Below are positions 1-64,000 of a DNA stretch of 64,000 nucleotides, piece after piece. Made by a program: the position numbers and the translations under genes. Numbering within the stretch: the stretch's first letter is position 1; the number at the start of each line of letters is the position of its first letter. This stretch comes from Thermoplasmata archaeon (GTDB taxonomy: Archaea > Thermoplasmatota > Thermoplasmata > Thermoplasmatales > GCA-001856825). The notes beneath the pieces were generated by a model. It searched no databases. It was not told the DNA's origin and saw only the letters and a program-made list of their open reading frames with translations. The DNA lies in NCBI GenBank assembly GCA_021787125.1, contig JAJYMI010000076.1, positions 264-64,263 on the forward strand, in the 5' to 3' direction.

Positions 1-733
1 AATTCATGTTGGGTATCCCCGCAGCCCTTCCCCTCTCTCTTATGAAGTTTCTCAGGCTCTCGGGCTCGTATCTCTTGACTATAGTCTCCCCTTTCTTTGG
101 ATGAGTGACGCACGTAAACAATCCCTTGTCTCCCCTGTTCGTTGGGGTCAGTCTGTCCGTCCTTATGAATTTGAGAATGAAATCTATGGCCTCCTTTGGG
201 ACACCCACCCACCTGCTCCTTTCCTTCTTCTCGGCGTTTATGTAGATGCCACGCTTGGGGTCTATGTCGTCGACGTTTATCCTTGCAAGTTCGCCTATTC
301 TCGCTCCAGTGGTTGTCGCGACCACGAAGACGGCGGTTATGAGGGATGAATACTGCTTGTCTGCGATTTCAAGTGCGTATTTGAAAATCTTTTCTATCTC
401 ATCAGGAAGCGGTACATACTGCTGCTTGGGAGCCTGCTTCCTCTGCTTCGCAGCCACAGGGACGTTGTATCCAAGCATCTCATTGAAGTGTGTGAGAGCA
501 TACAGGCAATTCTCAATAGTTTTGGGCTTGTCTCCCCTCAGGCCGGCCATGCGTTTGTAATTCTCTATGTCCTCGGACGTTGGTCTCTCGATCGGGATCA
601 CCGTGGACAGGTAATTGAGGGATCTCACGTACCGGTCGAAGGTGCTCTTGCTGTAGGTATGATCTGTTCTCTTGTACTGGAGATAGTCCCAGAACTTCTG
701 TCTCGTCTCCTCCGGAAGTCCCGTGTCTGTCAC
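1..733 (-). CDS. Tyrosine recombinase (integrase), first ~244 codons; gene runs off the left window edge
   Basis: Own minus-strand translation from GTG 733-731 (absent from ORF track because no stop lies in the window): VTDTGLPEETRQKFWDYLQYK...VFVVATTTGARIGELARINVDDIDPKRGIYINAEKK. Carries the box-I TGxRxxEL arginine motif. GGAGGT lies 7 nt upstream, and GTGA overlaps ORF 730-1032. The + strand ORFs at 101-1024 are antisense shadows. Confidence 0.75.
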   Translation of the reverse strand, partial: MTDTGLPEETRQKFWDYLQYKRTDHTYSKSTFDRYVRSLNYLSTVIPIERPTSEDIENYKRMAGLRGDKPKTIENCLYALTHFNEMLGYNVPVAAKQRKQAPKQQYVPLPDEIEKIFKYALEIADKQYSSLITAVFVVATTTGARIGELARINVDDIDPKRGIYINAEKKERSRWVGVPKEAIDFILKFIRTDRLTPTNRGDKGLFTCVTHPKKGETIVKRYEPESLRNFIRERGRAAGIPNMN

Positions 734-1032
734 AGATCGCTTACCTCCAATTCAGCAATCCTGGCGATTTCTAGACAAACTTCCCTTTTGGTCTTTCTCT
801 TTACCCTTCTTTTCTTCCTGAGCTTGAAAAACTTGGGATCTATTTTAGGGTCACGAATTACAGGCAAAGGCTCCGTCTCCTTCACGTTTACATTTATGCT
901 GCTCTTGTCTACCGAAGTCAGGGCATCCCTGAATCTTTCCATTGCCTTCTGCCTTGCATCATCTTCATTATCTGCCTCGATTCCCTCGATGTCGAGTGTC
1001 CCGAAATGTAGCTTGCAAGAATAACAGGTCAT
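730..1032 (-). CDS. Hypothetical 100-aa protein (acidic N-half, Lys/Arg-rich C-half)
   Basis: ORF track. Its 4-nt start/stop overlaps with both neighbours indicate translational coupling. Confidence 0.5.
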   Translation of the reverse strand: MTCYSCKLHFGTLDIEGIEADNEDDARQKAMERFRDALTSVDKSSINVNVKETEPLPVIRDPKIDPKFFKLRKKRRVKRKTKREVCLEIARIAELEVSDL

Positions 1033-1529
1033 TGTATTCTGCCCTCATTTGGGGCAACAATCTGGGGGAATTTCACTCCTGCAGATTGAAGGGCAGGCTC
1101 AATAACTTCGACTATCGTCCTTTCCCTTCCCTCCGAATCCTTCACAAGTATGTCAGCAAGGAACTCTTCCCTGACATCTCTCAGACCAAACGCAATCGAT
1201 TCCAGCTTGGTTTTGAGATAATGCTCAAACAGAGCCAGAGATTGTGCCCAGTTCTTTCCCTGCTTTATCTCAGATTTCCCCAACTTCTCGTTCCAGACAC
1301 GATGTCCTGCTATGAACAATGGAGCCACTAACTTAATTCCGATTGCTGATCCGTACTCCTGTTCAATGATGAACTTCAACTCTATCCGGTCAGAATCCCA
1401 GTCCTTAGTCCACTGTGATTTCGTGATTCCGTAGTCCCTAAGCATCTTGTCTATCTTTATGAATCTCTGCTCGGCTGACACTTCTGTTCCGTTGTACGGC
1501 AAAGTCTTCCTGCTGTGTTTGAATGTCAT
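1029..1529 (-). CDS. Hypothetical 166-aa protein
   Basis: ORF track. ATGA overlap at 1526-1529 with a small upstream ORF. Confidence 0.55.
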   Translation of the reverse strand: MTFKHSRKTLPYNGTEVSAEQRFIKIDKMLRDYGITKSQWTKDWDSDRIELKFIIEQEYGSAIGIKLVAPLFIAGHRVWNEKLGKSEIKQGKNWAQSLALFEHYLKTKLESIAFGLRDVREEFLADILVKDSEGRERTIVEVIEPALQSAGVKFPQIVAPNEGRIQ

Positions 1530-1675
1530 GCCATTGCCTCCGTCTTCTTCATCAGGCTAAAGATTCCAGTAAGCTCCTCATCCAGAACTTTAGTTCCGGT
1601 ACTGTCAAACCTATCGAAATCAAAATCCCTTGAGTAGAGCAATTTCCCTTTCTTGGTTGCGGAAATCGTTATCAT
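1526..1675 (-). CDS. Small ORF, 49 aa (MITISATKKGKLLYSRDFDFDRFDSTGTKVLDEELTGIFSLMKKTEAMA)
   Basis: Own translation, below the ORF-track size cutoff. It exactly fills the gap between ORFs 1680-2120 and 1029-1529 and ends in an ATGA overlap. Confidence 0.3.
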   Translation of the reverse strand: MITISATKKGKLLYSRDFDFDRFDSTGTKVLDEELTGIFSLMKKTEAMA

Positions 1676-1679
1676 CGAT

Positions 1680-2120
1680 TCACCTAGACTTTTCGAAATG
1701 TTTGGATTTCAGATTGTAGTAGTACCCTTCCTTCTTCATGTCTGAGACACAGCCTTCCCAGTTCTCGATGAACTTCTTGCCTTTGAATCCAATGTCATCT
1801 CCCACCAATCCGTACTTCTTGATTGTGGCATCAAGGGAGTTAATGGGGGTTTGCTGACCAGTTGTTCCATCGGTTTGACCTTTTTGGTGATCTTGAGAAC
1901 TTGAAGATTTGGGAGATTGTGTTAGATCAATCGTCTCATTAGAATGGCTTGATACATCACTTGACTTTCCCAGTCCATTCTTTTCTTCTGATAGACCATA
2001 AGGGACCAACAGTTTGTCCAATATCCTATCTTTCAGACGGTCGCTTATAGGTTTATCGTCGAGGTAGAGGGCTACTTCAACTGCGTGATCTGAGTATTTC
2101 TTCTCTCCGTCTGAAATCAT
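1680..2120 (-). CDS. Hypothetical 146-aa protein with Ser/Thr/Gln-rich linker
   Basis: ORF track. Co-directional with the packed operon. Confidence 0.5.
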   Translation of the reverse strand: MISDGEKKYSDHAVEVALYLDDKPISDRLKDRILDKLLVPYGLSEEKNGLGKSSDVSSHSNETIDLTQSPKSSSSQDHQKGQTDGTTGQQTPINSLDATIKKYGLVGDDIGFKGKKFIENWEGCVSDMKKEGYYYNLKSKHFEKSR

Positions 2121-2281
2121 TCTTTCACCCCGTGAATGAAGTCTATTACGAATAGCTCCAGATCCCTTTCACAATCATCGCATAGCTCTATTTTCATTAT
2201 GTTTCCGAGTGCCACGGCATAAATTTTCTCTACAGCCTTACCACATTTGTCACAGATCAAAGTTCCATTTCTTTCAACCAT
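2117..2281 (-). CDS. Small zinc-ribbon protein, 54 aa (CDKC...CDDC)
   Basis: Own translation: MVERNGTLICDKCGKAVEKIYAVALGNIMKIELCDDCERDLELFVIDFIHGVKE. GGAGGG lies 8 nt upstream of ATG 2281. ATGA overlap with ORF 1680-2120. Confidence 0.45.
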   Translation of the reverse strand: MVERNGTLICDKCGKAVEKIYAVALGNIMKIELCDDCERDLELFVIDFIHGVKE

Positions 2282-2320
2282 TTATAAACCCTCCTTTATT
2301 CTGGAGGGGAAGGACGGATT

Positions 2321-2486
2321 CTTGGAAGTGCCAAAAAGGCTAGGAATTGGTCCCCCTTCCCCATATAGTGGCAGACTTGCAGTACTTTTCACCTTTTCCA
2401 TGTTCGCACTTCCAATATAGAATATATGGGAAGGAAGTATAAATATATTCTGACTTGGAAGTCGAAAGTCAGAGTATATATTCTAT
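2321..2486. promoter_or_regulatory. Divergent control region with repeated candidate operator motifs
   Basis: TTGGAAGTSC occurs at 2321-2332 (+), 2406-2415 (inverted) and 2454-2464 (+). ATATATTCT(AT) occurs at 2443-2451 and 2476-2486, with an inverted copy at 2417-2427. Hairpin CTGACTT..AAGTCAG at ~2450-2472. Confidence 0.35.
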
Positions 2487-2506
2487 GTTGTTAATCAGAA
2501 GATGGA

Positions 2507-2779
2507 ATGGGGAAGATATACTCCTTGGAAAAGCAGTCTGGAATACTCAGGCTACTAGTGTTCTTGATGGAACATGGGGAGTATTTGCTATCGGATATCT
2601 GGGATGAGGCTGGAATAAGTATCAATCAAGGGTACAAGGCACTAGAGAAAGCAAGGGATCTCGGCTTGATCAGCACCAAAACGGATAATTCCAAGTATCC
2701 TCCAAGGAATTTGATTTCCCTTACACAGAAGGGGAAGAAAATAGCAACTAAACTGAAGGATATAGAAGAGACCCTATAG
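2507..2779 (+). CDS. Small winged-helix (wHTH) transcription regulator, 90 aa
   Basis: Size and pattern are typical of archaeal wHTH proteins: LRLLVFLMEHGEYLLSDIWDEAGISINQGYKALEKARDLGLIS...LISLTQKGKKIA. Assignment is by motif recognition only. Confidence 0.65.
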   Translation: MGKIYSLEKQSGILRLLVFLMEHGEYLLSDIWDEAGISINQGYKALEKARDLGLISTKTDNSKYPPRNLISLTQKGKKIATKLKDIEETL

Positions 2780-2846
2780 TGAAGATACCAGAAAAACCTC
2801 GTACCAACAGAAGAATTCTTTAACTTCAATCTCATTATTTCATTGA

Positions 2847-2881
2847 CCGAGGGCCTCTTGGCCCCTCCTAAGGGTCCCCGG
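2847..2881. repeat. Hairpin element copy A (CCG-stem, loop with TCTTGGCCCCT core)
   Basis: Arms 2847-2855 and 2873-2881 pair (9 bp with one A.C and one G.U). The 11-nt core at 2856-2866 is identical to the cores in copies B and C. Confidence 0.5.
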
Positions 2882-2896
2882 TACTACGCAGAGTTT

Positions 2897-3121
2897 TCAG
2901 ATTAGTTCAAGTTCTTTCATTAGATCCTTGGCTCTTTCGCTTGCAATCCTGGTGATGATGAAGCTACACTTCTCATTCATCAAAGTGATTAGTTCTTCCC
3001 GTGTTTTTGTTTCCTCAACAGCTCTTCTAAACACCGCACAGTCAAGGTCAAACTGATCCTTTCTCCCGGCCACATATTCTTTCTTTATCTTGTTCCAAAA
3101 ATCTGAATCGTTTATATCCAA
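2897..3121 (-). CDS. Small conserved protein, 74 aa (paralog of ORF 10790-11047)
   Basis: C-terminus FIITRIASERAKDLMKELELI matches FVITKISNERVDELMEELELI at 13/21 residues. Similarity extends over ~62 aa. Confidence 0.55.
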   Translation of the reverse strand: MDINDSDFWNKIKKEYVAGRKDQFDLDCAVFRRAVEETKTREELITLMNEKCSFIITRIASERAKDLMKELELI

Positions 3122-3212
3122 GATAAACCCTCCCGGGCTCTCAGTCTTAGCGGCTACATATAGTTTCTGCGGCTGTTATCGGATGGATAATGTAAAAGTC
3201 GACTGGAACTGA

Positions 3213-3333
3213 GACGAAATAAAAGTTAAGTATCCTCTGATTATATAATTGAGGGAATATGATCTCTTTAACTGACAAAGGCGAGAAAGTTGCAAAGCTG
3301 TTGAAGGAGATTGAAGAAGTGCTGGAGGGGTGA
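3213..3333 (+). pseudogene. Decayed copy of the wHTH regulator gene (C-terminal remnant with stops and a frameshift)
   Basis: DEIKVKYPLII*, then a frame shift to MISLTDKGEKVAKLLKEIEEVLEG* (3259-3333). Compare SKYPPRNLISLTQKGKKIATKLKDIEETL of ORF 2507-2779. Confidence 0.5.
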
Positions 3334-3427
3334 GAAATTGACAAGAATAGATTCTAATGCAGACCTCGTAAATCTGCAACAACCAGATTATGAAATAGGA
3401 CTGACACTCTTGAATTTGAAGCAGAGG

Positions 3428-6400
3428 ATGAGTCCGCAACAGAATGGAAAACAACTAGTAGATTCAGTCAAGATAGAGAGGAGAGATAAAGAAGAAATCA
3501 ACCCAACTATCAGTAAGAACTCGCTGACTGGAGTGAACAAGACAATAGCGGACCTACTTCCGAATATATCAATGTTTATGGAGTTTCAGGTTGATTCGTG
3601 GAATTTCATCAATCAGTTATATTCTAACAAGACAAAAGAAGCTTTGATTGTATCAGCACCAACGGGATTTGGGAAGACAGAGGCAGTTATACCAACCATA
3701 ATCAATCACATTTCAAATACTGAAGGAATAGCTATATTGATATTTCCGAGAAGGGCATTGCTCCTTGATCAACTCAAGAGACTTGCAGGTTATAATTTTC
3801 CGCAAGGATCTATAAGGATAGGAATGCAAATGGATGGCATAAATGGGTTACTCGAGTGGACTATATACAATGAAAAGCAAAAGAACATTTCAATAAGAAA
3901 TTTCCCTCACATTCCTCCTCAAATAGACCCTAAGAAACATTTCAATTATCATTTTGAAACAGAGCTGCTGTCTGTTGATTATCTTTCTGGGGATAAGGAT
4001 AGGGTAAAACTTAGCTTCATCAAGTGTGGCTGCGGAGGTGATTTGTACCAAGATGTCTTTTTCCGTTCGGTTGGTGTAACGCTAGGTCTTGGAAGGCGGG
4101 ATCAACACAGTTCATTTATAGGAAGTTCAACCAACACTACGTGGACGTGCGAGAACTGCTCTCGGAACTACTCGGTTTCGATATCTAGAAATGAGCACAT
4201 AGTTCTGAAACCAAACCTGATATTCACAACCATAGACTCTTTGCCTTCATTGTTTTCTGATCCAGAGATAAGAGATGACCTAATTGGCAAGCCAATAACC
4301 GTAGTCTTGGACGAGATTCATGTGTATTATGGTTCATACGGAGCTCACGCCGCTTCGATATTGTCCCAGCTTGCTTCAAGGGTTGGAGGTAACATCACTA
4401 GCGTTGGTTTAAGTGCAACAATTGATAAACCAAGAGAATTTGGCAAGAAAGTATTTGGTAAGGACACTGTGGTGATCTCACCTAAGCAAGGTGATAAGAG
4501 TATTATCAAAGACGCTGAGACCTATTATTTTATTAAGAGCGCAAGTGACACCAAAAAATCGGGGGAATTTTACTCGTTGAAATCTCAAGCAATGATACAG
4601 TTTGGCTTGCTATCTGCATCGTCTGTCCTGAATCAAAACAAAACCATGCTAGCATTTATGGATTCAATTGACGCTGTGAGTCTTCTCCAACGTCAAACAG
4701 AGGACGCATACAACTATCCGTCTAAAAGGCTCCACCACTTCAGGCTTGATGGACTGACCTCTGATAATATGGTTTACAATCAACAGACTTGTTCAGGATT
4801 TAATCCCGGTACCTGTGAAGTCAATTGCACTATCCACGAAGCAGGTGAATGCTGGAACATACTACGTAACTCATCCTCGGTCACAACTCCTCAGAGAATA
4901 TCAATAAACTCTGTATGGGCTTCAGCACTTCCAGATAGGACTACGCTTGGTAATTCACACATCATATATTCCACTTCAGAGCTCGAACTCGGAATAGACC
5001 TACCGCATGTTGAGCAATTAGTCCAATATGGAGCTCCGTACACAATTTTCAATTATTTACAAAGGAAGGGTAGAGCAGGTAGAACCCCCGGGAGTAAGCC
5101 GAGTTTCTATTTTATTCTTGGAGATAAGTCGAACGATTTTGTATACTTTTCTCACGGAAGAAACATACTTAATAGGATGTACATGCTGCCTCTAAACACT
5201 GAAAATAGAGTAGTTAAGGATATACACAGGATGCTTAATGAGACATACGACGAGAGTATAAATGAATACCAAAGAATTACTACCAATCAGACTGTTCAAC
5301 TAACCTATGTCAGAAAATTCAGGTCCTCTTGGTATGCCGTCCTATCAAAAATTTCTACAGACTTCTCCAATTTCCTATCTAACAACCTGGGAATAAATCT
5401 TCAAACAATTGTTACAATAGCAGATTACCCCGGAATGAAAGACTTTAAGCGGGACAAAGGAGATCTGATAGATCAGTTTCTTGTAACTAAACAAAACGAA
5501 TTAAATGATCTCTTGATGGATGGTCAATCACCGCTTCGCTATTTGGAGGAAGAAAAGCAAAAACTTCTTGACAAAATCGAAGTTTCGACTATAAATAATA
5601 ATGATAAAGTGCTGTTGAAACAGAGAATAGAAACGGTGATTGGAGATGTGTTAGTAGACATGGGTACACCTACAGCACAAAGAAATCCGACAGCCGAAAG
5701 ACAACATCAAGTTGACCTTCTTCAGGTTCTATATAATATTGGTATCCAGTACTTAGGGTCTGAATTAGGGGAGGCCTCCTCAGAGTTCCATGCTGCTGTT
5801 CATAGAGTAGCCACGGTAAATCAAACGCTGGTCAACGGACAGCAAAGAATCAGGGAGTTGTTCTTCTTGGTTCAAACAATGAATGAACTTGGAGATGCGG
5901 TAAACAGATCACTATCATCCGAAATAATAAAATATGTATATCGTGCCCAGCACTTCTATGATCTTTCATCACAAAGTTCAGCTTTTACTATTACATCTCC
6001 GCTTCCGTCTCCACTTCCGCCTACAAATTTGTTCTCCACTTCCTCTAGAGAAGTTTTGGTGCTCTCGGGAAGAGGTGCTGATACAGGGGAAGCGAGAGAC
6101 ATCAAAGAAGTAATTTACAAATACTTCCCGTTTCGTCTAAATGAAGTGGGGGCCCCTGGCTCGAAGAAACTTGTACAACCAAGAGTGGAAAGAAATAATG
6201 GAAGTTATCAGTTCGAGCCACGTGAATATTTGGATGGGTTATTATTCCGAGCGCAACGGCAACAGAGACAGGTACTACTGCCTATGAGTGCTGTAACCGA
6301 GTCGATACAAGATGACGGAGTTAACGGAATAGTTTCATTTTGTGACCAGTGTTTAGTTCTTCAGGATTATAGCAGAGATTACTGTAGGGAGTGCAGACAG

Positions 6401-7354
6401 CCTCTTTCTAAAGTCAGAGCTTATGCATCTCCAATTGTCGAAGTAAAGGTTAACGATATGGGAGGCATTTCTGCGCCTATCAGATCAATGAGTTATGGGA
6501 AGTCCACGGATGTGATGATTACCTTGAACGGAGTTGAGCTTAATTTGAGGTATCAACGTTTTGATCAAACGAACGGAGAATACATGCCTTCCAGCAGAGG
6601 AGAGACTTTTCAGATAAACGCAACTATTCCCTACGGATACATGGTGAACACTCACTCTATTGAAATCCAAATTCCTCAAATGAAGATTGCTGATTTGATT
6701 TCAAACTTTAGAAATTTGAATCAAAACAGACAAATTACTACGAGTGACGTGCTTCACACACTCGCTCATCTCTGGGTAAAGACTGTTTCATTAAGTACGG
6801 GAATAACTGATGAATATTTTGCCTATAGAGTTAATGATAACGATCAATCCCCCTCTATCGTAGTCAGTGAATTTCAAGAGGGTGGAGCGGGTTATCTTGA
6901 AATCTTCGCAGATTTAATCAGTAAATCTACAAACAGCGTGCTAGACAACATGCACTCTCTAACAAATTGCGCAGAACACAATAGGATTTCTACTGATGTG
7001 GTGACCCAGCAGATAGCTAACGAAATGCAAAATTTGGATTTTAGATCCACATTTAGGTTATCCAAGAAAGACCAACTTGTTCGGGAAATAAGTGGACGCC
7101 TTAATCTTCAAGATGGGGAAGTAATAGACCATTTTCCAACTTGTTACGACGGCTGTCCGTACTGTATAGGTCTCTCAGGGTGCGAGCAAGGCGTAGAAGA
7201 GCAATTCGACAATTTAAGCCTACAGGTAGCACGAGACTACGTAAATTCTCTGGTGATTACAACTAATGACCAAAATAAGGCAGCGTCATTGGTTGCGAAC
7301 GGAGGAATATTAGTCAGATCAGGGGGAGGTCAATTTGGAATCTTCCTTCTATAA
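3428..7354 (+). CDS. Superfamily-2 DExH helicase of the COG1205 type with C-terminal DUF1998/MrfA-type zinc module
   Basis: Helicase motifs: I APTGFGKTE (3653-3682), PRRALLLDQ, II VVLDEIHVYYG (DEIH at 4310-4321), SAT, and VI QRKGRAGR (5060-5083). C-terminal module: HTLAHLW...EGGAGY...CYDGCPYC (7142). The ORF track starts at TTG 3311, but 3311-3333 overlaps the wHTH remnant, so ATG 3428 (preceded by GCAGAGG) is preferred. Confidence 0.85.
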   Translation: MSPQQNGKQLVDSVKIERRDKEEINPTISKNSLTGVNKTIADLLPNISMFMEFQVDSWNFINQLYSNKTKEALIVSAPTGFGKTEAVIPTIINHISNTEGIAILIFPRRALLLDQLKRLAGYNFPQGSIRIGMQMDGINGLLEWTIYNEKQKNISIRNFPHIPPQIDPKKHFNYHFETELLSVDYLSGDKDRVKLSFIKCGCGGDLYQDVFFRSVGVTLGLGRRDQHSSFIGSSTNTTWTCENCSRNYSVSISRNEHIVLKPNLIFTTIDSLPSLFSDPEIRDDLIGKPITVVLDEIHVYYGSYGAHAASILSQLASRVGGNITSVGLSATIDKPREFGKKVFGKDTVVISPKQGDKSIIKDAETYYFIKSASDTKKSGEFYSLKSQAMIQFGLLSASSVLNQNKTMLAFMDSIDAVSLLQRQTEDAYNYPSKRLHHFRLDGLTSDNMVYNQQTCSGFNPGTCEVNCTIHEAGECWNILRNSSSVTTPQRISINSVWASALPDRTTLGNSHIIYSTSELELGIDLPHVEQLVQYGAPYTIFNYLQRKGRAGRTPGSKPSFYFILGDKSNDFVYFSHGRNILNRMYMLPLNTENRVVKDIHRMLNETYDESINEYQRITTNQTVQLTYVRKFRSSWYAVLSKISTDFSNFLSNNLGINLQTIVTIADYPGMKDFKRDKGDLIDQFLVTKQNELNDLLMDGQSPLRYLEEEKQKLLDKIEVSTINNNDKVLLKQRIETVIGDVLVDMGTPTAQRNPTAERQHQVDLLQVLYNIGIQYLGSELGEASSEFHAAVHRVATVNQTLVNGQQRIRELFFLVQTMNELGDAVNRSLSSEIIKYVYRAQHFYDLSSQSSAFTITSPLPSPLPPTNLFSTSSREVLVLSGRGADTGEARDIKEVIYKYFPFRLNEVGAPGSKKLVQPRVERNNGSYQFEPREYLDGLLFRAQRQQRQVLLPMSAVTESIQDDGVNGIVSFCDQCLVLQDYSRDYCRECRQPLSKVRAYASPIVEVKVNDMGGISAPIRSMSYGKSTDVMITLNGVELNLRYQRFDQTNGEYMPSSRGETFQINATIPYGYMVNTHSIEIQIPQMKIADLISNFRNLNQNRQITTSDVLHTLAHLWVKTVSLSTGITDEYFAYRVNDNDQSPSIVVSEFQEGGAGYLEIFADLISKSTNSVLDNMHSLTNCAEHNRISTDVVTQQIANEMQNLDFRSTFRLSKKDQLVREISGRLNLQDGEVIDHFPTCYDGCPYCIGLSGCEQGVEEQFDNLSLQVARDYVNSLVITTNDQNKAASLVANGGILVRSGGGQFGIFLL

Positions 7355-7781
7355 GGGAGATTTGTCGCAGATCATTCCTACAATATATTCGCTGTCAACT
7401 CCAGGAACTTCAGTTTATGTGCTTTCTCCTTGGCTGAACATTCACGTAGAGGTCATCATACCATGGAAGAAGACAGATAATGAGAAACCTTTCATTGAAT
7501 TTGTGGTTTCCGAAAGACGAAGAGGCGTGGACAGCGTCTTCTTCGTTAGTACTATGGCTAGAGATGATAAAGAGACTCAGAGATCCATAACAGAATTGAC
7601 TGGCTTAGAGTTTAGAATCAAAGTGATTGAAAATCTTCACTCTAAAGCTGTGATTGGAAATTTGTTGATGTACAGAGGAAGTGCAAACATAACATATAAT
7701 GGGCTCTATAACAATATTGAATCCGTGACAATGACCGTTGTCAACAATCAAGAAGAGGCACTTAGGGGGCTCTTAGCATAA
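7335..7781 (+). CDS. Single-HKD phospholipase-D-family nuclease (Nuc/DrmC-like), 148 aa
   Basis: LHSKAVIGNLLMYRGSANITYNG is an HxK(x)4N(x)5GSxN motif, with H at 7638. TTG start overlaps the helicase stop by 20 nt. Confidence 0.75.
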   Translation: MESSFYKGDLSQIIPTIYSLSTPGTSVYVLSPWLNIHVEVIIPWKKTDNEKPFIEFVVSERRRGVDSVFFVSTMARDDKETQRSITELTGLEFRIKVIENLHSKAVIGNLLMYRGSANITYNGLYNNIESVTMTVVNNQEEALRGLLA

Positions 7782-7798
7782 AAAAGTGATGAAGTCAA

Positions 7799-8983
7799 AT
7801 GTCGCAAGAGTTGATACATCTCATCGATTCTCCATTCCGGTCAAGGAAGTCAAAATATTTTACAGTATTTGGTTCTGAGCGTACCTTTGATCTATTAATA
7901 TCCAACAAGTTCTACCCGACAATTCTACCTGCCAGTGGTAAGCTCATTTCTTTAACTGTAACCACTGAAAACCTTGAGAACAAGTTCGATTATATCCAAA
8001 AGAGTTACAATAAAATCATAACTGCTAACCTTTCACAAACCAACGAAATTGACAATTTTGTAACCTACGGAAAGTTTTCTACTTATGAAGTTTCTGACAG
8101 GGTATACAGTGTTTACCTTGATTCTCTTAATCTAAATATCTTATCCACCCCTCCATTGGTGATTGAAAAAGAGATTGAAGGCAAGAAGAATAATGAGATT
8201 ATAGGGAAGACTCGACATTTTCAATGGGCTTCTTACTCACGCTACGGAAAGGACTCAATAGACGCAACTTTCAACATAATAATAGTAAACTTTCCACGGA
8301 CTAATCTGCGATATAGTGGTCATACAATAATCAACTTTAGAGGACAGGAACTACTTGTATCATCGATTTTTGCAAAAATGCTTGTTTCGGGGCGAGATGG
8401 AAATTTCTCATTCGTTTTCGTAAAGCTCGTGTTTGATCCTTCTCTGTTTAATGAAATTCTACGAAATGATTTAGTTGCTTGTGTTCTCCAAGTCTACACG
8501 CTATACAACATAAAAGATGGAAATAAGGATATTCAGCCTATCAACTATGTAACTGCAGTTGTCCCGTTCTTCGGGTCATATGAAGAACTGATTCCTTTTT
8601 TCTGCAACCAATTCTCTGAGGAGGGGTATAGCAGGAAGTGCATAGTTGATAAGAAAATAATGGAGAAACTACGTTTTCAGATACTGGAAGGTTCAAGGAC
8701 AGAGGATAAAGAAGTACACCTTGAAAGCAATGTTTACTCACTCCGCGAACACCAGGAATGCTTCGAATATTCAATACTCAGACCTGAATCAATTCTTAGA
8801 TTTATTGAAGGGGCCGTGTCTAGTGACTTAGGTCGGTCCATTTTGGAGAACACAGTTTCTGACGGAGATATAAAACAAGAAGCGCAGCACTTGGTTGAGC
8901 AACTTAAGAATAGCTCTTTCATTAATGGCACACTTATAAATCCCGGTTTGAAACGCTCTATACTTGAAGCATTTAAAGTTTAG
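7799..8983 (+). CDS. Hypothetical 394-aa protein, no recognisable motif
   Basis: ORF track. Lies 17 nt after the PLD gene and 44 nt before the TGT-like gene, with the same AT-rich composition. Confidence 0.6.
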   Translation: MSQELIHLIDSPFRSRKSKYFTVFGSERTFDLLISNKFYPTILPASGKLISLTVTTENLENKFDYIQKSYNKIITANLSQTNEIDNFVTYGKFSTYEVSDRVYSVYLDSLNLNILSTPPLVIEKEIEGKKNNEIIGKTRHFQWASYSRYGKDSIDATFNIIIVNFPRTNLRYSGHTIINFRGQELLVSSIFAKMLVSGRDGNFSFVFVKLVFDPSLFNEILRNDLVACVLQVYTLYNIKDGNKDIQPINYVTAVVPFFGSYEELIPFFCNQFSEEGYSRKCIVDKKIMEKLRFQILEGSRTEDKEVHLESNVYSLREHQECFEYSILRPESILRFIEGAVSSDLGRSILENTVSDGDIKQEAQHLVEQLKNSSFINGTLINPGLKRSILEAFKV

Positions 8984-9027
8984 AAGCATCGTAAGAAACT
9001 ATAATAGCCTTCAGGTCCTATATTAAT

Positions 9028-10170
9028 GTGAAGATGATCCCAATTTTTGTCGCTGATAGGCCATTTTCCTTAAAAATACTGGAGGGACTGAAGTGTCAAG
9101 GATATCCATTCGGCATTTTGTCCCACGTATTTACCTCGAAAAATTTTAAGGAGAAATTTAAGGATTTTACTCTGGCAACGATAAAGGTCGGGGATTCAGG
9201 AATTTACCAAGGACAAGATGTTAGCTATGAATACCTGTTCAGCCAATACGTAAAAATGGGAGTCAGCCATGGTATCATAAAGGACTACTACAGAGATCCC
9301 GAATTGACTTTAAGTAGCGCAAAAGAAGCTATTAAAATACATAACACCGGTGACTATAACAAGAGTTTCGAACTTGTTGGAGTCGCCCAAGGAAGGTCGG
9401 TTGAGGAATATGTCGAGAGTTACAGGAAACAGAAAAAAATGGGCTACGAAATGGTTGCAATTGGCGGGCTTCTAGACAAAGTACAGAGGCACGTAAGACT
9501 AGTTAAGGTGAAAAGAGAAGAATTATTAGAGGAAACCTTAAGAACAATAAGAGAGCATTATCCACAGGATAGACTGTTTCCACTAGGAACTTTTAACAGA
9601 GCAAGAATAAAACTCTTCAAGGAAGTTGGAGTCTGGGGATCAGATTATAAAGGCTGGATTTTCAAATATAATCTGGAAGAAAGTCACATTCAGAACAACA
9701 GGACAGAACAGACTCGAAATTACATTGAGACAAAGGTATTTCCCATACTGGGTAAAGAAAGACTGCTCATACTTTCTTGCTCCGATTCCAAGAGAATTGG
9801 AATCGGCAAGGCAATTGACATTTATGATGGGCCGGCCTACAAAATTGTAAGAAAGTATCTCAGGCATAACAATGGTTTAGACGTGCGAATAATCTCAGCG
9901 AAGTACGGCATAATCAGCAAGGATACCCTAATAGAAGATTACAACGAAAGACTCACTCCAGAGAAGGCATCTGTATACAGGACTAGGTATTCGCAAGAAA
10001 TCAGAACGCTGAGTTCAGCGTATGGTGAGGTATTAATATATGGGGGCAGCACTTATCAATCTGTATTCAAAAATGTGGAAGTAAAAAGGACAAACGGAAG
10101 AATTGGAGAACAGTTATCGCAGCTCAAGAAATGGCTTTATTCTCAAGATCAACCGAGTTCATCTTCTTAG
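9028..10170 (+). CDS. TGT-fold (tRNA-guanine transglycosylase / DpdA-like) domain fused to a DUF6884-like C-terminal domain
   Basis: TGT-like motifs: VGDSGIYQG (DSG at 9193-9201, compare TGT DSGGFQ), MVAIGGLL (9457-9471, compare AIGGL), LFPLGTFN...VGVWGSDYKGW. C-terminal region from 9763: LLILSCSDSKR...IDIYDGPAYK...RIISAKYGII. With only two Cys, the canonical TGT zinc site is absent. ATG 9034 is an alternative start. Confidence 0.65.
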   Translation: MKMIPIFVADRPFSLKILEGLKCQGYPFGILSHVFTSKNFKEKFKDFTLATIKVGDSGIYQGQDVSYEYLFSQYVKMGVSHGIIKDYYRDPELTLSSAKEAIKIHNTGDYNKSFELVGVAQGRSVEEYVESYRKQKKMGYEMVAIGGLLDKVQRHVRLVKVKREELLEETLRTIREHYPQDRLFPLGTFNRARIKLFKEVGVWGSDYKGWIFKYNLEESHIQNNRTEQTRNYIETKVFPILGKERLLILSCSDSKRIGIGKAIDIYDGPAYKIVRKYLRHNNGLDVRIISAKYGIISKDTLIEDYNERLTPEKASVYRTRYSQEIRTLSSAYGEVLIYGGSTYQSVFKNVEVKRTNGRIGEQLSQLKKWLYSQDQPSSSS

Positions 10171-10267
10171 GAACTTCTTTCCCATAAAATCTCGCCAATT
10201 ATCTAATAGATTTAATCATTCTTCCAGAAATCGCGTTATCCCTTAGACATCCGACCTTTCAACTTGC

Positions 10268-10600
10268 TCACTTTTCGTTCTTCTTGGCAAGTACAACTTT
10301 CTTCCGTTGATCACACATTGATTTTATTTTTTCCCAGCCATCAAACCCCGCCAGTAAGGATTTGGCATATTTCTCGTCACTGTCCAATATATCGCATGCT
10401 TGAAACAATAAATCTTCTTTGTAGAACTTTTGATTTGTTACTTTCAATGGATATTGCTCTTCACTGAAATTGACTAAAGCCTCCCACAAAGTAAATGCAG
10501 GGCCACTCTTGCTGTTTGCAAGTAATTCACCACGTCCTTTCAAAAATCTATAGATAGGATCTTCCCATTCTGGTATGATGCCTTGAGTCATTTTACTCAC
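10268..10600 (-). CDS. Hypothetical 110-aa protein
   Basis: ORF track only. Confidence 0.5.
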   Translation of the reverse strand: MSKMTQGIIPEWEDPIYRFLKGRGELLANSKSGPAFTLWEALVNFSEEQYPLKVTNQKFYKEDLLFQACDILDSDEKYAKSLLAGFDGWEKIKSMCDQRKKVVLAKKNEK

Positions 10601-10789
10601 CCATTTTAGTAAAATGCGTAAGATGCTATAAAAGTATTTGATATTTAAGTCTTAAAAGGCAACGCACCTTTGTAATTTGTTCATAAGAGATCATTTAGAC
10701 GGTTCCCTAATACCTTCCATTGGCGCTACTACACTCTTAATCTTTTTCCTGTACGCGTCGAAATATCAAAAGAGGAAAATCCAGAGAGA

Positions 10790-11047
10790 CTAAATTAATT
10801 CGAGTTCTTCCATCAACTCATCCACCCTCTCGTTAGATATCTTCGTAATCACAAAACTTATATTCTCCTTCAGGAACTTGAAACATTGGTCTATGGTACT
10901 GGAGACCTCACTACCCTTCATTATGATTTTGAAGTCGATGTCCCACTGTCCCTTTCTTCCGTTGATAAATTCCTTGCCAAATCGATTCATTCTCCCTTCC
11001 CTCCATCCTAATCTCATCCAGAACTTCCTCCAGGTTTCTTTGACCAA
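10790..11047 (-). CDS. Small conserved protein (paralog of ORF 2897-3121); N-terminus uncertain
   Basis: GKEFINGRKGQWDIDF...FVITKISNERVDELMEELELI aligns with the 74-aa paralog. Upstream, 11047-11290 shows frame-disrupted coding on the minus strand. Confidence 0.5.
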   Translation of the reverse strand: MVKETWRKFWMRLGWREGRMNRFGKEFINGRKGQWDIDFKIIMKGSEVSSTIDQCFKFLKENISFVITKISNERVDELMEELELI

Positions 11048-11325
11048 GCTCCTTCAAACCGTCTTTCCATACCAAGGTAGTCTGTCGATGTGTAAAATTG
11101 CAACTCACGAAGATCATTCCCCTAAGACTTCGTGGCCATCCGGCTGTGACTCAATCAGGTCCAATTCTTTGAACAAGAATGCTATCAATTCTTCCTTTGT
11201 AGTCGTCCCCTTGTTTCCATCCTTCCCTGGTCATATGCGTCCAGAGTTTCCAATTCATCTTTGCTTATCGTTAGCATCGTGGTTAGAATTTTTGGTTACT
11301 TATCTAAGGATTTTACTGGCATTTG

Positions 11326-11354
11326 ATAAATGAAAAAAGTGAAGAAATGAATTC
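11326..11354. repeat. Direct repeat, left copy (ATAAATGAAAAAAGTGAAGAAATGAATTC)
   Basis: Core 11331-11354 matches 19038-19061 at 23/24 nt. TACTGGC is also shared upstream (11314-11320 and 19008-19014). Confidence 0.55.
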
Positions 11355-11386
11355 GAAATTTAACTCAAAGTAAATCTCTTAAATCT

Positions 11387-11944
11387 CTACCTAATCGAAG
11401 TGTGCCTTCTATTATAGAGCTCAAGTTTTGATTTCAAAATCTCTGATACGTCAGTCTCATTTTCTGCAGGGTACAACTTGTCATCTGGAATATTGGCGTA
11501 CCTAATCCTTGCATCTAGCCTCTTGCCAGCAAGATCAGAACTCCAGCCTTTCACACGGTAGCATATTACAAGTCTCTTTAGGGACCACGCAAAAGCCAGT
11601 TCAGACAGTGTTCCTGCTCCTCCACCCATCGCTACCACTGCATTTCCGTTTGCCACTATTAAATTTCTGAATTCATCCAGCCCAGACGCTATTACTATGT
11701 CTGCAACTCCTTCTGCGACCTTAGGATCAAATCCAGGAAGGATCGCAATGATGTCACCATCCGTGTAATTCGAGGATTTCCTCCCTCCCACCGAAAGGGC
11801 CCTAGGGAGAGACCCAATTCCTCCCGAGAGTATTCTGTACCCGTCGTCAATAAGCCTTCTCCCCAGCGAAACCGCAAGATTCCATTTTTCCGATCCCTCT
11901 GGGATGTTCCTGTCCCCTATAACGGAAATGATTGGCTTACTCAT
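11387..11944 (-). CDS. LOG / TIGR00725-type SLOG Rossmann-fold protein
   Basis: ISVIGDRN...LSGGIGSLPRA...AILPG...RNLIVANGNAVVAMGGGAGTLSELAFAW (GGGxGTxxE motif). Overlaps the end of the megaprotein gene by 8 nt. Confidence 0.75.
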   Translation of the reverse strand: MSKPIISVIGDRNIPEGSEKWNLAVSLGRRLIDDGYRILSGGIGSLPRALSVGGRKSSNYTDGDIIAILPGFDPKVAEGVADIVIASGLDEFRNLIVANGNAVVAMGGGAGTLSELAFAWSLKRLVICYRVKGWSSDLAGKRLDARIRYANIPDDKLYPAENETDVSEILKSKLELYNRRHTSIR

Positions 11945-14900
11945 TTTGATAATACCCCCTTTTCTCTAAAATCCCTCCTATAATTCTTTCATTTTCTTCT
12001 CTGCTTCTCTTCTTTTTGTCTGCAGATGGGTCGTAGAAATATATCAGTTGCTTTATCCACACAGGAGATTTCGCCATCTCCACTATCGGTATCATGAAGG
12101 CCCAGTCCTCAGCCTGCGGAATCCACTTGCCATCCAACTTAAAGTCTTCCTCGTCTATCTCATCAAACAGATATTTTCTGAATGTTCTCAGATGCTGCCA
12201 GACGTTTCCTCCCCTGTTCTTCCTCGGGTTGACAAAATTGACCTGGTAATAGGAATGCTTATCCGCCCTCAGCATTGAACCAACGGTCACATCCGCTCCC
12301 TCTCTGTATTTGGTTACCACAGTATCCACAACATCCCTTCCTATGAGTGCATCATCCGCATCGACCATAGCAATGATAGAATTGGGATTCTTGCATATTT
12401 TTCTGACCGCGAAATTTACGTTTTCCATGGGGGTCAATGCTTCAAGATTCCTCATGATAGTCATTCTCTCCCTGACTCCAGGGAAGACAAGATTCTCCAC
12501 GTACTCCAGCATGCCGTTCCTGGAGGATGCATCGATAAACACCATTCCGAACGATTGATTTCGCTGAGAGAACAGTGAATCAAAACATCTCCTCACTTTG
12601 GAGATGGGTACATCCCGCCCCCTGATTATGACGACCACCTCTTCGTTTCGTTCCCCTGACCAGTCCGCGACAGATCCGACAAGATCCACTCTGCCCTTCT
12701 GTGGTGGAAACACATTTCCTATCTCCAACGATTTCACGATGTTGAACCAGTCATTGAATTCGGACTTCCTTTCGTTTGGAATGTGAATGAAGAAGGTCGA
12801 TCCAATCGGAGCCCTGAGAGAGTGGAGGCCATCTTTCAAGATTGCCCTGTCAATGCTTCTGTGCCACGGGAAAACAAGTCTCCCCTCCTCGTCCACCTCA
12901 TTTTCCAGCGGCAGGAATTTCTCCAACCTATCGAGGGAAATCAGTGAATTCCTGACTTCGATCCTCCAATCCACTCTTTCATAGTAGCTTTCCCTTCTTT
13001 CTCCCGAACCCGCGACTGGAAATGAAACGGAGATAGCCCTCTCATCGTTTTCCAGAATGTCGATCATCTCTTGTAGGAAGTTGGATCGAGGTCCATCCCT
13101 CCATATAATTGAGTCTCCATCGCACTGCAGCACGTACTTCGTCCTGCAGTTCTGAAATCCATAGAGTGTGGTCAGGATGGGCTGACCGTTAGAGCTCCTC
13201 ACTTTGTCGCTCTCCAATCCGAACCATCGTCTGCTTATTCCCTTCCGAATGGTGGGATCATCGGGCAGGACAAGGTATCTATCCAGGGTCCCTTCCGCGA
13301 CAAGAGAATCAAGCGTCTGAATGAGATTCTCAAAATCCCCCTCATCGTATTGCCTGTTGAATCCTTCTTCCTCCATGTCGGTGACCGCTACCCTTTCCCT
13401 GAATGCTCTGGGAGAATCCAGTTGGTTCACCAGATGCCGTATCTGCATGTTGGCAGTTTTCCATTCCATTGCTGAAATTTTTATCAGGAGGGTCGCATTC
13501 TGGTTTACAACTTGCATCACTGGGCTCAAAACGAAGAGCATCAGGTCGCTCCCGGGTGAAAGATTGTTAAAATCCAAGGATGGCAATTCGTGAACTTCGT
13601 CAATGCTGAATCCTGCTTCCGTGAAGAGCTTTGAGTACCAGTCAAAGGGTCTGTGATAGTCCTCCCTTCTCTTGAAGGTGCTCTTCACGATCTTCTCGTA
13701 TCTGGTCAACTTGGAGTACTCTGGAAGTGGAGAAGCCACTAACGAGTGCTCGCTCTCCTCTTGCTCATTGCTGAAGGGATTACAGACTCCGATCAGCGCC
13801 CTACCTCCTTTTTTTACCAATCGTCTTATATTGGTCATTATCTTGTTTGCTTCAGCATCCTTTACCTCACACAGTACCTGGTTAGCCAGGACAAGGTCAA
13901 ACTTCCTTCTTCCCGCGGAGTTATCGTTTATCTGTGATTCTGACATGCTCTTGATTCTATTTTCTCCAGTATGCCTCTTGTTGAATTTCTCATAATCTAA
14001 GTCGTAAACCCAGACCCGTGCTTGCCCAGAAATCAGATCGGCCAGCCAACCGTTGCCAGTTCCGTAATCCAAGACCGTTTTCGGACCGAGGCCCCTGATA
14101 ATTTTTTCAATAAGTCCGTACAACCGATCGTGTAACGACCCTGCGTCCAACGATGACCTGAAATACTCAAACCCGTACAACTCCGGCATGTCGTATTCCT
14201 TCAGAGTCCTATGCGCTAGTTCCTTGAAATCGCTCCTGAAGTGCCACCTATAAGTTAGAAATGCTCTCCTGCACATGTTGTCGTAGTAACCGTCGGAAAA
14301 CCCAACGATGCTGGTTCCCAAGTCAACATACATCACCCGCGAGCCGCTGACGATGAGGTTATCAGGGGAAATGTTGGTGAGACAGATACCTGCTGCCCTG
14401 CACTCCTGCAGAAGTTCCATTATAGAACTGAGATATCCGCCATGGTACATTTCGCCCTCCACAAACGAGGAGACCAAGATTACTCTGCCTTCAGAGACGA
14501 CCACCTTTTCTATTCCAGCCAGATGCTTCAGTTGCAGATTGGAATTCGCAATCTTCCGAAGAAGTTCGAGCCTCCCGTGCTCAAAGTGCTGGGCTCCATG
14601 ATGAAAATACTTGTAGGATCTTGTACCGTCAGAAAGAACGATGCCTTCGCTTCCTTCTCCCAGCAGCCTGAGACGCCGTCGACCAAATTTCTTTTCGATG
14701 ACGTTCTTCGCATCTTCGATTTCTTCAGTGCTTGCGTGAACGGGCAATTTCTCACGATAGGAGACACAGTAGGATTCCAAGTTTTCTAGAAATTCTGTCA
14801 ATTCTTTTCTCGCATTCGCGAGTGATTCCATTTGTCCCGTCAAGTTGGGCGGTGAGAATTCATTCTCGATTTTTTGGAGGGTCTCTTCGACGGCACCGGA

Positions 14901-17087
14901 GTAGCTTCTTACGAGGTCACCTGCTGTACTCGGTGTTGTCTTCATTTCTTCCAGCGCCTTCCTGATCGAACCTACGAGTCCCCTTATCCTCCAGGAATTC
15001 ATCAGAAGCATGTTGAACCGAAACTTCACTCTGGCTTCAAAATCTGAAACCAGCTGGTCAATTTGCTCACTGGAAGAACTAAGGAGATCGTGGGCGGATG
15101 CACCGTCTCCCAGCCTCTCTCTCGTGCTCGTAAGGAATTGTTTCAGTGTTCGTACCAGCGAAGCACCGTAGATGTCGTCTATGGTGGTTCGGAGCGCAAG
15201 CTTAGAATCAACACCGTAACGCCTATCCTGGCGCAGAGACAGCGGAATCGACACCACCTTCTTCCTGCGAGTGAGAACATTTCTGCCCCCAACCTCCTGA
15301 TTCAGCAGGGCCCATACTGTATCTCCTCTTCTGAAGGTGGTTCTGTCGGTGACGGGAGCAATGTTCGGAAATGTCCTGAGACATTCAGGGTCAAATACCA
15401 GGGTGTTTCCACCTCTAACTGGAATGCCGCCTTCAGTCGTTTCTTGGTCTGATGACGGTACAACGGGTCTGAACAGGTTCACCCCCGAATTGATTAGAGG
15501 GAAGTTCTCAAGCATGTGTCTTAGCGTAGAGGCGCTTGTATCCTCGGTATCCGTCACGTACCAACTTGGAGCTTCCAGGTGGCCATAGTGGCGCAAGGTG
15601 AGATCGTAATAGTAGTCGGTGTACCTTTCTGAGATGACTCCGTTCTCTGCCTCTTTCTTCTGAGACTTGGGCGTACTGCTGGACGGATTTGTTAGGGCTT
15701 GAAGATTGAATAGAAAGTCCAGCAGCTGCGTTCGAACCATGCTCGCTGCGGGAAGGGGAGGATCCCCAGAAATCTTGCCAATTGCGATGGAGCAACCTTC
15801 TGACCTCAGCGACGAAAGGTAATCCATGAATTCTCCTTCGTCAAGTCTGGTGTTGTTCAGACCCAGATCGTCCAACCGGACGTCATCGTCAAGTATCCAT
15901 ATGACCGGATTCGTCAAATCAAAGGATTCCAGGTAGAGGTAGTGGTGCAGGACCGTTCTTCCAAAGGGAATTCCTTTGCGTCTGAAGCCCGCTTCATAGT
16001 ATTTCCCAAAATTCCCGTTTGCTGCATCTCTTTCGATCAATTCTTTTCCAACGATGCGGACCACGAATTTCTGAGAGACCGTATGAGCTATGGTATCCAG
16101 CCTCTGCGAATCGCCAGAATTGTCGCAGATCACAATTATTGCCTTACCTTTCGGAACTCTGAGGAACTGCCCAATATCTTTCAGGAGAAGTTCTGTGGAA
16201 TCGAGATTGGAGCACGTAAACCCGATCAGGAGATCAGAAGACGAATGGGCAGTCGATGAAGCCTTGCGCTGGTGCTGTTTCATCAACGGTCGTTCCTTGG
16301 TTTCCTTTACCAAGTCATTTTCAGAAAAGCCAAAGAGGTCTAGAGCTCTCTTCTTGAACTGAGCCCGCTCCTCAGCGTTCATCCTGGATGAATATTTTCT
16401 GAAGAACTCAATGAGTCCTTGCCTCTTTCGTTCCGATCCATAGCTTGAAATGCGGTCCTTTCCAGTGGAGTAGTGATGGACAAGGTGTTCATCGACGTAG
16501 CTGACCTTAAGGCCTTTGAGGTCAAAGAGTCTTATACAGACGTCCCTATCGGTTGTGCTTTCAAGATTCTCGTCAAAGGCTCCCGCCTCCAATATCGAAG
16601 ACAGCCTGACGAACAGATTTGAGCCTTGAACGTGAGGATTGGTAGAAAGGAATGAGGATGAGGAAAGATTGTGCGGAATTGCTTGTTTTCTTCCTATATC
16701 GTCTTCTATTTCATGCCTCACCATGCCTGAGACAACCAGATCGGAGTCGTTCAGGGTCGCAGAGTCAAAACATTTCTCAATATAACTCCCCTCCCAAGCA
16801 TCGTCATCGTCAAGAAAAGCCACATACGTTTCGTCTGGATCTACGTTTATAGAAACGAGATAGAAGAGCGCGGTGTTCAGTGCTCCAGACATGTTTGCAG
16901 TTCTTTGATTGACAAGAGTGACAAGTTCGGAATTGATATCGGTACTCAGTGAAGAAGTGTCTTCATTGTTTTCCCCTACCAAGATTACCTTATCTGGTCT
17001 CAGGGATTGAATGAAAATGGATTTCAGGGCTCTTGGAAGTGAGTCTGGTCTTCCCTTGGTTGGTGTGATTGCAAAGATTTCTGTCAT
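11937..17087 (-). CDS. 1716-aa multidomain enzyme: GT2 glycosyltransferase, second GT-A-like domain, protein-kinase-like domain, class I SAM methyltransferase, GT-A-like domain, C-terminal GT2
   Basis: - **N-terminal GT2:** FAITPTKGRPDSL...FLDDDDAW.
- **Second GT-A-like domain:** IVICDNSGD...WILDDDVRLDD.
- **Kinase-like domain:** LLGEGSEGIV...SYKYF...LTNISPDNLIV...YVDLGTS.
- **Methyltransferase:** VLDYGTGNGWLA...FDLVLANQVL.
- **GT-A-like domain:** VLQCDGDSII.
- **C-terminal GT2:** VVVIIRGRD...FIDASSRNG...MVDADDALIG. Confidence 0.8.
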   Translation of the reverse strand: MTEIFAITPTKGRPDSLPRALKSIFIQSLRPDKVILVGENNEDTSSLSTDINSELVTLVNQRTANMSGALNTALFYLVSINVDPDETYVAFLDDDDAWEGSYIEKCFDSATLNDSDLVVSGMVRHEIEDDIGRKQAIPHNLSSSSFLSTNPHVQGSNLFVRLSSILEAGAFDENLESTTDRDVCIRLFDLKGLKVSYVDEHLVHHYSTGKDRISSYGSERKRQGLIEFFRKYSSRMNAEERAQFKKRALDLFGFSENDLVKETKERPLMKQHQRKASSTAHSSSDLLIGFTCSNLDSTELLLKDIGQFLRVPKGKAIIVICDNSGDSQRLDTIAHTVSQKFVVRIVGKELIERDAANGNFGKYYEAGFRRKGIPFGRTVLHHYLYLESFDLTNPVIWILDDDVRLDDLGLNNTRLDEGEFMDYLSSLRSEGCSIAIGKISGDPPLPAASMVRTQLLDFLFNLQALTNPSSSTPKSQKKEAENGVISERYTDYYYDLTLRHYGHLEAPSWYVTDTEDTSASTLRHMLENFPLINSGVNLFRPVVPSSDQETTEGGIPVRGGNTLVFDPECLRTFPNIAPVTDRTTFRRGDTVWALLNQEVGGRNVLTRRKKVVSIPLSLRQDRRYGVDSKLALRTTIDDIYGASLVRTLKQFLTSTRERLGDGASAHDLLSSSSEQIDQLVSDFEARVKFRFNMLLMNSWRIRGLVGSIRKALEEMKTTPSTAGDLVRSYSGAVEETLQKIENEFSPPNLTGQMESLANARKELTEFLENLESYCVSYREKLPVHASTEEIEDAKNVIEKKFGRRRLRLLGEGSEGIVLSDGTRSYKYFHHGAQHFEHGRLELLRKIANSNLQLKHLAGIEKVVVSEGRVILVSSFVEGEMYHGGYLSSIMELLQECRAAGICLTNISPDNLIVSGSRVMYVDLGTSIVGFSDGYYDNMCRRAFLTYRWHFRSDFKELAHRTLKEYDMPELYGFEYFRSSLDAGSLHDRLYGLIEKIIRGLGPKTVLDYGTGNGWLADLISGQARVWVYDLDYEKFNKRHTGENRIKSMSESQINDNSAGRRKFDLVLANQVLCEVKDAEANKIMTNIRRLVKKGGRALIGVCNPFSNEQEESEHSLVASPLPEYSKLTRYEKIVKSTFKRREDYHRPFDWYSKLFTEAGFSIDEVHELPSLDFNNLSPGSDLMLFVLSPVMQVVNQNATLLIKISAMEWKTANMQIRHLVNQLDSPRAFRERVAVTDMEEEGFNRQYDEGDFENLIQTLDSLVAEGTLDRYLVLPDDPTIRKGISRRWFGLESDKVRSSNGQPILTTLYGFQNCRTKYVLQCDGDSIIWRDGPRSNFLQEMIDILENDERAISVSFPVAGSGERRESYYERVDWRIEVRNSLISLDRLEKFLPLENEVDEEGRLVFPWHRSIDRAILKDGLHSLRAPIGSTFFIHIPNERKSEFNDWFNIVKSLEIGNVFPPQKGRVDLVGSVADWSGERNEEVVVIIRGRDVPISKVRRCFDSLFSQRNQSFGMVFIDASSRNGMLEYVENLVFPGVRERMTIMRNLEALTPMENVNFAVRKICKNPNSIIAMVDADDALIGRDVVDTVVTKYREGADVTVGSMLRADKHSYYQVNFVNPRKNRGGNVWQHLRTFRKYLFDEIDEEDFKLDGKWIPQAEDWAFMIPIVEMAKSPVWIKQLIYFYDPSADKKKRSREENERIIGGILEKRGYYQNE

Positions 17088-17206
17088 CAGAACACCACGG
17101 TCATAATTGTTGCATAATTGAATTCCTCATTGTCGCCCCAACTGGCGCCCAAGCTTTCCTGGGATTCTCCACAATGAGTATTTGTCAGCCTCTTCTTCAG
17201 GCACAT
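17087..17206 (-). CDS. Small ORF, 39 aa (MCLKKRLTNTHCGESQESLGASWGDNEEFNYATIMTVVF)
   Basis: Own codon-by-codon translation. It fills the epimerase-megaprotein gap. Its TGA shares the A of the megaprotein ATG (17087). GAAGGGA lies upstream of ATG 17206. Confidence 0.3.
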   Translation of the reverse strand: MCLKKRLTNTHCGESQESLGASWGDNEEFNYATIMTVVF

Positions 17207-17225
17207 GCGAATCCCTTCAAGATGG

Positions 17226-18167
17226 CTACTCCATTGGGTTGGGCAGAGGAGAAATTTGCTGACTCGAAATCGCGTCTGAAATTACCCTGCTCACAATTTC
17301 CTCAACGCTGATTCTCGGAGACCAACCCAGCACCGAAACGATTTTCCTGTGATCGGAATACTGGTCAAAGGCCTGAGTGTTTGCTTCCCTGAACTCTATG
17401 GAGCCCTTCCCCACCTTCTTTACAACCAGATTGGCCAGATCGATGACGGAGATCGGTTTGTTGCCCAAGACAAAGACATCGTAAGTAGCGCTCATCGTAC
17501 GGAGATGGTTCAATCCCAGTGAAAATGCAGTCGCGACATCTATTGGATGTATGAACTCTCTTATGTGCTTTCCGTCTCCCAGAATTACAATGGGCTTGTC
17601 ATTGAGTGCAGCGCTCACGAATTCCCTCAGGACGTTCATCTCTTTCTGACCCTCTCCACTAACTAGCGGAGGCCGAAACATTACCGTTTTAATTCCGTAG
17701 ATATCGGAATAGAGCTTTGCTATTTCTTCGACGAACGCCTTAGAAGACCCGTACGGATTGTTTGGATGAAAGGGGGTTTCCTCGTTTATTGGGCAGGGGG
17801 CATGGCCATATGGAGAGAAGCTGCCCATACCCAGAACCCTGGCGATGTCAAGCCGTCTGCAGGCTTCATAAACATTGAGCGCCGCATTTACGTTTACCCT
17901 CAAGTAATCGTAGGTTTGCTTAACGCTTTCAGCGCCGCCCCCTTTTCCGTTCGACCCCGTGAGGGCAGCGAGATGCACAAGGACGTCTGGTTCGGAAAGT
18001 TCTAGGACACGTTTGAGATCTGGATAACGAGTTGCATCAGTCACGTAGTGATTCCGACCCTTACTGCCTACGATGTCCAGAGTTGCGGTGTCGTGCCCAT
18101 CGAGATTTAGCTGTCTGTGGATGTACCTGCCAATGAATCCCTCTCCCCCCGTGACTAGGACTTTCAC
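17226..18167 (-). CDS. NAD-dependent sugar-nucleotide epimerase/dehydratase (SDR family)
   Basis: KVLVTGGEGFIGRYI (GxxGxxG) and YGSSKAFVE (YxxxK). The GTG start forms a GTGA overlap with the NYN gene stop. Confidence 0.85.
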   Translation of the reverse strand: MKVLVTGGEGFIGRYIHRQLNLDGHDTATLDIVGSKGRNHYVTDATRYPDLKRVLELSEPDVLVHLAALTGSNGKGGGAESVKQTYDYLRVNVNAALNVYEACRRLDIARVLGMGSFSPYGHAPCPINEETPFHPNNPYGSSKAFVEEIAKLYSDIYGIKTVMFRPPLVSGEGQKEMNVLREFVSAALNDKPIVILGDGKHIREFIHPIDVATAFSLGLNHLRTMSATYDVFVLGNKPISVIDLANLVVKKVGKGSIEFREANTQAFDQYSDHRKIVSVLGWSPRISVEEIVSRVISDAISSQQISPLPNPME

Positions 18168-18766
18168 TTATTGTCACTCCCTCTTTTTAGACCCAGATCC
18201 TCAAGCCTTGGATAGAACAAGATATGCATGGATTGTCCAATCGTGACGAACAGGAATTTGAGGCAGATTGCAGGCAAAGATGATCTCGCAAGTTTCAAGT
18301 CATTCGTCAGCAAGATAGGTCTGGTACTAGAGGGCATGAGTCGACGTTTGATTTCTCGAATAAACATGTCTGCGGAGGTTCCGGCAGGTACCTGGTTTAT
18401 TTTCCCCTGGGAGATTAGATTCTCGTAGGCGATATTGTCGTCTATTGTATGCCTGAGGGTCGCATCAGCTATGCAAATATAGGGAACATTGATCCCGTCG
18501 AATTCCAACAGAACTGTTATGATTCTAGAGATCTGTGGTTTTCCGGGGCCTGCCCAGGCAACATTACTTGCATCTATCACCACAAAGCTATCTATTCGGG
18601 GACCGCTTGCAATATCATCACTGCCAGAACTTTGCTTAGAGATTTCTGTTTCACCATTCCTTCTTAGAGGCAGGCTCATATCATCTTCGATTCCTCTCCC
18701 GTTTAGAGAAAAATCGGAATCCGCAGATTCAGCCATAGAAAACACTCTCCTCTTTTTTGAGTACAA
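18164..18766 (-). CDS. NYN (Zc3h12a-like) ribonuclease-domain protein
   Basis: FVVIDASNVAWAG...ICIADATLRHTIDD...PAGTSADMFI resembles the VIDGSNVA...D pattern of NYN/PIN-like RNases. Confidence 0.6.
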   Translation of the reverse strand: MYSKKRRVFSMAESADSDFSLNGRGIEDDMSLPLRRNGETEISKQSSGSDDIASGPRIDSFVVIDASNVAWAGPGKPQISRIITVLLEFDGINVPYICIADATLRHTIDDNIAYENLISQGKINQVPAGTSADMFIREIKRRLMPSSTRPILLTNDLKLARSSLPAICLKFLFVTIGQSMHILFYPRLEDLGLKRGSDNK

Positions 18767-19031
18767 GCATGAAGCTTAGCGAGCTTGCATCAGCAAGAGA
18801 CCGAGAACGAATTCTCAGCTGAACCCATCCATACTGGAGTAGGTTCATAATGGTGTAAATTTAATTTTGTATTTAAGCTTTGCAATCTCCAACTTTGAAA
18901 GTCACTATCGGGACCGTGCATGTCACTCTAACGACCGGACTAAATCTATCGCTTTCCTTCTGTTTTCATATCAATCACATTTCAAATTTTCACGTGACTA
19001 TTTCAATACTGGCCAAGGCAGTGAGAAATGA

Positions 19032-19061
19032 ATAAAATGAAAAAAGTGAAAAAATGAATTC
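19032..19061. repeat. Direct repeat, right copy (ATAAAATGAAAAAAGTGAAAAAATGAATTC)
   Basis: See 11326-11354. This copy also carries a local duplication of GTGARAAATGAAT (19021-19033 and 19046-19059). Confidence 0.55.
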
Positions 19062-19070
19062 TAACTGGTT

Positions 19071-19553
19071 CTAGGTACTTATTCCTCTGTGATAGCTTAT
19101 CAATTTTCCTTCTCCATCAAATATGAATGTCTTAGATGTGTAGAACCAGGGAAATAAGTGACCATGAGTTATTTTCACCGTGAACTTCACTGCGTTTATT
19201 TTGTCAACCATATGCTCTTTCCCAATGAATCCCCTCACGTTGACTTGTCCATTGTGGCCAATGAAAGGTACCGTGTTACTATCCGAGCCACTTGTATCGG
19301 TTCCGTCGATTCTCCATTTGATGTCCCTAGCGGTTCCAGGTCCTGCATTCATGATCTCTAAGTCCAAGTATTCACTCCCTCCTGAGAAGAACTTCGGCCC
19401 AAGCGTGTTGTCAGGATAAGAATATGCAAGATCCAAAGCCTTCGTTACAAGAACTGGAAAGACTGCCGATAAATTCGCGATTAGCACATTCATCAGGGTA
19501 AGAAACAGTCCAAGAACCGTTAAGGCTAACCCAATATACTCTATCCAATACAT
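19071..19553 (-). CDS. Hypothetical membrane-anchored protein, 160 aa
   Basis: ORF track. N-terminal hydrophobic helices: IEYIGLALTVLGLFLTLMNVLIANLSAVFPVLV. Confidence 0.5.
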   Translation of the reverse strand: MYWIEYIGLALTVLGLFLTLMNVLIANLSAVFPVLVTKALDLAYSYPDNTLGPKFFSGGSEYLDLEIMNAGPGTARDIKWRIDGTDTSGSDSNTVPFIGHNGQVNVRGFIGKEHMVDKINAVKFTVKITHGHLFPWFYTSKTFIFDGEGKLISYHRGIST

Positions 19554-19869
19554 ATTATGTTAAGGTTCTTCAAAGATTATTATTTTGCACTCATCCAAAT
19601 CTCTGGCAAAAATCACACTTCCAATTGATACCTTTGTCAGTACTACCCTTTGTCGTAGGCATGTAATTACCAGTCGTCATATTGGGACTCCGGAAATCAT
19701 CTAGCATCCCTTTGTCGTGCATGAACAAGGTTATCGGGCAAGAAGGCAATAAAGTAATTGGGGCATCCTCAATTTAGAATGTGACGGGGTAAATTATGGA
19801 ATGAACCAGAACTTAACATTCAGGGTATATTTTCCGATAGCTCTTTTATAGGAATGTTACTTATTGGTG

Positions 19870-19906
19870 CCGGAGGCTTCTTGGCCCCTTAAACTAAGAC
19901 CTCCGG
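19870..19906. repeat. Hairpin element copy B
   Basis: CCGGAGG (19870-19876) pairs with CCTCCGG (19900-19906). Core TCTTGGCCCCT at 19879-19889. Confidence 0.5.
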
Positions 19907-20113
19907 TTAAATAATGTAAAAGTGGTAAAAACAAGACTTTAAATTGATTCTATCTCCACTATCAGGTTCCTCTCCTTTTTGCGAGCAATTTTGGAGATGA
20001 CAGAGTCAAATTTGTCTTCTATCTTGTTCATCATTTAGCCACAGGAAGAATTTTCAGATACGTACTAAAGAATCACAAGGGATTTAATGGCCGCAAAGCA
20101 GGTTTAGCAAACT

Positions 20114-21349
20114 CTACTTTGTAGAATTTTCCCCTCCTAAGCCTTTAAGTTCTCTAACCTGTACTTCTATCTCTGCTGGGGATTCAATCTGCTTTCCATT
20201 GCCCGGTCCCAGTTCTCCGAACTTCCTCGCACTCACTAGTACTCTGCCCTCGTACGAACCTATCAAAGCATTGTAGCCCTTCGCCACTTTCTCAATGTTA
20301 TCACCCAATTTAGATATGTCTTCACTTATCTTTTTCAGTCTCTCGTAGAGCTCTTTGCCGGCTTCGAGTATCACCTTTGCATTTTCTTCAACTTTCCTTT
20401 CACTCCATCCTCGGGCAATTGCTTTCATGAGAGAGAGAAGAATTGTTGGAGTTGCGATTATAATGTTTGCTTCCATCGCTTTATTTACAAGTTCCTTATC
20501 TTCCTGAAGCGCTGCATAGAGGAATGATTCTCCAGGTATATACATCACAACAAGCTCTAGTGACTCTTTGTACATCGCATTGAAGCCCTTCCAGTATTCC
20601 CTCTTGGAAAGGTCAACTGCGTAGTCCTTAATCTTTTTAGCATGGTCCTTCATCAACTTCTCCGTCTCCTCCGGTGTTTTCGCTTCAAGTGCAGAAAGAT
20701 AACTTGATGTTGGGGCTTTTGAATCTACGATTATGACTCTATTGGAAGGAAGGTTGACAACCATGTCTGGTCTTCTCTCTCTTCCATCGACCGTTATACT
20801 GACCTGACTATCAAAATCGCAATATTCTGTCATACCAGAGAGCTCTGCTATCCTCTTCAGCGTGGTCTCTCCCCAGTTTCCTTTCGCCTGAGGATTCCTG
20901 ATCGCATTTGACAGTTGGTTAGCCGAATCTCTGAGATTTTTCTCATTTTCAACAAGAGCTTTGACCCGTTCATCCAAACTAGCATAGGATGTCAGCCGAG
21001 CGGCTTCGATTGTGCTCAATGCAGTTCCAACGCTCTGGAGATAGTTGTTAAGAGACTCTACTGTGCCTTCTATTCCCGTTTTAGCTTCATCAATTTTAGT
21101 GGTGGCTGCAGTGACTATGGGACCTATCTGATCCTTCGCTAATTGGACTGTTTCCTCTCTGTTAGTTTTCACAGATTCAGTTGCTGCAGTTTTGACGGCG
21201 TTCTTGATTGATTCCAAGTCTATTACCGGTGGGGGAGTTGAAAGTACTTGTTTGCCTCTCCAAAGTATCAGTCCAATAATTACTCCGCCAAGAATTCCAA
21301 TTACAAGTCCTATAGTTAATGAAATCGCATCCATTCTTTCATCAACCAA
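20114..21349 (-). CDS. rmuC: DNA recombination protein RmuC family
   Basis: N-terminal TM helix, long coiled coil, then RRPDMVVNLPSNRVIIVDSKAPTSSYLSAL, which matches the RmuC RPD...LP...IDSK nuclease-like core. Confidence 0.8.
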   Translation of the reverse strand: MVDERMDAISLTIGLVIGILGGVIIGLILWRGKQVLSTPPPVIDLESIKNAVKTAATESVKTNREETVQLAKDQIGPIVTAATTKIDEAKTGIEGTVESLNNYLQSVGTALSTIEAARLTSYASLDERVKALVENEKNLRDSANQLSNAIRNPQAKGNWGETTLKRIAELSGMTEYCDFDSQVSITVDGRERRPDMVVNLPSNRVIIVDSKAPTSSYLSALEAKTPEETEKLMKDHAKKIKDYAVDLSKREYWKGFNAMYKESLELVVMYIPGESFLYAALQEDKELVNKAMEANIIIATPTILLSLMKAIARGWSERKVEENAKVILEAGKELYERLKKISEDISKLGDNIEKVAKGYNALIGSYEGRVLVSARKFGELGPGNGKQIESPAEIEVQVRELKGLGGENSTK

Positions 21350-21467
21350 GGATTCTATGATTAGTATTTAAGACTAGGGCTGAGAAAACGTAATTTCTAA
21401 GTTGTGCAGTAGATCTGTTTTCTCAATAATGGTTTATCCAATCGTCTTTACCAATCTATAAGCAAAT

Positions 21468-21974
21468 GTGTCTCTGGATATTCTTCTTGCTCTCAAGTAT
21501 TCCTCCAAAAAAGAAGAGATGTTCACACTCGCTAATAAGCGTCTCAGTGAATTCAATGAGGAAAAATTCAACAGGCACATTAAAAAAGACGGAAATACAG
21601 CCGAGATACTCAAGTTAACGAAGCAGGCATACAATGATTTCGCCGAGTATTACGACCAGGGAGTCATTATTGCACCAACGTATAAAGAAGAGTATGAACT
21701 TGCAAAGAAAGCGATGCAGTTGGACTCGATGTACAACACTCTAATAAGTAGGCTTGAACTTTTTGCACAGCATGAAAGTGCTCATGAAAGCATAGAAAGC
21801 ACAAAAATAGTAATTTTCCTTACACTCCTGGTCGGAGCACTTGGTCTTATTGAGTTAGGCGCCACGCTCTTTTCTTCCAACAAAATTGGAGCCCTTATTT
21901 TTTACCTTTTTATTTTGGTCGCATTTGCAATTTTTGTTATTTCATCAATTGTGTGGAAAGTCAGAGTGAAATAA
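21468..21974 (+). CDS. Hypothetical protein with two C-terminal TM helices
   Basis: ORF track. C-terminal hydrophobic segments IVIFLTLLVGALGLI and ALIFYLFILVAFAIFVISSIVW. Confidence 0.45.
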   Translation: MSLDILLALKYSSKKEEMFTLANKRLSEFNEEKFNRHIKKDGNTAEILKLTKQAYNDFAEYYDQGVIIAPTYKEEYELAKKAMQLDSMYNTLISRLELFAQHESAHESIESTKIVIFLTLLVGALGLIELGATLFSSNKIGALIFYLFILVAFAIFVISSIVWKVRVK

Positions 21975-22312
21975 TAGTGTCCTTGGGGTGAGACTGAAAA
22001 TTTAAAAGGGAGATTTCCTCCTTATTTTGACCTGTTATAGTGAACTACCCAACAGTTACGTCTATCCAACGGCAGAATCTAGGCCATTTTACGAAATCTT
22101 GAGAACCATGTTAGTATTGTTAGTTAGGTGCTTGACTATAGTTGTCAGACCTATACTGGCCTATTCCGGTTAGGCAACGGTACCGTAATAGGTAAAGACA
22201 GGAACTAATAGTAAGAAGTAGCTCGAAGTGAAAACGTTTTTATCTCTAAGTAAACTTGCATTTTGTGGTAGTGTCTTCTGTGGCAGAAATTCAAGTGGAA
22301 GAGGTGTAGCTT

Positions 22313-25300
22313 ATGCATGACAAAAGAAAGAGATCGGCAGCTTCTAGACGAATGGAAGCTGAGACTAAACACGAAATACAGAATAAACAACTAGCCAAAC
22401 TATTGGATAATCTCGAAACATTATACAAGAACGTGAAACTGGGTAATACAACTCTAACAATGCAAGAGGAATCGTCTTATGTTATGGATTACCTCAAGGC
22501 ACTTGTGCTGTCAAAACCGGAGTCCGCTGCTTCTGAAAAGCTATTAAAGCCCATTATGCAGGTGGCAGGGATAGAAAACTTTCCTGAGGGAAGAGTGGGA
22601 GGAGGGTGGGTGGATTTCATTTTACCATCATCAAGGGAGATAGGCCCCCCTGTAGCTTTGGAGCTTAAACCTCTGCACGGAAGCGACGGGAAGCTGAATC
22701 CTCTTTCAAAGGAGTTCGATCAATTGGTTGACCAGGTCACTAACACAAGGACCAACCAGATCATAAGGTATATCCTAGGAGGAAACGGGAACAGGGGAGT
22801 AGATTTTGTCGTGTTCACAAATCTCAAAGAAGTCTACATTTTTGACAAAGGTTGCATAACGAAGTTCGAACCTGCCAGGAAGGAGACTTTTAAAGAATTC
22901 ATTGAAGCCATTTCAGTTACAAAGAACATCTCTGACTACCTGCGAAGGGTCACTGAAGAACTGGAGAAGAGGGACTTGGATAGGTATTTCTTCAACGATC
23001 TTAAGAAATGGTTCGGTTATCTTCAGGAACTGGACTGGAATAGCGATCCACAAGTCAACAGCGTGCTTCTCCTGAACAAGCTGATCTTCGCTCTGACTCT
23101 TGAAGATTTTATGATTATAGACTATAGGGAAACATGGGATATGTTCTCTAGGAATTTTAATAAATGGAGTGCCAAGGGACCCAAGGCAGTGCTGAAGAAT
23201 TTCTTCAAGGAATTGGACGAGTTCCTTTACGAGTATTACGACACCGAACTATTTGTTCCATCAAACAGCATACTTTCGAAATTCAAGGAGTCCAACGAGA
23301 GCTACGCGAAACTTCTCAAAACTCTAAGGTCCGTTGCAGGTTTTGTGGATGAACCCACCTTATTTTCGGGTGGATTGTATTCCTATAATTTCAGGTTGAT
23401 AAACGAGGACGTATTTGGGAAATCATATGAAACCTTTCTGGCGGAGAACAGGAAGGAGTCCGGGATATACTATACCCCCAATCAGATCACAGGAAGGATG
23501 GCATCAGACCTAGTGCAACACCTTTTTGGCAAAATAAGAGATAAGTTGGTTCAAGATTTGAGCATCGAAGAGTACGACGAAGCGTTAATACTGGCAGATC
23601 AGCTGGTGAAAATAACAATATTTGACCCCGCATGCGGATCGGGAGCCTTTCTAATAAGCGTTCTCAGGGAAATCGTGAAGGTTTATTCGGACATTAAACC
23701 AAAAACAGAATGGATCAATCAGCTAGGTCTAAAGGAGATATCCGAACCTGAAAGGGTGAGAATAGATAAGGTGAGACAGTTAAGGGAGACCCTTGGCTTT
23801 AACGGACAAATGAAAGGAATAGACAGAATACTTCTTTCAAAGATAATCCTCCGGCACATCTACGGATGTGACCTTGACAATACTGCATTAAATGTTGCTA
23901 AGGTTAATCTTTGGAAAGAGACTGTGAAGCTGAATCCAGAGTCATTCTATTTTCAGAGTCTCCCACAATCCATAAATCATATACTGCCTGCCCTAAAGGT
24001 AAACTTTGTTTGTGGAAACTCTATAGTTGGCTTATCAGATGAGTATGTAGTAAAGTACCTTACTGACAACTTCAGAGAAGATATCAAATCAATGCTTGAT
24101 TTAAGGAAAGAATACCTCAAAGATCCTTCAAACGCAGACATAGCTGAGAAAATCGAAGAAATAAAAGAACCCATCAGGTCCTCACTTTCGGTAGAATTTG
24201 GTAAAATATATCCAGAGCTGGAAAGCCCTCTATTCTATCCGCTAGAATTCTTTTTCATATACTTTAGTGAAAATGGCATACCCGTTGAAGAGAACTCTCG
24301 GAAGTTTTCGGCTTTAATAGGCAACCCCCCTTGGAACGATGTTAAACCGATTAAAAAAGAATTTGCGCAGAAACACCCTAGTATATTTGGGGAAGGGCTA
24401 ACAAAATTTTCAATCTCAGGCAAGGAATTCGAGAAAACGTTTGATAGAAAGTTGATGAATGCGGAAACAAAAGAGTTATGGAAAAAATACAGGGATGAGA
24501 TCCATGCTCTTTCTGATTTTATTAGAAAGAATTACGGTTTGCAATATAAAGGGGATACATCCCTTCAAAAGACATTTCTGGAAAAATTTATTAGATTATC
24601 TAGGGACGCTTTTGCAATACTGATCCCTTCCAATTTTCATACCGACGAGGGTGCGTCTGATCTTAGGAAGGAAATATTCGATAAATGGCAACTGAATTAT
24701 CTGATTTCCTTTGAAAACAAACATAAAGTCTGGTTTAATATGGAATCGCGGTTCAAATTCGACATGTTATTTGTGACGAGCCATAAGACTGGAGAATCCT
24801 TCAAGGCGAAATTCTACGTACATAACTGGAAAGAAACGGAGAGGTTACTCGACTACCCTATAGAGCTTATTCTAAAACTATCGCCTCAAATGCTTGGAGT
24901 TATGGAATTTCGGTCGGAGGAAGACGTAGAAATTATAAGAAAAATTAGAGCAGATCACCAATCTGCTTTTGATTATGGATTTAGATTTTCAAGAGAATTT
25001 GGTTATCCGGGAGACAATGATCTCCTAGAAGATCAGCCCTCACACGGTGATATTCCTGCCTTTGAAGGAAAGACGATTCACCAATATGATTCAAATTACT
25101 CAGATAATAGGTATTGGATAAATGAAATGAATGGAAGAGAACGACTCAAGAATTCCTTTATCCAGTCCGTGACAAAGTACTTTAATGATAAGCCAAAAGT
25201 GGCCCAAATGTTAGAGAAGGGGGAACTGTTGATGGATTATGAGACGGATAGGCTTGTGTTACGAAGGCAGGCAAGAACGACAGATGAACGAACGTTAATC

Positions 25301-25741
25301 GCTTCAATAGTACCCAAGAGGAATTTTTTGTTAGATAGTCTCGCATACCAGAGGCCTTATCAGTTTGAAGTCGCAGAAGGAAAAATAAGACAAGTTCATA
25401 ACATGGATGAAGATTATTATCTCCTTGCTCTCCTAAATAGTTTCGTACTTGATTACTATATCAGACAGCGTATTTCAGCTAACCTCAATTTCTCTTTCTT
25501 GTATGAATTACCGATCCCAAAAATATCCAATATGTTAAAAGAGAGAGTAGTATCTTTGGCGCGAGAACTTGTTAGGAAACCTACTGACAGGGCAAAAAGG
25601 ACGGATATTGAGATATTAATAGCGAAAGAGTTTTTTAAATTGAGCAAAGAGGATATAACTTACATTTTGAATTCATTTGTGTACGGGGACATAGATAAAG
25701 AGCTGATAGAGCTAATTAAAGAGAAATATGAACATAACTGA
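22313..25741 (+). CDS. Type IIG/IIL fused restriction endonuclease - N6-adenine DNA methyltransferase (Eco57I/MmeI-like)
   Basis: - **N-terminal nuclease:** PD-(D/E)xK candidate GWVDFILPS...ALELKP.
- **Methyltransferase motifs:** I IFDPACGSGAFLISVL; IV LIGNPPWNDV.
- **C-terminal target-recognition pattern:** LLALLNSFVLDYYIRQR...LYELPIP. Confidence 0.8.
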   Translation: MHDKRKRSAASRRMEAETKHEIQNKQLAKLLDNLETLYKNVKLGNTTLTMQEESSYVMDYLKALVLSKPESAASEKLLKPIMQVAGIENFPEGRVGGGWVDFILPSSREIGPPVALELKPLHGSDGKLNPLSKEFDQLVDQVTNTRTNQIIRYILGGNGNRGVDFVVFTNLKEVYIFDKGCITKFEPARKETFKEFIEAISVTKNISDYLRRVTEELEKRDLDRYFFNDLKKWFGYLQELDWNSDPQVNSVLLLNKLIFALTLEDFMIIDYRETWDMFSRNFNKWSAKGPKAVLKNFFKELDEFLYEYYDTELFVPSNSILSKFKESNESYAKLLKTLRSVAGFVDEPTLFSGGLYSYNFRLINEDVFGKSYETFLAENRKESGIYYTPNQITGRMASDLVQHLFGKIRDKLVQDLSIEEYDEALILADQLVKITIFDPACGSGAFLISVLREIVKVYSDIKPKTEWINQLGLKEISEPERVRIDKVRQLRETLGFNGQMKGIDRILLSKIILRHIYGCDLDNTALNVAKVNLWKETVKLNPESFYFQSLPQSINHILPALKVNFVCGNSIVGLSDEYVVKYLTDNFREDIKSMLDLRKEYLKDPSNADIAEKIEEIKEPIRSSLSVEFGKIYPELESPLFYPLEFFFIYFSENGIPVEENSRKFSALIGNPPWNDVKPIKKEFAQKHPSIFGEGLTKFSISGKEFEKTFDRKLMNAETKELWKKYRDEIHALSDFIRKNYGLQYKGDTSLQKTFLEKFIRLSRDAFAILIPSNFHTDEGASDLRKEIFDKWQLNYLISFENKHKVWFNMESRFKFDMLFVTSHKTGESFKAKFYVHNWKETERLLDYPIELILKLSPQMLGVMEFRSEEDVEIIRKIRADHQSAFDYGFRFSREFGYPGDNDLLEDQPSHGDIPAFEGKTIHQYDSNYSDNRYWINEMNGRERLKNSFIQSVTKYFNDKPKVAQMLEKGELLMDYETDRLVLRRQARTTDERTLIASIVPKRNFLLDSLAYQRPYQFEVAEGKIRQVHNMDEDYYLLALLNSFVLDYYIRQRISANLNFSFLYELPIPKISNMLKERVVSLARELVRKPTDRAKRTDIEILIAKEFFKLSKEDITYILNSFVYGDIDKELIELIKEKYEHN

Positions 25742-25794
25742 AACCACAATCCCAATGATAGAAAATCAAAGACTCCCTTAAACGAAACGATCAA

Positions 25795-25959
25795 CTAAGT
25801 AGGCTTCGGAATTGTGAAACTCTTCTTACCCTCTGCTTCATATAAGTTGAAGAGCTCCCCGCATTTTGTACACTTATATCTAGACACATAGTATGGCCCA
25901 AAAGACCACTCTTTTATTGATTGTGAACTGAATTCTGCCTCACAAATAGGGCACTTCAT
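25795..25959 (-). CDS. Small zinc-ribbon protein, 54 aa (CPIC...CTKC)
   Basis: Own translation: MKCPICEAEFSSQSIKEWSFGPYYVSRYKCTKCGELFNLYEAEGKKSFTIPKPT. Below the ORF-track cutoff. Confidence 0.4.
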   Translation of the reverse strand: MKCPICEAEFSSQSIKEWSFGPYYVSRYKCTKCGELFNLYEAEGKKSFTIPKPT

Positions 25960-26044
25960 CTCATGCACCTGAATGATAGATTATCAGGAGGTTAATATGT
26001 TTTGTTTTTGAGAGATTATTCCATGCATAACCTATGAACGGAAA

Positions 26045-26084
26045 CCGCACCCCTTTGGTTTTTGAGGGGCCAAGAAGGGTGCGG
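26045..26084. repeat. Hairpin element copy C (opposite orientation to A and B)
   Basis: CCGCACCC (26045-26052) pairs with GGGTGCGG (26077-26084). AGGGGCCAAGA at 26065-26075 is the reverse complement of the shared core. Confidence 0.5.
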
Positions 26085-26128
26085 CAAGAAAAGAGTTAGC
26101 AATGGCATAAAGCTTTTCTTAAGCAATG

Positions 26129-26154
26129 AACATGTTATAGCCCAAAAACGTGTT
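26129..26154. repeat. Second hairpin family, copy P1 (AACATGTT-ATAGCCCAAA-AACGTGTT)
   Basis: 8-bp stem with one G.U. Homologous to 26979-27004. Confidence 0.4.
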
Positions 26155-26235
26155 TTAGTTTCGACAAGGGGGCATCAGGCATTTTGATACACTATTGAAC
26201 AAATCATATATAAGAAAATTTCTTATCAATATTCA

Positions 26236-26406
26236 ATGCCTCCAAAGTCGAGAAGTATGAGACAAATCATGATAGAAGAACAAATTAGAGAATTACTCGA
26301 TAAGGGCTATTCGGTTAAAGAGCTTAATGACTTCGCTGAAAAGATTAAAGATGTAAGGACTAAAAAAGCTTACTTGCTTGCCTTGCAATACCTTGACCTA
26401 AAATGA
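26236..26406 (+). CDS. Small ORF, 56 aa (MPPKSRSMRQIMIEEQIRELLDKGYSVKELNDFAEKIKDVRTKKAYLLALQYLDLK)
   Basis: Own translation, below the ORF-track cutoff. Ends 19 nt upstream of ORF 26426. Confidence 0.3.
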   Translation: MPPKSRSMRQIMIEEQIRELLDKGYSVKELNDFAEKIKDVRTKKAYLLALQYLDLK

Positions 26407-26425
26407 GGGTTTAGGTGCTTCTGAG

Positions 26426-26857
26426 GTGACTGTTATTAATTTTTCGGCAATTATTCAAGCATCGACAGTTCTTGTAGCATTTGTGCCCCCCCTACTACAA
26501 TTGATCCTAAAGTACATTGTAGTTTCAAGTCAAGCCAATAAACTTGCTTGGCTCTTCGTTCCTTCGGTTATATTATTTCTGATAACAATAGGATTTGCAG
26601 CTGAATCAAGCCAGTATACGGTGTACTTCTTTTGGATATCTTTGGTGCTTTTGGCAATAGGAATTGGGGGCGCGGTATACACACTGCAGTTGTACTCGAA
26701 GACAGTAGAAGAACTTAAGAATATTCCGCCTCTTAGACCCCAAGAGGTTCTTAACAGTCTCGTGGTAGATGGGAAGATATATATTTTCAGGGAAGGGAAA
26801 GTCAAAGTCTACAATCCACAAACCAATACCTGGTCCGAAGCAGCCAGCATTCCTTAG
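26426..26857 (+). CDS. Membrane protein, 143 aa
   Basis: ORF track. Three hydrophobic segments, then a soluble tail DGKIYIFREGKVKVYNPQTNTW. Confidence 0.5.
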   Translation: MTVINFSAIIQASTVLVAFVPPLLQLILKYIVVSSQANKLAWLFVPSVILFLITIGFAAESSQYTVYFFWISLVLLAIGIGGAVYTLQLYSKTVEELKNIPPLRPQEVLNSLVVDGKIYIFREGKVKVYNPQTNTWSEAASIP

Positions 26858-26978
26858 AAATATTAAGCCCCGAGAAATCCACCGAGTTATCTCCTTAATC
26901 ATTTGACCTACATCTTTTTCCTACGTGCAGTAAAGGAAGAGACGAAGGGTTCCTCTACTTAGTAGGCTACTCTATATT

Positions 26979-27004
26979 GACACGTTATGTCCCAGAAACG
27001 TGTC
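26979..27004. repeat. Second hairpin family, copy P2 (GACACGTT-ATGTCCCAGA-AACGTGTC)
   Basis: Perfect 8-bp stem. The T-to-C change relative to P1 converts a G.U pair to G.C. Confidence 0.4.
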
Positions 27005-27312
27005 CTTTTCCTCTAGTTGACTTAAGGGTACTTTGCTGCTTGGTAAAAACATCAAATCTGAACACGCTTTTGATTATACGGTGACAGACAATCCCGGTAA
27101 CAAAGAGTCGAGCTAGAATTCTTAGGCCTCCAGAATATGAATCATCGAGACGTTAGAAAATGTTCTTTTGTAGGCAGAAAACATCATCAAGATAGAGTCT
27201 ATTCCACTTGCCTGATCCCAATCCCCTCCCAAGAGTTTTGGGGTCAGGTCTCAGAGTACACCGGGAAAATTAAAAAAGAAGGGCAGGGCATTGGAACCCT
27301 ACCCACTTTAAC

Positions 27313-27429
27313 TCAGTCCTTACTCTTTGGAGTATTTCCACGTCCCTTTCCAGACGGATTGCCTGTTGTGCTTGGGTAATTCGGATTGGGTGCAGCTTTA
27401 GGCGGTGGGTTGTTTCCTTTCTTGCTCAT
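27313..27429 (-). CDS. Possible 38-aa Pro/Gly/Asn/Lys-rich peptide
   Basis: Own translation: MSKKGNNPPPKAAPNPNYPSTTGNPSGKGRGNTPKSKD. GTGAT lies 5 nt upstream of the ATG. Weak support. Confidence 0.2.
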   Translation of the reverse strand: MSKKGNNPPPKAAPNPNYPSTTGNPSGKGRGNTPKSKD

Positions 27430-27764
27430 GGTTGATCACTAGATCTAATAAGTTGATGTTAATAAACGTAACCGGACGTTAAATCAACACACTCTATTCG
27501 CCACCGAATTCTAACAACTATACGGCTTTGAATAGTCTCGCAAAATCTTGAAAGGGCAGACATAAATCTCGGATGCGGGAGCCGCCCGTTTATATATCAA
27601 TATCGATATACTAATCCCCTTTAGTAGTGGTCCGAATCTATTGGGAGGATATATTATATACAACAGAAATTCATAATGTCAATCTGGATATTAGTGGAAC
27701 GTAAATCCCCAGTATAGTACGTGACGGTGGATTGAGGCATAGAGGAAACTACAGGTGATGGAGC

Positions 27765-27794
27765 TTTCCCCTATTTTCCCTTATTTTCCCCTGT
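27765..27794. repeat. Three tandem 10-nt units TTTCCC(C/T)T(A/G)T
   Basis: Read directly: tttcccctat / tttcccttat / tttcccctgt, followed by degenerate T/C-rich copies. About 350 nt upstream of integrase 28142. Confidence 0.35.
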
Positions 27795-28008
27795 ATTGTC
27801 TATCTTTCCTTTATCTTTTCGTAATTACGGAAGTTGGCACTAGCAGAGACTGTGAGCTCTGGCTAAACGAGATGTATTGACATTTTAAAAAGTCGGTAGA
27901 AAACTAAAATTTTCTTGCATTCTCTCGTTAGAGATCCTGCAGCTACTCGGACCTATGATTAATTCTTAAGTTCAGAAAGGAGGCGTTAAGGTTCAATTAA
28001 GTCTTCTT

Positions 28009-28115
28009 GTAGTTTTATCACTAAAATTACAACAAAAGATAATCGTCTACCAAGGAATCAAAACCTGATTTCTCAACAATCGATACGATTTTATTGTAAT
28101 TTTATACAAAACTAC
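28009..28115. promoter_or_regulatory. Inverted repeat pair upstream of integrase gene
   Basis: GTAGTTTTATCACTAAAATTACAA (28009-28032) versus TTGTAATTTTATACAAAACTAC (28094-28115). The outer 8 and 10 nt are perfectly complementary. Confidence 0.4.
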
Positions 28116-28141
28116 ATATGCTTAAACTGCATTTATGATAA

Positions 28142-28837
28142 ATGGGCACATTGACTATTGAGAACCCAATTACTCTACACTCTCCTAAGGCCGGTGCTAC
28201 CAAGTGGATCAGGAAGGACACACCACAAAGGATTGACAAGAAGACGGGCGAACCTAAGGAGCGGGTAGTACTGGAGAAAAAAGGGAACTTGGTCAAAGTA
28301 GCAACATCTAAGGGAGTCGAAGAGATTCTAATCCTGCGACCCTCGGAGTTCAAACAGATATATGCAGCTTGTGACAGAAGGCATCAGGTCATTCTAAGTT
28401 CCCTTTTGTTCACGGGGATGAGATACCAGGAACTGATCAGGTTTAGAGAGCACCCTGAATGGTTCGACAAGAAACAATTCATCAAGCTTCCACCGGGATC
28501 TGGACAGAAGAAAGTTAAGAGGTCCGCCCCGGAGAGATGGATAAGGTTGAGCTACAGAGGAAGAGAAGCCGTTCAGTCACTATTTGACTACCAATTACCT
28601 TCCAACAACTCCATCAATCAGTACTTGGCGTACAACTTCGATATAAAGAACTTCTCGCTGAAATCTCTAAGAAAAACTTACGAGAGCTGGTTGGTCTTCT
28701 ACTACCCTGAGCATCAGTTACAGGTCTCTATGAGTCAAGGTCATACAATCATTACACAGATACGGCACTACCTCAATCTGCCATTCACTGAACAAGACAA
28801 ACTTGAGATGAAAGAGTTCGTGGAGGGGTGGGTCTAG
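28142..28837 (+). CDS. Tyrosine recombinase / integrase, short form (231 aa)
   Basis: LLFTGMRYQELIRF (box I Arg), SLRKTYESWL, and SQGHTIITQIRHYLN (His...Arg...Tyr region). Confidence 0.75.
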   Translation: MGTLTIENPITLHSPKAGATKWIRKDTPQRIDKKTGEPKERVVLEKKGNLVKVATSKGVEEILILRPSEFKQIYAACDRRHQVILSSLLFTGMRYQELIRFREHPEWFDKKQFIKLPPGSGQKKVKRSAPERWIRLSYRGREAVQSLFDYQLPSNNSINQYLAYNFDIKNFSLKSLRKTYESWLVFYYPEHQLQVSMSQGHTIITQIRHYLNLPFTEQDKLEMKEFVEGWV

Positions 28838-29184
28838 AAATGAGGACTCATCTTCGATTACGTTCCACAGCCTTCGACGGAGAATACGATATGACTGGTG
28901 ATGGTAGGACAGTCTTAGAACTTACAGCAAAGATAACCGAGAAGGCAAAGAAGATGCTTAATCCGTTCAACAAGACTGATGTCCAGTTTAGCGAAGAATG
29001 GAAATATTATAAGGGCAACAAAAGCATGGAGGCCATCTCGGTAAATAAGTTTAAGGAGATGGGCGGAACTTTTGATTACATAGTATGTTCCAGTCATGCT
29101 GGAGGAAATAGACTAGAGATTGGCGGAGGGGTAATCAAAGACGTTAAGATGTGGGTCTTAAACGGTCACGTAAGATTCAGTTAA
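28828..29184 (+). CDS. Hypothetical 118-aa protein
   Basis: ORF track. Overlaps the integrase stop by 10 nt. Confidence 0.4.
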   Translation: MGLEMRTHLRLRSTAFDGEYDMTGDGRTVLELTAKITEKAKKMLNPFNKTDVQFSEEWKYYKGNKSMEAISVNKFKEMGGTFDYIVCSSHAGGNRLEIGGGVIKDVKMWVLNGHVRFS

Positions 29185-29250
29185 CGCCCAAGACTGCGTG
29201 AGATAACGGCAGAAGACTGTAAGTTGAATGCACTTTCGTCTATAGCTGAA

Positions 29251-29634
29251 TTATAGCCTTCCTTGATTCACTAATCTGACGAAATCTTCTAGATTAATCA
29301 GAGTGACCAAAGAACTTCCGTTTATGTATGTTGACAGTTCACCTTGAATGTATTTGTCTCTCAGTTTCCAGCCATTTCCGCCCATGACTATGTATGCCTT
29401 TTCGTAAAGGTCTGTGTGTTCCTGAATGGCATTGATTAAGCAAATCATCTCGAAGGGTACTTTTTGTTCAGCAGTTCCACCGACCTGCTGCCATTTCATT
29501 GATACCAAAATTCGTTTAGACCCCTCCTTCCATACTATGAAGTCCACCTTGTGCTTTCCGTCCCCCAAACGTTTGCCAATAATCTGTTGCTTTAAGTATT
29601 CGTACCGCCCCTTCCCAAGTGCAGGGATCACCAT
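29251..29634 (-). CDS. Small PD-(D/E)xK-like nuclease (127 aa), candidate restriction partner of the Dam-like methylase
   Basis: HKVDFIVW...ILVSMKWQQ is a D...(S/E)xK-like core. Sits 45 nt downstream of the methylase gene on the same strand. Confidence 0.45.
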   Translation of the reverse strand: MVIPALGKGRYEYLKQQIIGKRLGDGKHKVDFIVWKEGSKRILVSMKWQQVGGTAEQKVPFEMICLINAIQEHTDLYEKAYIVMGGNGWKLRDKYIQGELSTYINGSSLVTLINLEDFVRLVNQGRL

Positions 29635-29679
29635 ATCTTCTAAAACCTGACCGGTGGTAGTGTCTCTCGGCGTCGTACT

Positions 29680-30540
29680 TCACACCCCCTTCATACCAAT
29701 GACCTCATTTACTGGGCCTCTCTTTGTTCCCACACAGTTTATGAATCTTGGAACTTTTACAATTCTCAACGAAAATCCTAACTTTTTGTACAATTTCAAT
29801 ATCCTATCAGTAGCCTGATTTGTGATCACTGTCGGAACTGAGAGTTCAGCCGTCCATCGTGCCACTCTTTCTTGGTCTTGCCACGTAAAACCATCAGCAG
29901 AATATTGACGGAATTCCACGTCGTATGGAGGGTCGACATATATGAAGTCATCTTGACGTATTTTGAGGGTGGAAAAGTCCCCAGAAGAGAATTTCCAGTT
30001 CTTCAGTAATTGTGTATAATCGCTGAAATCAGTTGCGTAATTAATGGTCTTGTACCTTCCAAAAGGTACATTGAAGAGACCTGAAGAGTTGAATCTACAC
30101 AAACCGTTGTAACCAGTATGATTGAGATAATAGAATAGTTGGGCCGCCTCTTTCGATTTCCATTTTCCTTCCTTGACGAGGTCGTTAAACCTCTGTCGGT
30201 TTTTGTAATAACTTTCCTTGCTGTTTTCCATAGTGATGTCTACTCCTAGTTCAGACCTCACTTGGTTATAGAAATTTATCAAGTGAGGGTTCACATCATT
30301 AAGAAGAGCCTTGTTAGGTCTTAGCCCAAATGTTACTGCGAGTCCACCACAAAGAGGCTCAACAAGCCTAGATTTAGAGTGTTTTTGCCACAGAGGCTCG
30401 AGATGAGGAACCAACCATCGTTTTCCACCAGCCCACTTCAGTAGCGGTCTAATCTTAACCTCTTCTTTCGATTTATCAGTAGGAGTGTCACCAGAAAAGT
30501 TCAACTTAGTCTGGGATAAGCTATGGGAATAGTCTTCCAC
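29680..30540 (-). CDS. Dam-type (D12 class) N6-adenine DNA methyltransferase
   Basis: LLKWAGGKRWLVPHL and FIYVDPPYD motifs. Confidence 0.85.
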   Translation of the reverse strand: MEDYSHSLSQTKLNFSGDTPTDKSKEEVKIRPLLKWAGGKRWLVPHLEPLWQKHSKSRLVEPLCGGLAVTFGLRPNKALLNDVNPHLINFYNQVRSELGVDITMENSKESYYKNRQRFNDLVKEGKWKSKEAAQLFYYLNHTGYNGLCRFNSSGLFNVPFGRYKTINYATDFSDYTQLLKNWKFSSGDFSTLKIRQDDFIYVDPPYDVEFRQYSADGFTWQDQERVARWTAELSVPTVITNQATDRILKLYKKLGFSLRIVKVPRFINCVGTKRGPVNEVIGMKGV

Positions 30541-30593
30541 TATCTAATATATGGGCAGAAATATTAAAGGTTACTTTTGGGTGTACTCTTTTA

Positions 30594-32390
30594 TTATCCT
30601 TGATAGTTTTTCCAAGCGTCGTTTATGCTCTTCTTAAGTCCTTTCTCGTATCTTCTTATTCCTTTGTCGAAATTTGTCATTGACTCTTTCTTCATAAAAT
30701 AAGCCCGTACATCCTGTTCATTTTTAGACGCCGACTTACTCACTTCAAGTGCCCGATGGATGTTTCCTGTAATTTCCACCTGTAATTTCTCGGAGCCTAA
30801 GAACTTGATCCATAACTTCAAGTCTAACGCGCCAGCTTTTGTCTTGCACTCGTCTAATGCCTCGTACAAGTAAGCACTCACGAAATGCTGAGAGTACCGA
30901 AGTAACTCTTTGTACCTCACCGATTTCTTTCCAATTTTATTAACAACGTTGTAAGACCTCCAGGTCGTTATGTAGTCGATAACTGGATGGTCCTTGCTAA
31001 TCTCCTGTTTAATTTTCTCTTCAGGAAACGCATCTTCATACCTGTCGGGTTCTGAAAATACTTCTTCAACATTCCCTCTCACTCCCTCGTGGGGAAGATG
31101 GTGTTTACAGACAAGATACAACAGGCCTAGACGTTTCATCAGGACATTCGATTGCGAGGCCTTAGCGCCTTCGGTTCTTTTCCTGTAATATGTCCAATTG
31201 AACAGGTTAAATAGTTCTTCCAACCTTACTTGACGAGGGTCCGTAGAGCGGAGGTCCGAAGGTAGTATATTGTTCTGTGTATTGAGAGCGGCTATAATGT
31301 CTATGCTGTTTGAGTAGGTTCTGTTATTTTCGTAAGGCAATCGATATGCCCTAATCAGTATTTGGGCACCTTTTCCAGCATTTCGATTCCTGTAATAGGC
31401 CTGATAAAGGGCCCTCAAGGTTTGGCCCCCGTTCACGACCTGAGGATTCCTTAACACTAACCTTTGCAATTCCTCGTCGATGGTAACCTGATCTGCGAAA
31501 ATCATCATTCCATTATGCTTATACCAAAACCAAGAGGGGGATTCCGTGAAGGACTTCTGTATTCCCTTGTTTATTCTGTTTGCTCCTAGAAATTCTCGAA
31601 CGTTCTTTTGAAGGTATGCCTGCACATCTCTTTCTTCGTCAAACCACTTAAGGATTTCGTGGATGTTTGCTGTGCAGACAGTTGCATCTATGTCGCCCTC
31701 TGTGTATCTTAGAAATCTATTTCCCACAATCTGTATTTCCTTTCTGCCAGTGTAGGGGATAAACCCATGATTCACATCGTAAATGACACTATCTAGTTGA
31801 CTGCTATCAACAGGGGAAAACGCGGTGTTTAGCTTCCATCTCTTTTCTGTGAAGAATTTTCTGATCCTTTTTTCTACTGAACCACTGTCGGTTTTCTTGA
31901 TGCGGTCAGTAGTTAACCAAATGACTTCCAAGTTCGCGTTTAAGTCGTCATTCTGCTCCCGCAACTGATGAACGAACTCATCTGCCTTCCTATTGGGGTT
32001 ATCATTGGAAACCGAGTTGAGTATCTTCCTTATGTCCTCCCACAGGTTTCCTTCTGCCGCGGCCTTTTGCTTTCCTACAAACTTTGTCTGAATAATGTAA
32101 AAAGTGTTGTCTTCCTTATAGTAAAAATCTATTCCTCCATCATCTTTACCATCGACATATTGCTCTTTGAAGTCTTCATCACTCACCTTGAATCTAGCCT
32201 TGGTAAAGTATCTGGTCAGTTCTCTAGTGGCTTCTTTATCACTCAAAGTCCTAAGATAATTTGTCAGCTCACCCGAATTGTTAATCTGTCGGTCCTCCAT
32301 CTTTAATTCCCTCCCATGTAAAATATCTAGTATTTCAAAAATCTTTCTAGCTTGGGATGATTCTTCCCAAGGAAATCTACGGATCATCAA
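30594..32390 (-). CDS. AIPR-family abortive-infection protein
   Basis: N-terminal DGGIDFYY...FYIIQTKF nuclease-like core and central VVNGGQTL motif. Located next to an RM pair, as is typical for AIPR. Confidence 0.7.
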   Translation of the reverse strand: MMIRRFPWEESSQARKIFEILDILHGRELKMEDRQINNSGELTNYLRTLSDKEATRELTRYFTKARFKVSDEDFKEQYVDGKDDGGIDFYYKEDNTFYIIQTKFVGKQKAAAEGNLWEDIRKILNSVSNDNPNRKADEFVHQLREQNDDLNANLEVIWLTTDRIKKTDSGSVEKRIRKFFTEKRWKLNTAFSPVDSSQLDSVIYDVNHGFIPYTGRKEIQIVGNRFLRYTEGDIDATVCTANIHEILKWFDEERDVQAYLQKNVREFLGANRINKGIQKSFTESPSWFWYKHNGMMIFADQVTIDEELQRLVLRNPQVVNGGQTLRALYQAYYRNRNAGKGAQILIRAYRLPYENNRTYSNSIDIIAALNTQNNILPSDLRSTDPRQVRLEELFNLFNWTYYRKRTEGAKASQSNVLMKRLGLLYLVCKHHLPHEGVRGNVEEVFSEPDRYEDAFPEEKIKQEISKDHPVIDYITTWRSYNVVNKIGKKSVRYKELLRYSQHFVSAYLYEALDECKTKAGALDLKLWIKFLGSEKLQVEITGNIHRALEVSKSASKNEQDVRAYFMKKESMTNFDKGIRRYEKGLKKSINDAWKNYQG

Positions 32391-32627
32391 AAGAGTCTCT
32401 ATAGGAAGATAAGTTGAACTTGAGACAATTAAGAAATACTAAAAGTGTACGAACGTTAGCATTGCACAAGAAAAGGCAGAATGTTCAAAAGTGTATACAA
32501 TAATTAGCCCTCAGCATCCGGAATCGAATTTGTCGTAGGATATAGTGATAGTTACAACATCTGCAAATATGTCTAATATTCTGATTCATCTCCAAATATC
32601 TTGACATTTTATCAGAACCGGTAACGA

Positions 32628-33968
32628 CTATCCTGCTTCCCTTAGATTGTCTACAACGATCTTGGGGTCGATTTTATAGCCGTCCTTATCCAATCTCTCA
32701 ACTCCTCCCTCGAGTACCAATATTTTGAAAGTTTCGACTGACGCTTTACGTTTGGCTTGGGATTCTTTAGGAGGTATGCCGTCCTCCCATATGTCCTTGG
32801 CCATCTTCTCATAGCTCTTAATGTTCAGTCTCGAGTGATGTTTCAGTATGATGTCTTTGTGAATACGCCAACCTTTACCCTCTATCAGATTTCGGTTCTT
32901 TACAGTCTTCTTTTTTCTTCTTTCCTCCACCATGTATGAGATCTTAAGCGCATGCTCTGCTTCTTTTGGTCCGGCTCTCTCGAGTATTCGGCTCATCCAT
33001 GACGGTCTATTAACATTGAATCTATCAATAGCCGTCGTATAGGGTTCTTCTTCGGGGTGATGTCTCGTATACGGCAGGAGTGAATAAATGGCGATCGTTT
33101 GCCCCTGTCTCAATGAAGATGCGAGCTCAATTATCTGTCTCCAATACTGAGGAGTGACGTTCACCAATGCAGCCATGTTCTCGTAGGTACTTCTATGTAT
33201 GATCTTGACTGGAGACTCCCTTATTACTGAGTCGATAGAGCTAGGCTTGATAACGTTGAATATGGGCCATGTGCTTTCGTGGCGTACTTTCCAAACCTTG
33301 AATGCAAGAAATAGGTTCTCTGAAGACATTCCTCGTCTCGAGTTGCCGGCCTCAAATCCCTCGTTGAAATAGAGGATCTTCCTCCTGGAGTTCTGGGGCC
33401 AGTCGTCAGGGTTCTTGGGATCAAACTCGAAGTGTTCTGTCAGGGCATCGCTAAACTCAGTAAGCTCTTGGTCGTTTATCTCCGGGTGCATTTCAATGAT
33501 AGTTTCTGTAATGGCGTCTGCGTCTCCGTAGACGTGCATTTCGCAACCCTCCTTAAACTCCTTAAGGTATCGCCAAAGCTCGAAACCTAACGACCAACCG
33601 GTATTGGTCTTCCCGGAACCCCAGTCTCCAAAGATTACGATAGGCGTAGGCTGCAACTTTATTATCTTCAGTACTCCGTTCGAATACGGGAGGAAAATGG
33701 AATAGTTGTACGAATCAGCAATGACTCCAGCCCGTCCGTCTTCGTCCAATATGAACCACTCTTTGAACTGACGGCTTAAGTTGTCTATGGCGTGCTCAAA
33801 CAGATCCAGGCTGTTTGTCTTCAGTAATTTGTTTTTGAGTAGGTCGGTTTCCTCACTTCTCACGCGATCAAAGATTGCCGGGTCTCCAAACTGGCCAGGC
33901 CACAACATGCGTTGTTTGAATAGCCAATGCTCTTCGTCAGGGTTATAAAAACCTGCCTCACCTGACAC
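32628..33968 (-). CDS. P-loop NTPase, 446 aa (candidate packaging/assembly ATPase)
   Basis: Walker A IVIFGDWGSGKTNTG and possible Walker B KILYFNEG. Confidence 0.6.
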   Translation of the reverse strand: MSGEAGFYNPDEEHWLFKQRMLWPGQFGDPAIFDRVRSEETDLLKNKLLKTNSLDLFEHAIDNLSRQFKEWFILDEDGRAGVIADSYNYSIFLPYSNGVLKIIKLQPTPIVIFGDWGSGKTNTGWSLGFELWRYLKEFKEGCEMHVYGDADAITETIIEMHPEINDQELTEFSDALTEHFEFDPKNPDDWPQNSRRKILYFNEGFEAGNSRRGMSSENLFLAFKVWKVRHESTWPIFNVIKPSSIDSVIRESPVKIIHRSTYENMAALVNVTPQYWRQIIELASSLRQGQTIAIYSLLPYTRHHPEEEPYTTAIDRFNVNRPSWMSRILERAGPKEAEHALKISYMVEERRKKKTVKNRNLIEGKGWRIHKDIILKHHSRLNIKSYEKMAKDIWEDGIPPKESQAKRKASVETFKILVLEGGVERLDKDGYKIDPKIVVDNLREAG

Positions 33969-35163
33969 TTTTCTTTTCGCCGTCCTTTATCTCGAGACTG
34001 CTCAACATTACTTGCTCAATAAGGCTAGTAATTCCGAGAACGAACTTATCCCAGTTCTCAGCTCTTCCCCACATCGAGAACTCGAGAGAAAACGTCATTG
34101 AGCTAGAATCGAGACTGATTGTTATGTCCTGGTATCGGTCCTTGATGGCACCGATAGTACCCTGTCTTACGACTTTACCTGATTCAAACTTGGGCCCAAA
34201 GTAGATTCTCTTATCGGAACGATCTCCTGGGTAGTAAGCGTCGCTGGTCAGTAGGTTTCCGGTACCCAGATATTCCATCGACGAGCGTTTGAGTCTAGAA
34301 TATAGGGTCTCTCCTCCGTTCTGTCTGAGGATTAGCGGCCATGTGATTACTCCGTAATTTGTAACTAGCGTCAGGTTTGCGGACCCTTCAGGGAATTTGC
34401 TGTATTTTTCCTTGGTTACGATAACTTCCCCCGTCTCCTCATCAGCAAGGACAGACCACAGTTTACCGGTTCTGACTGAAATGAGAGGGAGTTCTTCATC
34501 TGACCGATTTTGCCCAGTGTCGTTTTCTGCAGAGGCCACAGCAACATCTGTCAGTTCCATAAGAGTTTGGTCTCCTTGCGCCTTCTGAGGTTCCTTAACC
34601 GATCTTATATGTTCCTCCAGTTCAGTCTTGAGTTCTGAGATTTCCCTTTGTGCATTCTCCATGCCCTCCTTGATGTTTTTGTTCAGCTCTTCTTTCAATT
34701 GGCCTATTGCTTTGACTACAGAGCCATAGTCTTGCCCCTCAATATGCAGCTTCTTTATTAGTTCCTCTCCGTGCTCTTCGTAGTATCTATAAGCGGCCTC
34801 CTCTAGCGCCTCAGAGTCGGTCTCTGCTTTCCTTTCGTACATTTCTATCATTTTGTCCTTCGGGTCACCCCTCTTTATTTCCTCAGTTATGGAACCTACA
34901 ACCTTTCCTTTTACATCATTGAACACCGCCGGATCCATGACGTTCTCTGGTTTTTCTATGCTCTCATCGGCAAATGCTTCGGCGACCCCTCTAAACATAA
35001 CGAGCTTATCTAGATCCAGGCTTGTCACAAAATCTCCGAATCTGGGGCAAGCCTCCAGGAATTCATCATAACCAAGTTTATTCAGGGTCCTAATGAGAAG
35101 GGTATAGTTAACGTTCAGTTTCTTGTCGTAGCCAGTGTCAGGTATGCCGTCACTCGTAGACAT
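33958..35163 (-). CDS. Hypothetical 401-aa protein with central coiled coil
   Basis: ORF track. Overlaps both neighbours. Confidence 0.55.
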   Translation of the reverse strand: MSTSDGIPDTGYDKKLNVNYTLLIRTLNKLGYDEFLEACPRFGDFVTSLDLDKLVMFRGVAEAFADESIEKPENVMDPAVFNDVKGKVVGSITEEIKRGDPKDKMIEMYERKAETDSEALEEAAYRYYEEHGEELIKKLHIEGQDYGSVVKAIGQLKEELNKNIKEGMENAQREISELKTELEEHIRSVKEPQKAQGDQTLMELTDVAVASAENDTGQNRSDEELPLISVRTGKLWSVLADEETGEVIVTKEKYSKFPEGSANLTLVTNYGVITWPLILRQNGGETLYSRLKRSSMEYLGTGNLLTSDAYYPGDRSDKRIYFGPKFESGKVVRQGTIGAIKDRYQDITISLDSSSMTFSLEFSMWGRAENWDKFVLGITSLIEQVMLSSLEIKDGEKKSVR

Positions 35164-36007
35164 CTTCTATGACCCTTTTACTTGAGGACCTTCTGACAAA
35201 GTAGTAGATAGTTCCAAGTAGAAACACTATTATCATCACGTCCCCTATCACGTTTTCAAACCACACTGACCCGTAGGGATTTGGCACGTTCCCGAACGTA
35301 TAGGTGAGGGGAGGGCCCGAAAAAATGTCCTGCTGGATGTTTACCCCTGCTGAGTTGAGCCATCCCCATTTGTCCATTACATTGACTACGACCGTTTCTC
35401 CCTCATTGGAAGGCGTGAAAGTCATATTCGTTGTGTTGAACACGCCAACGGTCTGGGAGCTTCCTCCGGGGAACTGGTAAGAAATTGTGACCTGAAAGGG
35501 GTAGGATTGGTTGGCTTTACCCGTTGTGTTGAGCATATCTGAATGAAAAATGAACTCTCCGTTGCTGAGGAAGAGTGCGGTATACGGAACCGGGGGAGGG
35601 GAGACGAGGAAATTCGTGGTAATAGGACTGCAGTTCTCCCCGTTAGTTGTGAAATACACCTGAAGGGAGTAATAACCCTGCTCGATACCATTCAGGTAAT
35701 AGGTCAGAATTTCGCCGTTAGGAGCGGTGATCGTTCCACTCTCTATCTTGGACCCGTTATTATCATAGATGGAAAGGTAGTATGTTAGGGCAGAACTCTG
35801 GGGAATGTTCTCTATTGCAAAGATCCCCTCGATTTGGACATAAATGCTCGTGTTCTCTATGTACATAGGTGCCACGTTTACCCTCAAGACATTTTCCTGG
35901 CTCTGTGCAGGTACGGAACTAAGAGAGAATATTCCAATAATGGCCATTATTGCAATTAAGGAGATTGCTCTATTTCTTGCCTTTCGAAGATTCATCGCTG
36001 GTTCCAC
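35150..36007 (-). CDS. Secreted/type-I membrane protein, 285 aa
   Basis: Signal-like AISLIAIMAIIGIFSLSSVPAQSQ and C-terminal TM VMIIVFLLGTIYYFV. Confidence 0.55.
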   Translation of the reverse strand: MEPAMNLRKARNRAISLIAIMAIIGIFSLSSVPAQSQENVLRVNVAPMYIENTSIYVQIEGIFAIENIPQSSALTYYLSIYDNNGSKIESGTITAPNGEILTYYLNGIEQGYYSLQVYFTTNGENCSPITTNFLVSPPPVPYTALFLSNGEFIFHSDMLNTTGKANQSYPFQVTISYQFPGGSSQTVGVFNTTNMTFTPSNEGETVVVNVMDKWGWLNSAGVNIQQDIFSGPPLTYTFGNVPNPYGSVWFENVIGDVMIIVFLLGTIYYFVRRSSSKRVIEDVYE

Positions 36008-36752
36008 CTCTCGTCAACCTAAGGGTATCCTGTATCAACTCGATGCTCGGTGCATATCTTATGCGCAGTTCCCGCTCTAGCTTCTGACTGTAAATCTTCA
36101 GGTCCCTGTTTTCCTTCTGGAGTGCAAGTATCTCCCTGACCTCGCCGGTACCAAGACCCTCAACCACGATCAAGCTAGGTCTTCTCCCCGGCTCTATAAT
36201 GAGGTCACTTGCCTCAATGTAGTAGGACAGTCCCTTCTTCCTGACGTAGGCTTTGTAAACGGTGACTGGCTGCTTGCCTAGGTTCCGGATCAGATAGAAG
36301 GAAATCAGTCCTCTATCGGGTCCCCTGACCTTGTAGTACCAGTGGTTCTTTCCTTCAAACACCAGAACTGGTTTCCAAAGGGTACCAGGACCCCAGGCCA
36401 ACAGGAGAATAATCAACCCAATCCATAAGGGCAGAAAGGTCATCCTTTGCCAGAGGAAGCCGGATATCAGCAGTTCCCCGTAATAGAATGCTCCCGGTAC
36501 TATCGTTGGATAAAGGAAAGCGACGTTGAGGACGAGGATAACTATAACCGCAAATACGAAAATTGCAAGCCAGTTGATCTCCTTGTAGTATTCCCCTTCG
36601 GGACTCGCTCCCATGTCCACTGATCGCCGTTCCAACCTGTTCTTCCTCAGGTCCCTGTTCCTCCTGTGGCTCTGCGAATATCTTATTCTCCAGAAAAAGA
36701 AAACAACTGCAGCAATCACAGCTGCAACCAACACCAAGAGTTCCATATTCAC
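35970..36752 (-). CDS. Polytopic membrane protein, 260 aa
   Basis: Several hydrophobic helices (LLVLVAAVIAAVVFFFW, WLAIFVFAVIVILVLNVAFLY, FLPLWIGLIILLLAW). Confidence 0.55.
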   Translation of the reverse strand: MNMELLVLVAAVIAAVVFFFWRIRYSQSHRRNRDLRKNRLERRSVDMGASPEGEYYKEINWLAIFVFAVIVILVLNVAFLYPTIVPGAFYYGELLISGFLWQRMTFLPLWIGLIILLLAWGPGTLWKPVLVFEGKNHWYYKVRGPDRGLISFYLIRNLGKQPVTVYKAYVRKKGLSYYIEASDLIIEPGRRPSLIVVEGLGTGEVREILALQKENRDLKIYSQKLERELRIRYAPSIELIQDTLRLTRGGTSDESSKGKK

Positions 36753-36753
36753 T

Positions 36754-37119
36754 TCAGATCACCTTCAGCCGAAAGAGGACGGAAGCTACAGAAACCAGAA
36801 CAAGGGAAACTGAGGTCCAGAATACTACATGAGAAGTTTTGTCCATTAGCAGACGTTCTTTGACTTTTTTGGGCCTCTCGTCGCCCAAGTAATAAATCAA
36901 GGTCTCGCAGTCCTTCTCTATCTCCTTAAGAGTTTTGTTCAAGACCAGATCCTGTGCAAGTTGAATCTCGATTCCCAGGAGCTTTGCTATCTCCCCTATC
37001 CAAATATCCCTGTTGTCCCGGATTCTCTTGTATTCATCAGCGTGAGCCTTCAGGGTAGTCTCACGCTGCCTCTCTATCGATAACTCGTCGTTTTCCTGAA
37101 AAATGTCAGTGGAATTCAC
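36754..37119 (-). CDS. Hypothetical 121-aa tail-anchored membrane protein
   Basis: C-terminal TM VVFWTSVSLVLVSVASVLF. ATGA overlap with the upstream gene. Confidence 0.5.
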   Translation of the reverse strand: MNSTDIFQENDELSIERQRETTLKAHADEYKRIRDNRDIWIGEIAKLLGIEIQLAQDLVLNKTLKEIEKDCETLIYYLGDERPKKVKERLLMDKTSHVVFWTSVSLVLVSVASVLFRLKVI

Positions 37120-38066
37120 GCCTCGCCCTTCTCAAGTTTGCTGAAATCTATCGACTCGTCAGCCCATCTTACTGCATCCTGCCAGCTTCTCTCGGTCGTT
37201 CCCACCCTTGTGACTCCGTCGCCCCGCTCAGACGCTGCCTCCCTCAGGTGTGATTTTTCCTCCTTCAGAAGATCCGGGTTCACGTGGACGAAATAGATGT
37301 CGTGATAGCTTCTAGGACCTTTTTCAACGTTGAATCCTATTGACATGACGTATCTGTCCTTATCAAAGAAGTCAGCAATCTCCCCTCCGGGGTTCACCCT
37401 GATCTTGGCGTTGAGGGGGATCTTCAGGCCGTCCTTCGTCTTGGCCCTGTCCCTGACCCTTCCGATCTCCCTGACCAGCCGGTTGTAGTTCTCCCTGTTG
37501 TGGGCCCGTTCCTGTTCTTGTTTCGTTTTCGACACTTTCGATTTTGGTCTCTTCCTCAGTTCCTCAAGAAATTTCTCCCAGGATTCTGTGTCTCCAATGT
37601 CTTGATAGCCCTCCCTGTAGCGCTTAAGGTCTTCCTCCGTCACAGCATCTGGATGTTTCTTTCTCCACTCGTCTGCCTTTGATGTGAACTCTGCATAGTC
37701 CCCTCCACTTCCCAACGGCTTGTGTTCAGGAAGCTCGGATCCAGGTTTCTCAATCTTCCCTGGTTCCACTTTCTGTCTGCTCTCCTTGGGCACTTCTGGA
37801 GTTTTGTATGTCGCTTCTACTATTTCCTTAGGCCGGGACCGAGAATGCGTTATGCTCAGGATTCTTCCCCCCTTCAAGATGGATTCGTAAGGTGCGTAGA
37901 GCCTCAGTCTCCTGTTTGTCTCTATCAGCCTTGTCCTTTTCCCCTTATCCCTCAGTCTCTTGACATCTTTCTCTGCCTTCCTCCTGGATTCACCATAGGG
38001 TCTGCGTTTGTTGATCGGATAGACCTTCCTTCTCTCGCCTCTCCCCTTGCTTCTAAATTCTGTCAT
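37116..38066 (-). CDS. FRxKGKG-N-terminus family member 1 (316 aa, highly charged)
   Basis: MTEFRSKGRGERRKVYPINKRRPYG. 4-nt overlaps with neighbours. Confidence 0.6.
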   Translation of the reverse strand: MTEFRSKGRGERRKVYPINKRRPYGESRRKAEKDVKRLRDKGKRTRLIETNRRLRLYAPYESILKGGRILSITHSRSRPKEIVEATYKTPEVPKESRQKVEPGKIEKPGSELPEHKPLGSGGDYAEFTSKADEWRKKHPDAVTEEDLKRYREGYQDIGDTESWEKFLEELRKRPKSKVSKTKQEQERAHNRENYNRLVREIGRVRDRAKTKDGLKIPLNAKIRVNPGGEIADFFDKDRYVMSIGFNVEKGPRSYHDIYFVHVNPDLLKEEKSHLREAASERGDGVTRVGTTERSWQDAVRWADESIDFSKLEKGEA

Positions 38067-38806
38067 GGTGTCGCCTCCAGCCCATCGACAAGGCGTTTGT
38101 ACCTGTCCGGGACATTGTACTTTATCTCCTCTTTCAGCTTCTTCTCGTCGTTCGCATACATGCCCCAGAGCGAGTCCTTGACTTCCCCTCTATCTTTGAT
38201 GACGAAACCGTAAATCTCTCCCATCAGGTACTGATTGTAGGTCTTGATCTCCTCCTCTAGGACTTTCCTCGCTTTGCTGACTGTTTGTGGGTCTACCTGG
38301 CCGTACTCTTTCTCGATCTGCTGTATAGTCGCGTAGATATAACCGGTGGCGCTGTCATCCCCTGTCTCGCTTATCTTGGCGCCCCATCCACCGTAATCGT
38401 GGAACGCGACGGGGATTTCCACCGCAATGTCCTTGCCGTCGAAGTACCCGCTTTCGGGACTCGTTGCTTCCTTGAAGTCTTCCTTGCTTGCATATGGATT
38501 TTTGTCTCCGAGGTTGTACTCGCGGTTCCATATCAGCATCGTGCCTAGGTTGTCCCATTCCCTGGGACTTTCTGGCGAGACGTCCCTGTATACCTTCAGG
38601 GACAAGTTGCCCTGCCTTGCAACGTAAACCGGCCCCCTTCCCAAGATCTTGTCTCTCTGGTCTTCCAACTCTTCTATCCTGTCCAGCGCTTGCGTGTATA
38701 CTTTGTACGAAACCAGCTTCCCCTTGCCTTTCCCGCTAAGTGTCTTTCCCATGAGAGGGTAGACCTTCCTGTCCCTGCCTTTTCCTTTGCTCCTAAAATC
38801 CGTCAT
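38063..38806 (-). CDS. FRxKGKG-N-terminus family member 2 (247 aa)
   Basis: MTDFRSKGKGRDRKVYPLMGKTLSG. Confidence 0.6.
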   Translation of the reverse strand: MTDFRSKGKGRDRKVYPLMGKTLSGKGKGKLVSYKVYTQALDRIEELEDQRDKILGRGPVYVARQGNLSLKVYRDVSPESPREWDNLGTMLIWNREYNLGDKNPYASKEDFKEATSPESGYFDGKDIAVEIPVAFHDYGGWGAKISETGDDSATGYIYATIQQIEKEYGQVDPQTVSKARKVLEEEIKTYNQYLMGEIYGFVIKDRGEVKDSLWGMYANDEKKLKEEIKYNVPDRYKRLVDGLEATP

Positions 38807-39339
38807 TTCATCCTCTCCTTTGTTATCTTCACTTCTCCATATGCGATGTTTTCTAGAGCACGGGCTTCCGCATCCTTCGCTTGGCTGAGCGTGAGATTGG
38901 AATCTAGAACTGTCCTGACTCCGTCCCGTTCATAGATCACCTGATATCTGCCCTTCTGCCTGTGGGCCCTAGATATGAACCGGTCGTAGTCTCCCTCGGT
39001 GACTGCCGATTCAGCAAGACCCCTCCATCCCCTCCTGATCTTGGATTCGATAGCCTTCCTCACGTCCATTTCGGATGCGTTGTCACTCTCGTAGCTCCCA
39101 ATACTGAACAGTGCTATCTCCCTTCCTTCAGTATCGTAAGCGTGGATGTAGTGGCCGCCAAACCAGGCCCAATAGGCCCTCGTTACTGGATCCCTTTGCG
39201 CAATCTTGGCGCCTTTGATCTCACTCCTCAGGTTTGACGTCAGCCTGGAATTGGAAGGGGTTTTTCCGAGCATTCTCCCTTGTGAAATAGGGAACACTTT
39301 TCTTCCCTGGCCCTTCCCCCTGGTCCTGAAGTCCGTCAT
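38803..39339 (-). CDS. FRxKGKG-N-terminus family member 3 (178 aa)
   Basis: MTDFRTRGKGQGRKVFPISQGRMLG. Confidence 0.6.
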   Translation of the reverse strand: MTDFRTRGKGQGRKVFPISQGRMLGKTPSNSRLTSNLRSEIKGAKIAQRDPVTRAYWAWFGGHYIHAYDTEGREIALFSIGSYESDNASEMDVRKAIESKIRRGWRGLAESAVTEGDYDRFISRAHRQKGRYQVIYERDGVRTVLDSNLTLSQAKDAEARALENIAYGEVKITKERMK

Positions 39340-39590
39340 TTCGTATCCCTCGTCCTGGGACTCTTGCCCTTGAATCCCCAGCTGTCGAAGTTCTCTTTAT
39401 TCCGCCTGTTTCGTCTCTGCCTTGGCGATATGTTTTCCCATCTCCTTTCCCCGATCTCTGCATTCCTGTGCCATTCCTTTCTGTCCTTCTTTGTGATCTT
39501 CCTGCGTTTCCCATTGATGGGGACGACGTATTTGCTTCCATTCTTGAAAACTGTTCTAAATTCCATTTTTTTCACCTCCTCTCTCGACAT
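39336..39590 (-). CDS. FRxKGKG-N-terminus family member 4 (84 aa, very basic)
   Basis: (MSREEVKK)MEFRTVFKNGSKYVVPINGKRRKITKK. The internal Met at 39566 may be the true start. Confidence 0.5.
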   Translation of the reverse strand: MSREEVKKMEFRTVFKNGSKYVVPINGKRRKITKKDRKEWHRNAEIGERRWENISPRQRRNRRNKENFDSWGFKGKSPRTRDTK

Positions 39591-39906
39591 CCGTCCTGTT
39601 CTTCGTGATCCAACTGCCTATACCAGAAATAACCCACCTTGGGCCTAGTTTAGTTGGAACTATTGACCCGTTAACCTGGTACTTGCTCCCGTCCGGGGTC
39701 CTGGCCACTAAATCAAAATCTCCGCCCCGTCTATAGAACGCTGCTTCGCTGATAGAGCGTCCTTTAATATCGTAGTAGAACCATTCCTCTTTGGTTTCCT
39801 TATAAGCTGACCTCAATTCCTTTTCAACGGCGTGTCTCCTTACGGCCTCGAGGCCCATAGCCGGACTCATACACAATCCGGTATATTCCTGGTCTCCCTC
39901 CTCCAT
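39556..39906 (-). CDS. 116-aa ORF; a fifth copy of the family motif lies upstream of its first ATG, in a frame open to 40053
   Basis: Own translation of 40053-39907: TARFITKKDRNGKNRHIPIGNAGHRRRDPYGYNNVAQATLKVSPPAKSG, then MEEGDQ. There is no ATG, GTG or TTG in that stretch. Confidence 0.45.
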   Translation of the reverse strand: MEEGDQEYTGLCMSPAMGLEAVRRHAVEKELRSAYKETKEEWFYYDIKGRSISEAAFYRRGGDFDLVARTPDGSKYQVNGSIVPTKLGPRWVISGIGSWITKNRTDVERGGEKNGI

Positions 39907-40045
39907 GCCGCTTTTTGCCGGAGGGCTAACTTTTAGTGTAGCCTGGGCTACGTTATTATACCCGTATGGGTCCCGTCTTCTATGTCCCGCATTGCCGATT
40001 GGAATGTGCCTGTTCTTTCCATTTCTGTCCTTCTTTGTAATGAAT

Positions 40046-40578
40046 CTAGCCGTCTACTATCACCTCCGGGTTTTGCCGGTGGCAAGATCTGAAGACCAAG
40101 TCCCTGTCAAGGAGTTTCCAGGTAAACCAGGCAGTCAGGAACCAGCTTCCGCTGTCCCTTCCGTCGGGAGTCATGAAATTGACTCTCCTGTCTGGGATCA
40201 ATAGAGAAACACCGTGGGAAGCAAACAGGGTCTGTCTCCTTTTTCCCTCCAGTGTCGTCAAAGGGAGCAGAAACGCAAACGGTTTTCCCAGGGAATACGC
40301 TCTCTCCAGAAACTCATCCTTGAGGGAATACGGCGGGTTAGTGATGATGACGTCGAATTCCTCTGGCTGGAATTTCAAGAAGTCATAGCCTTCGTTGATG
40401 TCGCTCGCAACCACCCTGAATCCCTTATCTTCCAGGGCCCTTCTCAGGTATCCTTCCCCGCTCGCCGGTTCCCAGACAGTCCAGTCCTGGTCCAGGTAGG
40501 GAAAGAGGATGGAGAGAGCTGACGGGGGCGTCTGGTAATCGTCAAGTCCTCCCTGTTTCTGGGCCACCAGGGTCTTCA
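40046..40578 (-). CDS. Orphan N6-adenine DNA methyltransferase (phage-type, ~177 aa)
   Basis: YQTPP, VWEPASGEGYL (motif I) and DVIITNPPYS (motif IV). Preferred start is GTG 40578, a GTGA overlap with ORF 40576-40782. The ORF-track extension to 40747 is low-complexity. Confidence 0.75.
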
Positions 40579-40782
40579 CAAAATCACCCCGATGAATTTT
40601 TTCAGCGAGGAGATGATGTTGCTCAGGTTGAATCCGAAGTGGACCAGTATCAGGATGAAGATCAAGACGACAACTAGGGCTGCAACACCGTCCAGGACCG
40701 CCCCTCCGTCCTCCCTGAAACTGGATAGTATTATTTTCCTGGTCCATGGCCCGAATGCCCCCTTCATAGTATTCCTCCCCAA
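40576..40782 (-). CDS. Small membrane protein, 68 aa
   Basis: TM helix VAALVVVLIFILILVHFGF. Overlaps both neighbours. Confidence 0.45.
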   Translation of the reverse strand: MGRNTMKGAFGPWTRKIILSSFREDGGAVLDGVAALVVVLIFILILVHFGFNLSNIISSLKKFIGVIL

Positions 40783-42377
40783 CTTGTCACGGCTGAGAAC
40801 AGCAGAGACCAGTTCACGAATGACAGGATTATGAGCGCGAAGGCTGCAACGTAATGTGTCGGAATGTAGAAACCGCTATTTCCAAGGCCTCTTTCCGCCT
40901 TCCTGACCATCTGTGCTTCTATCCCTGACCTGTGGATTGACCATAGCAGAATGCCAACTCCTGCTACCAGGAACAGTGCATTGATCGGTGAAATGAAGGG
41001 CTCGACAAACCAGGAGACCTTGTCTTGAAACAGGTTCCCTCCCGTGCCGTTCTGATAGATGTTGGATTTCACGACCGAGGAAGCGTAGCTGTTGTTCCAC
41101 AGGTTGTAGGAGTTATGGCTTATTACCTCGACGTTCAGTTCTCCGTAGAATATATTTGAAAATGAGGGGAGCGAAAGATTTGTTCCCCTCGTCACGTTGT
41201 AGGGGGCAAAGTAATACAGCACGTTTTCATAGGAGGGATTGGGAACCGTATAGGGGTCGTTGCCGTACCATACGGATATCTCAAGGTCAATCCATGAACT
41301 CTTGTTGTCCCTGGCAGTTATCGATATTTCCTCGTTTCCCCCCTGGGATGAGGGTTTGATGTAAATGTTGATAATCGGAAGCTTGTCCCCCGAAGTAACC
41401 GAGGTTGCGTTATTGTAGACAATGAAGCTGGTGCCGTAGTCAGTAATGCCTTCGTGGAACCTCCATCCGTAAACTCCGGATGGTGATGATGCAGAGAAAT
41501 TGTATTCAAGGCCGGCTGTACCTCCGGTCTCCTTGTAAGAGAAATTATAGTACGACAAGATCTGGACGTTGCTCGACGCGTTATCCGAAGGGTTGTTGTT
41601 AAGGTAATGGACAAACGAAGCGTTCCATTCTCCTGCGCTGAAGGACCAGTTCAGGAATGCGTGTGTGTCAACACCCAGGGAATCTACCACAGAAGTTGGT
41701 TTTCCCGAGACATGAGAATTGAGAGCACCGAATTCCCCCTCTCCCAGGTAGATGGATTCATACCCCTCGAACTGGCCTATCATATTGTATTCCGCCGTCT
41801 GGAATACTATGTAGAAGGGCCCCGAATTTGCTGAAGTTGGAATGAAGACGGGTACAGTATAGCTCTTTATGCTGGTAGAGGTGGATACATTCTGCTCCAG
41901 GGTCGTGCCGTTCTGGACGTAGAATATTCTAATGGGATGTCCTGACAGGTAGCTTATCGCGCCCGAACCAATCCCGGTGCCCAGAGAAGTGCCCGAGGGA
42001 GCTCCCAGTCTTGTTGCGCCATCTCCGGGAATTGGAAGCAACCATGCCAGTCCGGGATAGCTCTCAACGGCGGACCAGTTGATGGAGAACTGGACAGTTA
42101 TTCCCTGTACCACCTCCTGCCCGTTCTGGTAGAAATCTCCGTACAGGAACTGGTATGGATAATCCACTGCCCCAACCTGGTATGCCTGGTTTATTCCCCA
42201 GGACGCGGAAAACCATTTGCCTATTCCAGAAGGAGATCCTCCCCAGCTTGTTGCCTGGGGATCGGGCTCGAATGTGCCCATCTCAATGCTCGGAGGAGCG
42301 AAAGCGAGAGCAGTCAAGGGCATTGCCGAAAGTGCAATCACAACGGCAAGAATTATTGGCACAAGCTTTGCCTTCAC
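40764..42377 (-). CDS. Secreted protein, ~537 aa, C-terminal TM anchors
   Basis: Preferred start is GTG 42377 (GGAGGA upstream, GTGA overlap with the upstream stop), giving signal peptide VKAKLVPIILAVVIALSAMPLTALAFA. The ORF-track extension to 42719 overlaps the upstream gene and reads as Arg/His-rich nonsense. Confidence 0.65.
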   Translation of the reverse strand: MKAKLVPIILAVVIALSAMPLTALAFAPPSIEMGTFEPDPQATSWGGSPSGIGKWFSASWGINQAYQVGAVDYPYQFLYGDFYQNGQEVVQGITVQFSINWSAVESYPGLAWLLPIPGDGATRLGAPSGTSLGTGIGSGAISYLSGHPIRIFYVQNGTTLEQNVSTSTSIKSYTVPVFIPTSANSGPFYIVFQTAEYNMIGQFEGYESIYLGEGEFGALNSHVSGKPTSVVDSLGVDTHAFLNWSFSAGEWNASFVHYLNNNPSDNASSNVQILSYYNFSYKETGGTAGLEYNFSASSPSGVYGWRFHEGITDYGTSFIVYNNATSVTSGDKLPIINIYIKPSSQGGNEEISITARDNKSSWIDLEISVWYGNDPYTVPNPSYENVLYYFAPYNVTRGTNLSLPSFSNIFYGELNVEVISHNSYNLWNNSYASSVVKSNIYQNGTGGNLFQDKVSWFVEPFISPINALFLVAGVGILLWSIHRSGIEAQMVRKAERGLGNSGFYIPTHYVAAFALIILSFVNWSLLFSAVTSWGGIL

Positions 42378-44611
42378 TGCTTCCTCCTCCCCCTGTTTTC
42401 CGGGTTTACGAAATAGGAGAGTGCCCATCCCGCAAGGAGGAATATCATGGAGATGAGAACGAATAGGGGCCAGTTCTGCTGGACGTAGGTTACCACCGTA
42501 TTGTTGTTGTATATTGTCGTGCCTGTTCCGGTGGTTATATTCTCGAACGGCACCGATATGGTGACGTTCCTGCCGTTGACCGTCAGGGTCCCGGAGGACA
42601 GGCCTGTGTAATATCCTGCGGACTCTATGGTGAAGAAGGACGTGCAGTTTGCGAAATGGAAACTTACGCTCCGGGAAGTGGAGTTTACTGCAAGCTCTCC
42701 GCTGATGTTGACCCACCACTTTGCTCCATCCGGAAGTCCATTTTCAGTGAATGTTACAAGATAGGTGACCAGTGAATATGGCACATCCTCTGATACGGGT
42801 GAACCATCCACCTTGAAGGAACCTGAACTTGCAGGGGTGGAATAAAGCTTGTTGGGAGTGGAGATGGATATTGAGTAAGTGCCGTTTGGCAGGGACAAGG
42901 CGATCACCGAAGAACTGGATGACGCCGGTGTCTGTCCGGACACGTTTACGTACCATCTAGTCCCCCCGGGTAACCCCGACTCGGTAAACGTGACCGGGTA
43001 GGTAATCTCCGAGAAACTGACCGATTGCGAGGTTGCAATGCCCCTGATCATAAAAGATCCTGAATCGTTTGAGGGCCTGTCCACCTTATAGTTGGTCGCT
43101 ATCGAATAGGCATATGTGCCGTTTGGCTCAGAGAAAGTCAATGAGTTTACCTCATAGGGTTCATGGAACGACTGCCCGGTTGTGGAGACATTCACGAACC
43201 AGTCGCCGGACGAGAGCCCCGATTCGTTGAATGTCACGGAATAGGTGACCTCGGAAAAGGTGACGGAGTCTGAGTACGGTGAGCCATTCACGGTGAATGA
43301 TCCTGAAGAAGTGGACGGGCTGTACTCCTTGTTTCCTGTAGCAATCGAATACGAGTAACTTGAATTTGGAAACTGGGATGATATGGTCGATGTTGCTGAA
43401 GACAAAGAGCTCTGACCGGAGACGTTCAAATACCATTCTGTTCCAGAAGGCAGCCCCGATTCCGTGAACGTGACCGAGTATGTCACCAGCGAGAATGAGA
43501 TCGATTCCGGAACGGATGAACCGCTGACTGTCAGGGTGCCGGACGAGGGAGAAGGAGAATATTGTTTGTCGACAGTCTGGACTGAATAGGGATATGACCC
43601 ATTCTGTAGTGGTACTGTGTAGGACGGGGAAGTCAGGGCTCCCGATGAAGGCTGGCCTGTGATGTTGACATACCATTTCGTTCCTGTGGGAAGGCCTGAC
43701 TCAGTAAACGTGGCAGAATAAGTCGGGATGGAGACAACTACACTGTAATGGATTGTGTAAGAGGCAACGTTGTTGTTTGCAAAATCAGCATCGAACGTTA
43801 TGGACGAAACGGTTGACGACCCGGTAAATACCCCGGACGTCTGCACGTTCTGGCTGAGAGAGTTGTAGGATGCATTTGTTGTCTTCTGTGCCGTCCAGTT
43901 AAGGGTGAACCCGCTCGAACCTGATACCGATGGAATGGTAAACGATGACGAAACGGATTTGTAATTGTAGGTCCAGCCCCAGTCGAGACCCTGCACCGAA
44001 TGTATTGCCGGCTGAGATGCCACCTCAGTGATGGTGTCCGTATATGCTACAGTGGTGCCTGCATAATTCCCGTTTATCGTGTAGAAATAATATCCAGATA
44101 GGGGAGAACAGGTTATGTTCAGAAGCGTCACAACGGATCCGGAGGGAACGTTCCAAAAGGGATCGAACAGGACGTAGGAACTGCTGGAGGTCTCGTAATT
44201 GATAGTGGCGGACCAGGAGTAAATGACCCCGTTTGCAGTAATGTTGGCCCAGACGGTGCCAATGTTGTAGTTCCCTCCTCCCTCGCTCTCTATAGGTATG
44301 AACAGTTCCCCGGAGCTATGGAAGTTCACTGTTCCGTTGTAGGTATACTCCGGGAAACCGACAGCCCCTCCCAGTGACAGGGGATAGCTCAGCCTGTAAT
44401 ATTCCGAACCGGAGGTATCCCATGATTTGGCTTGTGCTCCGGAAATGGTCTGATTCCACGACGAAGATGTGGAATTGTTTGTTGCCCACATTTTCAACGT
44501 TACAGTCTGTGGAACCGGCCATGCCGTGGCATCGACCGTCGGCGGTATCAACGAGATGGAGGACACAAGGAGCAGAGCAACGAGTATGATGGCTTTGTCC
44601 TTTGATTTCAT
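42374..44611 (-). CDS. Secreted surface protein, ~745 aa, five tandem ~80-aa FTESGLPxGTxW repeats, C-terminal TM
   Basis: Preferred start is ATG 44611 (GGAGGA upstream, ATGA overlap with ORF 44608-45123), giving MKSKDKAIILVALLLVSSISLIPPTVDA. Repeats begin YSATFTESGLPTGTKWYV, YSVTFTESGLPSGTEWYL, YSVTFNESGLSSGDWFV, YPVTFTESGLPGGTRWYV and YLVTFTENGLPDGAKWWV. Confidence 0.7.
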   Translation of the reverse strand: MKSKDKAIILVALLLVSSISLIPPTVDATAWPVPQTVTLKMWATNNSTSSSWNQTISGAQAKSWDTSGSEYYRLSYPLSLGGAVGFPEYTYNGTVNFHSSGELFIPIESEGGGNYNIGTVWANITANGVIYSWSATINYETSSSSYVLFDPFWNVPSGSVVTLLNITCSPLSGYYFYTINGNYAGTTVAYTDTITEVASQPAIHSVQGLDWGWTYNYKSVSSSFTIPSVSGSSGFTLNWTAQKTTNASYNSLSQNVQTSGVFTGSSTVSSITFDADFANNNVASYTIHYSVVVSIPTYSATFTESGLPTGTKWYVNITGQPSSGALTSPSYTVPLQNGSYPYSVQTVDKQYSPSPSSGTLTVSGSSVPESISFSLVTYSVTFTESGLPSGTEWYLNVSGQSSLSSATSTISSQFPNSSYSYSIATGNKEYSPSTSSGSFTVNGSPYSDSVTFSEVTYSVTFNESGLSSGDWFVNVSTTGQSFHEPYEVNSLTFSEPNGTYAYSIATNYKVDRPSNDSGSFMIRGIATSQSVSFSEITYPVTFTESGLPGGTRWYVNVSGQTPASSSSSVIALSLPNGTYSISISTPNKLYSTPASSGSFKVDGSPVSEDVPYSLVTYLVTFTENGLPDGAKWWVNISGELAVNSTSRSVSFHFANCTSFFTIESAGYYTGLSSGTLTVNGRNVTISVPFENITTGTGTTIYNNNTVVTYVQQNWPLFVLISMIFLLAGWALSYFVNPENRGRRKQ

Positions 44612-45123
44612 ACCCACTTTCCATCCTCCTTCAGGCTGATGTGGTATCCTGCAGAATATGTGACCGCGAATGCAAATATCAAAAACAAAGCAACGTACCA
44701 GGCCCATGCCCCAATCGGGGAAATCTTGGCAGCCTGGAAACCATCCGATCCCGAAAGGAAAGGAGCACCATCTATCAAATTCCTGAATCCAAGCACTGTT
44801 GCTGCTATGTTGGTATAGAGCGGCTCTGGGTAGAAGAGCAGGATCAATATGGATACCGAGACGAAAAGAGTACCCGAGCTGAGGACAAAGAACATCTGCC
44901 AAGGCACGAGGCTTCCCGTGATGTTGGTGGCTCCCCAGAACCATGAAATGGTGGAATGAATTACTGTTCCTCCGAAAATTGCGGTTGAAACGATTATTCC
45001 TATCTCGTGGATCGCACTGGTGACTATGGTAAAAGTCAGGAACGCCAGAACTGCAATCAGCAGCATTTCCAAAAGGGGCATATCGCCCAGATTCTGGCGG
45101 GACCTGAGCTCGGATGATCTCAT
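44608..45123 (-). CDS. Polytopic membrane protein, 171 aa
   Basis: ORF track alternative frame with four or five clear hydrophobic helices. ATGA overlaps at both ends support this frame over the 934-aa extension. Confidence 0.6.
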   Translation of the reverse strand: MRSSELRSRQNLGDMPLLEMLLIAVLAFLTFTIVTSAIHEIGIIVSTAIFGGTVIHSTISWFWGATNITGSLVPWQMFFVLSSGTLFVSVSILILLFYPEPLYTNIAATVLGFRNLIDGAPFLSGSDGFQAAKISPIGAWAWYVALFLIFAFAVTYSAGYHISLKEDGKWV

Positions 45124-47816
45124 TTCTTGTGCCCCCTTTGAACTTTGTTAGACTTTGAAATTCCGCTCTGCCAAGCAATAGCAGCGCCGATGATTATTAC
45201 CACACCCAATCCGCCGATCAAGAATCCATTGTAACCCTGCTTGAACCAGTTGGTGACGACCTCCCATCCGCTGCTGTTCGTATTGTTGACAATCTTTGGC
45301 ACCTGGTAGGTGAAGTTGGAGGAGAACAATGGCTCCAGGGCGTTCCTTGATTTGTTATACGTGCCTACCTGGAGCGTGTAAGAGCCCTTGTTGAGATTTC
45401 CTATCAGGAAGGTAAAGTAGTCCCTCGTTGCTCCTTTAGATGAATAAGGTGTACCAGTGACATAGCCTATCTCAATAAGCTGGCCATTGTTGTTATTGGC
45501 CGAGCTAACCTGGATGACATTGACTGGAGAGTACGAAATGTTACTATTGTCCACAACCGAGACGTTGAAGGAGACGTTGTAGTTGCCGTTCAGTTCCTTC
45601 AGGTAGGAGTAGGAATACTTCAGGGTGATCTTGCTAGGACCGTTCAATGTATACTGTGCGCTGAACGATGACTGGACCGTACCCCCGTAGACTACTGAGA
45701 ATTTGAAGGTGTACTGGGCCGAAGAAAAATCGTTGATGTTCAGCGGGTACGAAAGCACCTGGGACCCGTTCGTCAAAGTGGTTGAGTTCATGGAGATTTG
45801 TGTGGACTCTCCGAACGCGCTTGAATAGGTAAGCTGGCCTGAGTATGTCACGTTTCCCTTAAGGAACAGCCTGATGGACACGCTCGAGGATATCACCGAT
45901 CCAGTTGGCGGACTTATGGAGTAATAAGAAGGAACGTAGGAAAAAGTTCCATTGACGCTTCCAAGCTTGACTGCAACGGTGGTGTTGTAAAACTGGGACT
46001 GCAGGTCATCGCCAAATAACCTGAATGAGAGGGAGTACGTCATGTTACTCTTCGGAACCTGGAGACTGAAATTCCAGACAACCGGGCTGAAGGAAAAGGT
46101 GTTGGAATATCCAGGGAAGGATGCAATAATGTTCAGCATACTCCAGTCTGAGGGAGGGTACCCCGAGGGTGGGGATACAGATCCGTTTATGTAGAAATTC
46201 TGGGAGGAGGAAATAACAACGAATGGAGGGCCGGCGATTTTCAAACTGGAGACGAAGGATATGGACTGGTATATTGTGGAGGGTGAGGAAGAATTTACCA
46301 GCAGTGCTCCGTTGACTGCAGAATACCCGGATGCAGTTGCTACAAACGGATACGTACCTGCAGTGATGGAGCCAAAGGTTATCGACTCACCGGTTGAAGT
46401 TTGATTTTGACCAGAAAATGATACGCCCCATAAAGTTCCGGAGGCTAGGCCTGATTCCGTGAATACTACACTGTAAGTCTTTGTTGTGAATGATATAGCG
46501 ACTGCCTGGTTTCCTCCGTCGACCGTAACCTTTCCGTTGTTCGGAGAAGATACGTACGTCAAACCACTGTATTGGATATTTGCAATGGTGAAATAGTAGG
46601 TGCCGTTTGGTTCCGTGAATTGAACGGAAGGATTTCCCGAGGCAACGGCTCCTATAGATACCGTGAAGGTGATCCCCGAGGGCAGTCCCGTTTCGCCGAA
46701 TGTGATTGTATAATCCTTGGTGGGTGTGATGAATTGAATGTCTTGGGTTACTGCCGCTGAGCCAACCGTCAAGGATCCCGAAGGAGGTGATACGGAGTAA
46801 GGTGATGGAACGTAGATTGAATAGGAGTACGTTCCCGCAGTTTCGCTGAAAACTATGTCGGGATCCTGGCCGTTGAGATTTGTGTTATACTGCCACAGGC
46901 CATTGAGGCCCACTCCCCAAGTGACTCCTGAAGGGATTCCCTGAGGTACAAAGGTTACCGCGTAGCTGGAAGAAGTGGAGGAAGGGAAAAGGACGTTGAT
47001 GGTGACGTTACCGGAAAGGCTCAGGATTCCCTCACTGGGTGAAGCGGTCAGTCCCGATGAGTCTGTTATCCAGTAGTAGATCACGTTTCCCAATGCGGCT
47101 GACAGATTGATGTACGAATTTGTAGACGAAAGGGTGGAGTTAGCTCCAGTATAGCCGTTCAATACCGTGTGGTAAACGACCGACCATGAGCTGGCAGAAG
47201 GCAATCCGCTCTCAACAAAGTGAATTGTGCCGTCAGAGGGAGGAGTGCTAGCCCCTTCCTCAAGCACATAGATGGTAGCCTGGAGGGATGAGGAGGTAAC
47301 GTTCTGCGTTGCGGTGAATACGGTTCCGGCGTACTGGTTGTTCGTGGACAGTGCGTAAACGTAGTTGTTGGATGATTCGGCGAGAACTCCGTTGGAAGTA
47401 GTAGCTATCGAGGTGCTGGGAGATGTTGAGGTGAGGGAATAGAAAAGGTACATTATGTATTCGGACTGACCAGAGAACGAGAAGTTGAATGAGTCCTTGA
47501 CGTAGTATCCCGTGCCTTTGGCGGTGCTCAGGGTCTGCCCGGCTGTAGACGTTATCTCTATCTCGCTGATTGACGTCGAGGGAGCCGTGAGGTTTGCAGT
47601 ATATTGTATGAGTCCGTTTCCGGCAGGGATGTAGGCATCTCCCGAATACCCAGTTGAGAAGAGTTTTGAATAAGTGAAGACGTTGCCCTGTTCGATGTCC
47701 AGTGCCTGGCCCGATTGAGAGGAGGCAGATGCATTGGCAGCCAGTGTAAGGCCCATCAGCGAAGTGAAGATAAGCAGAATAGAAATGAGCAGGGGGAGGA
47801 ATTTTCTCATTCTCAA
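45120..47816 (-). CDS. Secreted surface protein, 898 aa, thermopsin-type repeats, C-terminal TM
   Basis: Signal peptide MRMRKFLPLLISILLIFTSLMGLTLAANASA. Repeats FVESGLPSASSW, FGETGLPSGITF and FTESGLASGTLW. C-terminal TM GFLIGGLGVVIIIGAAIAW. Confidence 0.7.
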   Translation of the reverse strand: MRMRKFLPLLISILLIFTSLMGLTLAANASASSQSGQALDIEQGNVFTYSKLFSTGYSGDAYIPAGNGLIQYTANLTAPSTSISEIEITSTAGQTLSTAKGTGYYVKDSFNFSFSGQSEYIMYLFYSLTSTSPSTSIATTSNGVLAESSNNYVYALSTNNQYAGTVFTATQNVTSSSLQATIYVLEEGASTPPSDGTIHFVESGLPSASSWSVVYHTVLNGYTGANSTLSSTNSYINLSAALGNVIYYWITDSSGLTASPSEGILSLSGNVTINVLFPSSTSSSYAVTFVPQGIPSGVTWGVGLNGLWQYNTNLNGQDPDIVFSETAGTYSYSIYVPSPYSVSPPSGSLTVGSAAVTQDIQFITPTKDYTITFGETGLPSGITFTVSIGAVASGNPSVQFTEPNGTYYFTIANIQYSGLTYVSSPNNGKVTVDGGNQAVAISFTTKTYSVVFTESGLASGTLWGVSFSGQNQTSTGESITFGSITAGTYPFVATASGYSAVNGALLVNSSSPSTIYQSISFVSSLKIAGPPFVVISSSQNFYINGSVSPPSGYPPSDWSMLNIIASFPGYSNTFSFSPVVWNFSLQVPKSNMTYSLSFRLFGDDLQSQFYNTTVAVKLGSVNGTFSYVPSYYSISPPTGSVISSSVSIRLFLKGNVTYSGQLTYSSAFGESTQISMNSTTLTNGSQVLSYPLNINDFSSAQYTFKFSVVYGGTVQSSFSAQYTLNGPSKITLKYSYSYLKELNGNYNVSFNVSVVDNSNISYSPVNVIQVSSANNNNGQLIEIGYVTGTPYSSKGATRDYFTFLIGNLNKGSYTLQVGTYNKSRNALEPLFSSNFTYQVPKIVNNTNSSGWEVVTNWFKQGYNGFLIGGLGVVIIIGAAIAWQSGISKSNKVQRGHKK

Positions 47817-47821
47817 TCCCC

Positions 47822-49306
47822 CTACTTATAGTGTCCTTTTGGTTTCTTTACTGATTTTTTGTCCTCCGCCTCGTAAAGTAGAATCCCAATCAGGACAGCT
47901 ATTACGATACCTGCAACAATGTAGTATCCATAAGCATGAATGAATGAAGTAATGGCCGGAGGAATTACAATCCCTCCCGATCCATTACCCGTAGTTGATT
48001 TCACGGTTGAAGCATAGACAATGGTTTCGACCACTGATGAGTAACCAAGGTTGACTGTGCCGGAAGACGGAGACGCCTTGTATCCAGATTCCGTTGCAAC
48101 TGTGTAACTGAAGCTCCCGTTGTGTGCAGTGATCACCACCGATCCGTTCGTCGTTTGGTATATCTGATTGTTGACAGTTATGGTCCAGAGGGTATTGGAA
48201 GGAAGACCTGTTTCCTTGAAGGTAACCATGTAGAATACTTCCGTGAATCCGATGCTCAGTGAGACAGAATTGCCCGAGACGTTAAGATAGCCTGAGGAAG
48301 GGGTTGCGATCCAGTTTTGAGCAACGGACACGGAGAATTTGTAAGACCCATTGGCAATGAAGAATGTAATTGTATTCGAAGTCGATGAGTTCGAAGTTCC
48401 ATTGTAAGCGACGGACCACTGAACGTACTTTGCAAGATTGGTGGAAGTGAAACTCACGAGATAGCCATACTTGAACGTGATGTTTTGAGTGATAGCCTTT
48501 CCGCTGACAACTATCGTGCCTGACGAAGGGGTTCCGTACCATTGTCCTGCGTCAGGAATCTTGAAGAAATAAGTTCCGTTCGTAAGGGGATACGATGCCG
48601 AAGCAGAGTTGTAAGTGGAAGCAACCCCGTTTAGCATGATGCTCCAAACGGTTCCCCCTGGCAGGTTTAGTTCATTAAACGTTACAGCGAAAGTTTTCCC
48701 TGTGGATGAGTACGTCAATGGGACAGTGACATTGCCACCGCTTATCACAATTGAACCAGACAATGGAGTGACTGAATATCCCGATATCCCAATTATGCTG
48801 TATGAGTAGGTCCCGTTCAGCTCATTGACGTCCAGGTATGATCCCGTTGAAGAGTATTCTGTTGAGCCTACCAGAACGCTCCAAGTTGTACCAGATGCGA
48901 GCCCAGTTTCCGTGAAGTTAAGAAGGAACTCCTCGTTGAATACCAACGAAGTTGGGTCCGTATAAGCCTCAGATATACCAATTATCTTTGACGACGGAGG
49001 AACCCAGACGAGGGCAGAATACTTGGCTCCAGATCCCTCAACTGCAGACGCATTGAGAACGTAGGTACCGTTGTAGAGACCAGAGACAACTATGTTTGTC
49101 CCAGCCGTAGCATGCCCTATTGCCGTTCTCGATGAATTCGCTAATCCAACGTAAGCAGTTGCTCCAGTTGGCAAACCTGTAGTAGAGAATGTTCCTGTAA
49201 AAGGTGGGGCCGCTGCATATGCTGATGTAACAAATACGCTTCCCAGCATTACCGATACAATCAGCAATGCTAGGACCAATTTTCCATTTTTTCCAATTTT
49301 TGGCAT
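47822..49306 (-). CDS. Secreted surface protein, 494 aa, thermopsin-type repeats, C-terminal TM
   Basis: Signal peptide KLVLALLIVSVMLGSVFVTSAYAAAPP. Repeats FTETGLASGTTW, FNELNLPGGTVW and FKETGLPSNTLW. C-terminal TM YYIVAGIVIAVLIGILLY. Confidence 0.7.
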   Translation of the reverse strand: MPKIGKNGKLVLALLIVSVMLGSVFVTSAYAAAPPFTGTFSTTGLPTGATAYVGLANSSRTAIGHATAGTNIVVSGLYNGTYVLNASAVEGSGAKYSALVWVPPSSKIIGISEAYTDPTSLVFNEEFLLNFTETGLASGTTWSVLVGSTEYSSTGSYLDVNELNGTYSYSIIGISGYSVTPLSGSIVISGGNVTVPLTYSSTGKTFAVTFNELNLPGGTVWSIMLNGVASTYNSASASYPLTNGTYFFKIPDAGQWYGTPSSGTIVVSGKAITQNITFKYGYLVSFTSTNLAKYVQWSVAYNGTSNSSTSNTITFFIANGSYKFSVSVAQNWIATPSSGYLNVSGNSVSLSIGFTEVFYMVTFKETGLPSNTLWTITVNNQIYQTTNGSVVITAHNGSFSYTVATESGYKASPSSGTVNLGYSSVVETIVYASTVKSTTGNGSGGIVIPPAITSFIHAYGYYIVAGIVIAVLIGILLYEAEDKKSVKKPKGHYK

Positions 49307-49311
49307 TCGAA

Positions 49312-49380
49312 TGTGCTCCTAGGCTTTCGAGAGCACAGGAGATGAGCCTTCGGAGCGATAATCTCCCAGTGCTCCGAAAG
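49312..49380 (-). promoter_or_regulatory. Structured 5' leader with alternative pairings that can sequester the Shine-Dalgarno site
   Basis: GTGCTC (49312-49317, overlapping the complement of AGGAG at 49315-49319) and GTGCTC (49368-49373) can each pair with GAGCAC (49330-49335). Inner hairpin TTCGGAGC (49348-49355) pairs with GCTCCGAA (49370-49377). Confidence 0.4.
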
Positions 49381-49643
49381 CTTTGTACAGAATAATTATG
49401 CGTTACTAGGATATGATGACTGCGGTTCTTAGAGATATTTGAGCCTTCATTTCTTTTGGAAACTTAGTACGGAAAAAATTGAAAAAATCAGAATCAACAA
49501 ATCAATAATTCCACCAAGTGGTCTGCATAAATCACAAATAGATTGTCTAAATCTCTATATAAATGATAGTACAAGAAGTTGCTTACGTGTTAAGCGGGAT
49601 TGAGACATATAGCACGACTTCAAAGATTTAAAAGGGATTTTGT

Positions 49644-50363
49644 ATGTCTGAACACATTTACCTTTATCGGGGAATTGCAGTTGAGGAGCGCGAAACTGAC
49701 AAAGTTATAGAGGAAATAAGATCACAAGGAATTATTAATGGAAAAGGATCGTGGAATTTTGAATGTTGGAATTTAAGGAGAATGATTCCAAGTCTCATTG
49801 ACAAAAAGGATCTAACCACGGACAATACCAGACACGGATTTCAAACGTTTCCGTGTAAGAACTTCGCAGATGAGTTAGGCGCTCAACACTACGCCCTAGT
49901 GCATAACCAAACCAGAGAAAAGAAAGTTGCTCTAATTGTAAAGGTAGCAATAGATGAATCTTGCTATTACTACATAGATGGACGAGACTTTCTTTATCCG
50001 ATTTTTCAAATGTGGGACAAGAAAAATATTGCAAATCAAGAAGGAAAAGAAAAGGCATACAGCAAGCTGTTAGCAATTTTAAAGGAAGTATATGGATCTA
50101 AAATAGAAGAATACTTTCAAAGGGCTGCTAGCAGCGACCAGTCGGATTATAGGATAGCCATATGTGAGCTTGCTACACACGATTTTGAAATATCTCAATC
50201 TCACTCAAAAAACACTCATATCCTAGGGGGAAGATACTCGACAGTTTTTAGAAGTTCGTTCTTTGTTCAGTCACCTATCTCCCCTGACAGAATTGTCACT
50301 GTCGGCGTAATCAAGCAATTTTTATACCAATTTAAACCTGAGTTTGATGTCTATTCACTTTGA
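49644..50363 (+). CDS. Hypothetical 239-aa protein
   Basis: ORF track, in an AT-rich island. No motif recognised. Confidence 0.5.
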   Translation: MSEHIYLYRGIAVEERETDKVIEEIRSQGIINGKGSWNFECWNLRRMIPSLIDKKDLTTDNTRHGFQTFPCKNFADELGAQHYALVHNQTREKKVALIVKVAIDESCYYYIDGRDFLYPIFQMWDKKNIANQEGKEKAYSKLLAILKEVYGSKIEEYFQRAASSDQSDYRIAICELATHDFEISQSHSKNTHILGGRYSTVFRSSFFVQSPISPDRIVTVGVIKQFLYQFKPEFDVYSL

Positions 50364-50534
50364 ATTTAGGATTGATCTGCTCCCCCTAGAGTTTGTGACA
50401 CTTTTCCTCATTTCTCTTTCATCTTCAGTTCTATGATGGTGCAGGTATATCAACTTACATTTGTAAGCAAATCTCTGGCAAATCATACTATCATATGTGA
50501 ATAAACCTTATTTGTAAAAACGGGCTACTAAAAT

Positions 50535-50891
50535 ATGTCTGAAATTACCAACTACTTACTAGAATGGAAACACAAACTCGAGAATGCGGAAAGAGAGTAC
50601 GAGATCAAAAGAAGAGTCGAAGAGGAACTGATGAAATCAAGTCCGAATGACACAGTCCACATTTACAAATATATATTGCTTTCAAACTATAATGTAGAGG
50701 CTTCAATAACTAAAAATTTAGTTGACGTAGTGTTAATGCAGCAAACCCTGATCGAATCCATCGAAAAGTCTTGTTGTCAAAAAATCTCTCTATCCGAAGA
50801 CGAAGCTAAGTTTGTACAAAGCCTAAAAAGGACAATAGAAGAACAAGCTGAGAAGTTAGATGAAATGCAAGAATTGCCGGGTTACACATAA
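50535..50891 (+). CDS. Hypothetical 118-aa helical protein
   Basis: ORF track only. Confidence 0.45.
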   Translation: MSEITNYLLEWKHKLENAEREYEIKRRVEEELMKSSPNDTVHIYKYILLSNYNVEASITKNLVDVVLMQQTLIESIEKSCCQKISLSEDEAKFVQSLKRTIEEQAEKLDEMQELPGYT

Positions 50892-51173
50892 TCTATTCCA
50901 AATCAATAATATTTATTATCAATTTTCAGGATTAGGAAAGTTTTTTTACTTTTCATTAACCAAACATTATAAATAGGTCTAAGAAACCCAATATGGAGGA
51001 TTTCCTAAAACCTCCTAGTTTAAACATTTAGTTAGACCCTTTTAAGAATATCGGAGTTCTCATGGTCTTACGACCAGTTGACGACTTTTGTCTACCCTTT
51101 TACTCGTTAACCTAATCTCCCAAATAGTTAACCATCACTTAACTAATATACCAGTGCTTTATTCAGTATTAGT

Positions 51174-52127
51174 ATGCCTCAACCAAATGAATATGTTTCC
51201 GTTGCAAGATATCTGGAAATTTTGTGGAAATGTTACCCTGGTGCTAAGACTAAAGTGGAACTATCCCGTGAAGCAGGAGTATCCAAGGCTGCAATCACCA
51301 AGGTCAAGGGTCGCCTTTTTGATCTTTGCGAAGTTGAAGCACTTGCAAAGAACGGTAAGTACAGGTTGAAAAGGGATTTAAAAACTATCAAAACGCTCTT
51401 TCTTGTTTCTATCTGGTCGGAGAAGTCATCAAATTTCCTGGAAAGTTCATATTTAAGATCCGTTGTGTCGGATCCAAATATAATTCGAAAAATTACAGAG
51501 GCAATACCGTCGTATTCAAGGTATTTCACCGAAGAAGACACTAATTTGATTATCAATTTTCTTCTACACATCGCTTCGTTTGCTTCTCAATTGATAAAAG
51601 GGGACGCGATTGATATACTTAAGGAACACATCGACGACGAGGAATATGTTGTCTCTTCTCTCCTGTCATCGGGCATGACAAATCTTATGATAGGTGAGCT
51701 TTCTCAGGGAAAAATTACTGAGTTTATTATTGAACTTGATCCTCAAACGCTCTTCTCCTTGAGGGACAAACTCTACTTCTTCGTAACTGACTTTTCTAGC
51801 GAGATTTTTCCCAAACTTGGCATACTCTCTAAGATTGAAAGTGAAAATGAGAAAGAAACCTATGTTTCTGTGTACCGGCACACGTTTGAATACTATTTCA
51901 AAGGGTTCCTAGAAAGCGCATCTAAGGTGATAGTGGATGCTTTAAAAGAAGTAGAGTCAAATAACGCACGTTTGGATGATATTTCTATAGGTCGCTTTTT
52001 CAATCCGCTTATGTCTTTGAACGACACAAATCAACTAAATCCTGTAAAGAATGTGACCCAAGATTTCACATCATCAAAAGGAAGATCCAAAGGCAAGAAG
52101 GAACTTGAAAATGATAAAGGGTCTTAG
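51174..52127 (+). CDS. HTH/wHTH-domain protein, 317 aa
   Basis: N-terminal KTKVELSREAGVSKAAITKVKGRLFDL helix-turn-helix pattern. Overlaps the kinase-like gene by 23 nt. Confidence 0.55.
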   Translation: MPQPNEYVSVARYLEILWKCYPGAKTKVELSREAGVSKAAITKVKGRLFDLCEVEALAKNGKYRLKRDLKTIKTLFLVSIWSEKSSNFLESSYLRSVVSDPNIIRKITEAIPSYSRYFTEEDTNLIINFLLHIASFASQLIKGDAIDILKEHIDDEEYVVSSLLSSGMTNLMIGELSQGKITEFIIELDPQTLFSLRDKLYFFVTDFSSEIFPKLGILSKIESENEKETYVSVYRHTFEYYFKGFLESASKVIVDALKEVESNNARLDDISIGRFFNPLMSLNDTNQLNPVKNVTQDFTSSKGRSKGKKELENDKGS

Positions 52128-52851
52128 TTATGTCAAATCGATGAATGGCGGGGGCTCACGTTCTCAGCTCTTAGAATGTGATGATGGTCATTCTTACGTA
52201 GTTAAATTGATTGGAAATCAGCAGGGAAATCACATCTTGGCAAATGAAATGGCTTCTTACTATATCGCAAAGGAGCTAGATCTTCCTGTTCCTGAGGCAG
52301 TCATAATTGATATTCCACTAGAGTTAGTAACAGAAATAAACACCAAGACCAGGTTATCTCTTAGACCGGGGCCCGCATTTGGAAGCCATTGGCTGCATCA
52401 AGATCACAGGATCATCGTTCCAGGTAATAATTCTGATTTGGTTAAACAGACTGAAAACAAATCAAAATGGCTTGGTGTCGTGGTCTTCGATACTTTGATT
52501 CAGAATGATGACAGAAAGGGGGAACACATATTGATAGGAATTGCCAGTGATCAATCTTCACAATTCTATGTGATAGATCATGGCCATACCTTAGGTACGT
52601 TACAAAAATGGGGCTCGTTGAATATAAATTCTCTTAGAATAAGGAATATCTACCCTGATATTCAATATGATGGGAGAGACAAAACATTCTACAGAGCTAA
52701 GCTAGAGCGCTTCAATCTCGAAGAACTAATGAAGAAAATTGAACGACTGCCGCTAAATGAATGGGAAGTTCAGGGACAAGAGGTAGAGCTTCTCGGAAGA
52801 TATATGAAAGCGGCAATTCCAAGGACTATCGAACTACTTTTAAGTACGTGA
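52105..52851 (+). CDS. HipA-like / PI3K-PI4K-like kinase-fold protein, 248 aa
   Basis: GGGSRSQLLECDDGHSYVVKL (Gly-rich loop plus Lys), NEMASYYIAKELDLPVP, LIQNDDRKGEHILI (catalytic-loop-like) and FYVIDHGHTLG (DFG-equivalent). Confidence 0.6.
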   Translation: MKMIKGLSYVKSMNGGGSRSQLLECDDGHSYVVKLIGNQQGNHILANEMASYYIAKELDLPVPEAVIIDIPLELVTEINTKTRLSLRPGPAFGSHWLHQDHRIIVPGNNSDLVKQTENKSKWLGVVVFDTLIQNDDRKGEHILIGIASDQSSQFYVIDHGHTLGTLQKWGSLNINSLRIRNIYPDIQYDGRDKTFYRAKLERFNLEELMKKIERLPLNEWEVQGQEVELLGRYMKAAIPRTIELLLST

Positions 52852-52877
52852 ATTCGTTATTTGTTTTGACGAGAAGA

Positions 52878-53240
52878 ATGAAGGGTATTTATTCCGTTAT
52901 AAATTTTGTCGATGATCCTGTTTCCAACAAGGGGAAACCGATAGGTGTAATTATTTTAACCTCTAAGCCAACCGCAAGAGTCAAGGTACGAAGGAAAGTG
53001 GGCGGTAAGAAGAAAATAGAGAGTAAGCTGATATTAAGTGCAGCAAGATCGATTGCAAGAGATGTGAAGAGGGAATCTAACGAAAAAGGATTTAATGGAG
53101 CACACAAAAAACTACTGACTCTGGATCACGACTTAAAGAACTCCATTCAATTAGGTTCTATTAAAGAACTGAAAATAAAAGATGAGAACGCCTTTGAAAA
53201 GAAGCTAATCAGAGAATTTGATACGAATATACTAGCATAA
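52878..53240 (+). CDS. Hypothetical basic protein, ~120 aa
   Basis: The ORF track starts at 52761, which overlaps the kinase gene by 91 nt. ATG 52878 avoids the overlap. Confidence 0.4.
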   Translation: MKGIYSVINFVDDPVSNKGKPIGVIILTSKPTARVKVRRKVGGKKKIESKLILSAARSIARDVKRESNEKGFNGAHKKLLTLDHDLKNSIQLGSIKELKIKDENAFEKKLIREFDTNILA

Positions 53241-53420
53241 AATTCAAAATTTTTCTGGAGTTTCTATGCCTTCTGGGCATACCAAAAGGTTTAATGCGTT
53301 TCCAAAATAAGATTACTCATTAAATCGAGTTAGACTAAGTCCGTTTAGGTACTATCTGTTTTATAATCTCGTCTGCGGCTTTCGTGCATGAGAACAGAGT
53401 TGAAAGTCCTTAAAAGAACT

Positions 53421-53714
53421 TTATGATTCTCTTTCATACATAATGCCATGACCTCCCTTCATTTTCCTTGCTCTGATGTAACCCCTTTCTTCCATCGCGA
53501 CCAAAGCAAATCCTATTCTTCTTCCCATTATCCTAATCAAGTCTCCGTCTTCGTCAATAATGAGATCAAACATCTTCTGAATTTGAATCCTGATGTTCTT
53601 TGAATAAAAGCATTTGTAAGGGTACTGTGAAACTGCTTTCTCTACGTGAGCCTGACTTAATTGGGAGAGTAACACAACCTCCTTATTCTTTACATTAGCA
53701 TCTCCAGAAATCAT
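53421..53714 (-). CDS. Hypothetical 97-aa protein
   Basis: ORF track. 4-nt overlap with the upstream gene. Confidence 0.45.
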   Translation of the reverse strand: MISGDANVKNKEVVLLSQLSQAHVEKAVSQYPYKCFYSKNIRIQIQKMFDLIIDEDGDLIRIMGRRIGFALVAMEERGYIRARKMKGGHGIMYERES

Positions 53715-54040
53715 TTCATACCCCTCATTATCAAGGCCAAAGTTCTCAGCAGATTCCAGTTCATCGGCAGTAACCTGACTTTCTCTCTTCCCTTGTTTGA
53801 AGGGTTCCTTCTGTCGTTAACGGTTCCATTTTTTATTAAGTCTACCAAAATGCCTACATCTCTAACGTGCTTAATGTCAGATTTCCCGTTTTCTAACAGG
53901 TATTCTTCTGCCCTCGCTAATAGGTCGTTAGGGTTTTCGCTGGTTGTATTCCAATATCTTTTTTCCAGTTTCCTGGCTTCATTATCTAATCTGATTTCAT
54001 CCGGAGTCTTAAGATAGGGTTCGAGAGTGGATTGAGTCAT
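53711..54040 (-). CDS. Hypothetical 109-aa protein
   Basis: ORF track. 4-nt overlaps on both sides. Confidence 0.45.
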   Translation of the reverse strand: MTQSTLEPYLKTPDEIRLDNEARKLEKRYWNTTSENPNDLLARAEEYLLENGKSDIKHVRDVGILVDLIKNGTVNDRRNPSNKGREKVRLLPMNWNLLRTLALIMRGMK

Positions 54041-54954
54041 TTCCTCTTGCCTCCGTCTGTTAGGACTCTCATCTCCCTTTCTTCCCGTTCCTTCTGGATA
54101 TCTAACATGAATTTCTCGAGATCTTTCTTGTTCTGCTCGTCCTGTAACCTTTGATATTCCGTGTTGACGATATTTGTGCTACTCATGCCGGAAATCTCTC
54201 CATCGCTCAGGACTAGATATATCCCTTTTTTGCTGTCATTGCATTCAGGGCAACCGTTTTCGAGTGCATCATAAAGGTGTCCCTCTCCGCACATTCTCAG
54301 TGAGCCTGATAGCGAGTCGAGGTAAGACTGGAACTCTTTCTTTTCTCTTGACCCCCTTCCGACATACTTGATCCAGGGTGAGATCTCAAAGAATCTGTCT
54401 ACGAGTTCCTTGACGAACTTCTCATACCACATCATGTCGTCAGGATCGTTGTAGTCGTGTTCATGCGGAGCGTATTTCTTTCTCAGAAGAATGGACCACG
54501 TTCCAAGCTTCCCCATAGTTTCAACTCCGAATGCTCTCTTTACAGCCTCCGCCTTCCCAAGCATGTCGCCTTTTAGTAGCTGTCTAAAAACGACCCATCT
54601 TGCATACTTGTCCTTTAGGTCAACTTCTTTCTTGATCTGCACCAGCCTTTCTTCTTCCCGCTCCGTGTCCTCTAATTTTCTCTTGAGGTCTATTAGCTGG
54701 CCCTGAATCTTTGATAGCTCCCCCTCCTTCCTGAAGATCTCTTGTTTGATTTCCTCCTTCTGTTTCAACGGAGATCCCCAGGTTGCAATGAATACGCTTT
54801 CCATGAATGACGTTACGTCCACACCCTCCGGGACCAGGTTCTTGATCCATTCTTTAGGAGTAAGATGCATTGATCCCCTTGCATCTTTCCATTCTTTCCT
54901 CCTCTTGATCTTCTCTGACATCTCTCTACCCTTCCCTGACTGTCTCGTTGTCAA
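54037..54954 (-). CDS. Hypothetical 305-aa coiled-coil protein with Cys cluster (CGEGH...CPEC)
   Basis: ORF track (TTG 54954). ATG at MSEKIKRRKEW is a likelier start. Confidence 0.5.
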   Translation of the reverse strand: MTTRQSGKGREMSEKIKRRKEWKDARGSMHLTPKEWIKNLVPEGVDVTSFMESVFIATWGSPLKQKEEIKQEIFRKEGELSKIQGQLIDLKRKLEDTEREEERLVQIKKEVDLKDKYARWVVFRQLLKGDMLGKAEAVKRAFGVETMGKLGTWSILLRKKYAPHEHDYNDPDDMMWYEKFVKELVDRFFEISPWIKYVGRGSREKKEFQSYLDSLSGSLRMCGEGHLYDALENGCPECNDSKKGIYLVLSDGEISGMSSTNIVNTEYQRLQDEQNKKDLEKFMLDIQKEREEREMRVLTDGGKRK

Positions 54955-54974
54955 CGTACGTACCGTACGTACGT
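54954..54974. promoter_or_regulatory. Perfect 21-nt palindrome ACGTACGTACCGTACGTACGT
   Basis: Read directly. The arms 54954-54963 and 54965-54974 are exact reverse complements around C 54964. Lies immediately upstream of ORF 54037-54954. Confidence 0.45.
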
Positions 54975-55113
54975 AGAATTATTAGAAGAGAGAAATAGAG
55001 GCCATTTCTCGAGCTCCGGAAAATGTTACGAACGTGCATATCGAAAGAAGTCACGGCCGTAAAAATTCTAAATTGATCATGAAGTTCTTGAAACCTGAAC
55101 CTCAGCACGCTAT

Positions 55114-55557
55114 TCATCTCAGTGTCTCCACGAGTGAAAGTGTCTTAGGAACAGTGTCAAGAAATTCATGGGGCTCAAGATAATTCGGTAACGAGAGTAT
55201 GTAAACTCCTAGGGATGTCTTTTCCCAACCATGCTCAACGATCCCTTTCTTGAATTGCACTAGGCAGACAAGTTTGGCTCTCTTGGCAGGATGATTGCTC
55301 AAGTAATCTCTGATTTGGTTGTAGCTAGGGTTGTTGATACTGACTGAACCTCGTCTTTCAATTCTTCCAATCTGCACATTGCACTTCTTGCAGATCAATC
55401 CTCTTAGTTCCCCGGATTTTGTGTCGTAGTCTGGAATGAGTTTCTCGGGAGAGCCACATATAGCACATTTCCCTTCCTGGAATGAGTAGAGCCACTGTCT
55501 TGCTTTTTCCGAAATAGAGCCTCCCTCAATATTTATCCTTTGGGGAGACTGTTTCAT
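55114..55557 (-). CDS. Recombination endonuclease VII-like (HNH-related) protein, variant lacking the usual His residues
   Basis: CAICGSPEKLIPDYDTKSGELRGLICKKCNVQIG. Compare the Endo VII pattern CxxC...DHDHxTGxVRGLLCxxCNxxLG. Confidence 0.6.
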   Translation of the reverse strand: MKQSPQRINIEGGSISEKARQWLYSFQEGKCAICGSPEKLIPDYDTKSGELRGLICKKCNVQIGRIERRGSVSINNPSYNQIRDYLSNHPAKRAKLVCLVQFKKGIVEHGWEKTSLGVYILSLPNYLEPHEFLDTVPKTLSLVETLR

Positions 55558-55769
55558 TCAAGTACCTCCAACAGCTCTCCCAGACTTTCCGGGACCTCCC
55601 GTAGGGGAAAGCTCTCTTCCCATTCCTGAAAGAGCTCTTTCAGGGCTTCCTGCGGCACCAGTCCAGCCTGAATTATTCTTCTTCTCCTAGCTTTCTTGCG
55701 GGATTCGAACCCATCAGTCCGTATCCCCCTCCCCGCGTTCCATTCGGTTCGATTATTTCTTGTTTCCAT
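55554..55769 (-). CDS. Hypothetical 71-aa protein
   Basis: ORF track. 4-nt overlap with the Endo VII-like gene. Confidence 0.4.
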   Translation of the reverse strand: METRNNRTEWNAGRGIRTDGFESRKKARRRRIIQAGLVPQEALKELFQEWEESFPLREVPESLGELLEVLE

Positions 55770-55770
55770 A

Positions 55771-55980
55771 TCATTTCACCTTGCTTTTCAAAATCTTCCT
55801 GAAGAACGGCCGGAGCAGTCTGGCATTGTTTCTTGCCTCGACCTCCTCCGACAGTTTCACATAGGCCATTGTTGACTTCGGTTCTCTGTGACCCAAGTGG
55901 AATTGCACTCTCCAAAGGTCCGCGCGTAAACAAAACGTATATATCGATATCACCTGGATATCCCAATGACTGGGTTTCAA
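55771..55980 (-). pseudogene. C-terminal remnant of a tyrosine recombinase gene
   Basis: RADLWRVQFHLGHREPKSTMAYVKL resembles the integrase tail ...DLxxVQxLLGHxxxxTTxxYxH. The frame is closed by TGA two codons upstream of position 55980, and no N-terminal part lies nearby. Confidence 0.5.
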
Positions 55981-56175
55981 ACCTCACACCTCAAGTGCCC
56001 GAAGTGCGGAGGGGATTTTGACCTAGTATGGCTTCCGGGGGATTACTTTCATCAGGCAGGGATCTTTTACTCAATAAAGTGCCCTGTCTGCAAGAAGCGC
56101 TCACAGTTCGATGTTTACGATACGATTGTTGATCCGAACACTCACCACTGTGAGATAACTTTGGGACCAGTGTAG
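55966..56175 (+). CDS. Small zinc-ribbon protein, 69 aa (CPKCGG...CPVCKK)
   Basis: ORF track. Two CxxC pairs. Confidence 0.45.
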   Translation: MTGFQTSHLKCPKCGGDFDLVWLPGDYFHQAGIFYSIKCPVCKKRSQFDVYDTIVDPNTHHCEITLGPV

Positions 56176-56245
56176 GGATGCTGATGACAGGGAAGAGTAC
56201 TTGACTTAAGAGAGACAACCCTTATGAAAGGAACATCAATCTGTA

Positions 56246-57166
56246 ATGGGTGAGCCGAAGCACATGCGCAGAGTACTTCTTGCCGTTGGTGTAGCAGCAC
56301 TCGTTCTCGGCATATCACTGGTTTCAATATCACTCTACGACGCAGGAGAGAACAACGTTATGTTCTACTCCCAGACAATGCATCTCGGGAGTGATGGAGA
56401 GTACTATTCTGACCTGCTGAATATGACGGAAGCTCACCAGCTCGCCTTCAGTCCCGGTCCCGGCACCACGACTGTATACATCGTGCAGTCACGAGATCTC
56501 CCCCTTATCAATCAGAGCAATGCAATGAATTACTCCTACGCTTCTATGACTGGGACACCCGGAGGAACGGATGGCATGAGCCTTTCTGGCGAGTACTACA
56601 TAGTCGTCTTCAGTACATCCGTTCCACCTATCAGCTACTATGTCCTCGGAGGCCCTTCTTTTCAAGTGATTGAAGTGTTCCTTTCCATTGGGGCAATGCT
56701 GACGCCGATTGGTGCTGTCACAACAATCCTCGGTACTTTTTTGACGCCCGTTGTGACGAGAGATGGAGAACAGGGCAGCCACACTTCCGTCTACAGTAGA
56801 TACAGATGGCTCGCATTTTCCACTCTCTACATAGTCGCAGCCTGCTACTCGTTCAACGTTGTCTGGGACTTCATTCTGGGCACTGAGCCCTTTTTTACCA
56901 CTTCTGGGTGGTTTGAATATCTCCTCGTAATTCCCATTAGTGGTCTTGTCTTTCTTCTTCCTGTAGCGTGGTCGTTGATGAACGTGATGCATGACGCCGC
57001 CTGGATGATTGTTCCGTTGCTCCTTGCCTCTGGTCTGGTCCTCATGTACGAGGATCTGTTTCTGTTCCCTGCCCTTATCACGAGCTTCTTGACATGGGGG
57101 ATACTTATCTCAGAATACGGAGAATACAAGAAAGGGAAGAAAGGTGGAACATCGTACACTGTCTGA
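56246..57166 (+). CDS. Membrane protein, 306 aa (extracytoplasmic N-domain plus polytopic C-half)
   Basis: N-terminal TM VLLAVGVAALVLGISLVSISL. The N-domain is paralogous to ORF 58738-59274. Confidence 0.55.
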   Translation: MGEPKHMRRVLLAVGVAALVLGISLVSISLYDAGENNVMFYSQTMHLGSDGEYYSDLLNMTEAHQLAFSPGPGTTTVYIVQSRDLPLINQSNAMNYSYASMTGTPGGTDGMSLSGEYYIVVFSTSVPPISYYVLGGPSFQVIEVFLSIGAMLTPIGAVTTILGTFLTPVVTRDGEQGSHTSVYSRYRWLAFSTLYIVAACYSFNVVWDFILGTEPFFTTSGWFEYLLVIPISGLVFLLPVAWSLMNVMHDAAWMIVPLLLASGLVLMYEDLFLFPALITSFLTWGILISEYGEYKKGKKGGTSYTV

Positions 57167-57309
57167 CCATATGGTCGAGCAAACAGGAGTGATTTGTAAA
57201 GACATTCACAGGAACATGCCACTATTTGAAAGTAAAGATATCGAAATCCTATATTCCTGCATACAATTTTTAGGCATAGACTGCTTTCATGATGGGCATG
57301 ACGCAATGA

Positions 57310-58182
57310 ATGTCTTCAATAAATCATTTTATCTTTCTTTTTCATGTAAACGAGACGATTAATCTTTCGAATATCCCACCTAACAAACCGCCTCGTTACC
57401 ACAGGCGCAGGAGGACCTTAGTCGTTGCAATGGTTACGATAGTCGTCTCAGTGTTGGTCGTGACCGCAGGGGTCATCCTCTATTACAACCATTACCGTCC
57501 TACTCTTGTGATTACGAAAACCGCCGTGATTCTGAAAACGGGCACCAACATCACCCTCGGTAAGAGTGGCGTTGTGCGGTACTACATCACACTGAAGGGG
57601 GATTACATAATAAAGGGAGCCTGGCAGGCCTCGAGTCCGACCTGGATGATGTTCGGTCTGCTAGAAAATGAGTTGTGCACGGGGTGCGCTATTCTCGGAG
57701 TTGGTCCCAGTTCCCCTCCCGTTACGAAGGGCGAATTCAATCAAACGGAGTGGAGCGACAAATATGAACTGATAATGAGTGGTGCACCAGGTGAAAAAAT
57801 AACAATAACAGAGGACTTTGAAGCGGTCAGCTACTCGCCCTCCCAGGTTGGATCGTTCTTGATACCCGGAGGAACCCACTTTTCCACTGAAAACAACTCT
57901 TCAGTCAAGGTCTATTCAATTTATCTCAACAGAAGTGCAATTTTTTCCGGAACCGTTAATTCGGGCACGAACTGGCAGATAATCTTGACTTCTGCGTTAA
58001 ACAATCGACAGATGAATTTTTGGGCCGGGCCAGGCTCAAGCCATTTTGAACCGGGCTATCCCATCTATCCCCCAGGAAACTATACGCTGAGAATAGTTGG
58101 GAGCCTTGAAGTAACTCAATCGCTCGAGTTCGTCTACTATTTTGAGAACTCCACTTTTGGTACCTGGGTCAATCATTCCTGA
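57310..58182 (+). CDS. Membrane-anchored extracytoplasmic protein, 290 aa
   Basis: TM LVVAMVTIVVSVLVVTAGVILYY. Start site is uncertain. Confidence 0.5.
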   Translation: MSSINHFIFLFHVNETINLSNIPPNKPPRYHRRRRTLVVAMVTIVVSVLVVTAGVILYYNHYRPTLVITKTAVILKTGTNITLGKSGVVRYYITLKGDYIIKGAWQASSPTWMMFGLLENELCTGCAILGVGPSSPPVTKGEFNQTEWSDKYELIMSGAPGEKITITEDFEAVSYSPSQVGSFLIPGGTHFSTENNSSVKVYSIYLNRSAIFSGTVNSGTNWQIILTSALNNRQMNFWAGPGSSHFEPGYPIYPPGNYTLRIVGSLEVTQSLEFVYYFENSTFGTWVNHS

Positions 58183-58217
58183 ATGGGCCAACGACAAGGC
58201 GTATATCCCGTTACTCA

Positions 58218-58502
58218 ATGTATCGCCAACGCAGAGGGACTTTAGCTATGTCCGTTCAGATGGGAATGTGGGAGAGAAGGTGGGTGCGCTATCTGGTGGT
58301 CTATTCCATCGTGATTTCTGGATTCATAGGGCTGGGTCTGATAGTTTTTTACTTGTTCGCCAGTGGATTTGACTTTTTCAACTCACCCCTTCGCATGCCC
58401 ATCGGTTTTTTCATAGGACTGCTGATAGTACTTATTGACGTTGGTGGATCATTAGCGGGTTACTTCTTCTTGATCCTCCTTAGGAAGAGAAAAAGCACCT
58501 AA
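58218..58502 (+). CDS. Small membrane protein, 94 aa
   Basis: Two hydrophobic helices. Confidence 0.45.
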   Translation: MYRQRRGTLAMSVQMGMWERRWVRYLVVYSIVISGFIGLGLIVFYLFASGFDFFNSPLRMPIGFFIGLLIVLIDVGGSLAGYFFLILLRKRKST

Positions 58503-58737
58503 CGAATGATAATTCGGCTGAGGAAGTGAAGACAGACTAAACTGGAGATGTTTGACCGTAACCAGCTAACAGGGTACACCTTCATTTGATGGAAAATGAG
58601 ATACTCTATTTTGTGGTGCTGAAATCGCGACCTCTCTCCTCCTGGTAGCCCTGCTCACTTATGAAACGGAGAAGACACGAAAGGGTACAAGATTAGTGCT
58701 GTAGTAAGATAGTTATAAAGACTGTTGCTACTCAATA

Positions 58738-59274
58738 ATGCGAAGGAACACGCTGATCGTTGGCGTTGTGTTACTGGCAGTAGGCATTATCATGGCGGGA
58801 GCAGCGTGGGTTGAATTCACTCACTCATTGACCAGTACGCTTTCTTCTTCAAAGGGACAGGAAGGAGGTGCAATGTACGCAGGGCAGAACGGCGACTTCT
58901 ATTCCAGCCTCCTTACCGCTGGACCAGGTAGTGAGATCATAGTTTCCTCCAATTCTTCCGATGTCCACCCATACCTGATTTCGTCGGGAGACCTTTCCAT
59001 CGTTAACTCTGAGAACATAGGAAATTATTCTATTGCAGCCTCTCTGATTCAGGGGAACAGTTCCGGATATTCTGAACTGAATGGAACATACTATGTCGTG
59101 ACTTTCGGAACGTCTCCCCCGAGCATTGCGTACATCGTGGCCTCTCACTTCAGCAGCCTGGTCATTGAGGGTGGTCTGATAGCACTGGGCGCCATCCTCG
59201 GGATCGCAGGATTAGTTGTAGCGATAATAGGTGCGGTACGGAAGCCAAGAATTTATCCTCAGCGACCGCTCTAA
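58738..59274 (+). CDS. Membrane protein, 178 aa (paralog of the N-domain of ORF 56246-57166)
   Basis: Shared pattern: MRR..L.VGV..L..GI...GDFYSSLL versus GEYYSDLL, and NGTYYVVTFGTSPPSIAYIV versus SGEYYIVVFSTSVPPISYYV. Confidence 0.55.
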   Translation: MRRNTLIVGVVLLAVGIIMAGAAWVEFTHSLTSTLSSSKGQEGGAMYAGQNGDFYSSLLTAGPGSEIIVSSNSSDVHPYLISSGDLSIVNSENIGNYSIAASLIQGNSSGYSELNGTYYVVTFGTSPPSIAYIVASHFSSLVIEGGLIALGAILGIAGLVVAIIGAVRKPRIYPQRPL

Positions 59275-59358
59275 CTCATTCCGGATTCCTGCAACCATAG
59301 TTTAGCATCAGCCTCCACTGGCACAGAAGGATCCACGTTCAAGGGTCACTATGTAACC

Positions 59359-60024
59359 CTATGTCTGCGTGTTCCTCTTTTCGTTCAGTATCGAACTGGT
59401 TCCTCTGTAGACAAGTATGGCGCCAACGAAACTGAACAGAGGGATGAATATTCCGACAACGTACATTATTCCTGCAGTGCCAAAAGCACTCTTGTCGAAG
59501 TGATCCCTGAGCCTGAATGCACCTATTACGAGTCCGAGAACCTCCCCTACGAGACCCATAATCCCGCCCACCAGTATCATTACAAATCCTCCGAGTATCA
59601 TTACGACCGAAGTACTCAGCGCCGCACCTATGATCAGTACCATTCCGACGAATATGAGGATGAGGGCAATGAAGTACAGATTTATTCCGGTGTACGGGGA
59701 GTCGAACCTCTCAGAAGTGCCCTTGAGGTGACTGTATCCAGACCTAAGGAACACTAATGAAACAATCTGGATGACGATAGCGGGCACGGAAATGGGAAGG
59801 ATGGAATAAGTATAAGAGAGAGATGAGGTCAGCGGTTGCGGCGAAGAAATACCCCTTGATAGAGCGGTCAAAAGGTAAGAGACTCCGAGGGCAAGTCCGA
59901 CCATGCCCAACAGAAAACCTAGTATGGCCAGTATCGAAAACTTCTTTACGTCGTGGAGAGCAGTCATCTCGTTCGAGGTCAGCTGCTTCATTGTAGAGGG
60001 AATAGATCCATAAGAATCGCTCAT
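59359..60024 (-). CDS. Polytopic membrane protein, 221 aa
   Basis: ORF track. Five or six hydrophobic helices. Confidence 0.55.
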   Translation of the reverse strand: MSDSYGSIPSTMKQLTSNEMTALHDVKKFSILAILGFLLGMVGLALGVSYLLTALSRGISSPQPLTSSLSYTYSILPISVPAIVIQIVSLVFLRSGYSHLKGTSERFDSPYTGINLYFIALILIFVGMVLIIGAALSTSVVMILGGFVMILVGGIMGLVGEVLGLVIGAFRLRDHFDKSAFGTAGIMYVVGIFIPLFSFVGAILVYRGTSSILNEKRNTQT

Positions 60025-60610
60025 TGTCTGCTATGGACGCTCGATTATTATATTTTTCTCGTACTGGACTGCATCTTTCGGCAGCCCAATCTTGTTTGGC
60101 TGCGTTGACAGTTTCTCGTATCTTAATGAAGGTCTTAAGGAAACAGCAGCCATCAAGACTTGCCGAGAAACATAAGAGTGAAGAGAATGCTACCTATTGG
60201 AGGACGGATAAGGATAGGAGGGATCATGGTCGATCTGAAGTGTCCAAATTTTCTCGAGCTGTTTGAGGTGGAGTTCAACCATTCGCTGATGAAAGCTTCT
60301 GCAACGCAATCAAGAGCGATGGAACAAGGATAAGAGGAATAAGCACCATAAAAATTGGAAGTGAGAGAAATATGAAATGCCCTTACTATGGACGCAAGAT
60401 TATTCAGAAAGAAGAATGGCAATGAAGATCATAGACTGACTGGAAAGATTCAAAACATTTGTTCCACAACAGTTGAGCCTATAGTTGGAATCTGTCGAGT
60501 CTATCGGTTACACAACCCTCAGTTGATCTTTCGATCTCCCGGAGCCTCTGCGTGAATGAACGTCACGACATGCGGAGTCAGTAAGACGAGTCGATTATCT
60601 AGGTACCCTT

Positions 60611-60823
60611 CTATTCAAGAGCGTCATACTCTTCTAAGGGCCCTTCGAAACCACACTTCGGACAAGCAATTACTGCTCCATGCCTGACGAGATACGGCGC
60701 TTTCGCTCCACCACTGCCTTCCATAGGGTACCGTCCCCAAACGGGCTTCTTGAAAGTCTCCCCACACTTTCGGCACCTTATGTGCTCCTTCATTTCTCTC
60801 CTTTCAGATGAGAAGATTTGCAT
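60611..60823 (-). CDS. Small zinc-ribbon protein, 70 aa (CRKCGE...CPKCGF)
   Basis: ORF track. Two CxxC pairs. Confidence 0.5.
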   Translation of the reverse strand: MQIFSSERREMKEHIRCRKCGETFKKPVWGRYPMEGSGGAKAPYLVRHGAVIACPKCGFEGPLEEYDALE

Positions 60824-60959
60824 TGAAATATTTTCTGAATAGAGTCGTTGTGGAAGTACAGAATTGTAATGGATGATGGATATCCTCGTCCATCCCTAAA
60901 CGACGGGGTCACCTTGGGCGGTCTTAAGCGGAACCCTCCGACCTAGAAACGCTTTTATT

Positions 60960-61241
60960 TTGAACATAATTGTGCTTCAAAGGGAAGAAAAGGGCGAAGG
61001 AGAGGCAAGTGAGGTGACAAGCAATCTAGATGGTCCTAGAAGGAACTGGAGACCGAGCACGCCCGTTGTAGTCCTCATGGTGCTCTTTTACGTCATGCTG
61101 TTTCTTGTCAGTTATCTCAGATTGCCGGAATGGATATCCATCGTGTTAGGTATCGCAGCGGTTGTTATTTCCCTCTATCTGCTCAACCTTTATCTTGAGT
61201 ACAGGAGACAGCGTGTAAAGGAGTCTGTCGGGCTGGGGTAA
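60960..61241 (+). CDS. Small membrane protein, 93 aa
   Basis: Two TM helices (VVVLMVLFYVMLFLVSYL, ISIVLGIAAVVISLYLLNLYL). Confidence 0.45.
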   Translation: MNIIVLQREEKGEGEASEVTSNLDGPRRNWRPSTPVVVLMVLFYVMLFLVSYLRLPEWISIVLGIAAVVISLYLLNLYLEYRRQRVKESVGLG

Positions 61242-61380
61242 CAAAGGTTTCTATAGCCTGAAGATTCACCAGTATTACATTCGGCTAGTGAGTTGGAGTT
61301 TCTCTGGACTCTGTGATTAAGAGATAGTCCGCGCTCAATACAAACAGTTGTGAGGACAGGCAGAAGAGAGGAAAGAGAAA

Positions 61381-64000
61381 TCATTTCTTAATCCTTCTTC
61401 TCACCACTTCTATAACAATTCCTACCGGGACTACCACTATCAATACGACTACTATTATCAGGGTGTAATCCATAGAAGAATTGGCAAATGTTTTGACAGT
61501 AATGGGCTGTCCATTTACGGTAATAGAACCGTTCAGATTTCTTCCGCGATGGCCAAGTGGCAGGTGAACTTCGTACGAATAGGATCCATTGGGCTCGTTG
61601 AATAGAAGAGATGACGTTTTGGTAGATTCGGTAACGTTTATAGATTGACCAGAAAAAGTGGTGCCAGTCAAGGTTGCAGACCATGATGTTCCAGAGGGTA
61701 TTCCCGTTCCAGATATCGTAATTGGGTAAGTCACTTCCTTCCAGATGACTGACATTGTGATTGAGTTGCCGCTAACAACGAGCACCCCAGAATACATTGC
61801 TGTGCTATATCCCGAAACGGACTGGATCAGGTAATCGTAAGAGCCGTTCTGTTCATCGAATGAGATGGAACCGTTGACTGAAGATTTGACTGCCCCGTTC
61901 AGTGTAACATTCCATACCGTACCAGTCTGGAGCCCGGATTCATTGAAGGTAACCTCGAAGTTCCTTTCAAAATTCAGGAGAACAGTCTCATTCTTTCCAT
62001 TCACGCTGAAGTTCCCCTGGTAGCCTATATAATTGCTGATCGGATACCAGCTGAATCCCCATTCAGGGGAATACTGAAAGTAACTCTGATTGTCGATCAT
62101 CCCGATGTTTTGGTACTGAAGATCGAGCCTGTACGAGTAATTGGAGTACACCGGAACAGAATATGTTACGCTGTAGGTGCCATTCTTCAGGTATTCGTAA
62201 AATGTTCCGTTTGGTGACAAAAGCGTATCCTCTCCGTAAGCCTGATTTTCAAAAAAGAGGACTGAAGCGGAACCCTCCGGGGATTGGTTAGAATAAAACG
62301 TCACCAGGTAATAGTTACTTGGAGCATCGAACAATATATTCTCGTGAAGATTGCTGAAGGCAGAGAAGTTGAGATATGCAAAATTAGAACTCAAAAGAGA
62401 GGTAGTATCTGGACGTGGAACGATATTACCTATCAAGTCTGAGAGCACCTTCGCGGAATGATTCCCCTTCGGAACTAGGAATGACAAGTTCTGGTCCAGT
62501 GCGGAATATTCCGTCAGGTTTCCCATGATCATTGCCCTCGGGTAGTCAGTTGGGTACTTAACGAAAGTGAAGTTGGCGTAGACGTATGAGAGATTTCTTG
62601 AGAAGTTGACGTCCACGGTCCTGCCAGACGAGTCGACAGTAATGTTGACATCTGTGATGCTTGCGTTGAATCCGTTCGATCCGTAGTATGGTCCAGCTGG
62701 TTCCGAGGACGTACCAGACGTTCCGATGTTGAGGTCGTAAGTACCGTTAGCAAGGTAGATGGTATTGGAGTCGTTGTTACTGAGATGCTGTCCGCCGTTC
62801 AAACTGACGTACCAGTAGGTACCGCTAGGAAGACCCTTCTCAAGGAATGTCACACCATAGGTGGTGATCTTGAAAAAGGCAGCGCAGTCGATTGAGGAAG
62901 ATACATTGATAGTCCCAGTGGCCGATAGATTTGTCAGTGCGTCGAAATTGGGCTGGTAAGCACTTGGACTGAGATAAGAATAGGTCCAGTTGGTTCCATA
63001 AGGTGGAACAACGTGAAATCCTGGTGAATATAAGGAGTAGTTGTACGATCCCTGAGGCAGATCAAAGGTCATGAATTGATAGAACATCTGACCGTTTATT
63101 GCAGTATTATTTTGCCATTGAGTTACGTTTCCCATGGTCATCCTCCATTCCATACCAGCTGGCAAGATGGAATAGATCCTTACGGGATACAGGGGCACAG
63201 AACCCTTGAAGTAAATGTTGACATAGACGTTGTTGCCGCTTACATTTATGGTACCTTGGGAGGCAGTGAGTTCATAATCCCCATTGGTTACGATGCTGTA
63301 TTGGTAGGTCCCATTTCCTGTCACGAAGTCAATGGAAGAGTTGATCGATTTCTCCGTTGTACTTGCAAGGCTGACCGACCATTCGGTTCCGCTTTCAAGC
63401 CCGCTCTCCTCAAAATTGACGGTATAAATGGTGAGAGAAATGATTGAAACGGCGTCGGATTGCGTGTCGATAATCAGTATCGAATGAGATGCGCTGTCGT
63501 ATGCCTCACCTCCCTCTTCCATTGATGGGGCTAGACCGAGGTTAATCGATTCTTTAAACGACCCATTTATTGCGTATGCCCTCGTCTGCGACAACCCCTC
63601 TGATACTGCATAAACGAGACCGTTGCCGTTACAATAAAAGACTCCAAAGAACGTTCCATAATTGGACACCTGAATGGATCCCACCCTGGAGCCAGTTGTT
63701 GCGTTGTATTCTCCTATTGAACCTGAAAATTGAACAAGAATCAGGTTGTCAGTCTGGTCAAGGGCCATGTATATTCCTATACCATTCAAGGAATTCGATT
63801 CGATCATGTGGTTCCCGCCGATGACAATAAGGTTCGTGGAAGTTCCATTCAGGTTTAGCACATACACATTTCCGTTGGCAGGGTCGTACACAATGCTTAC
63901 CACGAATAAATTCATTGTACCCATGCTCTCGTACGTGGTAGCATTGATTAAGTCTATCTTGCCAGTTTCGGTGACCCAGTAAATGGTGTTATCCGATATA
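61381..64000 (-). CDS. Large surface protein (YVTN-type beta-propeller-like N-region plus thermopsin-type repeats, C-terminal TM); 5' end lies beyond the window
   Basis: The ORF track starts at ATG 63924, but my translation shows the frame stays open to position 64000 (...ISDNTIYWVTETGKIDLINATTYES-MGTM...). Repeats FEESGLESGTEW, FLEKGLPSGTYW, FNESGLQTGTVW and SGTGIPSGTSW. C-terminal TM LIIVVVLIVVVPVGIVI. Confidence 0.7.
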   Translation of the reverse strand, partial: ISDNTIYWVTETGKIDLINATTYESMGTMNLFVVSIVYDPANGNVYVLNLNGTSTNLIVIGGNHMIESNSLNGIGIYMALDQTDNLILVQFSGSIGEYNATTGSRVGSIQVSNYGTFFGVFYCNGNGLVYAVSEGLSQTRAYAINGSFKESINLGLAPSMEEGGEAYDSASHSILIIDTQSDAVSIISLTIYTVNFEESGLESGTEWSVSLASTTEKSINSSIDFVTGNGTYQYSIVTNGDYELTASQGTINVSGNNVYVNIYFKGSVPLYPVRIYSILPAGMEWRMTMGNVTQWQNNTAINGQMFYQFMTFDLPQGSYNYSLYSPGFHVVPPYGTNWTYSYLSPSAYQPNFDALTNLSATGTINVSSSIDCAAFFKITTYGVTFLEKGLPSGTYWYVSLNGGQHLSNNDSNTIYLANGTYDLNIGTSGTSSEPAGPYYGSNGFNASITDVNITVDSSGRTVDVNFSRNLSYVYANFTFVKYPTDYPRAMIMGNLTEYSALDQNLSFLVPKGNHSAKVLSDLIGNIVPRPDTTSLLSSNFAYLNFSAFSNLHENILFDAPSNYYLVTFYSNQSPEGSASVLFFENQAYGEDTLLSPNGTFYEYLKNGTYSVTYSVPVYSNYSYRLDLQYQNIGMIDNQSYFQYSPEWGFSWYPISNYIGYQGNFSVNGKNETVLLNFERNFEVTFNESGLQTGTVWNVTLNGAVKSSVNGSISFDEQNGSYDYLIQSVSGYSTAMYSGVLVVSGNSITMSVIWKEVTYPITISGTGIPSGTSWSATLTGTTFSGQSINVTESTKTSSLLFNEPNGSYSYEVHLPLGHRGRNLNGSITVNGQPITVKTFANSSMDYTLIIVVVLIVVVPVGIVIEVVRRRIKK

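Follow-up and report, generated by a model that had tools for sequence, protein, structure and literature searches.

Direct repeats around a 7.6-kb island in a Thermoplasmata archaeon are probably pre-existing heads of a recurring two-gene module

Two near-identical direct repeats lie on either side of a four-gene operon in a 64,000-nt stretch of DNA from a Thermoplasmata archaeon (GCA_021787125.1, JAJYMI010000076.1:264-64263; this whole 64-kb stretch is called the window). The arrangement raises the question of whether the repeats arose with the insertion of the operon, as a sequence-only reading had proposed in terms of a duplicated target, or whether they were in place before it arrived. 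The 24-mers on which that proposal was built were found at 11331-11354 and 19038-19061 and differed at 1 of 24 bases, as described. An extended alignment showed 28/30 identical bases between 11328-11357 and 19035-19064, with a 27-nt core identical at 26 of 27 positions. This pair was the strongest direct repeat of the 9-22 kb region and likewise of the whole window. No third copy of the 24-mer occurred in the window with up to 3 mismatches allowed, and 100 shuffled sequences yielded no match. Beyond 27-30 nt the likeness between the two copies was not above that of shuffled sequence (z 0.8-1.4). Some details of the proposal needed correction: the distances from the stop codons of the SLOG gene (there called LOG) and of ORF19071 to the repeats are 32 and 9 nt, not 33 and 10, and the flanking ATAAA is common to both copies but offset by one base. 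TACTGGC, claimed as a shared flank, stands at unequal distances from the two 24-mers (10 and 24 nt), and the plus strand of the window has five copies of it. Both short sequences were discarded as repeat parts because of these unequal offsets.

19071..19553, minus strand: ORF19071, a 160-aa uncharacterised predicted membrane protein with homologs at 75% and 65% identity
19035..19061, minus strand: head motif, right copy: 27 nt, GAATTCATTTTTTCACTTTTTTCATTT as read on the minus strand, 9 nt past the ORF19071 stop codon
11328..11354, minus strand: head motif, left copy: 27 nt, GAATTCATTTCTTCACTTTTTTCATTT, 32 nt past the SLOG stop codon and 50 nt ahead of the ATG of gene 1 of the module described below

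Pfam confirmed the enclosed genes as previously outlined, all of them on the minus strand.

11355..18945, minus strand: inserted island of 7.6 kb, supported by Pfam content, absence in relatives and GC
~18883, minus strand: the island's own TATA-like promoter candidate, GCAAAGCTTAAATAC, predicted from sequence
18164-18736, minus strand: NYN-like gene (PF11977, a weak match of 19.3 bits, under the cutoff)
17226-18167, minus strand: NAD-dependent epimerase (Pfam)
11937-17087, minus strand: 1716-aa protein with GT2 glycosyltransferase and methyltransferase domains (Pfam)
11387-11944, minus strand: SLOG/LDcluster4 gene, TIGR00725-like (Pfam)

The island had a GC content of 0.476, with flanks at 0.399 and 0.407, and its two large genes showed a GC3 of about 0.55. 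Searches of the NYN-like protein against Pfam, PADLOC and NCBIfam gave no match, and a literature search on TIGR00725 retrieved nothing. The pair of giant glycosyltransferase and SLOG genes recurred at other loci, where the motif was missing. The statement that no recombinase lies inside held for all four island genes by Pfam, which also revealed no transposase among them, and for 11355-18945 as a whole. No inverted repeats paired the island ends, the window contained no tRNA, and there were no Rfam matches in 10-20 kb. The arrangement is not an assembly artefact: the identical ORF19071 protein was present in 19 contigs, all eight retrieved loci (ENA, NCBI, JGI and Logan assemblies) ran on into the island genes, and five of these, aligned to the window, were 99.97-100% identical to it.

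The proposed insertion could be followed in related loci, where an empty site was found as predicted. Locus L010 carried, in this order, an ORF19071 homolog, one repeat copy and the ortholog of the gene at 10790-11047, and the same held for L020 and L015. In these three loci no island separated the ORF19071 homolog from the small-gene module, and the small genes past the single motif were orthologous to window positions 10790-11277. A single copy of the core was found throughout L010-L021. All three diverged ORF19071 lineages besides that of the window lacked the island, and ORF19071 homologs had the motif either overlapping their stop codon or behind it. Directly ahead of these homologs, related contigs carried a D12-class methyltransferase gene (order in L010 and L014), and a remnant of such a gene was also recognized in the window.

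19597..19734, minus strand: C-terminal remnant of a D12-class adenine methyltransferase gene (tblastn with the upstream genes of L039 and L020)

The single motif at the empty sites heads a module that is far more widespread than the ORF19071 locus. The 27-mer reads (G)AATTCATTT[T/C]TTCACTTTTTTCATTT and is built of the tandem T-rich 9-mers TTTTTTCAC and TTTTTTCAT (coding strand). It is followed after about 25 nt by a TATA-like box and after another 25 nt or so by gene 1 (the 'LDAYDQGR' family, ~64 aa) and an overlapping gene 2 ('EFWNG', ~70 aa). We found the motif in all 13 distinct heads compared, with a mean pairwise identity of 0.89, against 0.36 in the 30 nt upstream and 0.44 in the 70 nt downstream, and its end lay 50-65 nt from the gene-1 ATG in the 13 heads regardless of upstream context. 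At least eight unrelated contexts occurred upstream of the module. The neighbours included ORF19071 homologs, SLOG, an AAA ATPase, a 223-aa gene and DUF8036; three contexts had a divergently oriented upstream gene (opposite-strand genes of 234, 613 and 54 aa), and the motif was retained there (L032, L033 and L039). The idea that the repeats are specific to the 3' end of ORF19071 is thus not tenable. These comparisons point to the motif as a conserved element upstream of a two-gene module that recurs. They come near to a common intergenic 24-mer, which the proposal itself had named as evidence against it, but the sequence recurs as a module-specific element and is not generic across the genome. 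The core ATTCATTT[T/C]TTCACTTTTTTCATT was unaltered at seven other loci, and the motif was present twice in the window only and once at every other locus. The shorter core TTTTTTCATTT had eight matches in the window when one mismatch was tolerated, and both exact ones lay inside the repeat copies.

Scanning genome_contigs with the exact 24-mer gave one match, L009, which we rejected as an empty site since it is a module head in another context. The exact 24-mer was absent from metagenome_contigs; five matches there to the degenerate 27-mer were judged to be chance, as they lay in AT-rich contigs and flanking-gene homology was absent. The motif was not found in viral_contigs, nor were relatives of gene 1, ORF19071 or SLOG beyond a trivial 20-aa match. 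Pfam, PADLOC and NCBIfam gave no match for gene 1, gene 2 or ORF19071. The AlphaFold model of gene 1 predicted a helical hairpin (pLDDT 67), a low-confidence and generic fold, and as a model lends no support to autoregulatory DNA binding.

Both junctions of the island carry parts of such modules.

18946..19034, minus strand: truncated module-head remnant (collinear alignment with the heads of L033, L038, L015 and L020)
11114..11277, minus strand: gene 1 pseudogene ('LDAYDQGR' family) with a frameshift and an internal deletion
10790..11047, minus strand: gene-2-like small gene, 'MNRFGKEFINGRKGQWDIDF...', probable start ATG at 10990

The right remnant contains an extra 9-nt T-rich unit TATTCATTT, the TATA-like sequence TTGAAATAG and TGTGAT-N4-ATGAAAACAG, the last of which is also found in L033 and L038. 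This last stretch carries the ATG at 18969, which is followed after seven codons by a stop at 18946. The spacing from motif to ATG is 65 nt, corresponding to about 56 nt plus the extra 9-nt unit. Similarity to the heads of L033, L038, L015 and L020 amounted to ~75% identity over 49-60 nt (z ~4), a score reached by 2-3 of 1000 shuffles; a profile built from the post-motif promoter region of the other heads lacked the power to recognize either head in the window, even the syntenic left one. On the left, the 5' part of the gene-1 pseudogene resembled L039 and P0140 (45 of 52 bases at the 5' end matched L039), and its 3' end 'HEVLGE*' was of the L010/L020 type. The neighbouring small gene showed 64% identity over 80 aa to L010 9327-9593 (tblastn), which marks it as orthologous to the 81-aa gene of that locus. 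The right copy of the motif was identical to that of L009/L032 (L033-37 and L038 differ at one or two 5'-edge bases), and the C variant of the left copy also occurred in L039. Because the right copy heads a truncated module and the variant base of the left copy is common to L039, the two window copies are heads of two different module lineages.

We therefore consider it probable that the repeats are pre-existing module heads between which the island was placed by recombination of one head with another, and not the product of a target duplication. The ancestral order would have been ORF19071, motif and module, forming a slot in a hypervariable defence-island region of this Thermoplasmata lineage, and the 7.6-kb island with its NYN, epimerase, glycosyltransferase and SLOG genes would have become lodged between two module heads that served as homology for recombination. 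Two routes can be envisaged. A linear fragment carrying the island and a foreign head may have entered by one crossover within gene 1 and, at the other end, have been joined illegitimately to the native gene 1 some 8 codons past its start; or a circular intermediate may have crossed over inside the 27-mer. Target cutting and duplication by a transposase or integrase would have no part in either. Homology-facilitated illegitimate recombination and Campbell-type single-crossover integration are known from bacterial genetics. They share with our locus one short homologous stretch as an anchor and, as outcome, a mosaic gene plus a truncated gene, or duplicated homology around the insert; unlike in those modes, the homology here would comprise only 27 nt and patchy gene-1 similarity. 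The strain-level variants L010, L013, L015 and L016 were 98-99% identical up to the head and unrelated downstream, with three different divergence points, which fits homologous exchange better than one fixed crossover site. In L033 and L038, whose gene 1 protein is identical, 98% DNA identity over 304 nt sets in exactly at the 5' edge of the motif, with different surroundings. Several points weigh against recombination between heads: the homology of the right remnant rests on short alignments (z ~4) and escaped the profile of other heads, the shared 27 nt are little homology for recombination of the RecA/RadA type, breaks at the motif edges, between L033 and L038 and between L013 and L015, would also suit a site-specific recombinase, and a serine recombinase gene recurs near related loci. 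A donor arrangement, with the island beside a head elsewhere, was not found.

The original proposal, in which a mobile element inserted at the terminator region of ORF19071 and left a target-site duplication of 24-30 bp, would account for 28/30 direct repeats around a compositionally distinct 7.7-kb segment and for relatives with a one-copy empty site. Against it stand island ends without inverted repeats and the lack of a transposase or integrase, hallmarks expected of transposons and insertion sequences. Nor did we see a repeat made de novo with each junction at its edge. A duplication of 27-30 bp would also, to our knowledge, lie far above the lengths known for prokaryotic transposons. The right copy runs on into the head remnant, which places the junction away from the motif, the one base that separates the copies is a lineage variant also found in L039 and no private mutation, and the motif was already present in many unrelated contexts. 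We consider this explanation very improbable. That the copies are independent T-rich terminators of archaeal type made alike by convergence, or that they match by chance, is extremely improbable: each copy sits immediately past the 3' end of a minus-strand gene, with T6 runs in both, but none of the 100 shuffles produced any match, TTTTTTCATTT is no general terminator in the window given that exact matches are confined to the repeat copies, and the core unaltered at seven other loci, together with the 27/27 identity of L009/L032 to the right copy, demonstrates common descent. It is also conceivable that the two-head state with the island is ancestral and that the empty loci are deletions between directly repeated heads. 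A single motif is exactly what would remain after recombination between direct repeats, and the locus is demonstrably prone to recombination. This is nevertheless quite improbable in view of the absence of the island from all three other ORF19071 lineages, its GC above the 0.40 of both flanks (with a GC3 of about 0.55 in its two large genes), and the truncated right head and mosaic, frameshifted left gene 1, which look like insertion damage.

A site-specific event deserves more consideration. Here the 27-mer would be an att-like or attI/attC-like site at which a recombinase encoded elsewhere integrated a circular island, keeping one copy of the core on each side. Consistent with this are the 26/27 core flanking the island and its single copy in related genomes, motif conservation far above that of the surroundings, and synteny breaks that coincide exactly with the 5' edge of the motif (L033 versus L038) or come no farther than 3 nt from its 3' edge (L013 versus L015). 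Candidate enzymes are a serine recombinase (Resolvase), whose gene lies 5-8 kb away in related loci (L010, L033-37 and L040), and a 231-aa ORF at 28142-28837, 9 kb from the island, with sub-threshold matches to integron integrase and XerA; a PDB sequence search with this recombinase-like ORF gave only noise. However, the island and its neighbours contain no recombinase, two copies occur in the window only, other strain-level breaks fall outside the motif, in the promoter or just past the ATG, and the search of viral contigs yielded no motif copy. When both copies were folded on either strand, no hairpin or dyad symmetry appeared, the minimum free energies (-0.6 to -2.5 kcal/mol) being no better than those of shuffles, and the fixed distance to the TATA-like box and start codon is that of a promoter element. 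We regard site-specific integration as unlikely. In a wider form of it, an archaeal cassette-capture platform would recombine at the 27-mer: a trans-acting recombinase, perhaps the recurrent serine enzyme or a divergent tyrosine one (28142-28837), would insert and swap multi-gene cargo such as the glycosyltransferase/SLOG island, with the motif-headed module as docking point. We consider this unlikely as well; if it were true, it would amount to an integron-like system whose site is T-rich and unstructured.

With regard to function, the motif most likely has two roles, to judge by sequence only: that of an oligo-T terminator or insulator for upstream genes, and that of a promoter-upstream element of the module. 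The copies in the window are likely the terminators of both ORF19071 and the SLOG operon. Both have at least five T shortly past a stop codon, the right copy containing two T6 runs and the left copy one on the sense strand; scans for bacterial-type promoters and terminators were uninformative, the host being an archaeon. As in archaeal oligo-dT terminators, runs of at least six T on the sense strand lie 0-55 nt past co-directional stop codons (ORF19071, SLOG and the ATPase of L038). Conservation as one specific 27-nt sequence is unusual for terminators, and unlike them the motif is kept beside divergent upstream genes at a fixed distance to the TATA-like box. This constant spacing to box and start codon is what would be expected of a promoter-upstream element.

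Integrative elements bounded by att direct repeats are known in archaea from the tyrosine integrases of SSV type and pNOB8 type. Our locus resembles them in its near-identical direct repeats around a compositionally distinct island and in the single core at the empty site, but there is no integrase at the element end, tRNA target, or viral or plasmid gene, and the repeat existed beforehand, as an element near the promoter of paralogous modules in at least eight contexts. In integrons, attI and attC place a short conserved site between a fixed, promoter-bearing platform and variable genes, and the motif lies at a comparable boundary. Unlike in integrons, neither copy forms the hairpin of an imperfect inverted repeat as in attC, each site stands alone at its locus without an array, and there is no adjacent intI, the sub-threshold match 9 kb away being the sole candidate.

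Variable hotspots between conserved anchors have been described in the E. coli pan-genome (PMC10121019) and in ANME-1 archaea (PMC13385816). The locus is similar in having conserved flanks, the D12 methyltransferase and ORF19071 on one side and the motif-headed module on the other, with near-identical strains carrying unrelated cargo between them. It differs in that the anchor is a 27-nt cis element with two tiny uncharacterised genes instead of housekeeping genes or tRNAs, and from defence hotspots in that the window cargo is a glycosyltransferase/SLOG cluster with no recognised defence system. The cargo of related loci was rich in defence genes (RM systems, KwaAB, PycTM, DUF6884/DpdA-like, Vsr/Dcm), and the recurrent cassette of giant glycosyltransferase and SLOG genes keeps company with such genes. 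Clean direct repeats and a verified empty site need not mean target duplication, as the repeats here pre-exist in many copies. The previously undescribed 27-nt element and its two-gene module mark the edges of strain-variable defence-island slots, and the module could be a landmark for locating variable cargo in this uncultured Thermoplasmata lineage. The locus thereby offers a test bed for archaeal exchange of multi-gene cassettes without obvious mobile-element genes.

The two 24-mers described by the sequence-only reading (11331-11354 and 19038-19061, one base different) were confirmed in the sequence. No third copy was found in the 64-kb window with three mismatches allowed, and 100 dinucleotide shuffles gave no match. 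The similarity reached 28 of 30 nt (11328-11357 versus 19035-19064), making this pair the top direct repeat of both the neighbourhood and the whole window, and beyond these 30 nt the pairwise alignment of the copies collapsed. The copies lie 32 nt past the stop codon of a SLOG gene and 9 nt past that of ORF19071 (19071-19553, minus strand, a 160-aa uncharacterised predicted membrane protein). TACTGGC, proposed as a shared upstream element, was dropped, as its distance differs between copies and it occurs five times on the window's plus strand. We found neither inverted repeats pairing the ends of the intervening island nor a tRNA in the window. The island encodes four genes:

18164-18736, minus strand, weak NYN-like gene (PF11977 at 19.3 bits, below cutoff)
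17226-18167, minus strand, NAD-dependent epimerase
11937-17087, minus strand, 1716-aa protein with GT2 and SAM-methyltransferase domains
11387-11944, minus strand, SLOG/LDcluster4, TIGR00725-like gene

None of the four is a recombinase, as had been noted before, or a transposase. The GC content of the island is 0.476 versus 0.399 and 0.407 in its flanks, a low-GC stretch with many defence-type genes (DEAD helicase, DpdA-like/DUF6884 protein, RmuC, MmeI-type RM enzyme, D12 methylase, AIPR). The window as a whole is a GC mosaic (2-33 kb about 0.40, island excepted; 33-49 kb 0.493; 49-54 kb 0.381; 54-64 kb 0.465), and the island composition fits its higher-GC parts, not the surrounding low-GC defence region. 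The window is part of a Thermoplasmata MAG, and the identical ORF19071 protein is present in 19 contigs. Eight places were retrieved, drawn from four public sources, and each runs on into island genes; the five that were aligned to the window are 99.97-100% identical to it, so a misassembly is excluded.

Beyond the window's own, only two clusters of ORF19071 homologs were found, P0002 (75% identity) and P0003 (65% identity). Their contigs (L010-L021) carry a single motif copy after or overlapping the stop codon and lack the island. In contig L010 the ORF19071 homolog is followed by the motif, a TATA-like box, a 50-aa gene and an 81-aa gene with 64% identity to window ORF 10790-11047, and further along by a DUF6884 protein with 70% identity to window 9028-10170. 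When the left junction of the window was aligned to these loci, homology ran from the motif onward, with none upstream of it. The predicted empty site thus exists in relatives, and the view of the operon as an insertion was borne out: the window has an extra 7.6-7.7 kb here compared to its nearest known relatives.

The repeat had been regarded as belonging to ORF19071. A genome-collection search with the 24-mer spoke against this, returning one locus, L009 in another Thermoplasmata MAG, where the DNA before the motif is unrelated to ORF19071. The small gene that follows the motif there is a homolog of the frameshifted ORF to the left of the left copy in the window. We gathered further loci by homolog search with the 64-aa 'LDAYDQGR' protein (gene 1) and contig look-up. 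At every locus found, gene 1 is preceded by the motif (A)ATTCATTT[T/C]TTCA(C/A/T)TTT..TTCATTT, with a TATA-like box (e.g. AAGTTTCAAATATC) about 25 nt past the motif and the start codon about 25 nt past the box. The upstream neighbours vary: ORF19071 homologs, SLOG in the window, an AAA ATPase in L038, a 223-aa gene in L040, DUF8036 in L043, and divergent genes of 234 aa (L033-37), 613 aa (L039) and 54 aa (L032). Among 13 distinct heads, mean pairwise identity was 89% in the motif, 36% in the preceding 30 nt and 44% in the following 70 nt. In L033 and L038 the gene-1 protein is identical, and 98% DNA identity begins exactly at the 5' edge of the motif. Conserved at heads across differing upstream neighbours, the 27-mer is the shared 5' element of a recurring two-gene module (gene 1 and an overlapping 'EFWNG'-type gene 2), not a feature of ORF19071.

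Gene 1 and the gene-2-like ORF are separated by a conserved DNA block (window 11000-11113, minus strand; L010 9270-9400; L020 1073-1231), reading GTGAGTTGCAAT...ATCGACA...CTGGTATGGAAAGA.GG.TTGAAGGA, for which a six-frame comparison gave about 70-75% identity at the amino-acid level. The block has coding capacity for a small protein that lacks annotation ('...LVWKDGLKEL.QRNL.E.L.EIRM.G.E'); the end of this protein overlaps the ATG of the gene that follows, just as the end of gene 1 does. A 74-aa ORF (2897-3121, minus strand) looks like gene 1 and gene 2 of the module family fused; it has no 27-mer upstream, and its C-terminus '...TREELITLMNEKCSFIITRIASERAKDLMKELELI' is as in protein P0142 and window 10790-11047. 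Adjoining it, a 90-aa HTH protein (2507-2779, plus strand) shows 46-51% identity to its homolog, the HTH gene that in L010, L033 and L039 sits beside the D12 methylase; compared with these loci, the window's copy has moved to the opposite side of the region. On the L009/L032 contig (JBMFVV010000005.1; L032 5434-6996), a further variable cargo set abuts the motif on its upstream side, with three SHOCT-domain proteins, a SnoaL-like protein, a nucleotidyltransferase-like protein and a DDE transposase.

On its coding strand the motif is a tandem series of T-rich 9-mers that includes two T6 runs, and such T runs signal termination in archaea. Wherever the upstream gene is co-directional, the motif sits 0-55 nt past its stop codon, and so it is likely to terminate both ORF19071 and the SLOG operon. 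That it is strictly conserved next to divergent upstream genes, and keeps a fixed distance from the TATA-like box, indicates a second, putative role in the module, as an insulator or promoter-upstream element. The motif has no hairpin potential and matched no Rfam family; the gene-1 protein model, a helical hairpin (pLDDT 67), gave no sign of motif binding.

Within the cargo, the giant-GT and SLOG pair is a portable unit in its own right. A giant GT2 and methyltransferase protein (1716-1975 aa) directly before or overlapping a SLOG/TIGR00725 gene forms a conserved pair in unrelated contigs:

window 11387-17087, giant-GT and SLOG pair
L022 890-6680, giant-GT and SLOG pair
L023 914-7416, giant-GT and SLOG pair
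L026 3-2526, giant-GT and SLOG pair

Elsewhere the pair occurs without the motif, beside AbiEii, PDDEXK/Cas4-like and DEAD/MZB helicase genes, and the motif is therefore part of the recipient platform, not of the cargo. The sugar-nucleotide enzyme that goes with the pair is separate (window epimerase) or fused (UDP-glucose dehydrogenase in L023). No PADLOC family matched the pair save a weak mad2 hit where the methyltransferase lies; the pair may represent a cassette for conflict or glycan modification that is as yet uncharacterised.

Past the right copy follow an extra 9-nt T-rich unit, the TATA-like TTGAAATAG, TGTGAT-N4-ATGAAAACAG and a stop after seven codons; with the extra unit added to the customary 56 or so, the motif-to-ATG distance comes to 65 nt. 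L033 and L038 have a matching TGTGAT-N4-ATGAAAACAG block in their start region, and the 130-nt stretch gave collinear local alignments to the heads of L033, L038, L015 and L020 (z about 4; 2-3 of 1000 shuffles score as high). The left copy has TTTCTTCAC in place of TTTTTTCAC, a variant also present in L039, whose gene-1 5' end matches the window's left gene 1 at 45 of 52 bases; the left promoter is similar to that of L043. This left gene 1 is damaged by an internal deletion and a frameshift and is mosaic, with a 5' part of DAYDQG type and a 3' end ('HEVLGE*') of L010/L020 type. Beyond the motif the two heads are unrelated to each other (z 0.8-1.4). On these comparisons, the window carries two module heads from different lineages.

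The sequence-only reading had explained the repeats as a target, an att-like or terminator region of ORF19071, duplicated by insertion. This was not supported, because insertion would yield initially identical copies, and those found resemble different pre-existing lineages; a classical target-site duplication is very improbable. Deletion from an island-bearing ancestor, with relatives having lost the island, is only slightly less so, and chance or convergence of the copies is scarcely credible. The relatives L010, L013, L015 and L016 are 98-99% identical across D12 methylase, ORF19071 and motif, and diverge at three points (3 nt past the motif, 14 nt before the ATG, just past the ATG). The locus is a recombination hot spot, and the scatter argues for exchange between diverged homologous modules, since a single site-specific crossover point would not scatter. 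A site-specific (att/attC-like) role of the motif is unlikely, despite two breakpoints on motif edges, Resolvase genes recurring 5-8 kb away and a sub-threshold tyrosine-recombinase-like ORF. The latter (28142-28837, plus strand, 231 aa) scored 16.8 bits to PF00589, 18 to TIGR02249 integron integrase and 17 to XerA; TGMR...LRKT...GH...HY motifs were seen by eye, and a PDB sequence search gave no meaningful match.

We favour the view that the island entered when module heads recombined, for which two routes are proposed. A linear fragment with the island and a foreign head would have undergone one crossover inside gene 1, which would explain the mosaic, damaged gene 1, and an illegitimate join about eight codons into the native gene 1, which would explain the seven-codon stump. 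Alternatively, a circular intermediate with a head would have crossed over within the 27-mer. The data fit either route and do not separate them. On the other side of ORF19071, 19597-19734 (minus strand) is a C-terminal remnant of a D12-class adenine methyltransferase gene, found immediately ahead of the ORF19071 homologs of L010, L014 and L039. The remainder is missing and RmuC is next, implying a second rearrangement.

Other genes of the region touch on defence and mobility. A 380-aa protein (9028-10170, plus strand) combines a DpdA-like N-terminal part (PADLOC DpdA, 6e-12) with DUF6884, and its 70%-identical ortholog in L010 adjoins DUF87 and KwaA/KwaB. Its window neighbours are:

7799-8983, unannotated 394-aa ORF
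7335-7781, unannotated 148-aa ORF
3311-7354, 1347-aa DEAD/Helicase_C protein

Together these genes may form a module for Dpd-like DNA modification or defence. At three different related loci a serine recombinase (Resolvase) gene lies 5-8 kb upstream of the motif-headed module, accompanied by RM genes and the HTH/D12-methylase pair:

L010 382-963, Resolvase
L033 4445-5143, Resolvase
L040 1513-2133, Resolvase

As a whole, this framework may be a mobile or integrated element. The case is one of cargo exchange in a variable hotspot between conserved anchors, which is of a known kind; its modest novelty lies in the 27-nt element and two-gene module as anchor in this lineage.

Follow-up and report, generated by a model that had tools for sequence, protein, structure and literature searches.

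A repeat-bounded cassette within a defence island

Does a glycosyltransferase operon in a Thermoplasmata archaeon make an ordinary envelope glycan, or does it belong to genomic conflict and act on a nucleotide-linked or nucleic-acid substrate, as its unusual gene partners had suggested in an initial annotation? The window analysed here (64,000 nucleotides of contig JAJYMI010000076.1) contains, within an archaeal defence island, a 7.7 kb repeat-bounded cassette of four co-directional, overlapping genes on the minus strand (11387-18766), coding for a NYN ribonuclease, an epimerase, a megaprotein and a SLOG protein. The GTG start of the epimerase gene overlaps the NYN stop codon in a GTGA (18167-18164), a TGATG junction lies at 17089-17085, and the megaprotein and SLOG genes overlap by 8 nt (11944-11937, ATGAGTAA); the co-directionality and coupling described earlier were exact when the open reading frames were re-read.

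The direct repeats reported to bracket these genes are real. The left copy (11328-11357) lies 30 nt 3' of the SLOG stop codon and the right copy (19035-19064, AAATGAAAAAAGTGAAAAAATGAATTCTAA) 6 nt 3' of the stop codon of the upstream minus-strand gene ORF160; the two 30-nt copies, the only ones in the window, are identical at 28 of 30 positions, and two matches were reached in none of 100 shuffles. Read on the minus strand, the right copy has a T6 tract, and it is a putative cassette boundary and terminator. A step in GC content coincides with the repeats (0.475 within the cassette vs 0.39 and 0.41 outside), and the proposal of a discrete module with a composition unlike its flanks therefore holds.

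The surrounding island comprises a Dpd-like helicase/PLD/DpdA-like module, RmuC, a type IIG R-M system, Dam and AIPR. Defence or mobile genes also flank six of seven independently annotated loci (R-M, AbiEii, PIN/MazE, HepT/MNT, TIR with ThiF/E2, Dpd, Cas1, integrases and transposases). One locus, L091, is surrounded by ribosomal and PolD genes. None of the four proteins gave a convincing match to PADLOC models.

Domain architecture and distribution of the megaprotein

The megaprotein (17087-11937, 1716 aa; all of its domains are on the minus strand) begins with a GT2-family GT-A domain (residues 1-262, 16302-17087; invariant DDDD 93-96), of which K4CP is a sequence match. A divergent GT-A domain (residues 284-645, 15153-16238; invariant DDD 400-402) has no sequence match in Pfam or PDB and was recognised as GT-A from its AF2 model (pLDDT 90.6). 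Next come a poorly conserved linker (residues 646-795, 14703-15152), also without matches in Pfam or PDB and read from its sequence as helical, and a short ePK-like kinase-fold domain (residues 796-985, 14133-14702), in which the G-loop, K826, N910 and D922 do not vary and an invariant Asn takes the place of the HRD Asp (xRNxHPxN). The remainder consists of a class-I SAM-dependent methyltransferase (residues 986-1192, 13512-14132; motif I DxGxGxG and D1029 invariant, family matches about 1e-11), a third, divergent GT-A domain specific to the megaprotein family (residues 1193-1482, 12642-13511; invariant D1323xD1325, AF2 pLDDT 91.1) and a fourth GT-A domain of the GT2 family (residues 1483-1716 plus stop codon, 11937-12641; invariant DxDD 1576-1579); the megaprotein matches PF00535 at 2e-17. 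According to the AF2 models, the second and fifth catalytic-type domains are GT-A folds. The label "six-domain" refers to the catalytic-type domains (four GT-A, one ePK-like and one methyltransferase), the helical linker being additional to them.

In sequence and structure comparison the GT-A domains resemble K4CP, hyaluronan synthase, TarP and GtrB. K4CP is near the top of the structural matches of GT-A domains 2 and 3, among which GpgS, mannosylglycerate synthase and the nucleoside-glucosylating enzyme AvpGT (PMC11959488) are also present.

The family is rare (~320 clusters among 1.84 billion representatives), with over 326 full-length homologues sharing 30-54% identity, and shows a patchy spread over Archaea and Bacteria, from Thermoplasmatota to Planctomycetes. 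All catalytic motifs (DxD, methyltransferase motif I and the ATP-binding residues of the kinase fold) are invariant in 68 of 68 homologues. We found no published description of a system combining the megaprotein with a LOG-like protein.

A conserved LOG-type partner and variable accessory genes

The SLOG protein (11387-11944, minus strand, 185 aa) matches PF18306 (SLOG cluster 4; 4.6e-20) and shares with LOG/TIGR00725 proteins, of the cytokinin riboside 5'-monophosphate phosphoribohydrolase superfamily, the motifs GG, RN and GGGxGTxxE, all invariant. It differs from them in scoring below the TIGR00725 cut-off (its orthologues score about at it) and well short of the LOG equivalog cut-offs, and in its translational coupling to a glycosyltransferase megaprotein; unlike the SLOG sensor ThsA, it carries no fused effector.

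In 45 of 86 loci, including all assessable archaeal ones, the SLOG gene lies immediately downstream of the megaprotein gene and in the same orientation (median gap -3 nt), and the distance matrices of the two proteins are correlated (r=0.88; Mantel test, 0 of 2000 permutations). Searching in reverse from SLOG in metagenome loci, the megaprotein was found upstream in 42 of 64 cases; the close relatives in the other 22 occur in ordinary contexts, including human-gut contigs, and these solitary relatives interleave with the megaprotein-linked ones in clustering. A large clade of Dehalococcoidia, and about nine bacterial loci besides, lack SLOG, and the megaprotein can therefore function without an adjacent LOG gene. 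The proposed LOG partnership is conserved, and reciprocal, in both archaea and bacteria.

The NYN (Zc3h12a-type, PIN-like) ribonuclease gene (18164-18766, minus strand) probably starts at ATG 18736 (190 aa), as judged from an AGGAGAG ribosome-binding site, the choice of the gene callers and the orthologue start "MAES". The window protein is sub-threshold (19.3 vs 23 bits), and orthologues clear the threshold at 28.6 bits. Of the 47 family members most have PF11977, and all orthologues retain the four catalytic Asp. NYN and megaprotein occur together in six related archaeal loci (the window, L085, L010 (= L188/189), L011, L124 and L191), and NYN is missing from the remaining ~80 megaprotein loci surveyed, which makes it a lineage-specific accessory outside the core; judged by the refuting condition of the initial annotation itself, LOG survives and NYN for the most part does not. 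In a different defence island, a more distant NYN relative is the first gene of a helicase/PLD operon.

Could NYN and LOG simply be unrelated neighbours of a glycosyltransferase gene in a gene-dense island? The scarcity of NYN among homologous loci, the existence of solitary SLOG-family proteins and the high variability of the neighbourhoods apart from the core are what such a juxtaposition would predict, yet we consider it very improbable. The NYN linkage persists through four gene orders among archaeal megaproteins sharing only 40-53% identity, and in 45 of 86 loci the LOG gene keeps its strand and overlapping stop and start codons; its linkage extends across two domains of life and is reciprocal (42 of 64), and the two proteins co-vary. 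For LOG, these linkage statistics rule out a chance neighbour.

The accessory set around the core varies, and consists of nucleotide-sugar and glycan-tailoring genes that are mobile or fused: a UDP-sugar dehydrogenase-like gene upstream or N-terminally fused (17 loci; truncated, lacking the C-terminal domain, with AglM as the nearest named NCBIfam model), His_Phos adjacent or C-terminally fused (13 loci), an SDR epimerase (11 loci) and a C-terminally fused CE4 deacetylase (3 loci). The epimerase of the window is an extended-SDR NAD-dependent nucleotide-sugar epimerase/dehydratase (17226-18167, minus strand, 313 aa; PF01370 at 9e-44, GxxGxxG and YxxxK motifs), GalE-like and of the 4-epimerase type. 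The 138-nt minus-strand spacer that follows (17088-17225) contains a 39-aa "micro-ORF" (17206-17087) formerly listed as a gene; it is not conserved, and shows no similarity to the histidine-phosphatase (His_Phos_1) gene that takes its position in the closest homologous operon, so that its status as a gene is unsupported.

Possible alternatives: an envelope glycan or a soluble metabolite

The domain content would fit an ordinary envelope-glycan module, in which the megaprotein acts as a multi-GT polymerase/terminator at the membrane periphery, like K4CP, WbdA/WbdD or a fused archaeal Agl pathway, and builds on a polyprenyl-phosphate carrier a methylated glycan containing uronic acid and HexNAc; host machinery encoded elsewhere would then flip or export this product and attach it to S-layer, capsule or LPS, and the defence-island location would follow from virus-receptor masking. 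The polymerase-like GT-A domains speak for this, and the AglM-like UDP-sugar dehydrogenase, the GalE-like SDR and the CE4 fusions match capsule and N-glycan pathways, comparable genes being found in E. coli K4 (kfoA/kfoC/kfoF) and Haloferax (AglM, AglP). Although it is the strongest competing explanation, we regard envelope synthesis as rather unlikely. No transmembrane segment is predicted and no amphipathic anchor was detected in any of the four proteins, and no priming transferase, flippase, transporter/ABC-2 exporter, oligosaccharyltransferase or ligase is conserved near the megaprotein in 86 loci, in line with the earlier view that the operon is atypical for envelope biosynthesis. Moreover, one full-length architecture is common to archaea, Dehalococcoidia, Planctomycetes and Proteobacteria, whose envelopes are very different, and the co-evolving LOG-like partner, the NYN RNase and the histidine phosphatase would be left without a role.

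The closest known systems match the cassette in part. The chondroitin polymerase K4CP of E. coli K4 is likewise a soluble or peripheral multi-GT-A polypeptide with a 4-epimerase-type SDR (KfoA) and a UDP-sugar dehydrogenase (KfoF) as partners, whereas the megaprotein has four GT-A domains where K4CP has two, and a methyltransferase and a kinase-fold domain besides; there are no kps-type export genes, the LOG-like partner is conserved, the family distribution includes archaea and defence islands, and the dehydrogenase is truncated. In WbdD/WbdA of E. coli O9a, a kinase fold, a SAM methyltransferase and a linker adjoin glycan-polymerising GT domains. The kinase-fold, methyltransferase and apparently helical linker segments beside GT domains in the megaprotein recall this chain terminator and, by analogy, suggest capping of a glycan end; however, the megaprotein differs in domain order and in having all domains fused, its GT domains are of the GT-A and not the GT-B type, an invariant Asn stands in for the HRD Asp, the cassette has no linked Wzm/Wzt transporter, and WbdD is missing among the best 60 PDB sequence matches. 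The Agl pathway of Haloferax volcanii similarly combines several GT2-type transferases (AglJ/G/I/E), a UDP-glucose dehydrogenase (AglM) and a SAM methyltransferase (AglP), and yields a short methylated glycan containing uronic acid, but there each enzyme has its own gene and works on dolichol phosphate, together with a flippase and AglB, and nothing of this kind is linked here; the megaprotein family is also bacterial, and LOG, NYN and histidine phosphatase have no Agl counterpart. Finally, Bcs3 of Haemophilus influenzae type b is a large polypeptide whose transferase and phosphatase-type modules make a complex phosphorylated glycopolymer, to which the His_Phos and CE4 fusions of the megaprotein family may be analogous, although the megaprotein lacks TagF-like and PRTase domains and a capsule export locus, and the cassette has a LOG partner and a defence-island context.

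The product could instead be small: a soluble glycoside, a nucleoside-like metabolite or a compatible-solute/PMPS-like oligosaccharide. LOG might free a base or ribose-5-phosphate from a nucleotide, and the GT domains might couple this to sugars such as UDP-uronic acid, much as the biosynthesis of cytosylglucuronic-acid nucleoside antibiotics begins, or a GpgS/GpgP-like glycosyl-phosphoglycerate route might be followed by elongation and methylation. The intact LOG-type N-glycosidase motifs, the linkage of UDP-sugar dehydrogenase and epimerase to the core, the recurrent histidine phosphatase (GpgP is a member of that superfamily), the solubility of all proteins and the presence of GpgS, mannosylglycerate synthase and AvpGT among the structural matches are consistent with this. 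Those matches are generic to GT-A (TM 0.25-0.5), however, and do not rank above polymerases; a simple glycoside needs fewer than four invariant GT domains, exporter or resistance genes are not linked, and we know of no single-polypeptide precedent for such a pathway. A small-molecule pathway is therefore improbable.

A candidate glycoconjugate synthase of conflict islands

Our best explanation, which we favour tentatively, is a cytoplasmic glycoconjugate synthase that is self-contained and resident in conflict islands. On this view the window carries the "NYN + epimerase" form, seen in archaea, of a two-gene core that is rare and horizontally mobile: a soluble ~1700-aa megasynthase and a translationally coupled LOG-type SLOG protein. 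The SDR epimerase would supply a modified NDP-sugar (e.g., a 4-epimer or uronic acid), a role filled in other lineages by the truncated UDP-sugar dehydrogenase, and the four GT-A domains would add sugars successively onto a soluble, not lipid-linked, acceptor. The methyltransferase may decorate or cap the product, and the kinase-fold domain may bind ATP and phosphorylate or otherwise activate acceptor or product, phosphorylation being uncertain because the canonical catalytic Asp is missing; in some lineages a histidine phosphatase would take off phosphate, and a CE4 domain would de-N-acetylate. The LOG-like protein would bind a 5'-phosphoribosyl nucleotide moiety, and generate the acceptor or trim a nucleotide handle through N-glycoside hydrolysis, while the NYN RNase would add an RNA-cleaving arm in the sub-lineage of the window.

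The combination of UDP-sugar dehydrogenase, 4-epimerase-like SDR, deacetylase and methyltransferase is also the set used by capsule, GAG-like and archaeal N-glycan pathways, and peripheral-membrane glycan polymerases likewise lack transmembrane segments; both observations count against a conflict-island synthase, as do the setting of L091, the bacterial loci that lack SLOG, the solitary SLOG relatives in ordinary contexts and the want of a convincing PADLOC match.

Of the initial interpretation, the LOG partnership, the repeat-bounded unit and the defence context stand, and NYN does not belong to the core. A nucleotide or nucleic-acid substrate is inferred from the LOG-like partner and the genomic context, and guilt by association makes a conflict-related role (antiviral or anti-MGE), as opposed to housekeeping envelope synthesis, the most likely one.

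Results

The cassette is a co-directional four-gene operon

The operon of co-directional genes proposed at 11387-18766 in the initial annotation is present as four minus-strand ORFs lying between two copies of a 30-nt direct repeat (together, the cassette): gene 1 (NYN; 200-aa ORF, 18766..18164), gene 2 (SDR; 313 aa, 18167..17226), gene 3 (the megaprotein; 1716 aa, 17087..11937) and gene 4 (SLOG; 185 aa, 11944..11387). The junctions described between them are exact, i.e., a GTGA at 18167-18164 with a GAGGGAG ribosome-binding site ahead of it, a TGATG at 17089-17085, and an 8-nt megaprotein/SLOG overlap, ATGAGTAA, at 11944-11937, which follows a GGGGG site. The true start of gene 1 is most likely the ATG at 18736, giving a 190-aa protein, as indicated by an AGGAGAG 8 nt upstream, the choice of the gene callers and the identical start of its orthologs. 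The micro-ORF (39 aa, in the 138-nt spacer) found no support as a gene. A 240-aa histidine-phosphatase gene occupies its position in the nearest homologous operon; descent of the micro-ORF from such a gene was rejected, similarity being absent at both the protein and the DNA level.

The megaprotein joins four GT-A domains, a methyltransferase and a kinase fold

The gene-3 product carries six intact catalytic-type domains, the number claimed earlier, in a single soluble chain, and no membrane segment is predicted in any of the four cassette proteins. Pfam and PDB sequence matches identify a GT2 (GT-A) domain at residues 1-262, a class-I methyltransferase at 986-1192 and a C-terminal GT2 domain at 1483-1716; the match to PF00535 (GT2) reaches 64.1 bits (threshold 23.3) over two stretches, and the DDDD (93-96) and DxDD (1576-1579) motifs of the two GT2 domains are invariant. 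Domains 2 (residues 284-645) and 5 (1193-1482) required structure prediction, since PDB sequence-profile searches returned only spurious PDE4 matches for the former and nothing for the latter. Their AF2 models (pLDDT 90.6 and 91.1, respectively) identify both as additional, new GT-A domains by predicted fold alone, with probability-1.0 Foldseek matches to K4CP, GpgS, GtrB and other proteins for domain 2, and matches to hyaluronan synthase and K4CP for domain 5. Residues 646-795 are read, from sequence only, as a helical linker, followed by a short ePK-like domain (796-985) with profile matches to CDKL5, TTK and CK2 (~1e-6 to 1e-5).

Over 68 full-length homologs there is no variation in any DxD, in methyltransferase motif I, in the kinase G-loop, or in the ATP-binding Lys (K826), the metal-binding Asn (N910) and the DFG-type Asp (D922). 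At residues 903-910 of the kinase fold (window about 14358-14381), however, xRNxHPxN replaces HRDxKPxN, and the canonical HRD catalytic Asp is absent, being Asn in 68/68 homologs. The domain thus keeps ATP-binding features but lacks the canonical catalytic base, which makes canonical catalysis doubtful and suggests a pseudokinase or non-canonical chemistry.

Proteins of ~990-1010 aa with domain 5 at ~475-760 recur (P0197, P0220-P0222, P0227, P0243, P0247) and may represent a half-size or split megaprotein (kinase-fold, methyltransferase, GT-A and GT2 domains). In two of the homologous loci fetched for comparison (L-numbers), L013 and L025, the N-terminal part of the megaprotein is a separate ORF.

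The megaprotein family is rare but spans Archaea and Bacteria

The family is rare: a search of 1.84 billion representatives with its specific domain 5 found just 320 clusters (50% identity), those listed being mostly of megaprotein length or shorter fragments thereof. At 30-54% identity, homologs still span the full ~1700-1760 aa, and databases name them just "glycosyltransferase" or "SAM-dependent methyltransferase". Scanning a single genome per species yielded 151 megaprotein loci, of which 80 were retained, from archaea (Bathyarchaeia, Thermoplasmata, Methanomicrobiales and Nitrososphaerales) and bacteria (Dehalococcoidia, Planctomycetes, Alpha- and Gammaproteobacteria, Opitutaceae, Flavobacteria, Actinomycetales, Poribacteria and Latescibacterota). 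Cultured carriers are Methanofollis ethanolicus, Rubrivivax sp. A210, Roseovarius autotrophicus, Pseudotabrizicola sediminis and Halomonadaceae KBTZ08.

The LOG-like protein is an ancient partner of the megaprotein

The gene-4 product matches PF18306 (SLOG cluster 4) at 72.2 bits (threshold 26.3; 4.6e-20). It scores below the NCBIfam cut-off of TIGR00725 (68.3 vs 106.9 bits), which its operon-linked and solo relatives straddle at 94-115 bits, and far under those of the LOG phosphoribohydrolases (TIGR00730, 22.9 vs 96.35 bits; NF058542, 26.2 vs 300). R93-N94 and G107-E115 (GGGxGTxxE) are invariant in alignments of 39 and of 24 orthologs, as is a GG motif among orthologs; judged by motif, these appear to be the counterparts of LOG catalytic residues. 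We know of no function assigned to the TIGR00725/SLOG cluster-4 family.

Across a neighborhood census of 86 non-redundant loci, a SLOG gene lies immediately downstream of the megaprotein on the same strand in 45, with a median gap of -3 nt. The linked gene is found in all archaeal loci whose downstream DNA is present and in ~80% of loci outside Chloroflexi; a clade of Dehalococcoidia has megaprotein loci without SLOG, and one alphaproteobacterial locus holds a truncated SLOG remnant. Pairwise distances of the two proteins correlate (r=0.88; Mantel test, 0/2000). In the reverse test, a metagenome scan seeded with the SLOG alignment, a megaprotein lies upstream in 42 of the 64 SLOG loci with sufficient upstream sequence, and the other 22 are "solo" in ordinary contexts, some in human-gut assemblies. 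Solo SLOGs share all motifs with linked ones, and the two interleave in clustering, which does not separate them. Linkage, co-variation and the reverse test show that the LOG-like protein is a genuine and ancient partner and exclude a chance juxtaposition of the two, but neither gene strictly depends on the other. Among the solo loci are L122, L137, L144, L147, L149, L153, L155, L157, L168, L169 and L172; solo proteins are 45-50% identical to the window SLOG and neighbor aminotransferase, GH20, MsrA and radical SAM genes.

The NYN gene is restricted to related archaeal loci

Of the neighborhood conservation expected for both flanking partners, that of LOG thus stands, while that of NYN is limited: the gene co-occurs with the megaprotein system solely in related archaeal loci, yet across four gene orders, i.e., NYN-SDR-megaprotein-SLOG in the window, NYN-SDR-histidine phosphatase-megaprotein-SLOG in L085, UDP-sugar dehydrogenase-NYN-megaprotein-SLOG-radical SAM in L010 (also fetched as L188/189) and NYN-megaprotein-SLOG-SDR in L011. 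It also lies upstream of the megaprotein in L124 and L191. Chance juxtaposition is unlikely for this gene.

Gene 1 is a predicted NYN/PIN-like RNase. The window protein reaches 19.3 bits against PF11977 (RNase_Zc3h12a), under the Pfam gathering threshold of 23, and its L010 ortholog 28.6; most of 47 NYN family members have a precomputed PF11977 match. D55, D91, D123 and D146 (190-aa numbering), the PIN-like catalytic acids, are invariant in four operon-linked orthologs.

A remoter NYN relative leads an operon at L190 9001-15049, composed further of a micro-gene, an AAA_11/12 SF1 helicase, a 396-aa protein and a PLD nuclease, and adjoining a DUF1156/DUF499/SNF2-PLD system and transposases; it may be another uncharacterized defense operon.

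Accessory genes act on nucleotide sugars or glycans

The gene-2 product matches PF01370 at 150 bits (threshold 20.9; 9e-44) and displays GGEGFIG (GxxGxxG) and Y-GSS-K (YxxxK) motifs, which mark it as a putative extended-SDR nucleotide-sugar epimerase/dehydratase. No substrate is assigned, the protein being below all equivalog cut-offs (GalE, 98.8 vs 262.3).

Such an SDR epimerase occurs in 11 loci. Other accessories are a truncated UDP-sugar dehydrogenase without its C-terminal domain (17 loci, upstream or as an N-terminal fusion), a histidine phosphatase (13 loci; upstream, between megaprotein and SLOG, downstream, or as a C-terminal fusion) and a CE4 polysaccharide deacetylase fused to the C-terminus (three loci). 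All of them act on nucleotide sugars or glycans, by oxidation, epimerization, de-N-acetylation or dephosphorylation, and the CE4 fusions imply a product with N-acetylated sugars. These fusions belong to Proteobacteria and Flavobacteria (L049 15050-15946, L058 15089-15970, L078 15047-15919). "X224", a protein without Pfam match between megaprotein and SLOG in Methanomicrobiales, was discarded as a new family once an iterative search joined it to His_Phos.

An HhH-GPD DNA-glycosylase domain lies in frame at the megaprotein N-terminus of a gammaproteobacterial MAG (L023 4091-4900), and just upstream of the megaprotein in a related MAG (L022 1-264); that of L023 may be either a genuine DNA-binding fusion or read-through of a neighboring nth-like gene.

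Membrane, export and priming components are not conserved with the system. No Wzm/Wzt-type transporter is conserved near megaprotein loci, and an ABC transporter was rejected as a partner, its ATPase cluster occurring in 11 loci on either strand, with a median distance of 6.3 kb, consistent with background. An envelope-glycan module relying on unlinked host machinery is favored by the K4CP/KfoA/KfoF-like and Agl-like parts list, but the LOG, NYN and phosphatase partners and a spread over very different envelopes weigh against it, and we regard it as unlikely.

The cassette often resides in defense islands

In the window, which comes from a metagenomic Thermoplasmatota contig of ~68 kb, the cassette sits between a Dpd-like module on one side and further defense genes on the other. 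The module (3311-10170, plus strand) encodes a DpdJ/BrxH-like helicase (1347 aa), a PLD-like protein (148 aa), a 394-aa protein without family and a DpdA/DUF6884-like protein (380 aa). Across from it lie RmuC (20114-21349), a type IIG R-M enzyme (22313-25741), an integrase-like fragment (28142-28837), a Dam-type methylase (29680-30540) and an AIPR abortive-infection protein (30594-32390). A functional link to the Dpd-like/DUF6884 genes was rejected: DUF6884 or TGT neighbors occur in just 2/86 loci (one being L098), so that the arrangement probably reflects island co-residence.

Elsewhere, the flanks comprise HD, AbiEii, transposase, SNF2-PLD helicase and type IIG R-M genes (L085); AbiEii, PIN/MazE, HepT/MNT and helicase genes (L089); resolvase, DNA methylase, SMC-like, TIR and ThiF/E2/ubiquitin-like genes (L090); Cas1 and a Upx-like protein (L088); integrase, DpdA/TGT, UvrD, PDDEXK, QueC and transposases (L098, Dehalococcoidia); and, on one side of L091, ribosomal and PolD genes. 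A survey of the six nearest neighbors of 27 SLOG-positive loci (142 proteins) found no family in more than three proteins. Recurrent neighbors were resolvase, SMC_N, type IIG R-M, SNF2, AbiEii, DISARM components and deaminases, and glycan-export or lipid-carrier families were missing from the top list. Against PADLOC-DB v2 no system matched, with only weak partial matches (mad2 methyltransferase, 7e-8; PD-T4-6, 2e-3) and none for NYN, SDR or SLOG. The data fit a self-contained mobile module often found in defense islands, an association that is qualitative.

Beyond the window's defense island, large co-directional ORFs (285-934 aa) fill 32628-49306 on the minus strand, with more at 51174-52127 and 61381-63924. 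They have no Pfam match at E<=1e-4 and a sole, weak PHROG match (247-aa ORF, 38063-38806), and their GC content is 0.46-0.53 vs ~0.40 in the adjoining island; the array may be a provirus, an unknown element or lineage-specific dark matter.

A sharply bounded repeat brackets the cassette

The bracketing direct repeat reported earlier is real. It is 30 nt long with sharp ends, its copies at 11328-11357 and 19035-19064 are 28/30 identical and are the only two in 64 kb, and 0/100 shuffles gave two or more matches. Both copies follow closely on a minus-strand stop codon, in the 3' direction, and contain a T6 run, and the bracketed 7.7 kb has a GC content of 0.475 vs 0.39 and 0.41 in the flanks. The repeat is confined to contigs of the window strain, and no integrase lies between its copies. 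Scans of the window for tRNAs and Rfam families gave no match, and a tRNA-type att site and a riboswitch are thus absent.

Directly upstream of the cassette, ORF160 (19071-19553, minus strand) encodes a 160-aa protein that has a transmembrane helix at its N-terminus and matches no family; the gene ends 6 nt short of the right repeat copy. An empty integration site was not found: in every contig listed among 19 with flanking ORF160, the cassette is co-present.

In one Dehalococcoidia genome a 6.5-kb megaprotein segment occurs in two copies that are 94% identical, and the module is thus duplicated or mobile inside this genome. The shared segment, on two contigs of the same MAG (L015 9915-16422 and L037 9914-16422), consists of the megaprotein gene and a downstream SDR gene. 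In IMG/VR only five contigs carry the system (L099-L103), all with megaprotein and SLOG, four with His_Phos and one with a UDP-sugar dehydrogenase-like gene. A viral origin is unconvincing given so few contigs and a match near the contig end in at least four, which may instead be host flanks of predicted proviruses.

Discussion

The system groups with multi-domain glycan synthases. It resembles the multi-GT capsule/GAG polymerases and the archaeal Agl pathway, but the export and lipid machinery of both has no counterpart in the cassette. The polymerase-terminator logic of WbdA/WbdD is likewise similar, but the cassette shares neither WbdD homology nor a canonical kinase. Membership of the WbdD family is not supported, WbdD being absent from the best 60 PDB sequence matches and the megaprotein having no hydrophobic or anchoring segment. 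No published description of a megaprotein-SLOG system was found in the literature on SLOG, TIGR00725 and defense-island glycosyltransferases.

Our tentative reading, held at somewhat short of even confidence, is that the cassette performs conflict-related, lipid-independent glycan synthesis. Accessories would tailor NDP-sugars, which the four GT-A domains would add stepwise onto a soluble acceptor; decoration or activation of the product would fall to the methyltransferase and the kinase-fold domain; and the LOG-like protein would bind or cleave a 5'-phosphoribosyl nucleotide moiety, thereby providing or trimming the acceptor, with NYN as an RNA-cleaving arm in some archaea. That the same parts serve a pathway to a soluble glycoside or nucleoside-like metabolite seems quite improbable.

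A bolder proposal, less likely than not but with a substantial chance of being right, is that the megasynthase-LOG pair represents an unrecognized class of prokaryotic conflict system working through glycosylation chemistry. It might assemble an oligosaccharide, methylated or phosphorylated, upon a nucleotide, nucleic acid or viral component or, alternatively, once activated, deplete or convert the pools of nucleotide sugars and nucleotides. The nucleotide moiety would be handled by the LOG-type enzyme, and the NYN RNase would be an extra effector in some archaea.

The two GT-A domain families, for which Pfam has no model, and the kinase fold with its invariant HRD-to-N change are of interest for enzymology and glyco-engineering. 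Even as an envelope module, a four-GT synthase that forms a single polypeptide, includes a methyltransferase and is present in both prokaryotic domains would be unusual. Known prokaryotic immune strategies rely mostly on nucleases, NADases and nucleotide-depleting enzymes. If conflict-related glycan synthesis is correct, a glycosylation-based mechanism would join them, in the form of a compact, self-sufficient glycan-builder that travels as one unit, together with a nucleotide-processing partner, between Archaea and Bacteria, and the TIGR00725/SLOG cluster-4 family would gain its first functional context.

Follow-up and report, generated by a model that had tools for sequence, protein, structure and literature searches.

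On the reverse strand of the window, i.e., the whole 64,000-nucleotide stretch of Thermoplasmata archaeon DNA that was analysed, a giant gene stands with smaller genes in an apparent operon (Table 1). Its product is identical to a recorded 1716-aa protein (P0001) and aligns end to end with more than 100 full-length homologues (1667-1763 aa, 36-54% identity). The giant frame is therefore not split, and the objection attached to a previous sequence-only reading, that sequencing errors might have broken up the ORF, is answered. The nine motifs quoted in that reading are all present in the protein, in the order given there: DDDD (at residue 93), ILDDDVRLDD (398), LGEGSEGIV (809), SYKYF (824), LTNISPDNL (903), VDLG (921), VLDYGTGNG (1005), CDGDS (1322) and VDADD (1575). 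Residue conservation was counted over 107 full-length homologues. D93-96, D400, D402, G812, E814, K826, N905, D922, G924, D1007, G1013, D1323, D1325, D1576, D1578 and D1579 are invariant in all of them, so that the motifs cannot be ascribed to chance.

Table 1. Positions in the window of the giant gene, its modules and the adjoining genes
Feature	Position	Residues	Strand	Hallmark or match
LOG-family partner, SLOG cluster4 / TIGR00725, 185 aa	11387..11944		(-)	Pfam PF18306, E=4.6e-20
Giant gene	11937..17087		(-)	Single open frame, 1716 codons, ATG to TAA
Module 6, GT2-family GT-A	11940..12650	1480-1716	(-)	DADD1576-1579
Module 5, predicted GT-A fold	12753..13520	1190-1445	(-)	Invariant D1323-x-D1325
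Class I SAM-dependent methyltransferase	13533..14132	986-1185	(-)	Motif I VLDYGTGNG
Kinase-like domain	14133..14687	801-985	(-)	GxGxEG loop (812-815), Lys826, Asn905, Asn910, D922-x-G924
Asn905 codon	14373-14375	905	(-)	
Linker, presumed helical	14688..15167	641-800	(-)	Least conserved region of the protein
Module 2, predicted divergent GT-A fold with helical insertion	15168..16247	281-640	(-)	Invariant D400, D402
Module 1, GT2-family GT-A	16293..17087	1-265	(-)	DDDD93-96, TTDRD at 178-182
SDR, NAD-dependent sugar epimerase/dehydratase, 313 aa	17226..18167		(-)	Pfam Epimerase, E=9e-44
First gene of the apparent operon, 200 aa	18164..18766		(-)	Weak NYN/Zc3h12a RNase-like similarity

Relatives of the giant protein are encoded in at least 353 species genomes, both archaeal and bacterial. 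The architecture had previously been called rare; this distribution contradicts the claim, as do the GT2, kinase and methyltransferase polypeptides already described, WbbB and Klebsiella pneumoniae O7 ORF6 (PMC11231755). A minimal form of the family also exists, in which modules 1 and 2, the linker, the kinase-like domain and the methyltransferase are combined with SLOG. For the giant protein and its relatives we found neither a curated family nor a paper, nor a solved relative.

Partner genes and genomic setting

The neighbourhood of the giant gene was surveyed at 86 loci, ORFs being clustered within 6 kb on either side in most of them and up to 10 kb in seven. In the window, the start of the downstream partner gene overlaps the stop region of the giant gene by 8 nt. 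Its match to PF18306, together with motifs of LOG type, places the partner in the LOG / SLOG cluster4 family. The motifs GGxGGxM and GGGxGTxxE and an RN pair are conserved among the partners, residues G41, G42, G108-G111, T112, E115, R93 and N94 being kept in 28-32 of 32. An ORF with a LOG/SLOG profile follows the giant gene, or is fused to it, at 46 of the 86 loci; in the first clustering, 29 of 32 partners were on the strand of the giant gene and no more than 400 nt downstream of it, and at two loci (L067 and L090) the SLOG domain is fused to the giant protein. The partner is absent from many Dehalococcoidia copies. As members of this family are also found alone, in housekeeping contexts, we regard the partner as a recruited general enzyme and not as a specific marker.

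The SDR epimerase gene lies 138 nt upstream of the giant gene, and homologues of it are found near the giant gene at 14/86 loci. The recurring partners did not figure in the sequence-only reading. Other loci (17/86) have a truncated UDP-Glc/GDP-Man dehydrogenase (UGDH-like) instead, and a GMC oxidoreductase is nearby at five of the 86. In other lineages histidine phosphatase and CE4 deacetylase recur as partners; the giant protein is fused to His_Phos_1 in about 11 loci, and a SLOG-CE4 fusion is found in Proteobacteria. The 200-aa gene overlaps the start of the epimerase gene by 4 nt. The similarity of its product to Pfam RNase_Zc3h12a (E=0.001) falls below the cut-off, none of its homologues adjoins other family members, and it is uncertain whether this gene is part of the cassette. 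Transporters, flippases and additional GT genes did not recur in the ORF clustering at the 86 loci.

Genes of defence systems or mobile elements are found within 10 kb at no fewer than 8 of the 10 homologue loci whose genes carry Pfam labels; they comprise RM, TA, AbiEii, TIR, Cas1/Cas4-like, Dpd-like and ubiquitin-like genes as well as transposases or integrases. The giant gene of the window itself stands among Dpd-like, RM and RmuC genes, with a DpdA-like gene (TGT+DUF6884), a DpdJ-like helicase and a PLD-like gene 1.2-8 kb away on the opposite strand. A Dehalococcoidia homologue adjoins TGT+DUF6884, QueC, UvrD and PD-(D/E)XK genes, and a DpdA-like neighbour was found at 2 independent loci of about 85. 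GC content is 0.45-0.50 in the cassette, vs 0.40 in its flanks. Five copies of the family are present on IMG/VR contigs, and at one locus (L005) the giant gene lies amid housekeeping genes. When the giant protein was searched against PADLOC-DB 2.0, no system-specific protein model matched; at the level of domains, mad2 matched the methyltransferase region (E=7e-8), PD-T4-6 the kinase loop (E=0.002) and JetA also appeared (E=0.005). The partner genes had no matches in this database.

Modules of the giant protein

The six modules of the sequence-only reading and their order were upheld by Pfam searches, by AlphaFold2 models compared with Foldseek and by a family profile of the kinase-like domain. 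Modules 1 and 6 belong to the GT2 family: both carry a DxD motif and both score above the PF00535 cut-off of 23.3 bits (64 and 28 bits, respectively), and hhalign relates module 6 to module 1 with a probability of 95.7%. In module 1, D180, R181 and D182 are invariant, in addition to D93-96. The family profile of this module matches AvpGT (9jma, E=7.8e-11), and also TarP and GalT1. Its likeness to AvpGT is generic, TarP, GalT1 and K4CP scoring nearly as well.

Sequence profiles did not match modules 2 and 5 to a GT family. Module 2 has no Pfam match, and hhalign aligns it to module 1 at E=0.0017. For module 5, sequence searches gave only Pfam GT2 at E=0.19 and nothing in the PDB at E<=10, and its profile, compared with those of modules 1 and 6 by hhalign, reached a probability of at most 15%. 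The AlphaFold2 models of modules 2 (pLDDT 88, pTM 0.89) and 5 (pLDDT 90) match dozens of solved GT-A enzymes with a Foldseek probability of 1.0. The PDB matches of module 2 (E=1e-5) include K4CP, AvpGT, CmsA/Ktr4, XXYLT1, hyaluronan synthase and GpgS, and those of module 5 (E=3e-7) BcsA, K4CP, hyaluronan synthase, WrtF and TarP; K4CP ranks first or close to first for both modules, and AvpGT is among the top matches. In the models, Asp-x-Asp follows the fourth strand of a Rossmann-like GT-A fold. Modules 2 and 5 are thus GT-A folds as modelled, which bears out the extra GT-A domains previously proposed.

The methyltransferase is of class I. It scores 45 bits with Pfam Methyltransf_23 (cut-off 27), the _11, _12, _25 and _31 models also being above their cut-offs, and it matches PDB 3g5l (E=2e-11), UbiG and TehB. 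Its motif I has the GxGxG pattern with an acidic residue; D1007 and G1013 are invariant, and G1009 and G1011 are kept in at least 90%. The linker gave only weak sub-threshold matches (DLP_helical, E=0.013; JetA, E=0.005), contains 4 Pro and 8 Gly, and has a column conservation of 0.26-0.39. No transmembrane segment was found in the giant protein, where the maximum 19-residue Kyte-Doolittle mean is 1.36.

No Pfam kinase model matched the kinase-like domain. Among solved kinases, its family profile found CDKL5 (4bgq, E=5.7e-7) together with Snf1, CDK, CaMKII, Aurora and dozens of others. When it is aligned to CDK2, its motifs stand opposite G11-G16, K33, N132 and D145, and Asn905 stands opposite D127, i.e., at the position of the HRD Asp; both the kinase-like domain and the Asp-to-Asn replacement read from the sequence were thereby confirmed. 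The Gly-rich loop, the beta3 Lys, the loop Asn, the DFG Asp and the profile similarity place the domain in the protein-kinase-like superfamily. The catalytic HRD Asp of active kinases is replaced by Asn in 107/107 full-length homologues, N910 is kept in 106 of the 107, and the HRD His and Arg and a conserved alphaC Glu are missing from the family alignment. As the catalytic base is missing, phosphotransfer by this domain is doubtful. Taking into account that Asn905, Lys826, Asn910 and Asp922 are conserved, its site appears to be a maintained atypical one rather than a product of decay. Judged from the sequence, the nucleotide pocket is probably intact. The domain had been read as either a pseudokinase scaffold or an atypical kinase; it may be either, the invariance of Asn905 favouring a maintained function.

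Proposed function and alternatives

We propose, giving the idea roughly an even chance, that these genes form a soluble, mobile cassette which builds a methylated glycoconjugate in the cytoplasm, on an acceptor that is probably phosphorylated or nucleotide-derived. Each of the four GT-A modules has an invariant Asp-x-Asp site for metal and nucleotide sugar, and the four would transfer sugars from nucleotide-activated donors. At least one of these sugars would probably be oxidised or epimerised by the adjoining SDR epimerase; elsewhere the truncated UDP-sugar dehydrogenase or the GMC oxidoreductase would take the place of the epimerase. The class I methyltransferase would methylate the glycoconjugate, all modules being presumably active. 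Since its nucleotide-binding residues are kept and Asn905 occupies the position of the catalytic base, the most likely ligand of the kinase-fold domain is ATP or an acceptor that carries a nucleotide. The domain may have a holding or regulatory role, or may transfer phosphate to an acceptor for which a general base is unnecessary. The LOG-family protein, which is translationally coupled to the giant protein, would act in the same pathway, and so would the histidine phosphatase and the CE4 deacetylase of other lineages. None of these partners occurs at more than about half of the loci; they suggest that the acceptor is a small molecule, phosphorylated or derived from a nucleotide, and not a lipid-linked surface polymer. 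The cassette itself would be an accessory unit that moves by horizontal transfer and resides in defence islands and variable islands.

It is rather unlikely, in our opinion, that the cassette is the core of an anti-virus defence or chemical-warfare system, in which the LOG-like enzyme would free a base or ribose phosphate from a nucleotide, and the GT, methyltransferase and kinase-fold modules would turn it into a nucleoside-like compound, glycosylated and methylated, which would serve as a signal or as a poison of viral replication. Defence, transposase or integrase genes do surround most of the labelled homologue loci and the gene of the window, but such a position may reflect only the horizontal transfer of an accessory gene, and at L005 the surroundings are housekeeping genes. 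The compositional island and the IMG/VR copies are consistent with a defence role; the PADLOC matches amount to generic domain similarity only (mad2 methyltransferase, PD-T4-6), and neither an effector nor a sensor is evident. The biosynthesis of blasticidin and mildiomycin begins with steps that involve a CMP hydrolase (BlsM/MilB), UDP-GlcA and cytosylglucuronic acid synthase. The set of LOG-like hydrolase, UGDH-like enzyme and GT parallels these steps, and module 1 is closest to the nucleoside glucosyltransferase AvpGT. Unlikely as well, we believe, is a mobile and self-contained factory made up of the sugar-nucleotide modifier, the giant protein and the LOG-like protein, whose product would be a glycosylated, methylated, nucleoside- or nucleotide-derived small molecule for virus defence or signalling, with a repurposed kinase fold holding or activating the nucleotide-bearing acceptor via its invariant Asn while the four glycosyltransferases and the methyltransferase decorate this acceptor.

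Distinctly unlikely is a role as polymerase and terminator of a surface polysaccharide (WbbB / WbdD / Klebsiella O7 ORF6 type), in which the GT modules would build up repeat units on a lipid-linked primer, the linker would serve as a length ruler, and the kinase-like and methyltransferase domains would cap the chain with methyl phosphate for ABC export. The module types are those of K. pneumoniae O7 ORF6 (methyltransferase, kinase, coiled coil and two GT2), WbbB and WbdD (PMC11231755), the kinase-like and methyltransferase domains adjoin, and dual-GT polymerases such as K4CP are among the top fold matches; the catalytic Asp, however, which is essential in the O7 enzyme (Asp441), is Asn in every homologue counted, and WbdD is not in the best 60 PDB matches of either profile. 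A helical spacer does separate a GT pair from the kinase-like domain, but it is short, poorly conserved and broken by Pro and Gly. Wzm/Wzt, flippase and other glycan-cluster families do not recur within 6-10 kb at the 86 loci, the giant protein has no amphipathic or transmembrane anchor, and the family is common in archaea, with the LOG-like enzyme and histidine phosphatase as partners. Lacking the catalytic Asp, a recurrent exporter and an unbroken linker, the protein does not fit the WbdD / O7-ORF6 type of terminator.

It is very unlikely that the kinase-like domain acts solely as a structural spacer, as a dead pseudokinase of the classical sort would, on a chain of four glycosyltransferases and a methyltransferase. 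The missing catalytic base, HRD His/Arg and alphaC Glu and the lack of a Pfam kinase match would fit such a spacer, but K826, E814, N905, D922 and G924 are invariant, N910 is nearly so, and the domain is among the best-conserved stretches of the protein (mean column conservation 0.54-0.67), which argues for a maintained ligand or catalytic site. Nucleic-acid hypermodification, e.g., glycosylation and methylation of 7-deazaguanine bases from the adjoining Dpd-like system, is extremely improbable: Dpd-like genes are close by in the window and beside the Dehalococcoidia homologue, but a DpdA-like neighbour is confined to 2 independent loci of about 85, the Dpd-like genes of the window lie on the opposite strand, and the giant protein showed no DNA-binding domain.

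Outside a few bacterial O-antigen systems, no glycan-assembly proteins of several modules are known, and the giant protein represents a distinct architecture, conserved end to end across the archaeal and bacterial species mentioned. It offers a natural test case of a kinase fold in which the catalytic Asp is permanently Asn and the rest of the site is frozen. The proposed soluble cassette would make an unknown glycoconjugate, possibly nucleotide-derived, and its three genes are open to heterologous expression; it also suggests a possible new role for the LOG/TIGR00725 (SLOG cluster4) proteins, which are uncharacterised. Should the association with defence islands be functional, glycoside chemistry would be added to prokaryotic immunity.

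Comparison with known systems

The closest known kind is the glycan-assembly protein of the WbbB / Klebsiella O7 ORF6 type. K. pneumoniae O7 ORF6, Raoultella/Klebsiella O12 WbbB and E. coli O9a WbdD (with WbdA) are coiled-coil glycan-assembly proteins that serve ABC-transporter-dependent O-antigen synthesis (PMC11231755). Like the giant protein, they combine GT modules, a kinase-type domain, a SAM methyltransferase and a helical spacer in one polypeptide or complex; they are likewise soluble or peripheral proteins with nucleotide sugars as substrates. The order of modules differs, being GT-GT-linker-kinase-like-MT-GT-GT in the giant protein and MT-kinase-CBM-coiled coil-GT-GT in the O7 type. 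So does the kinase, which in the giant protein belongs to the eukaryotic protein kinase type and has Asn at the position of the catalytic Asp, whereas that of O7 ORF6 is AmiN/APH-like and depends on Asp441 (PMC11231755). The giant family, unlike these systems, is widespread in archaea, and has LOG-like, histidine phosphatase and CE4 partners in place of an exporter or a glycan gene cluster; among the top PDB matches, no sequence relationship to WbdD was detectable.

A comparison with multi-domain polymerases, which the sequence-only reading had suggested, brought out the dual GT-A polymerases, such as the E. coli K4 chondroitin polymerase (K4CP) and class II hyaluronan synthase. These enzymes likewise carry tandem GT-A modules, each with its own DxD, on one soluble chain. 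The giant protein, in contrast, has four GT-A modules instead of two, split by the kinase-like and methyltransferase domains, and identity is only 10-14%.

HER3 and JAK JH2 are pseudokinases with Asn at the position of the HRD Asp, and they still bind ATP. The kinase-like domain resembles them in keeping the Gly-rich loop, the beta3 Lys, the catalytic-loop Asn and the DFG Asp, with Asn in place of the base. It differs in being prokaryotic and minimal (about 185 aa), without activation segment or APE motif, in its location inside a carbohydrate-active enzyme, and in having an invariant Glu in the Gly-rich loop and no conserved alphaC Glu.

AvpGT, NucGT and ScaGT are nucleoside-specific, single-domain GT2 enzymes of 300 aa from Streptomyces antibiotic clusters, AvpGT being a soluble GT2 that acts on the nucleoside 3'-OH (PMC11959488). 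AvpGT, a soluble GT2 like module 1, is the best solved sequence match of this module, the similarity being at the general GT2 level only. Finally, the partner has its two glycine-rich motifs and the Arg-Asn pair in common with LOG / TIGR00725 proteins (cytokinin riboside 5'-monophosphate phosphoribohydrolase-like), and differs from them in adjoining the giant gene, or being fused to it, in about half of the loci.

Integrity and module composition of the giant protein

The giant gene is a single unbroken frame of 1716 codons running from ATG to TAA. Exactly this protein is already on record (database entry P0001), annotated as 'glycosyltransferase' in a Candidatus Thermoplasmatota MAG, and most of the 120 relatives listed span its whole length with 36–54% identity. 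As these full-length homologues, of 1667–1763 aa, exist, a split or chimeric gene resulting from sequencing errors or a fusion artefact is ruled out. A scan of the protein for transmembrane segments was negative.

All the motifs quoted in the sequence-only reading were found, in the order that it had stated. Pfam recognises an N-terminal GT2 domain (module 1; residues 7–137, 64 bits), a class I methyltransferase (residues 1001–1110, 45 bits, five related models) and a C-terminal GT2 domain (module 6; 28 bits against a cut-off of 23.3). Modules 2 and 5 and the kinase-like domain gave no significant match in Pfam or NCBIfam, and the kinase-like segment and module 2 also gave zero matches there when isolated; family profiles and structure prediction were therefore used.

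The module 5 profile has no sequence match in the PDB, and local hhalign comparisons of modules 2 and 5 with modules 1 and 6 were weak (E = 0.002–0.1) and are not counted as evidence. AlphaFold2 models built on the family alignment were confident both for module 2 (pLDDT 88.0, pTM 0.89) and for module 5 (pLDDT 90.1, pTM 0.89), and in Foldseek searches of the PDB only GT-A glycosyltransferases were matched at probability 1.0. The enzymes matched by module 5 (best E = 3e-7) were cellulose synthase BcsA, K4 chondroitin polymerase (K4CP), hyaluronan synthases, WrtF, TarP and GalNAc-transferases; those matched by module 2 (best E = 1e-5) were K4CP, AvpGT, CmsA/Ktr4, XXYLT1, hyaluronan synthase, GpgS and mannosylglycerate synthase, with TM-scores below those of module 5 because of a helical insertion. 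Given these GT-A models, the parse into six modules proposed from the sequence is correct, the two GT2 modules and the methyltransferase being identified by Pfam, the kinase-like domain by its profile, and modules 2 and 5 by AlphaFold2 and Foldseek. The acidic motifs of the four GT-A modules are invariant in 107 sequences (D93–96; D400 and D402; D1323 and D1325; D1576, D1578 and D1579), as are residues D1007 and G1013 of the SAM motif.

The kinase-like domain

A profile of 107 full-length homologues (A1) was searched against all PDB sequences, and its positions 812–937 matched protein kinases (CDKL5, E = 2.8e-5). With the profile of the isolated segment (A2), the best kinase was CDKL5 at E = 5.7e-7, ahead of Snf1, CDKs, CaMKII, Aurora and MELK. 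The top A2 matches, designed PPR proteins, were rejected as an artefact, because their E-value of 1e-11 sums ten weak repeat matches to a single 30-residue stretch. When A2 was aligned to CDK2 and PKA, GxGxEG coincided with the Gly-rich loop and K826 with the β3 Lys; the counterpart of the HRD Asp (CDK2 D127) was N905, that of the catalytic-loop Asn was N910, and that of DFG was D922-x-G924.

Residues G812, E814, K826, N905, D922 and G924 are each present in 107 of 107 sequences and N910 in 106; the αC Glu position is variable. Since the kinase-site residues are invariant among the homologues, the replacement of Asp by Asn is a fixed trait of a site under strong constraint and not erosion. The domain is private to the family: its profile matched no more than 470 representatives (E ≤ 1e-3) out of 1.84 billion. 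Of the 150 best listed, most are about 1700 or about 1200 aa long and have the domain around residue 800, the others looking like K-first halves or fragments.

Distribution, partner genes and genomic surroundings

The sequence-only reading had regarded the architecture as rare. This does not hold, because relatives are encoded in at least 353 species genomes (one genome scanned per species). Archaeal carriers belong to Bathyarchaeia, Methanomicrobiales, Nitrososphaerales, Thermoplasmata and Poseidoniales; bacterial carriers include many Dehalococcoidia as well as Planctomycetota, Alpha- and Gammaproteobacteria, Verrucomicrobiota, Clostridia, Bacillales, Myxococcota and Latescibacterota. Methanofollis ethanolicus and Pseudotabrizicola sediminis are cultured carriers, each with a cassette of three genes (UGDH-like, giant and LOG). 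A shorter form (1135–1340 aa) stops after the methyltransferase, and some archaeal giants carry a UDP-Glc/GDP-Man dehydrogenase fused at the N-terminus. No curated family describes these proteins, and literature searches returned nothing on them. A viral origin was set aside, only five full-length copies being present among 2.9 million IMG/VR contigs.

All ORFs flanking the giant gene at 86 loci were clustered; the flanks covered 6 kb on each side for most loci and as much as 10 kb for seven. The sole widely recurrent neighbour is a protein of about 190 aa of the SLOG cluster4/TIGR00725 LOG family, which keeps the LOG-type motifs and is detected by its family profile at 46 of the 86 loci; of the 32 copies in the first clustering, 29 were situated at most 400 nt downstream of the giant gene on the same strand. 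As close relatives of this protein also occur alone among housekeeping genes, SLOG cluster4 was discarded as a marker specific to the system. Other partners are a UDP-Glc/GDP-Man dehydrogenase of about 300 aa (17/86 loci), which matches the N-terminal and central Pfam domains and not the C-terminal one, an SDR epimerase/dehydratase (14/86, the window included), a GMC oxidoreductase (5/86) and a histidine phosphatase (His_Phos_1, E = 1.8e-15; 14 loci). The phosphatase is joined to the C-terminus of the giant in Planctomycetota and others and is a separate gene in Methanomicrobia. At about 13 loci there is a CE4 polysaccharide deacetylase, joined either to the LOG-like protein, as in Proteobacteria, or directly to the giant. 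Fusions of the giant to SLOG or histidine phosphatase domains are lineage-specific. No exporter, flippase or further glycosyltransferase gene family recurs within the 6–10 kb flanks of the 86 loci.

Within the window, a 200-aa protein with a weak, sub-threshold match to NYN/Zc3h12a RNases is encoded beside the epimerase; a 4-nt overlap of its gene with the start of the epimerase gene suggests co-transcription with the cassette (sugar-nucleotide modifier, giant and LOG-like gene). This protein has no counterpart adjoining other family members.

Features of the window and of homologue loci
Feature	Source	Coordinates	Strand	Remarks
Giant gene	window	11937-17087	-	
LOG-like partner	window	11387-11944	-	start overlaps end of giant gene by 8 nt
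SDR epimerase/dehydratase	window	17226-18167		
200-aa protein	window	18164-18766	-	
DpdJ/BrxH-like DEAD helicase	window	in 3311-10170	+	1347 aa; PADLOC DpdJ, E = 1e-40
DpdA-like protein with DUF6884	window	in 3311-10170	+	380 aa; PADLOC DpdA, E = 6e-12
Other members of Dpd-like set	window	in 3311-10170	+	148-aa PLD-like protein; 394-aa protein without matches
RmuC	window	20114-21349	-	adjoins type IIG gene
Eco57I/MmeI-type (type IIG) restriction-modification-like protein	window	22313-25741	+	1142 aa
D12-class N6-adenine DNA methyltransferase beside AIPR abortive-infection-type protein	window	29680-32390	-	286 aa; 598 aa
Co-directional ORF block	window	32628-49306 and 61381-63924	-	ORFs up to 934 and 898 aa
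Giant with C-terminal SLOG domain	Bacillales MAG and IMG/VR contig	L067 6001-11409 and L090 8001-13400		
Giant with C-terminal histidine phosphatase	Planctomycetota and relatives (L027, L029, L039, L060, L065, L068)			ORFs of about 1955-1990 aa
TIR protein with ThiF (E1-like), Prok-E2_E and Multi_ubiq genes	L115	17110-22983		beside Thermoplasmata homologue

Defence or mobile-element genes lie within 10 kb at a minimum of 8 of the 10 homologue loci with Pfam-labelled genes, a qualitative association. They comprise restriction-modification, toxin-antitoxin, AbiEii, TIR, Cas1 or Cas4-like, Dpd-like and ubiquitin-like genes, together with integrases, resolvases and transposases. At L115, an archaeal locus, the genes form a defence-type cluster for ubiquitin-like conjugation. 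Neither the giant nor its partners are covered by a PADLOC model, generic domain matches apart.

In the window, the giant lies between a Dpd-like cluster and the RmuC and type IIG genes, with the AIPR/Dam pair further on; the GC content of the cassette is 0.45–0.50, against about 0.40 in its flanks. The Dpd-like set might serve 7-deazaguanine DNA modification or restriction in this archaeon; QueC/D/E were not seen among the scanned window ORFs. A functional tie to the giant was not adopted: phmmer searches of all loci found Dpd-like neighbours at two independent loci only, and we thus read their proximity as island co-location. Elsewhere in the window, ORFs pointing the same way and frequently overlapping form a long series; the region that holds them climbs in GC from about 0.43 (near 33 kb) to about 0.50 (36–48 kb). 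These ORFs have no Pfam match and a single PHROG match of unknown function (ORF 38063–38806), and this 'dark' block is possibly an integrated archaeal virus or element.

Proposed role and comparison with O-antigen assembly proteins

The partners of the giant act on nucleotides, phosphorylated small molecules and sugar nucleotides. We propose, with about even confidence for and against, that the cassette is soluble and mobile and would build a hetero-oligosaccharide or glycoside, in methylated form, on an acceptor that is phosphorylated or derived from a nucleotide, the kinase fold serving as a nucleotide-binding module in a non-canonical role. By analogy, a narrower version can be put forward, in which the product may be nucleoside-like and related to defence: the cassette parallels the logic of CMP hydrolase, UDP-GlcA and glycosyltransferase in blasticidin-type pathways. 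This version fits the best solved relative of module 1, the nucleoside glucosyltransferase AvpGT.

The set of modules also resembles that of the coiled-coil glycan-assembly proteins of ABC-transporter-dependent O-antigen synthesis, above all K. pneumoniae O7 ORF6, in which a methyltransferase, a kinase, a CBM, a coiled coil and two GT2 modules follow one another and a methyl phosphate caps the glycan (PMC11231755). Despite this likeness, we argue against membership of the giant in that group, as its module order is different, another residue takes the place of the essential catalytic Asp, its short spacer is interrupted by Pro and Gly, and neither export machinery nor a glycan cluster accompanies it. 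Nor did a relationship to WbdD show in the profile searches, WbdD being outside the 60 best PDB matches of either profile (A1 or A2). It is these differences from the O-antigen type, taken with the nature of the partners, that lead us to favour a soluble cassette working on an acceptor.
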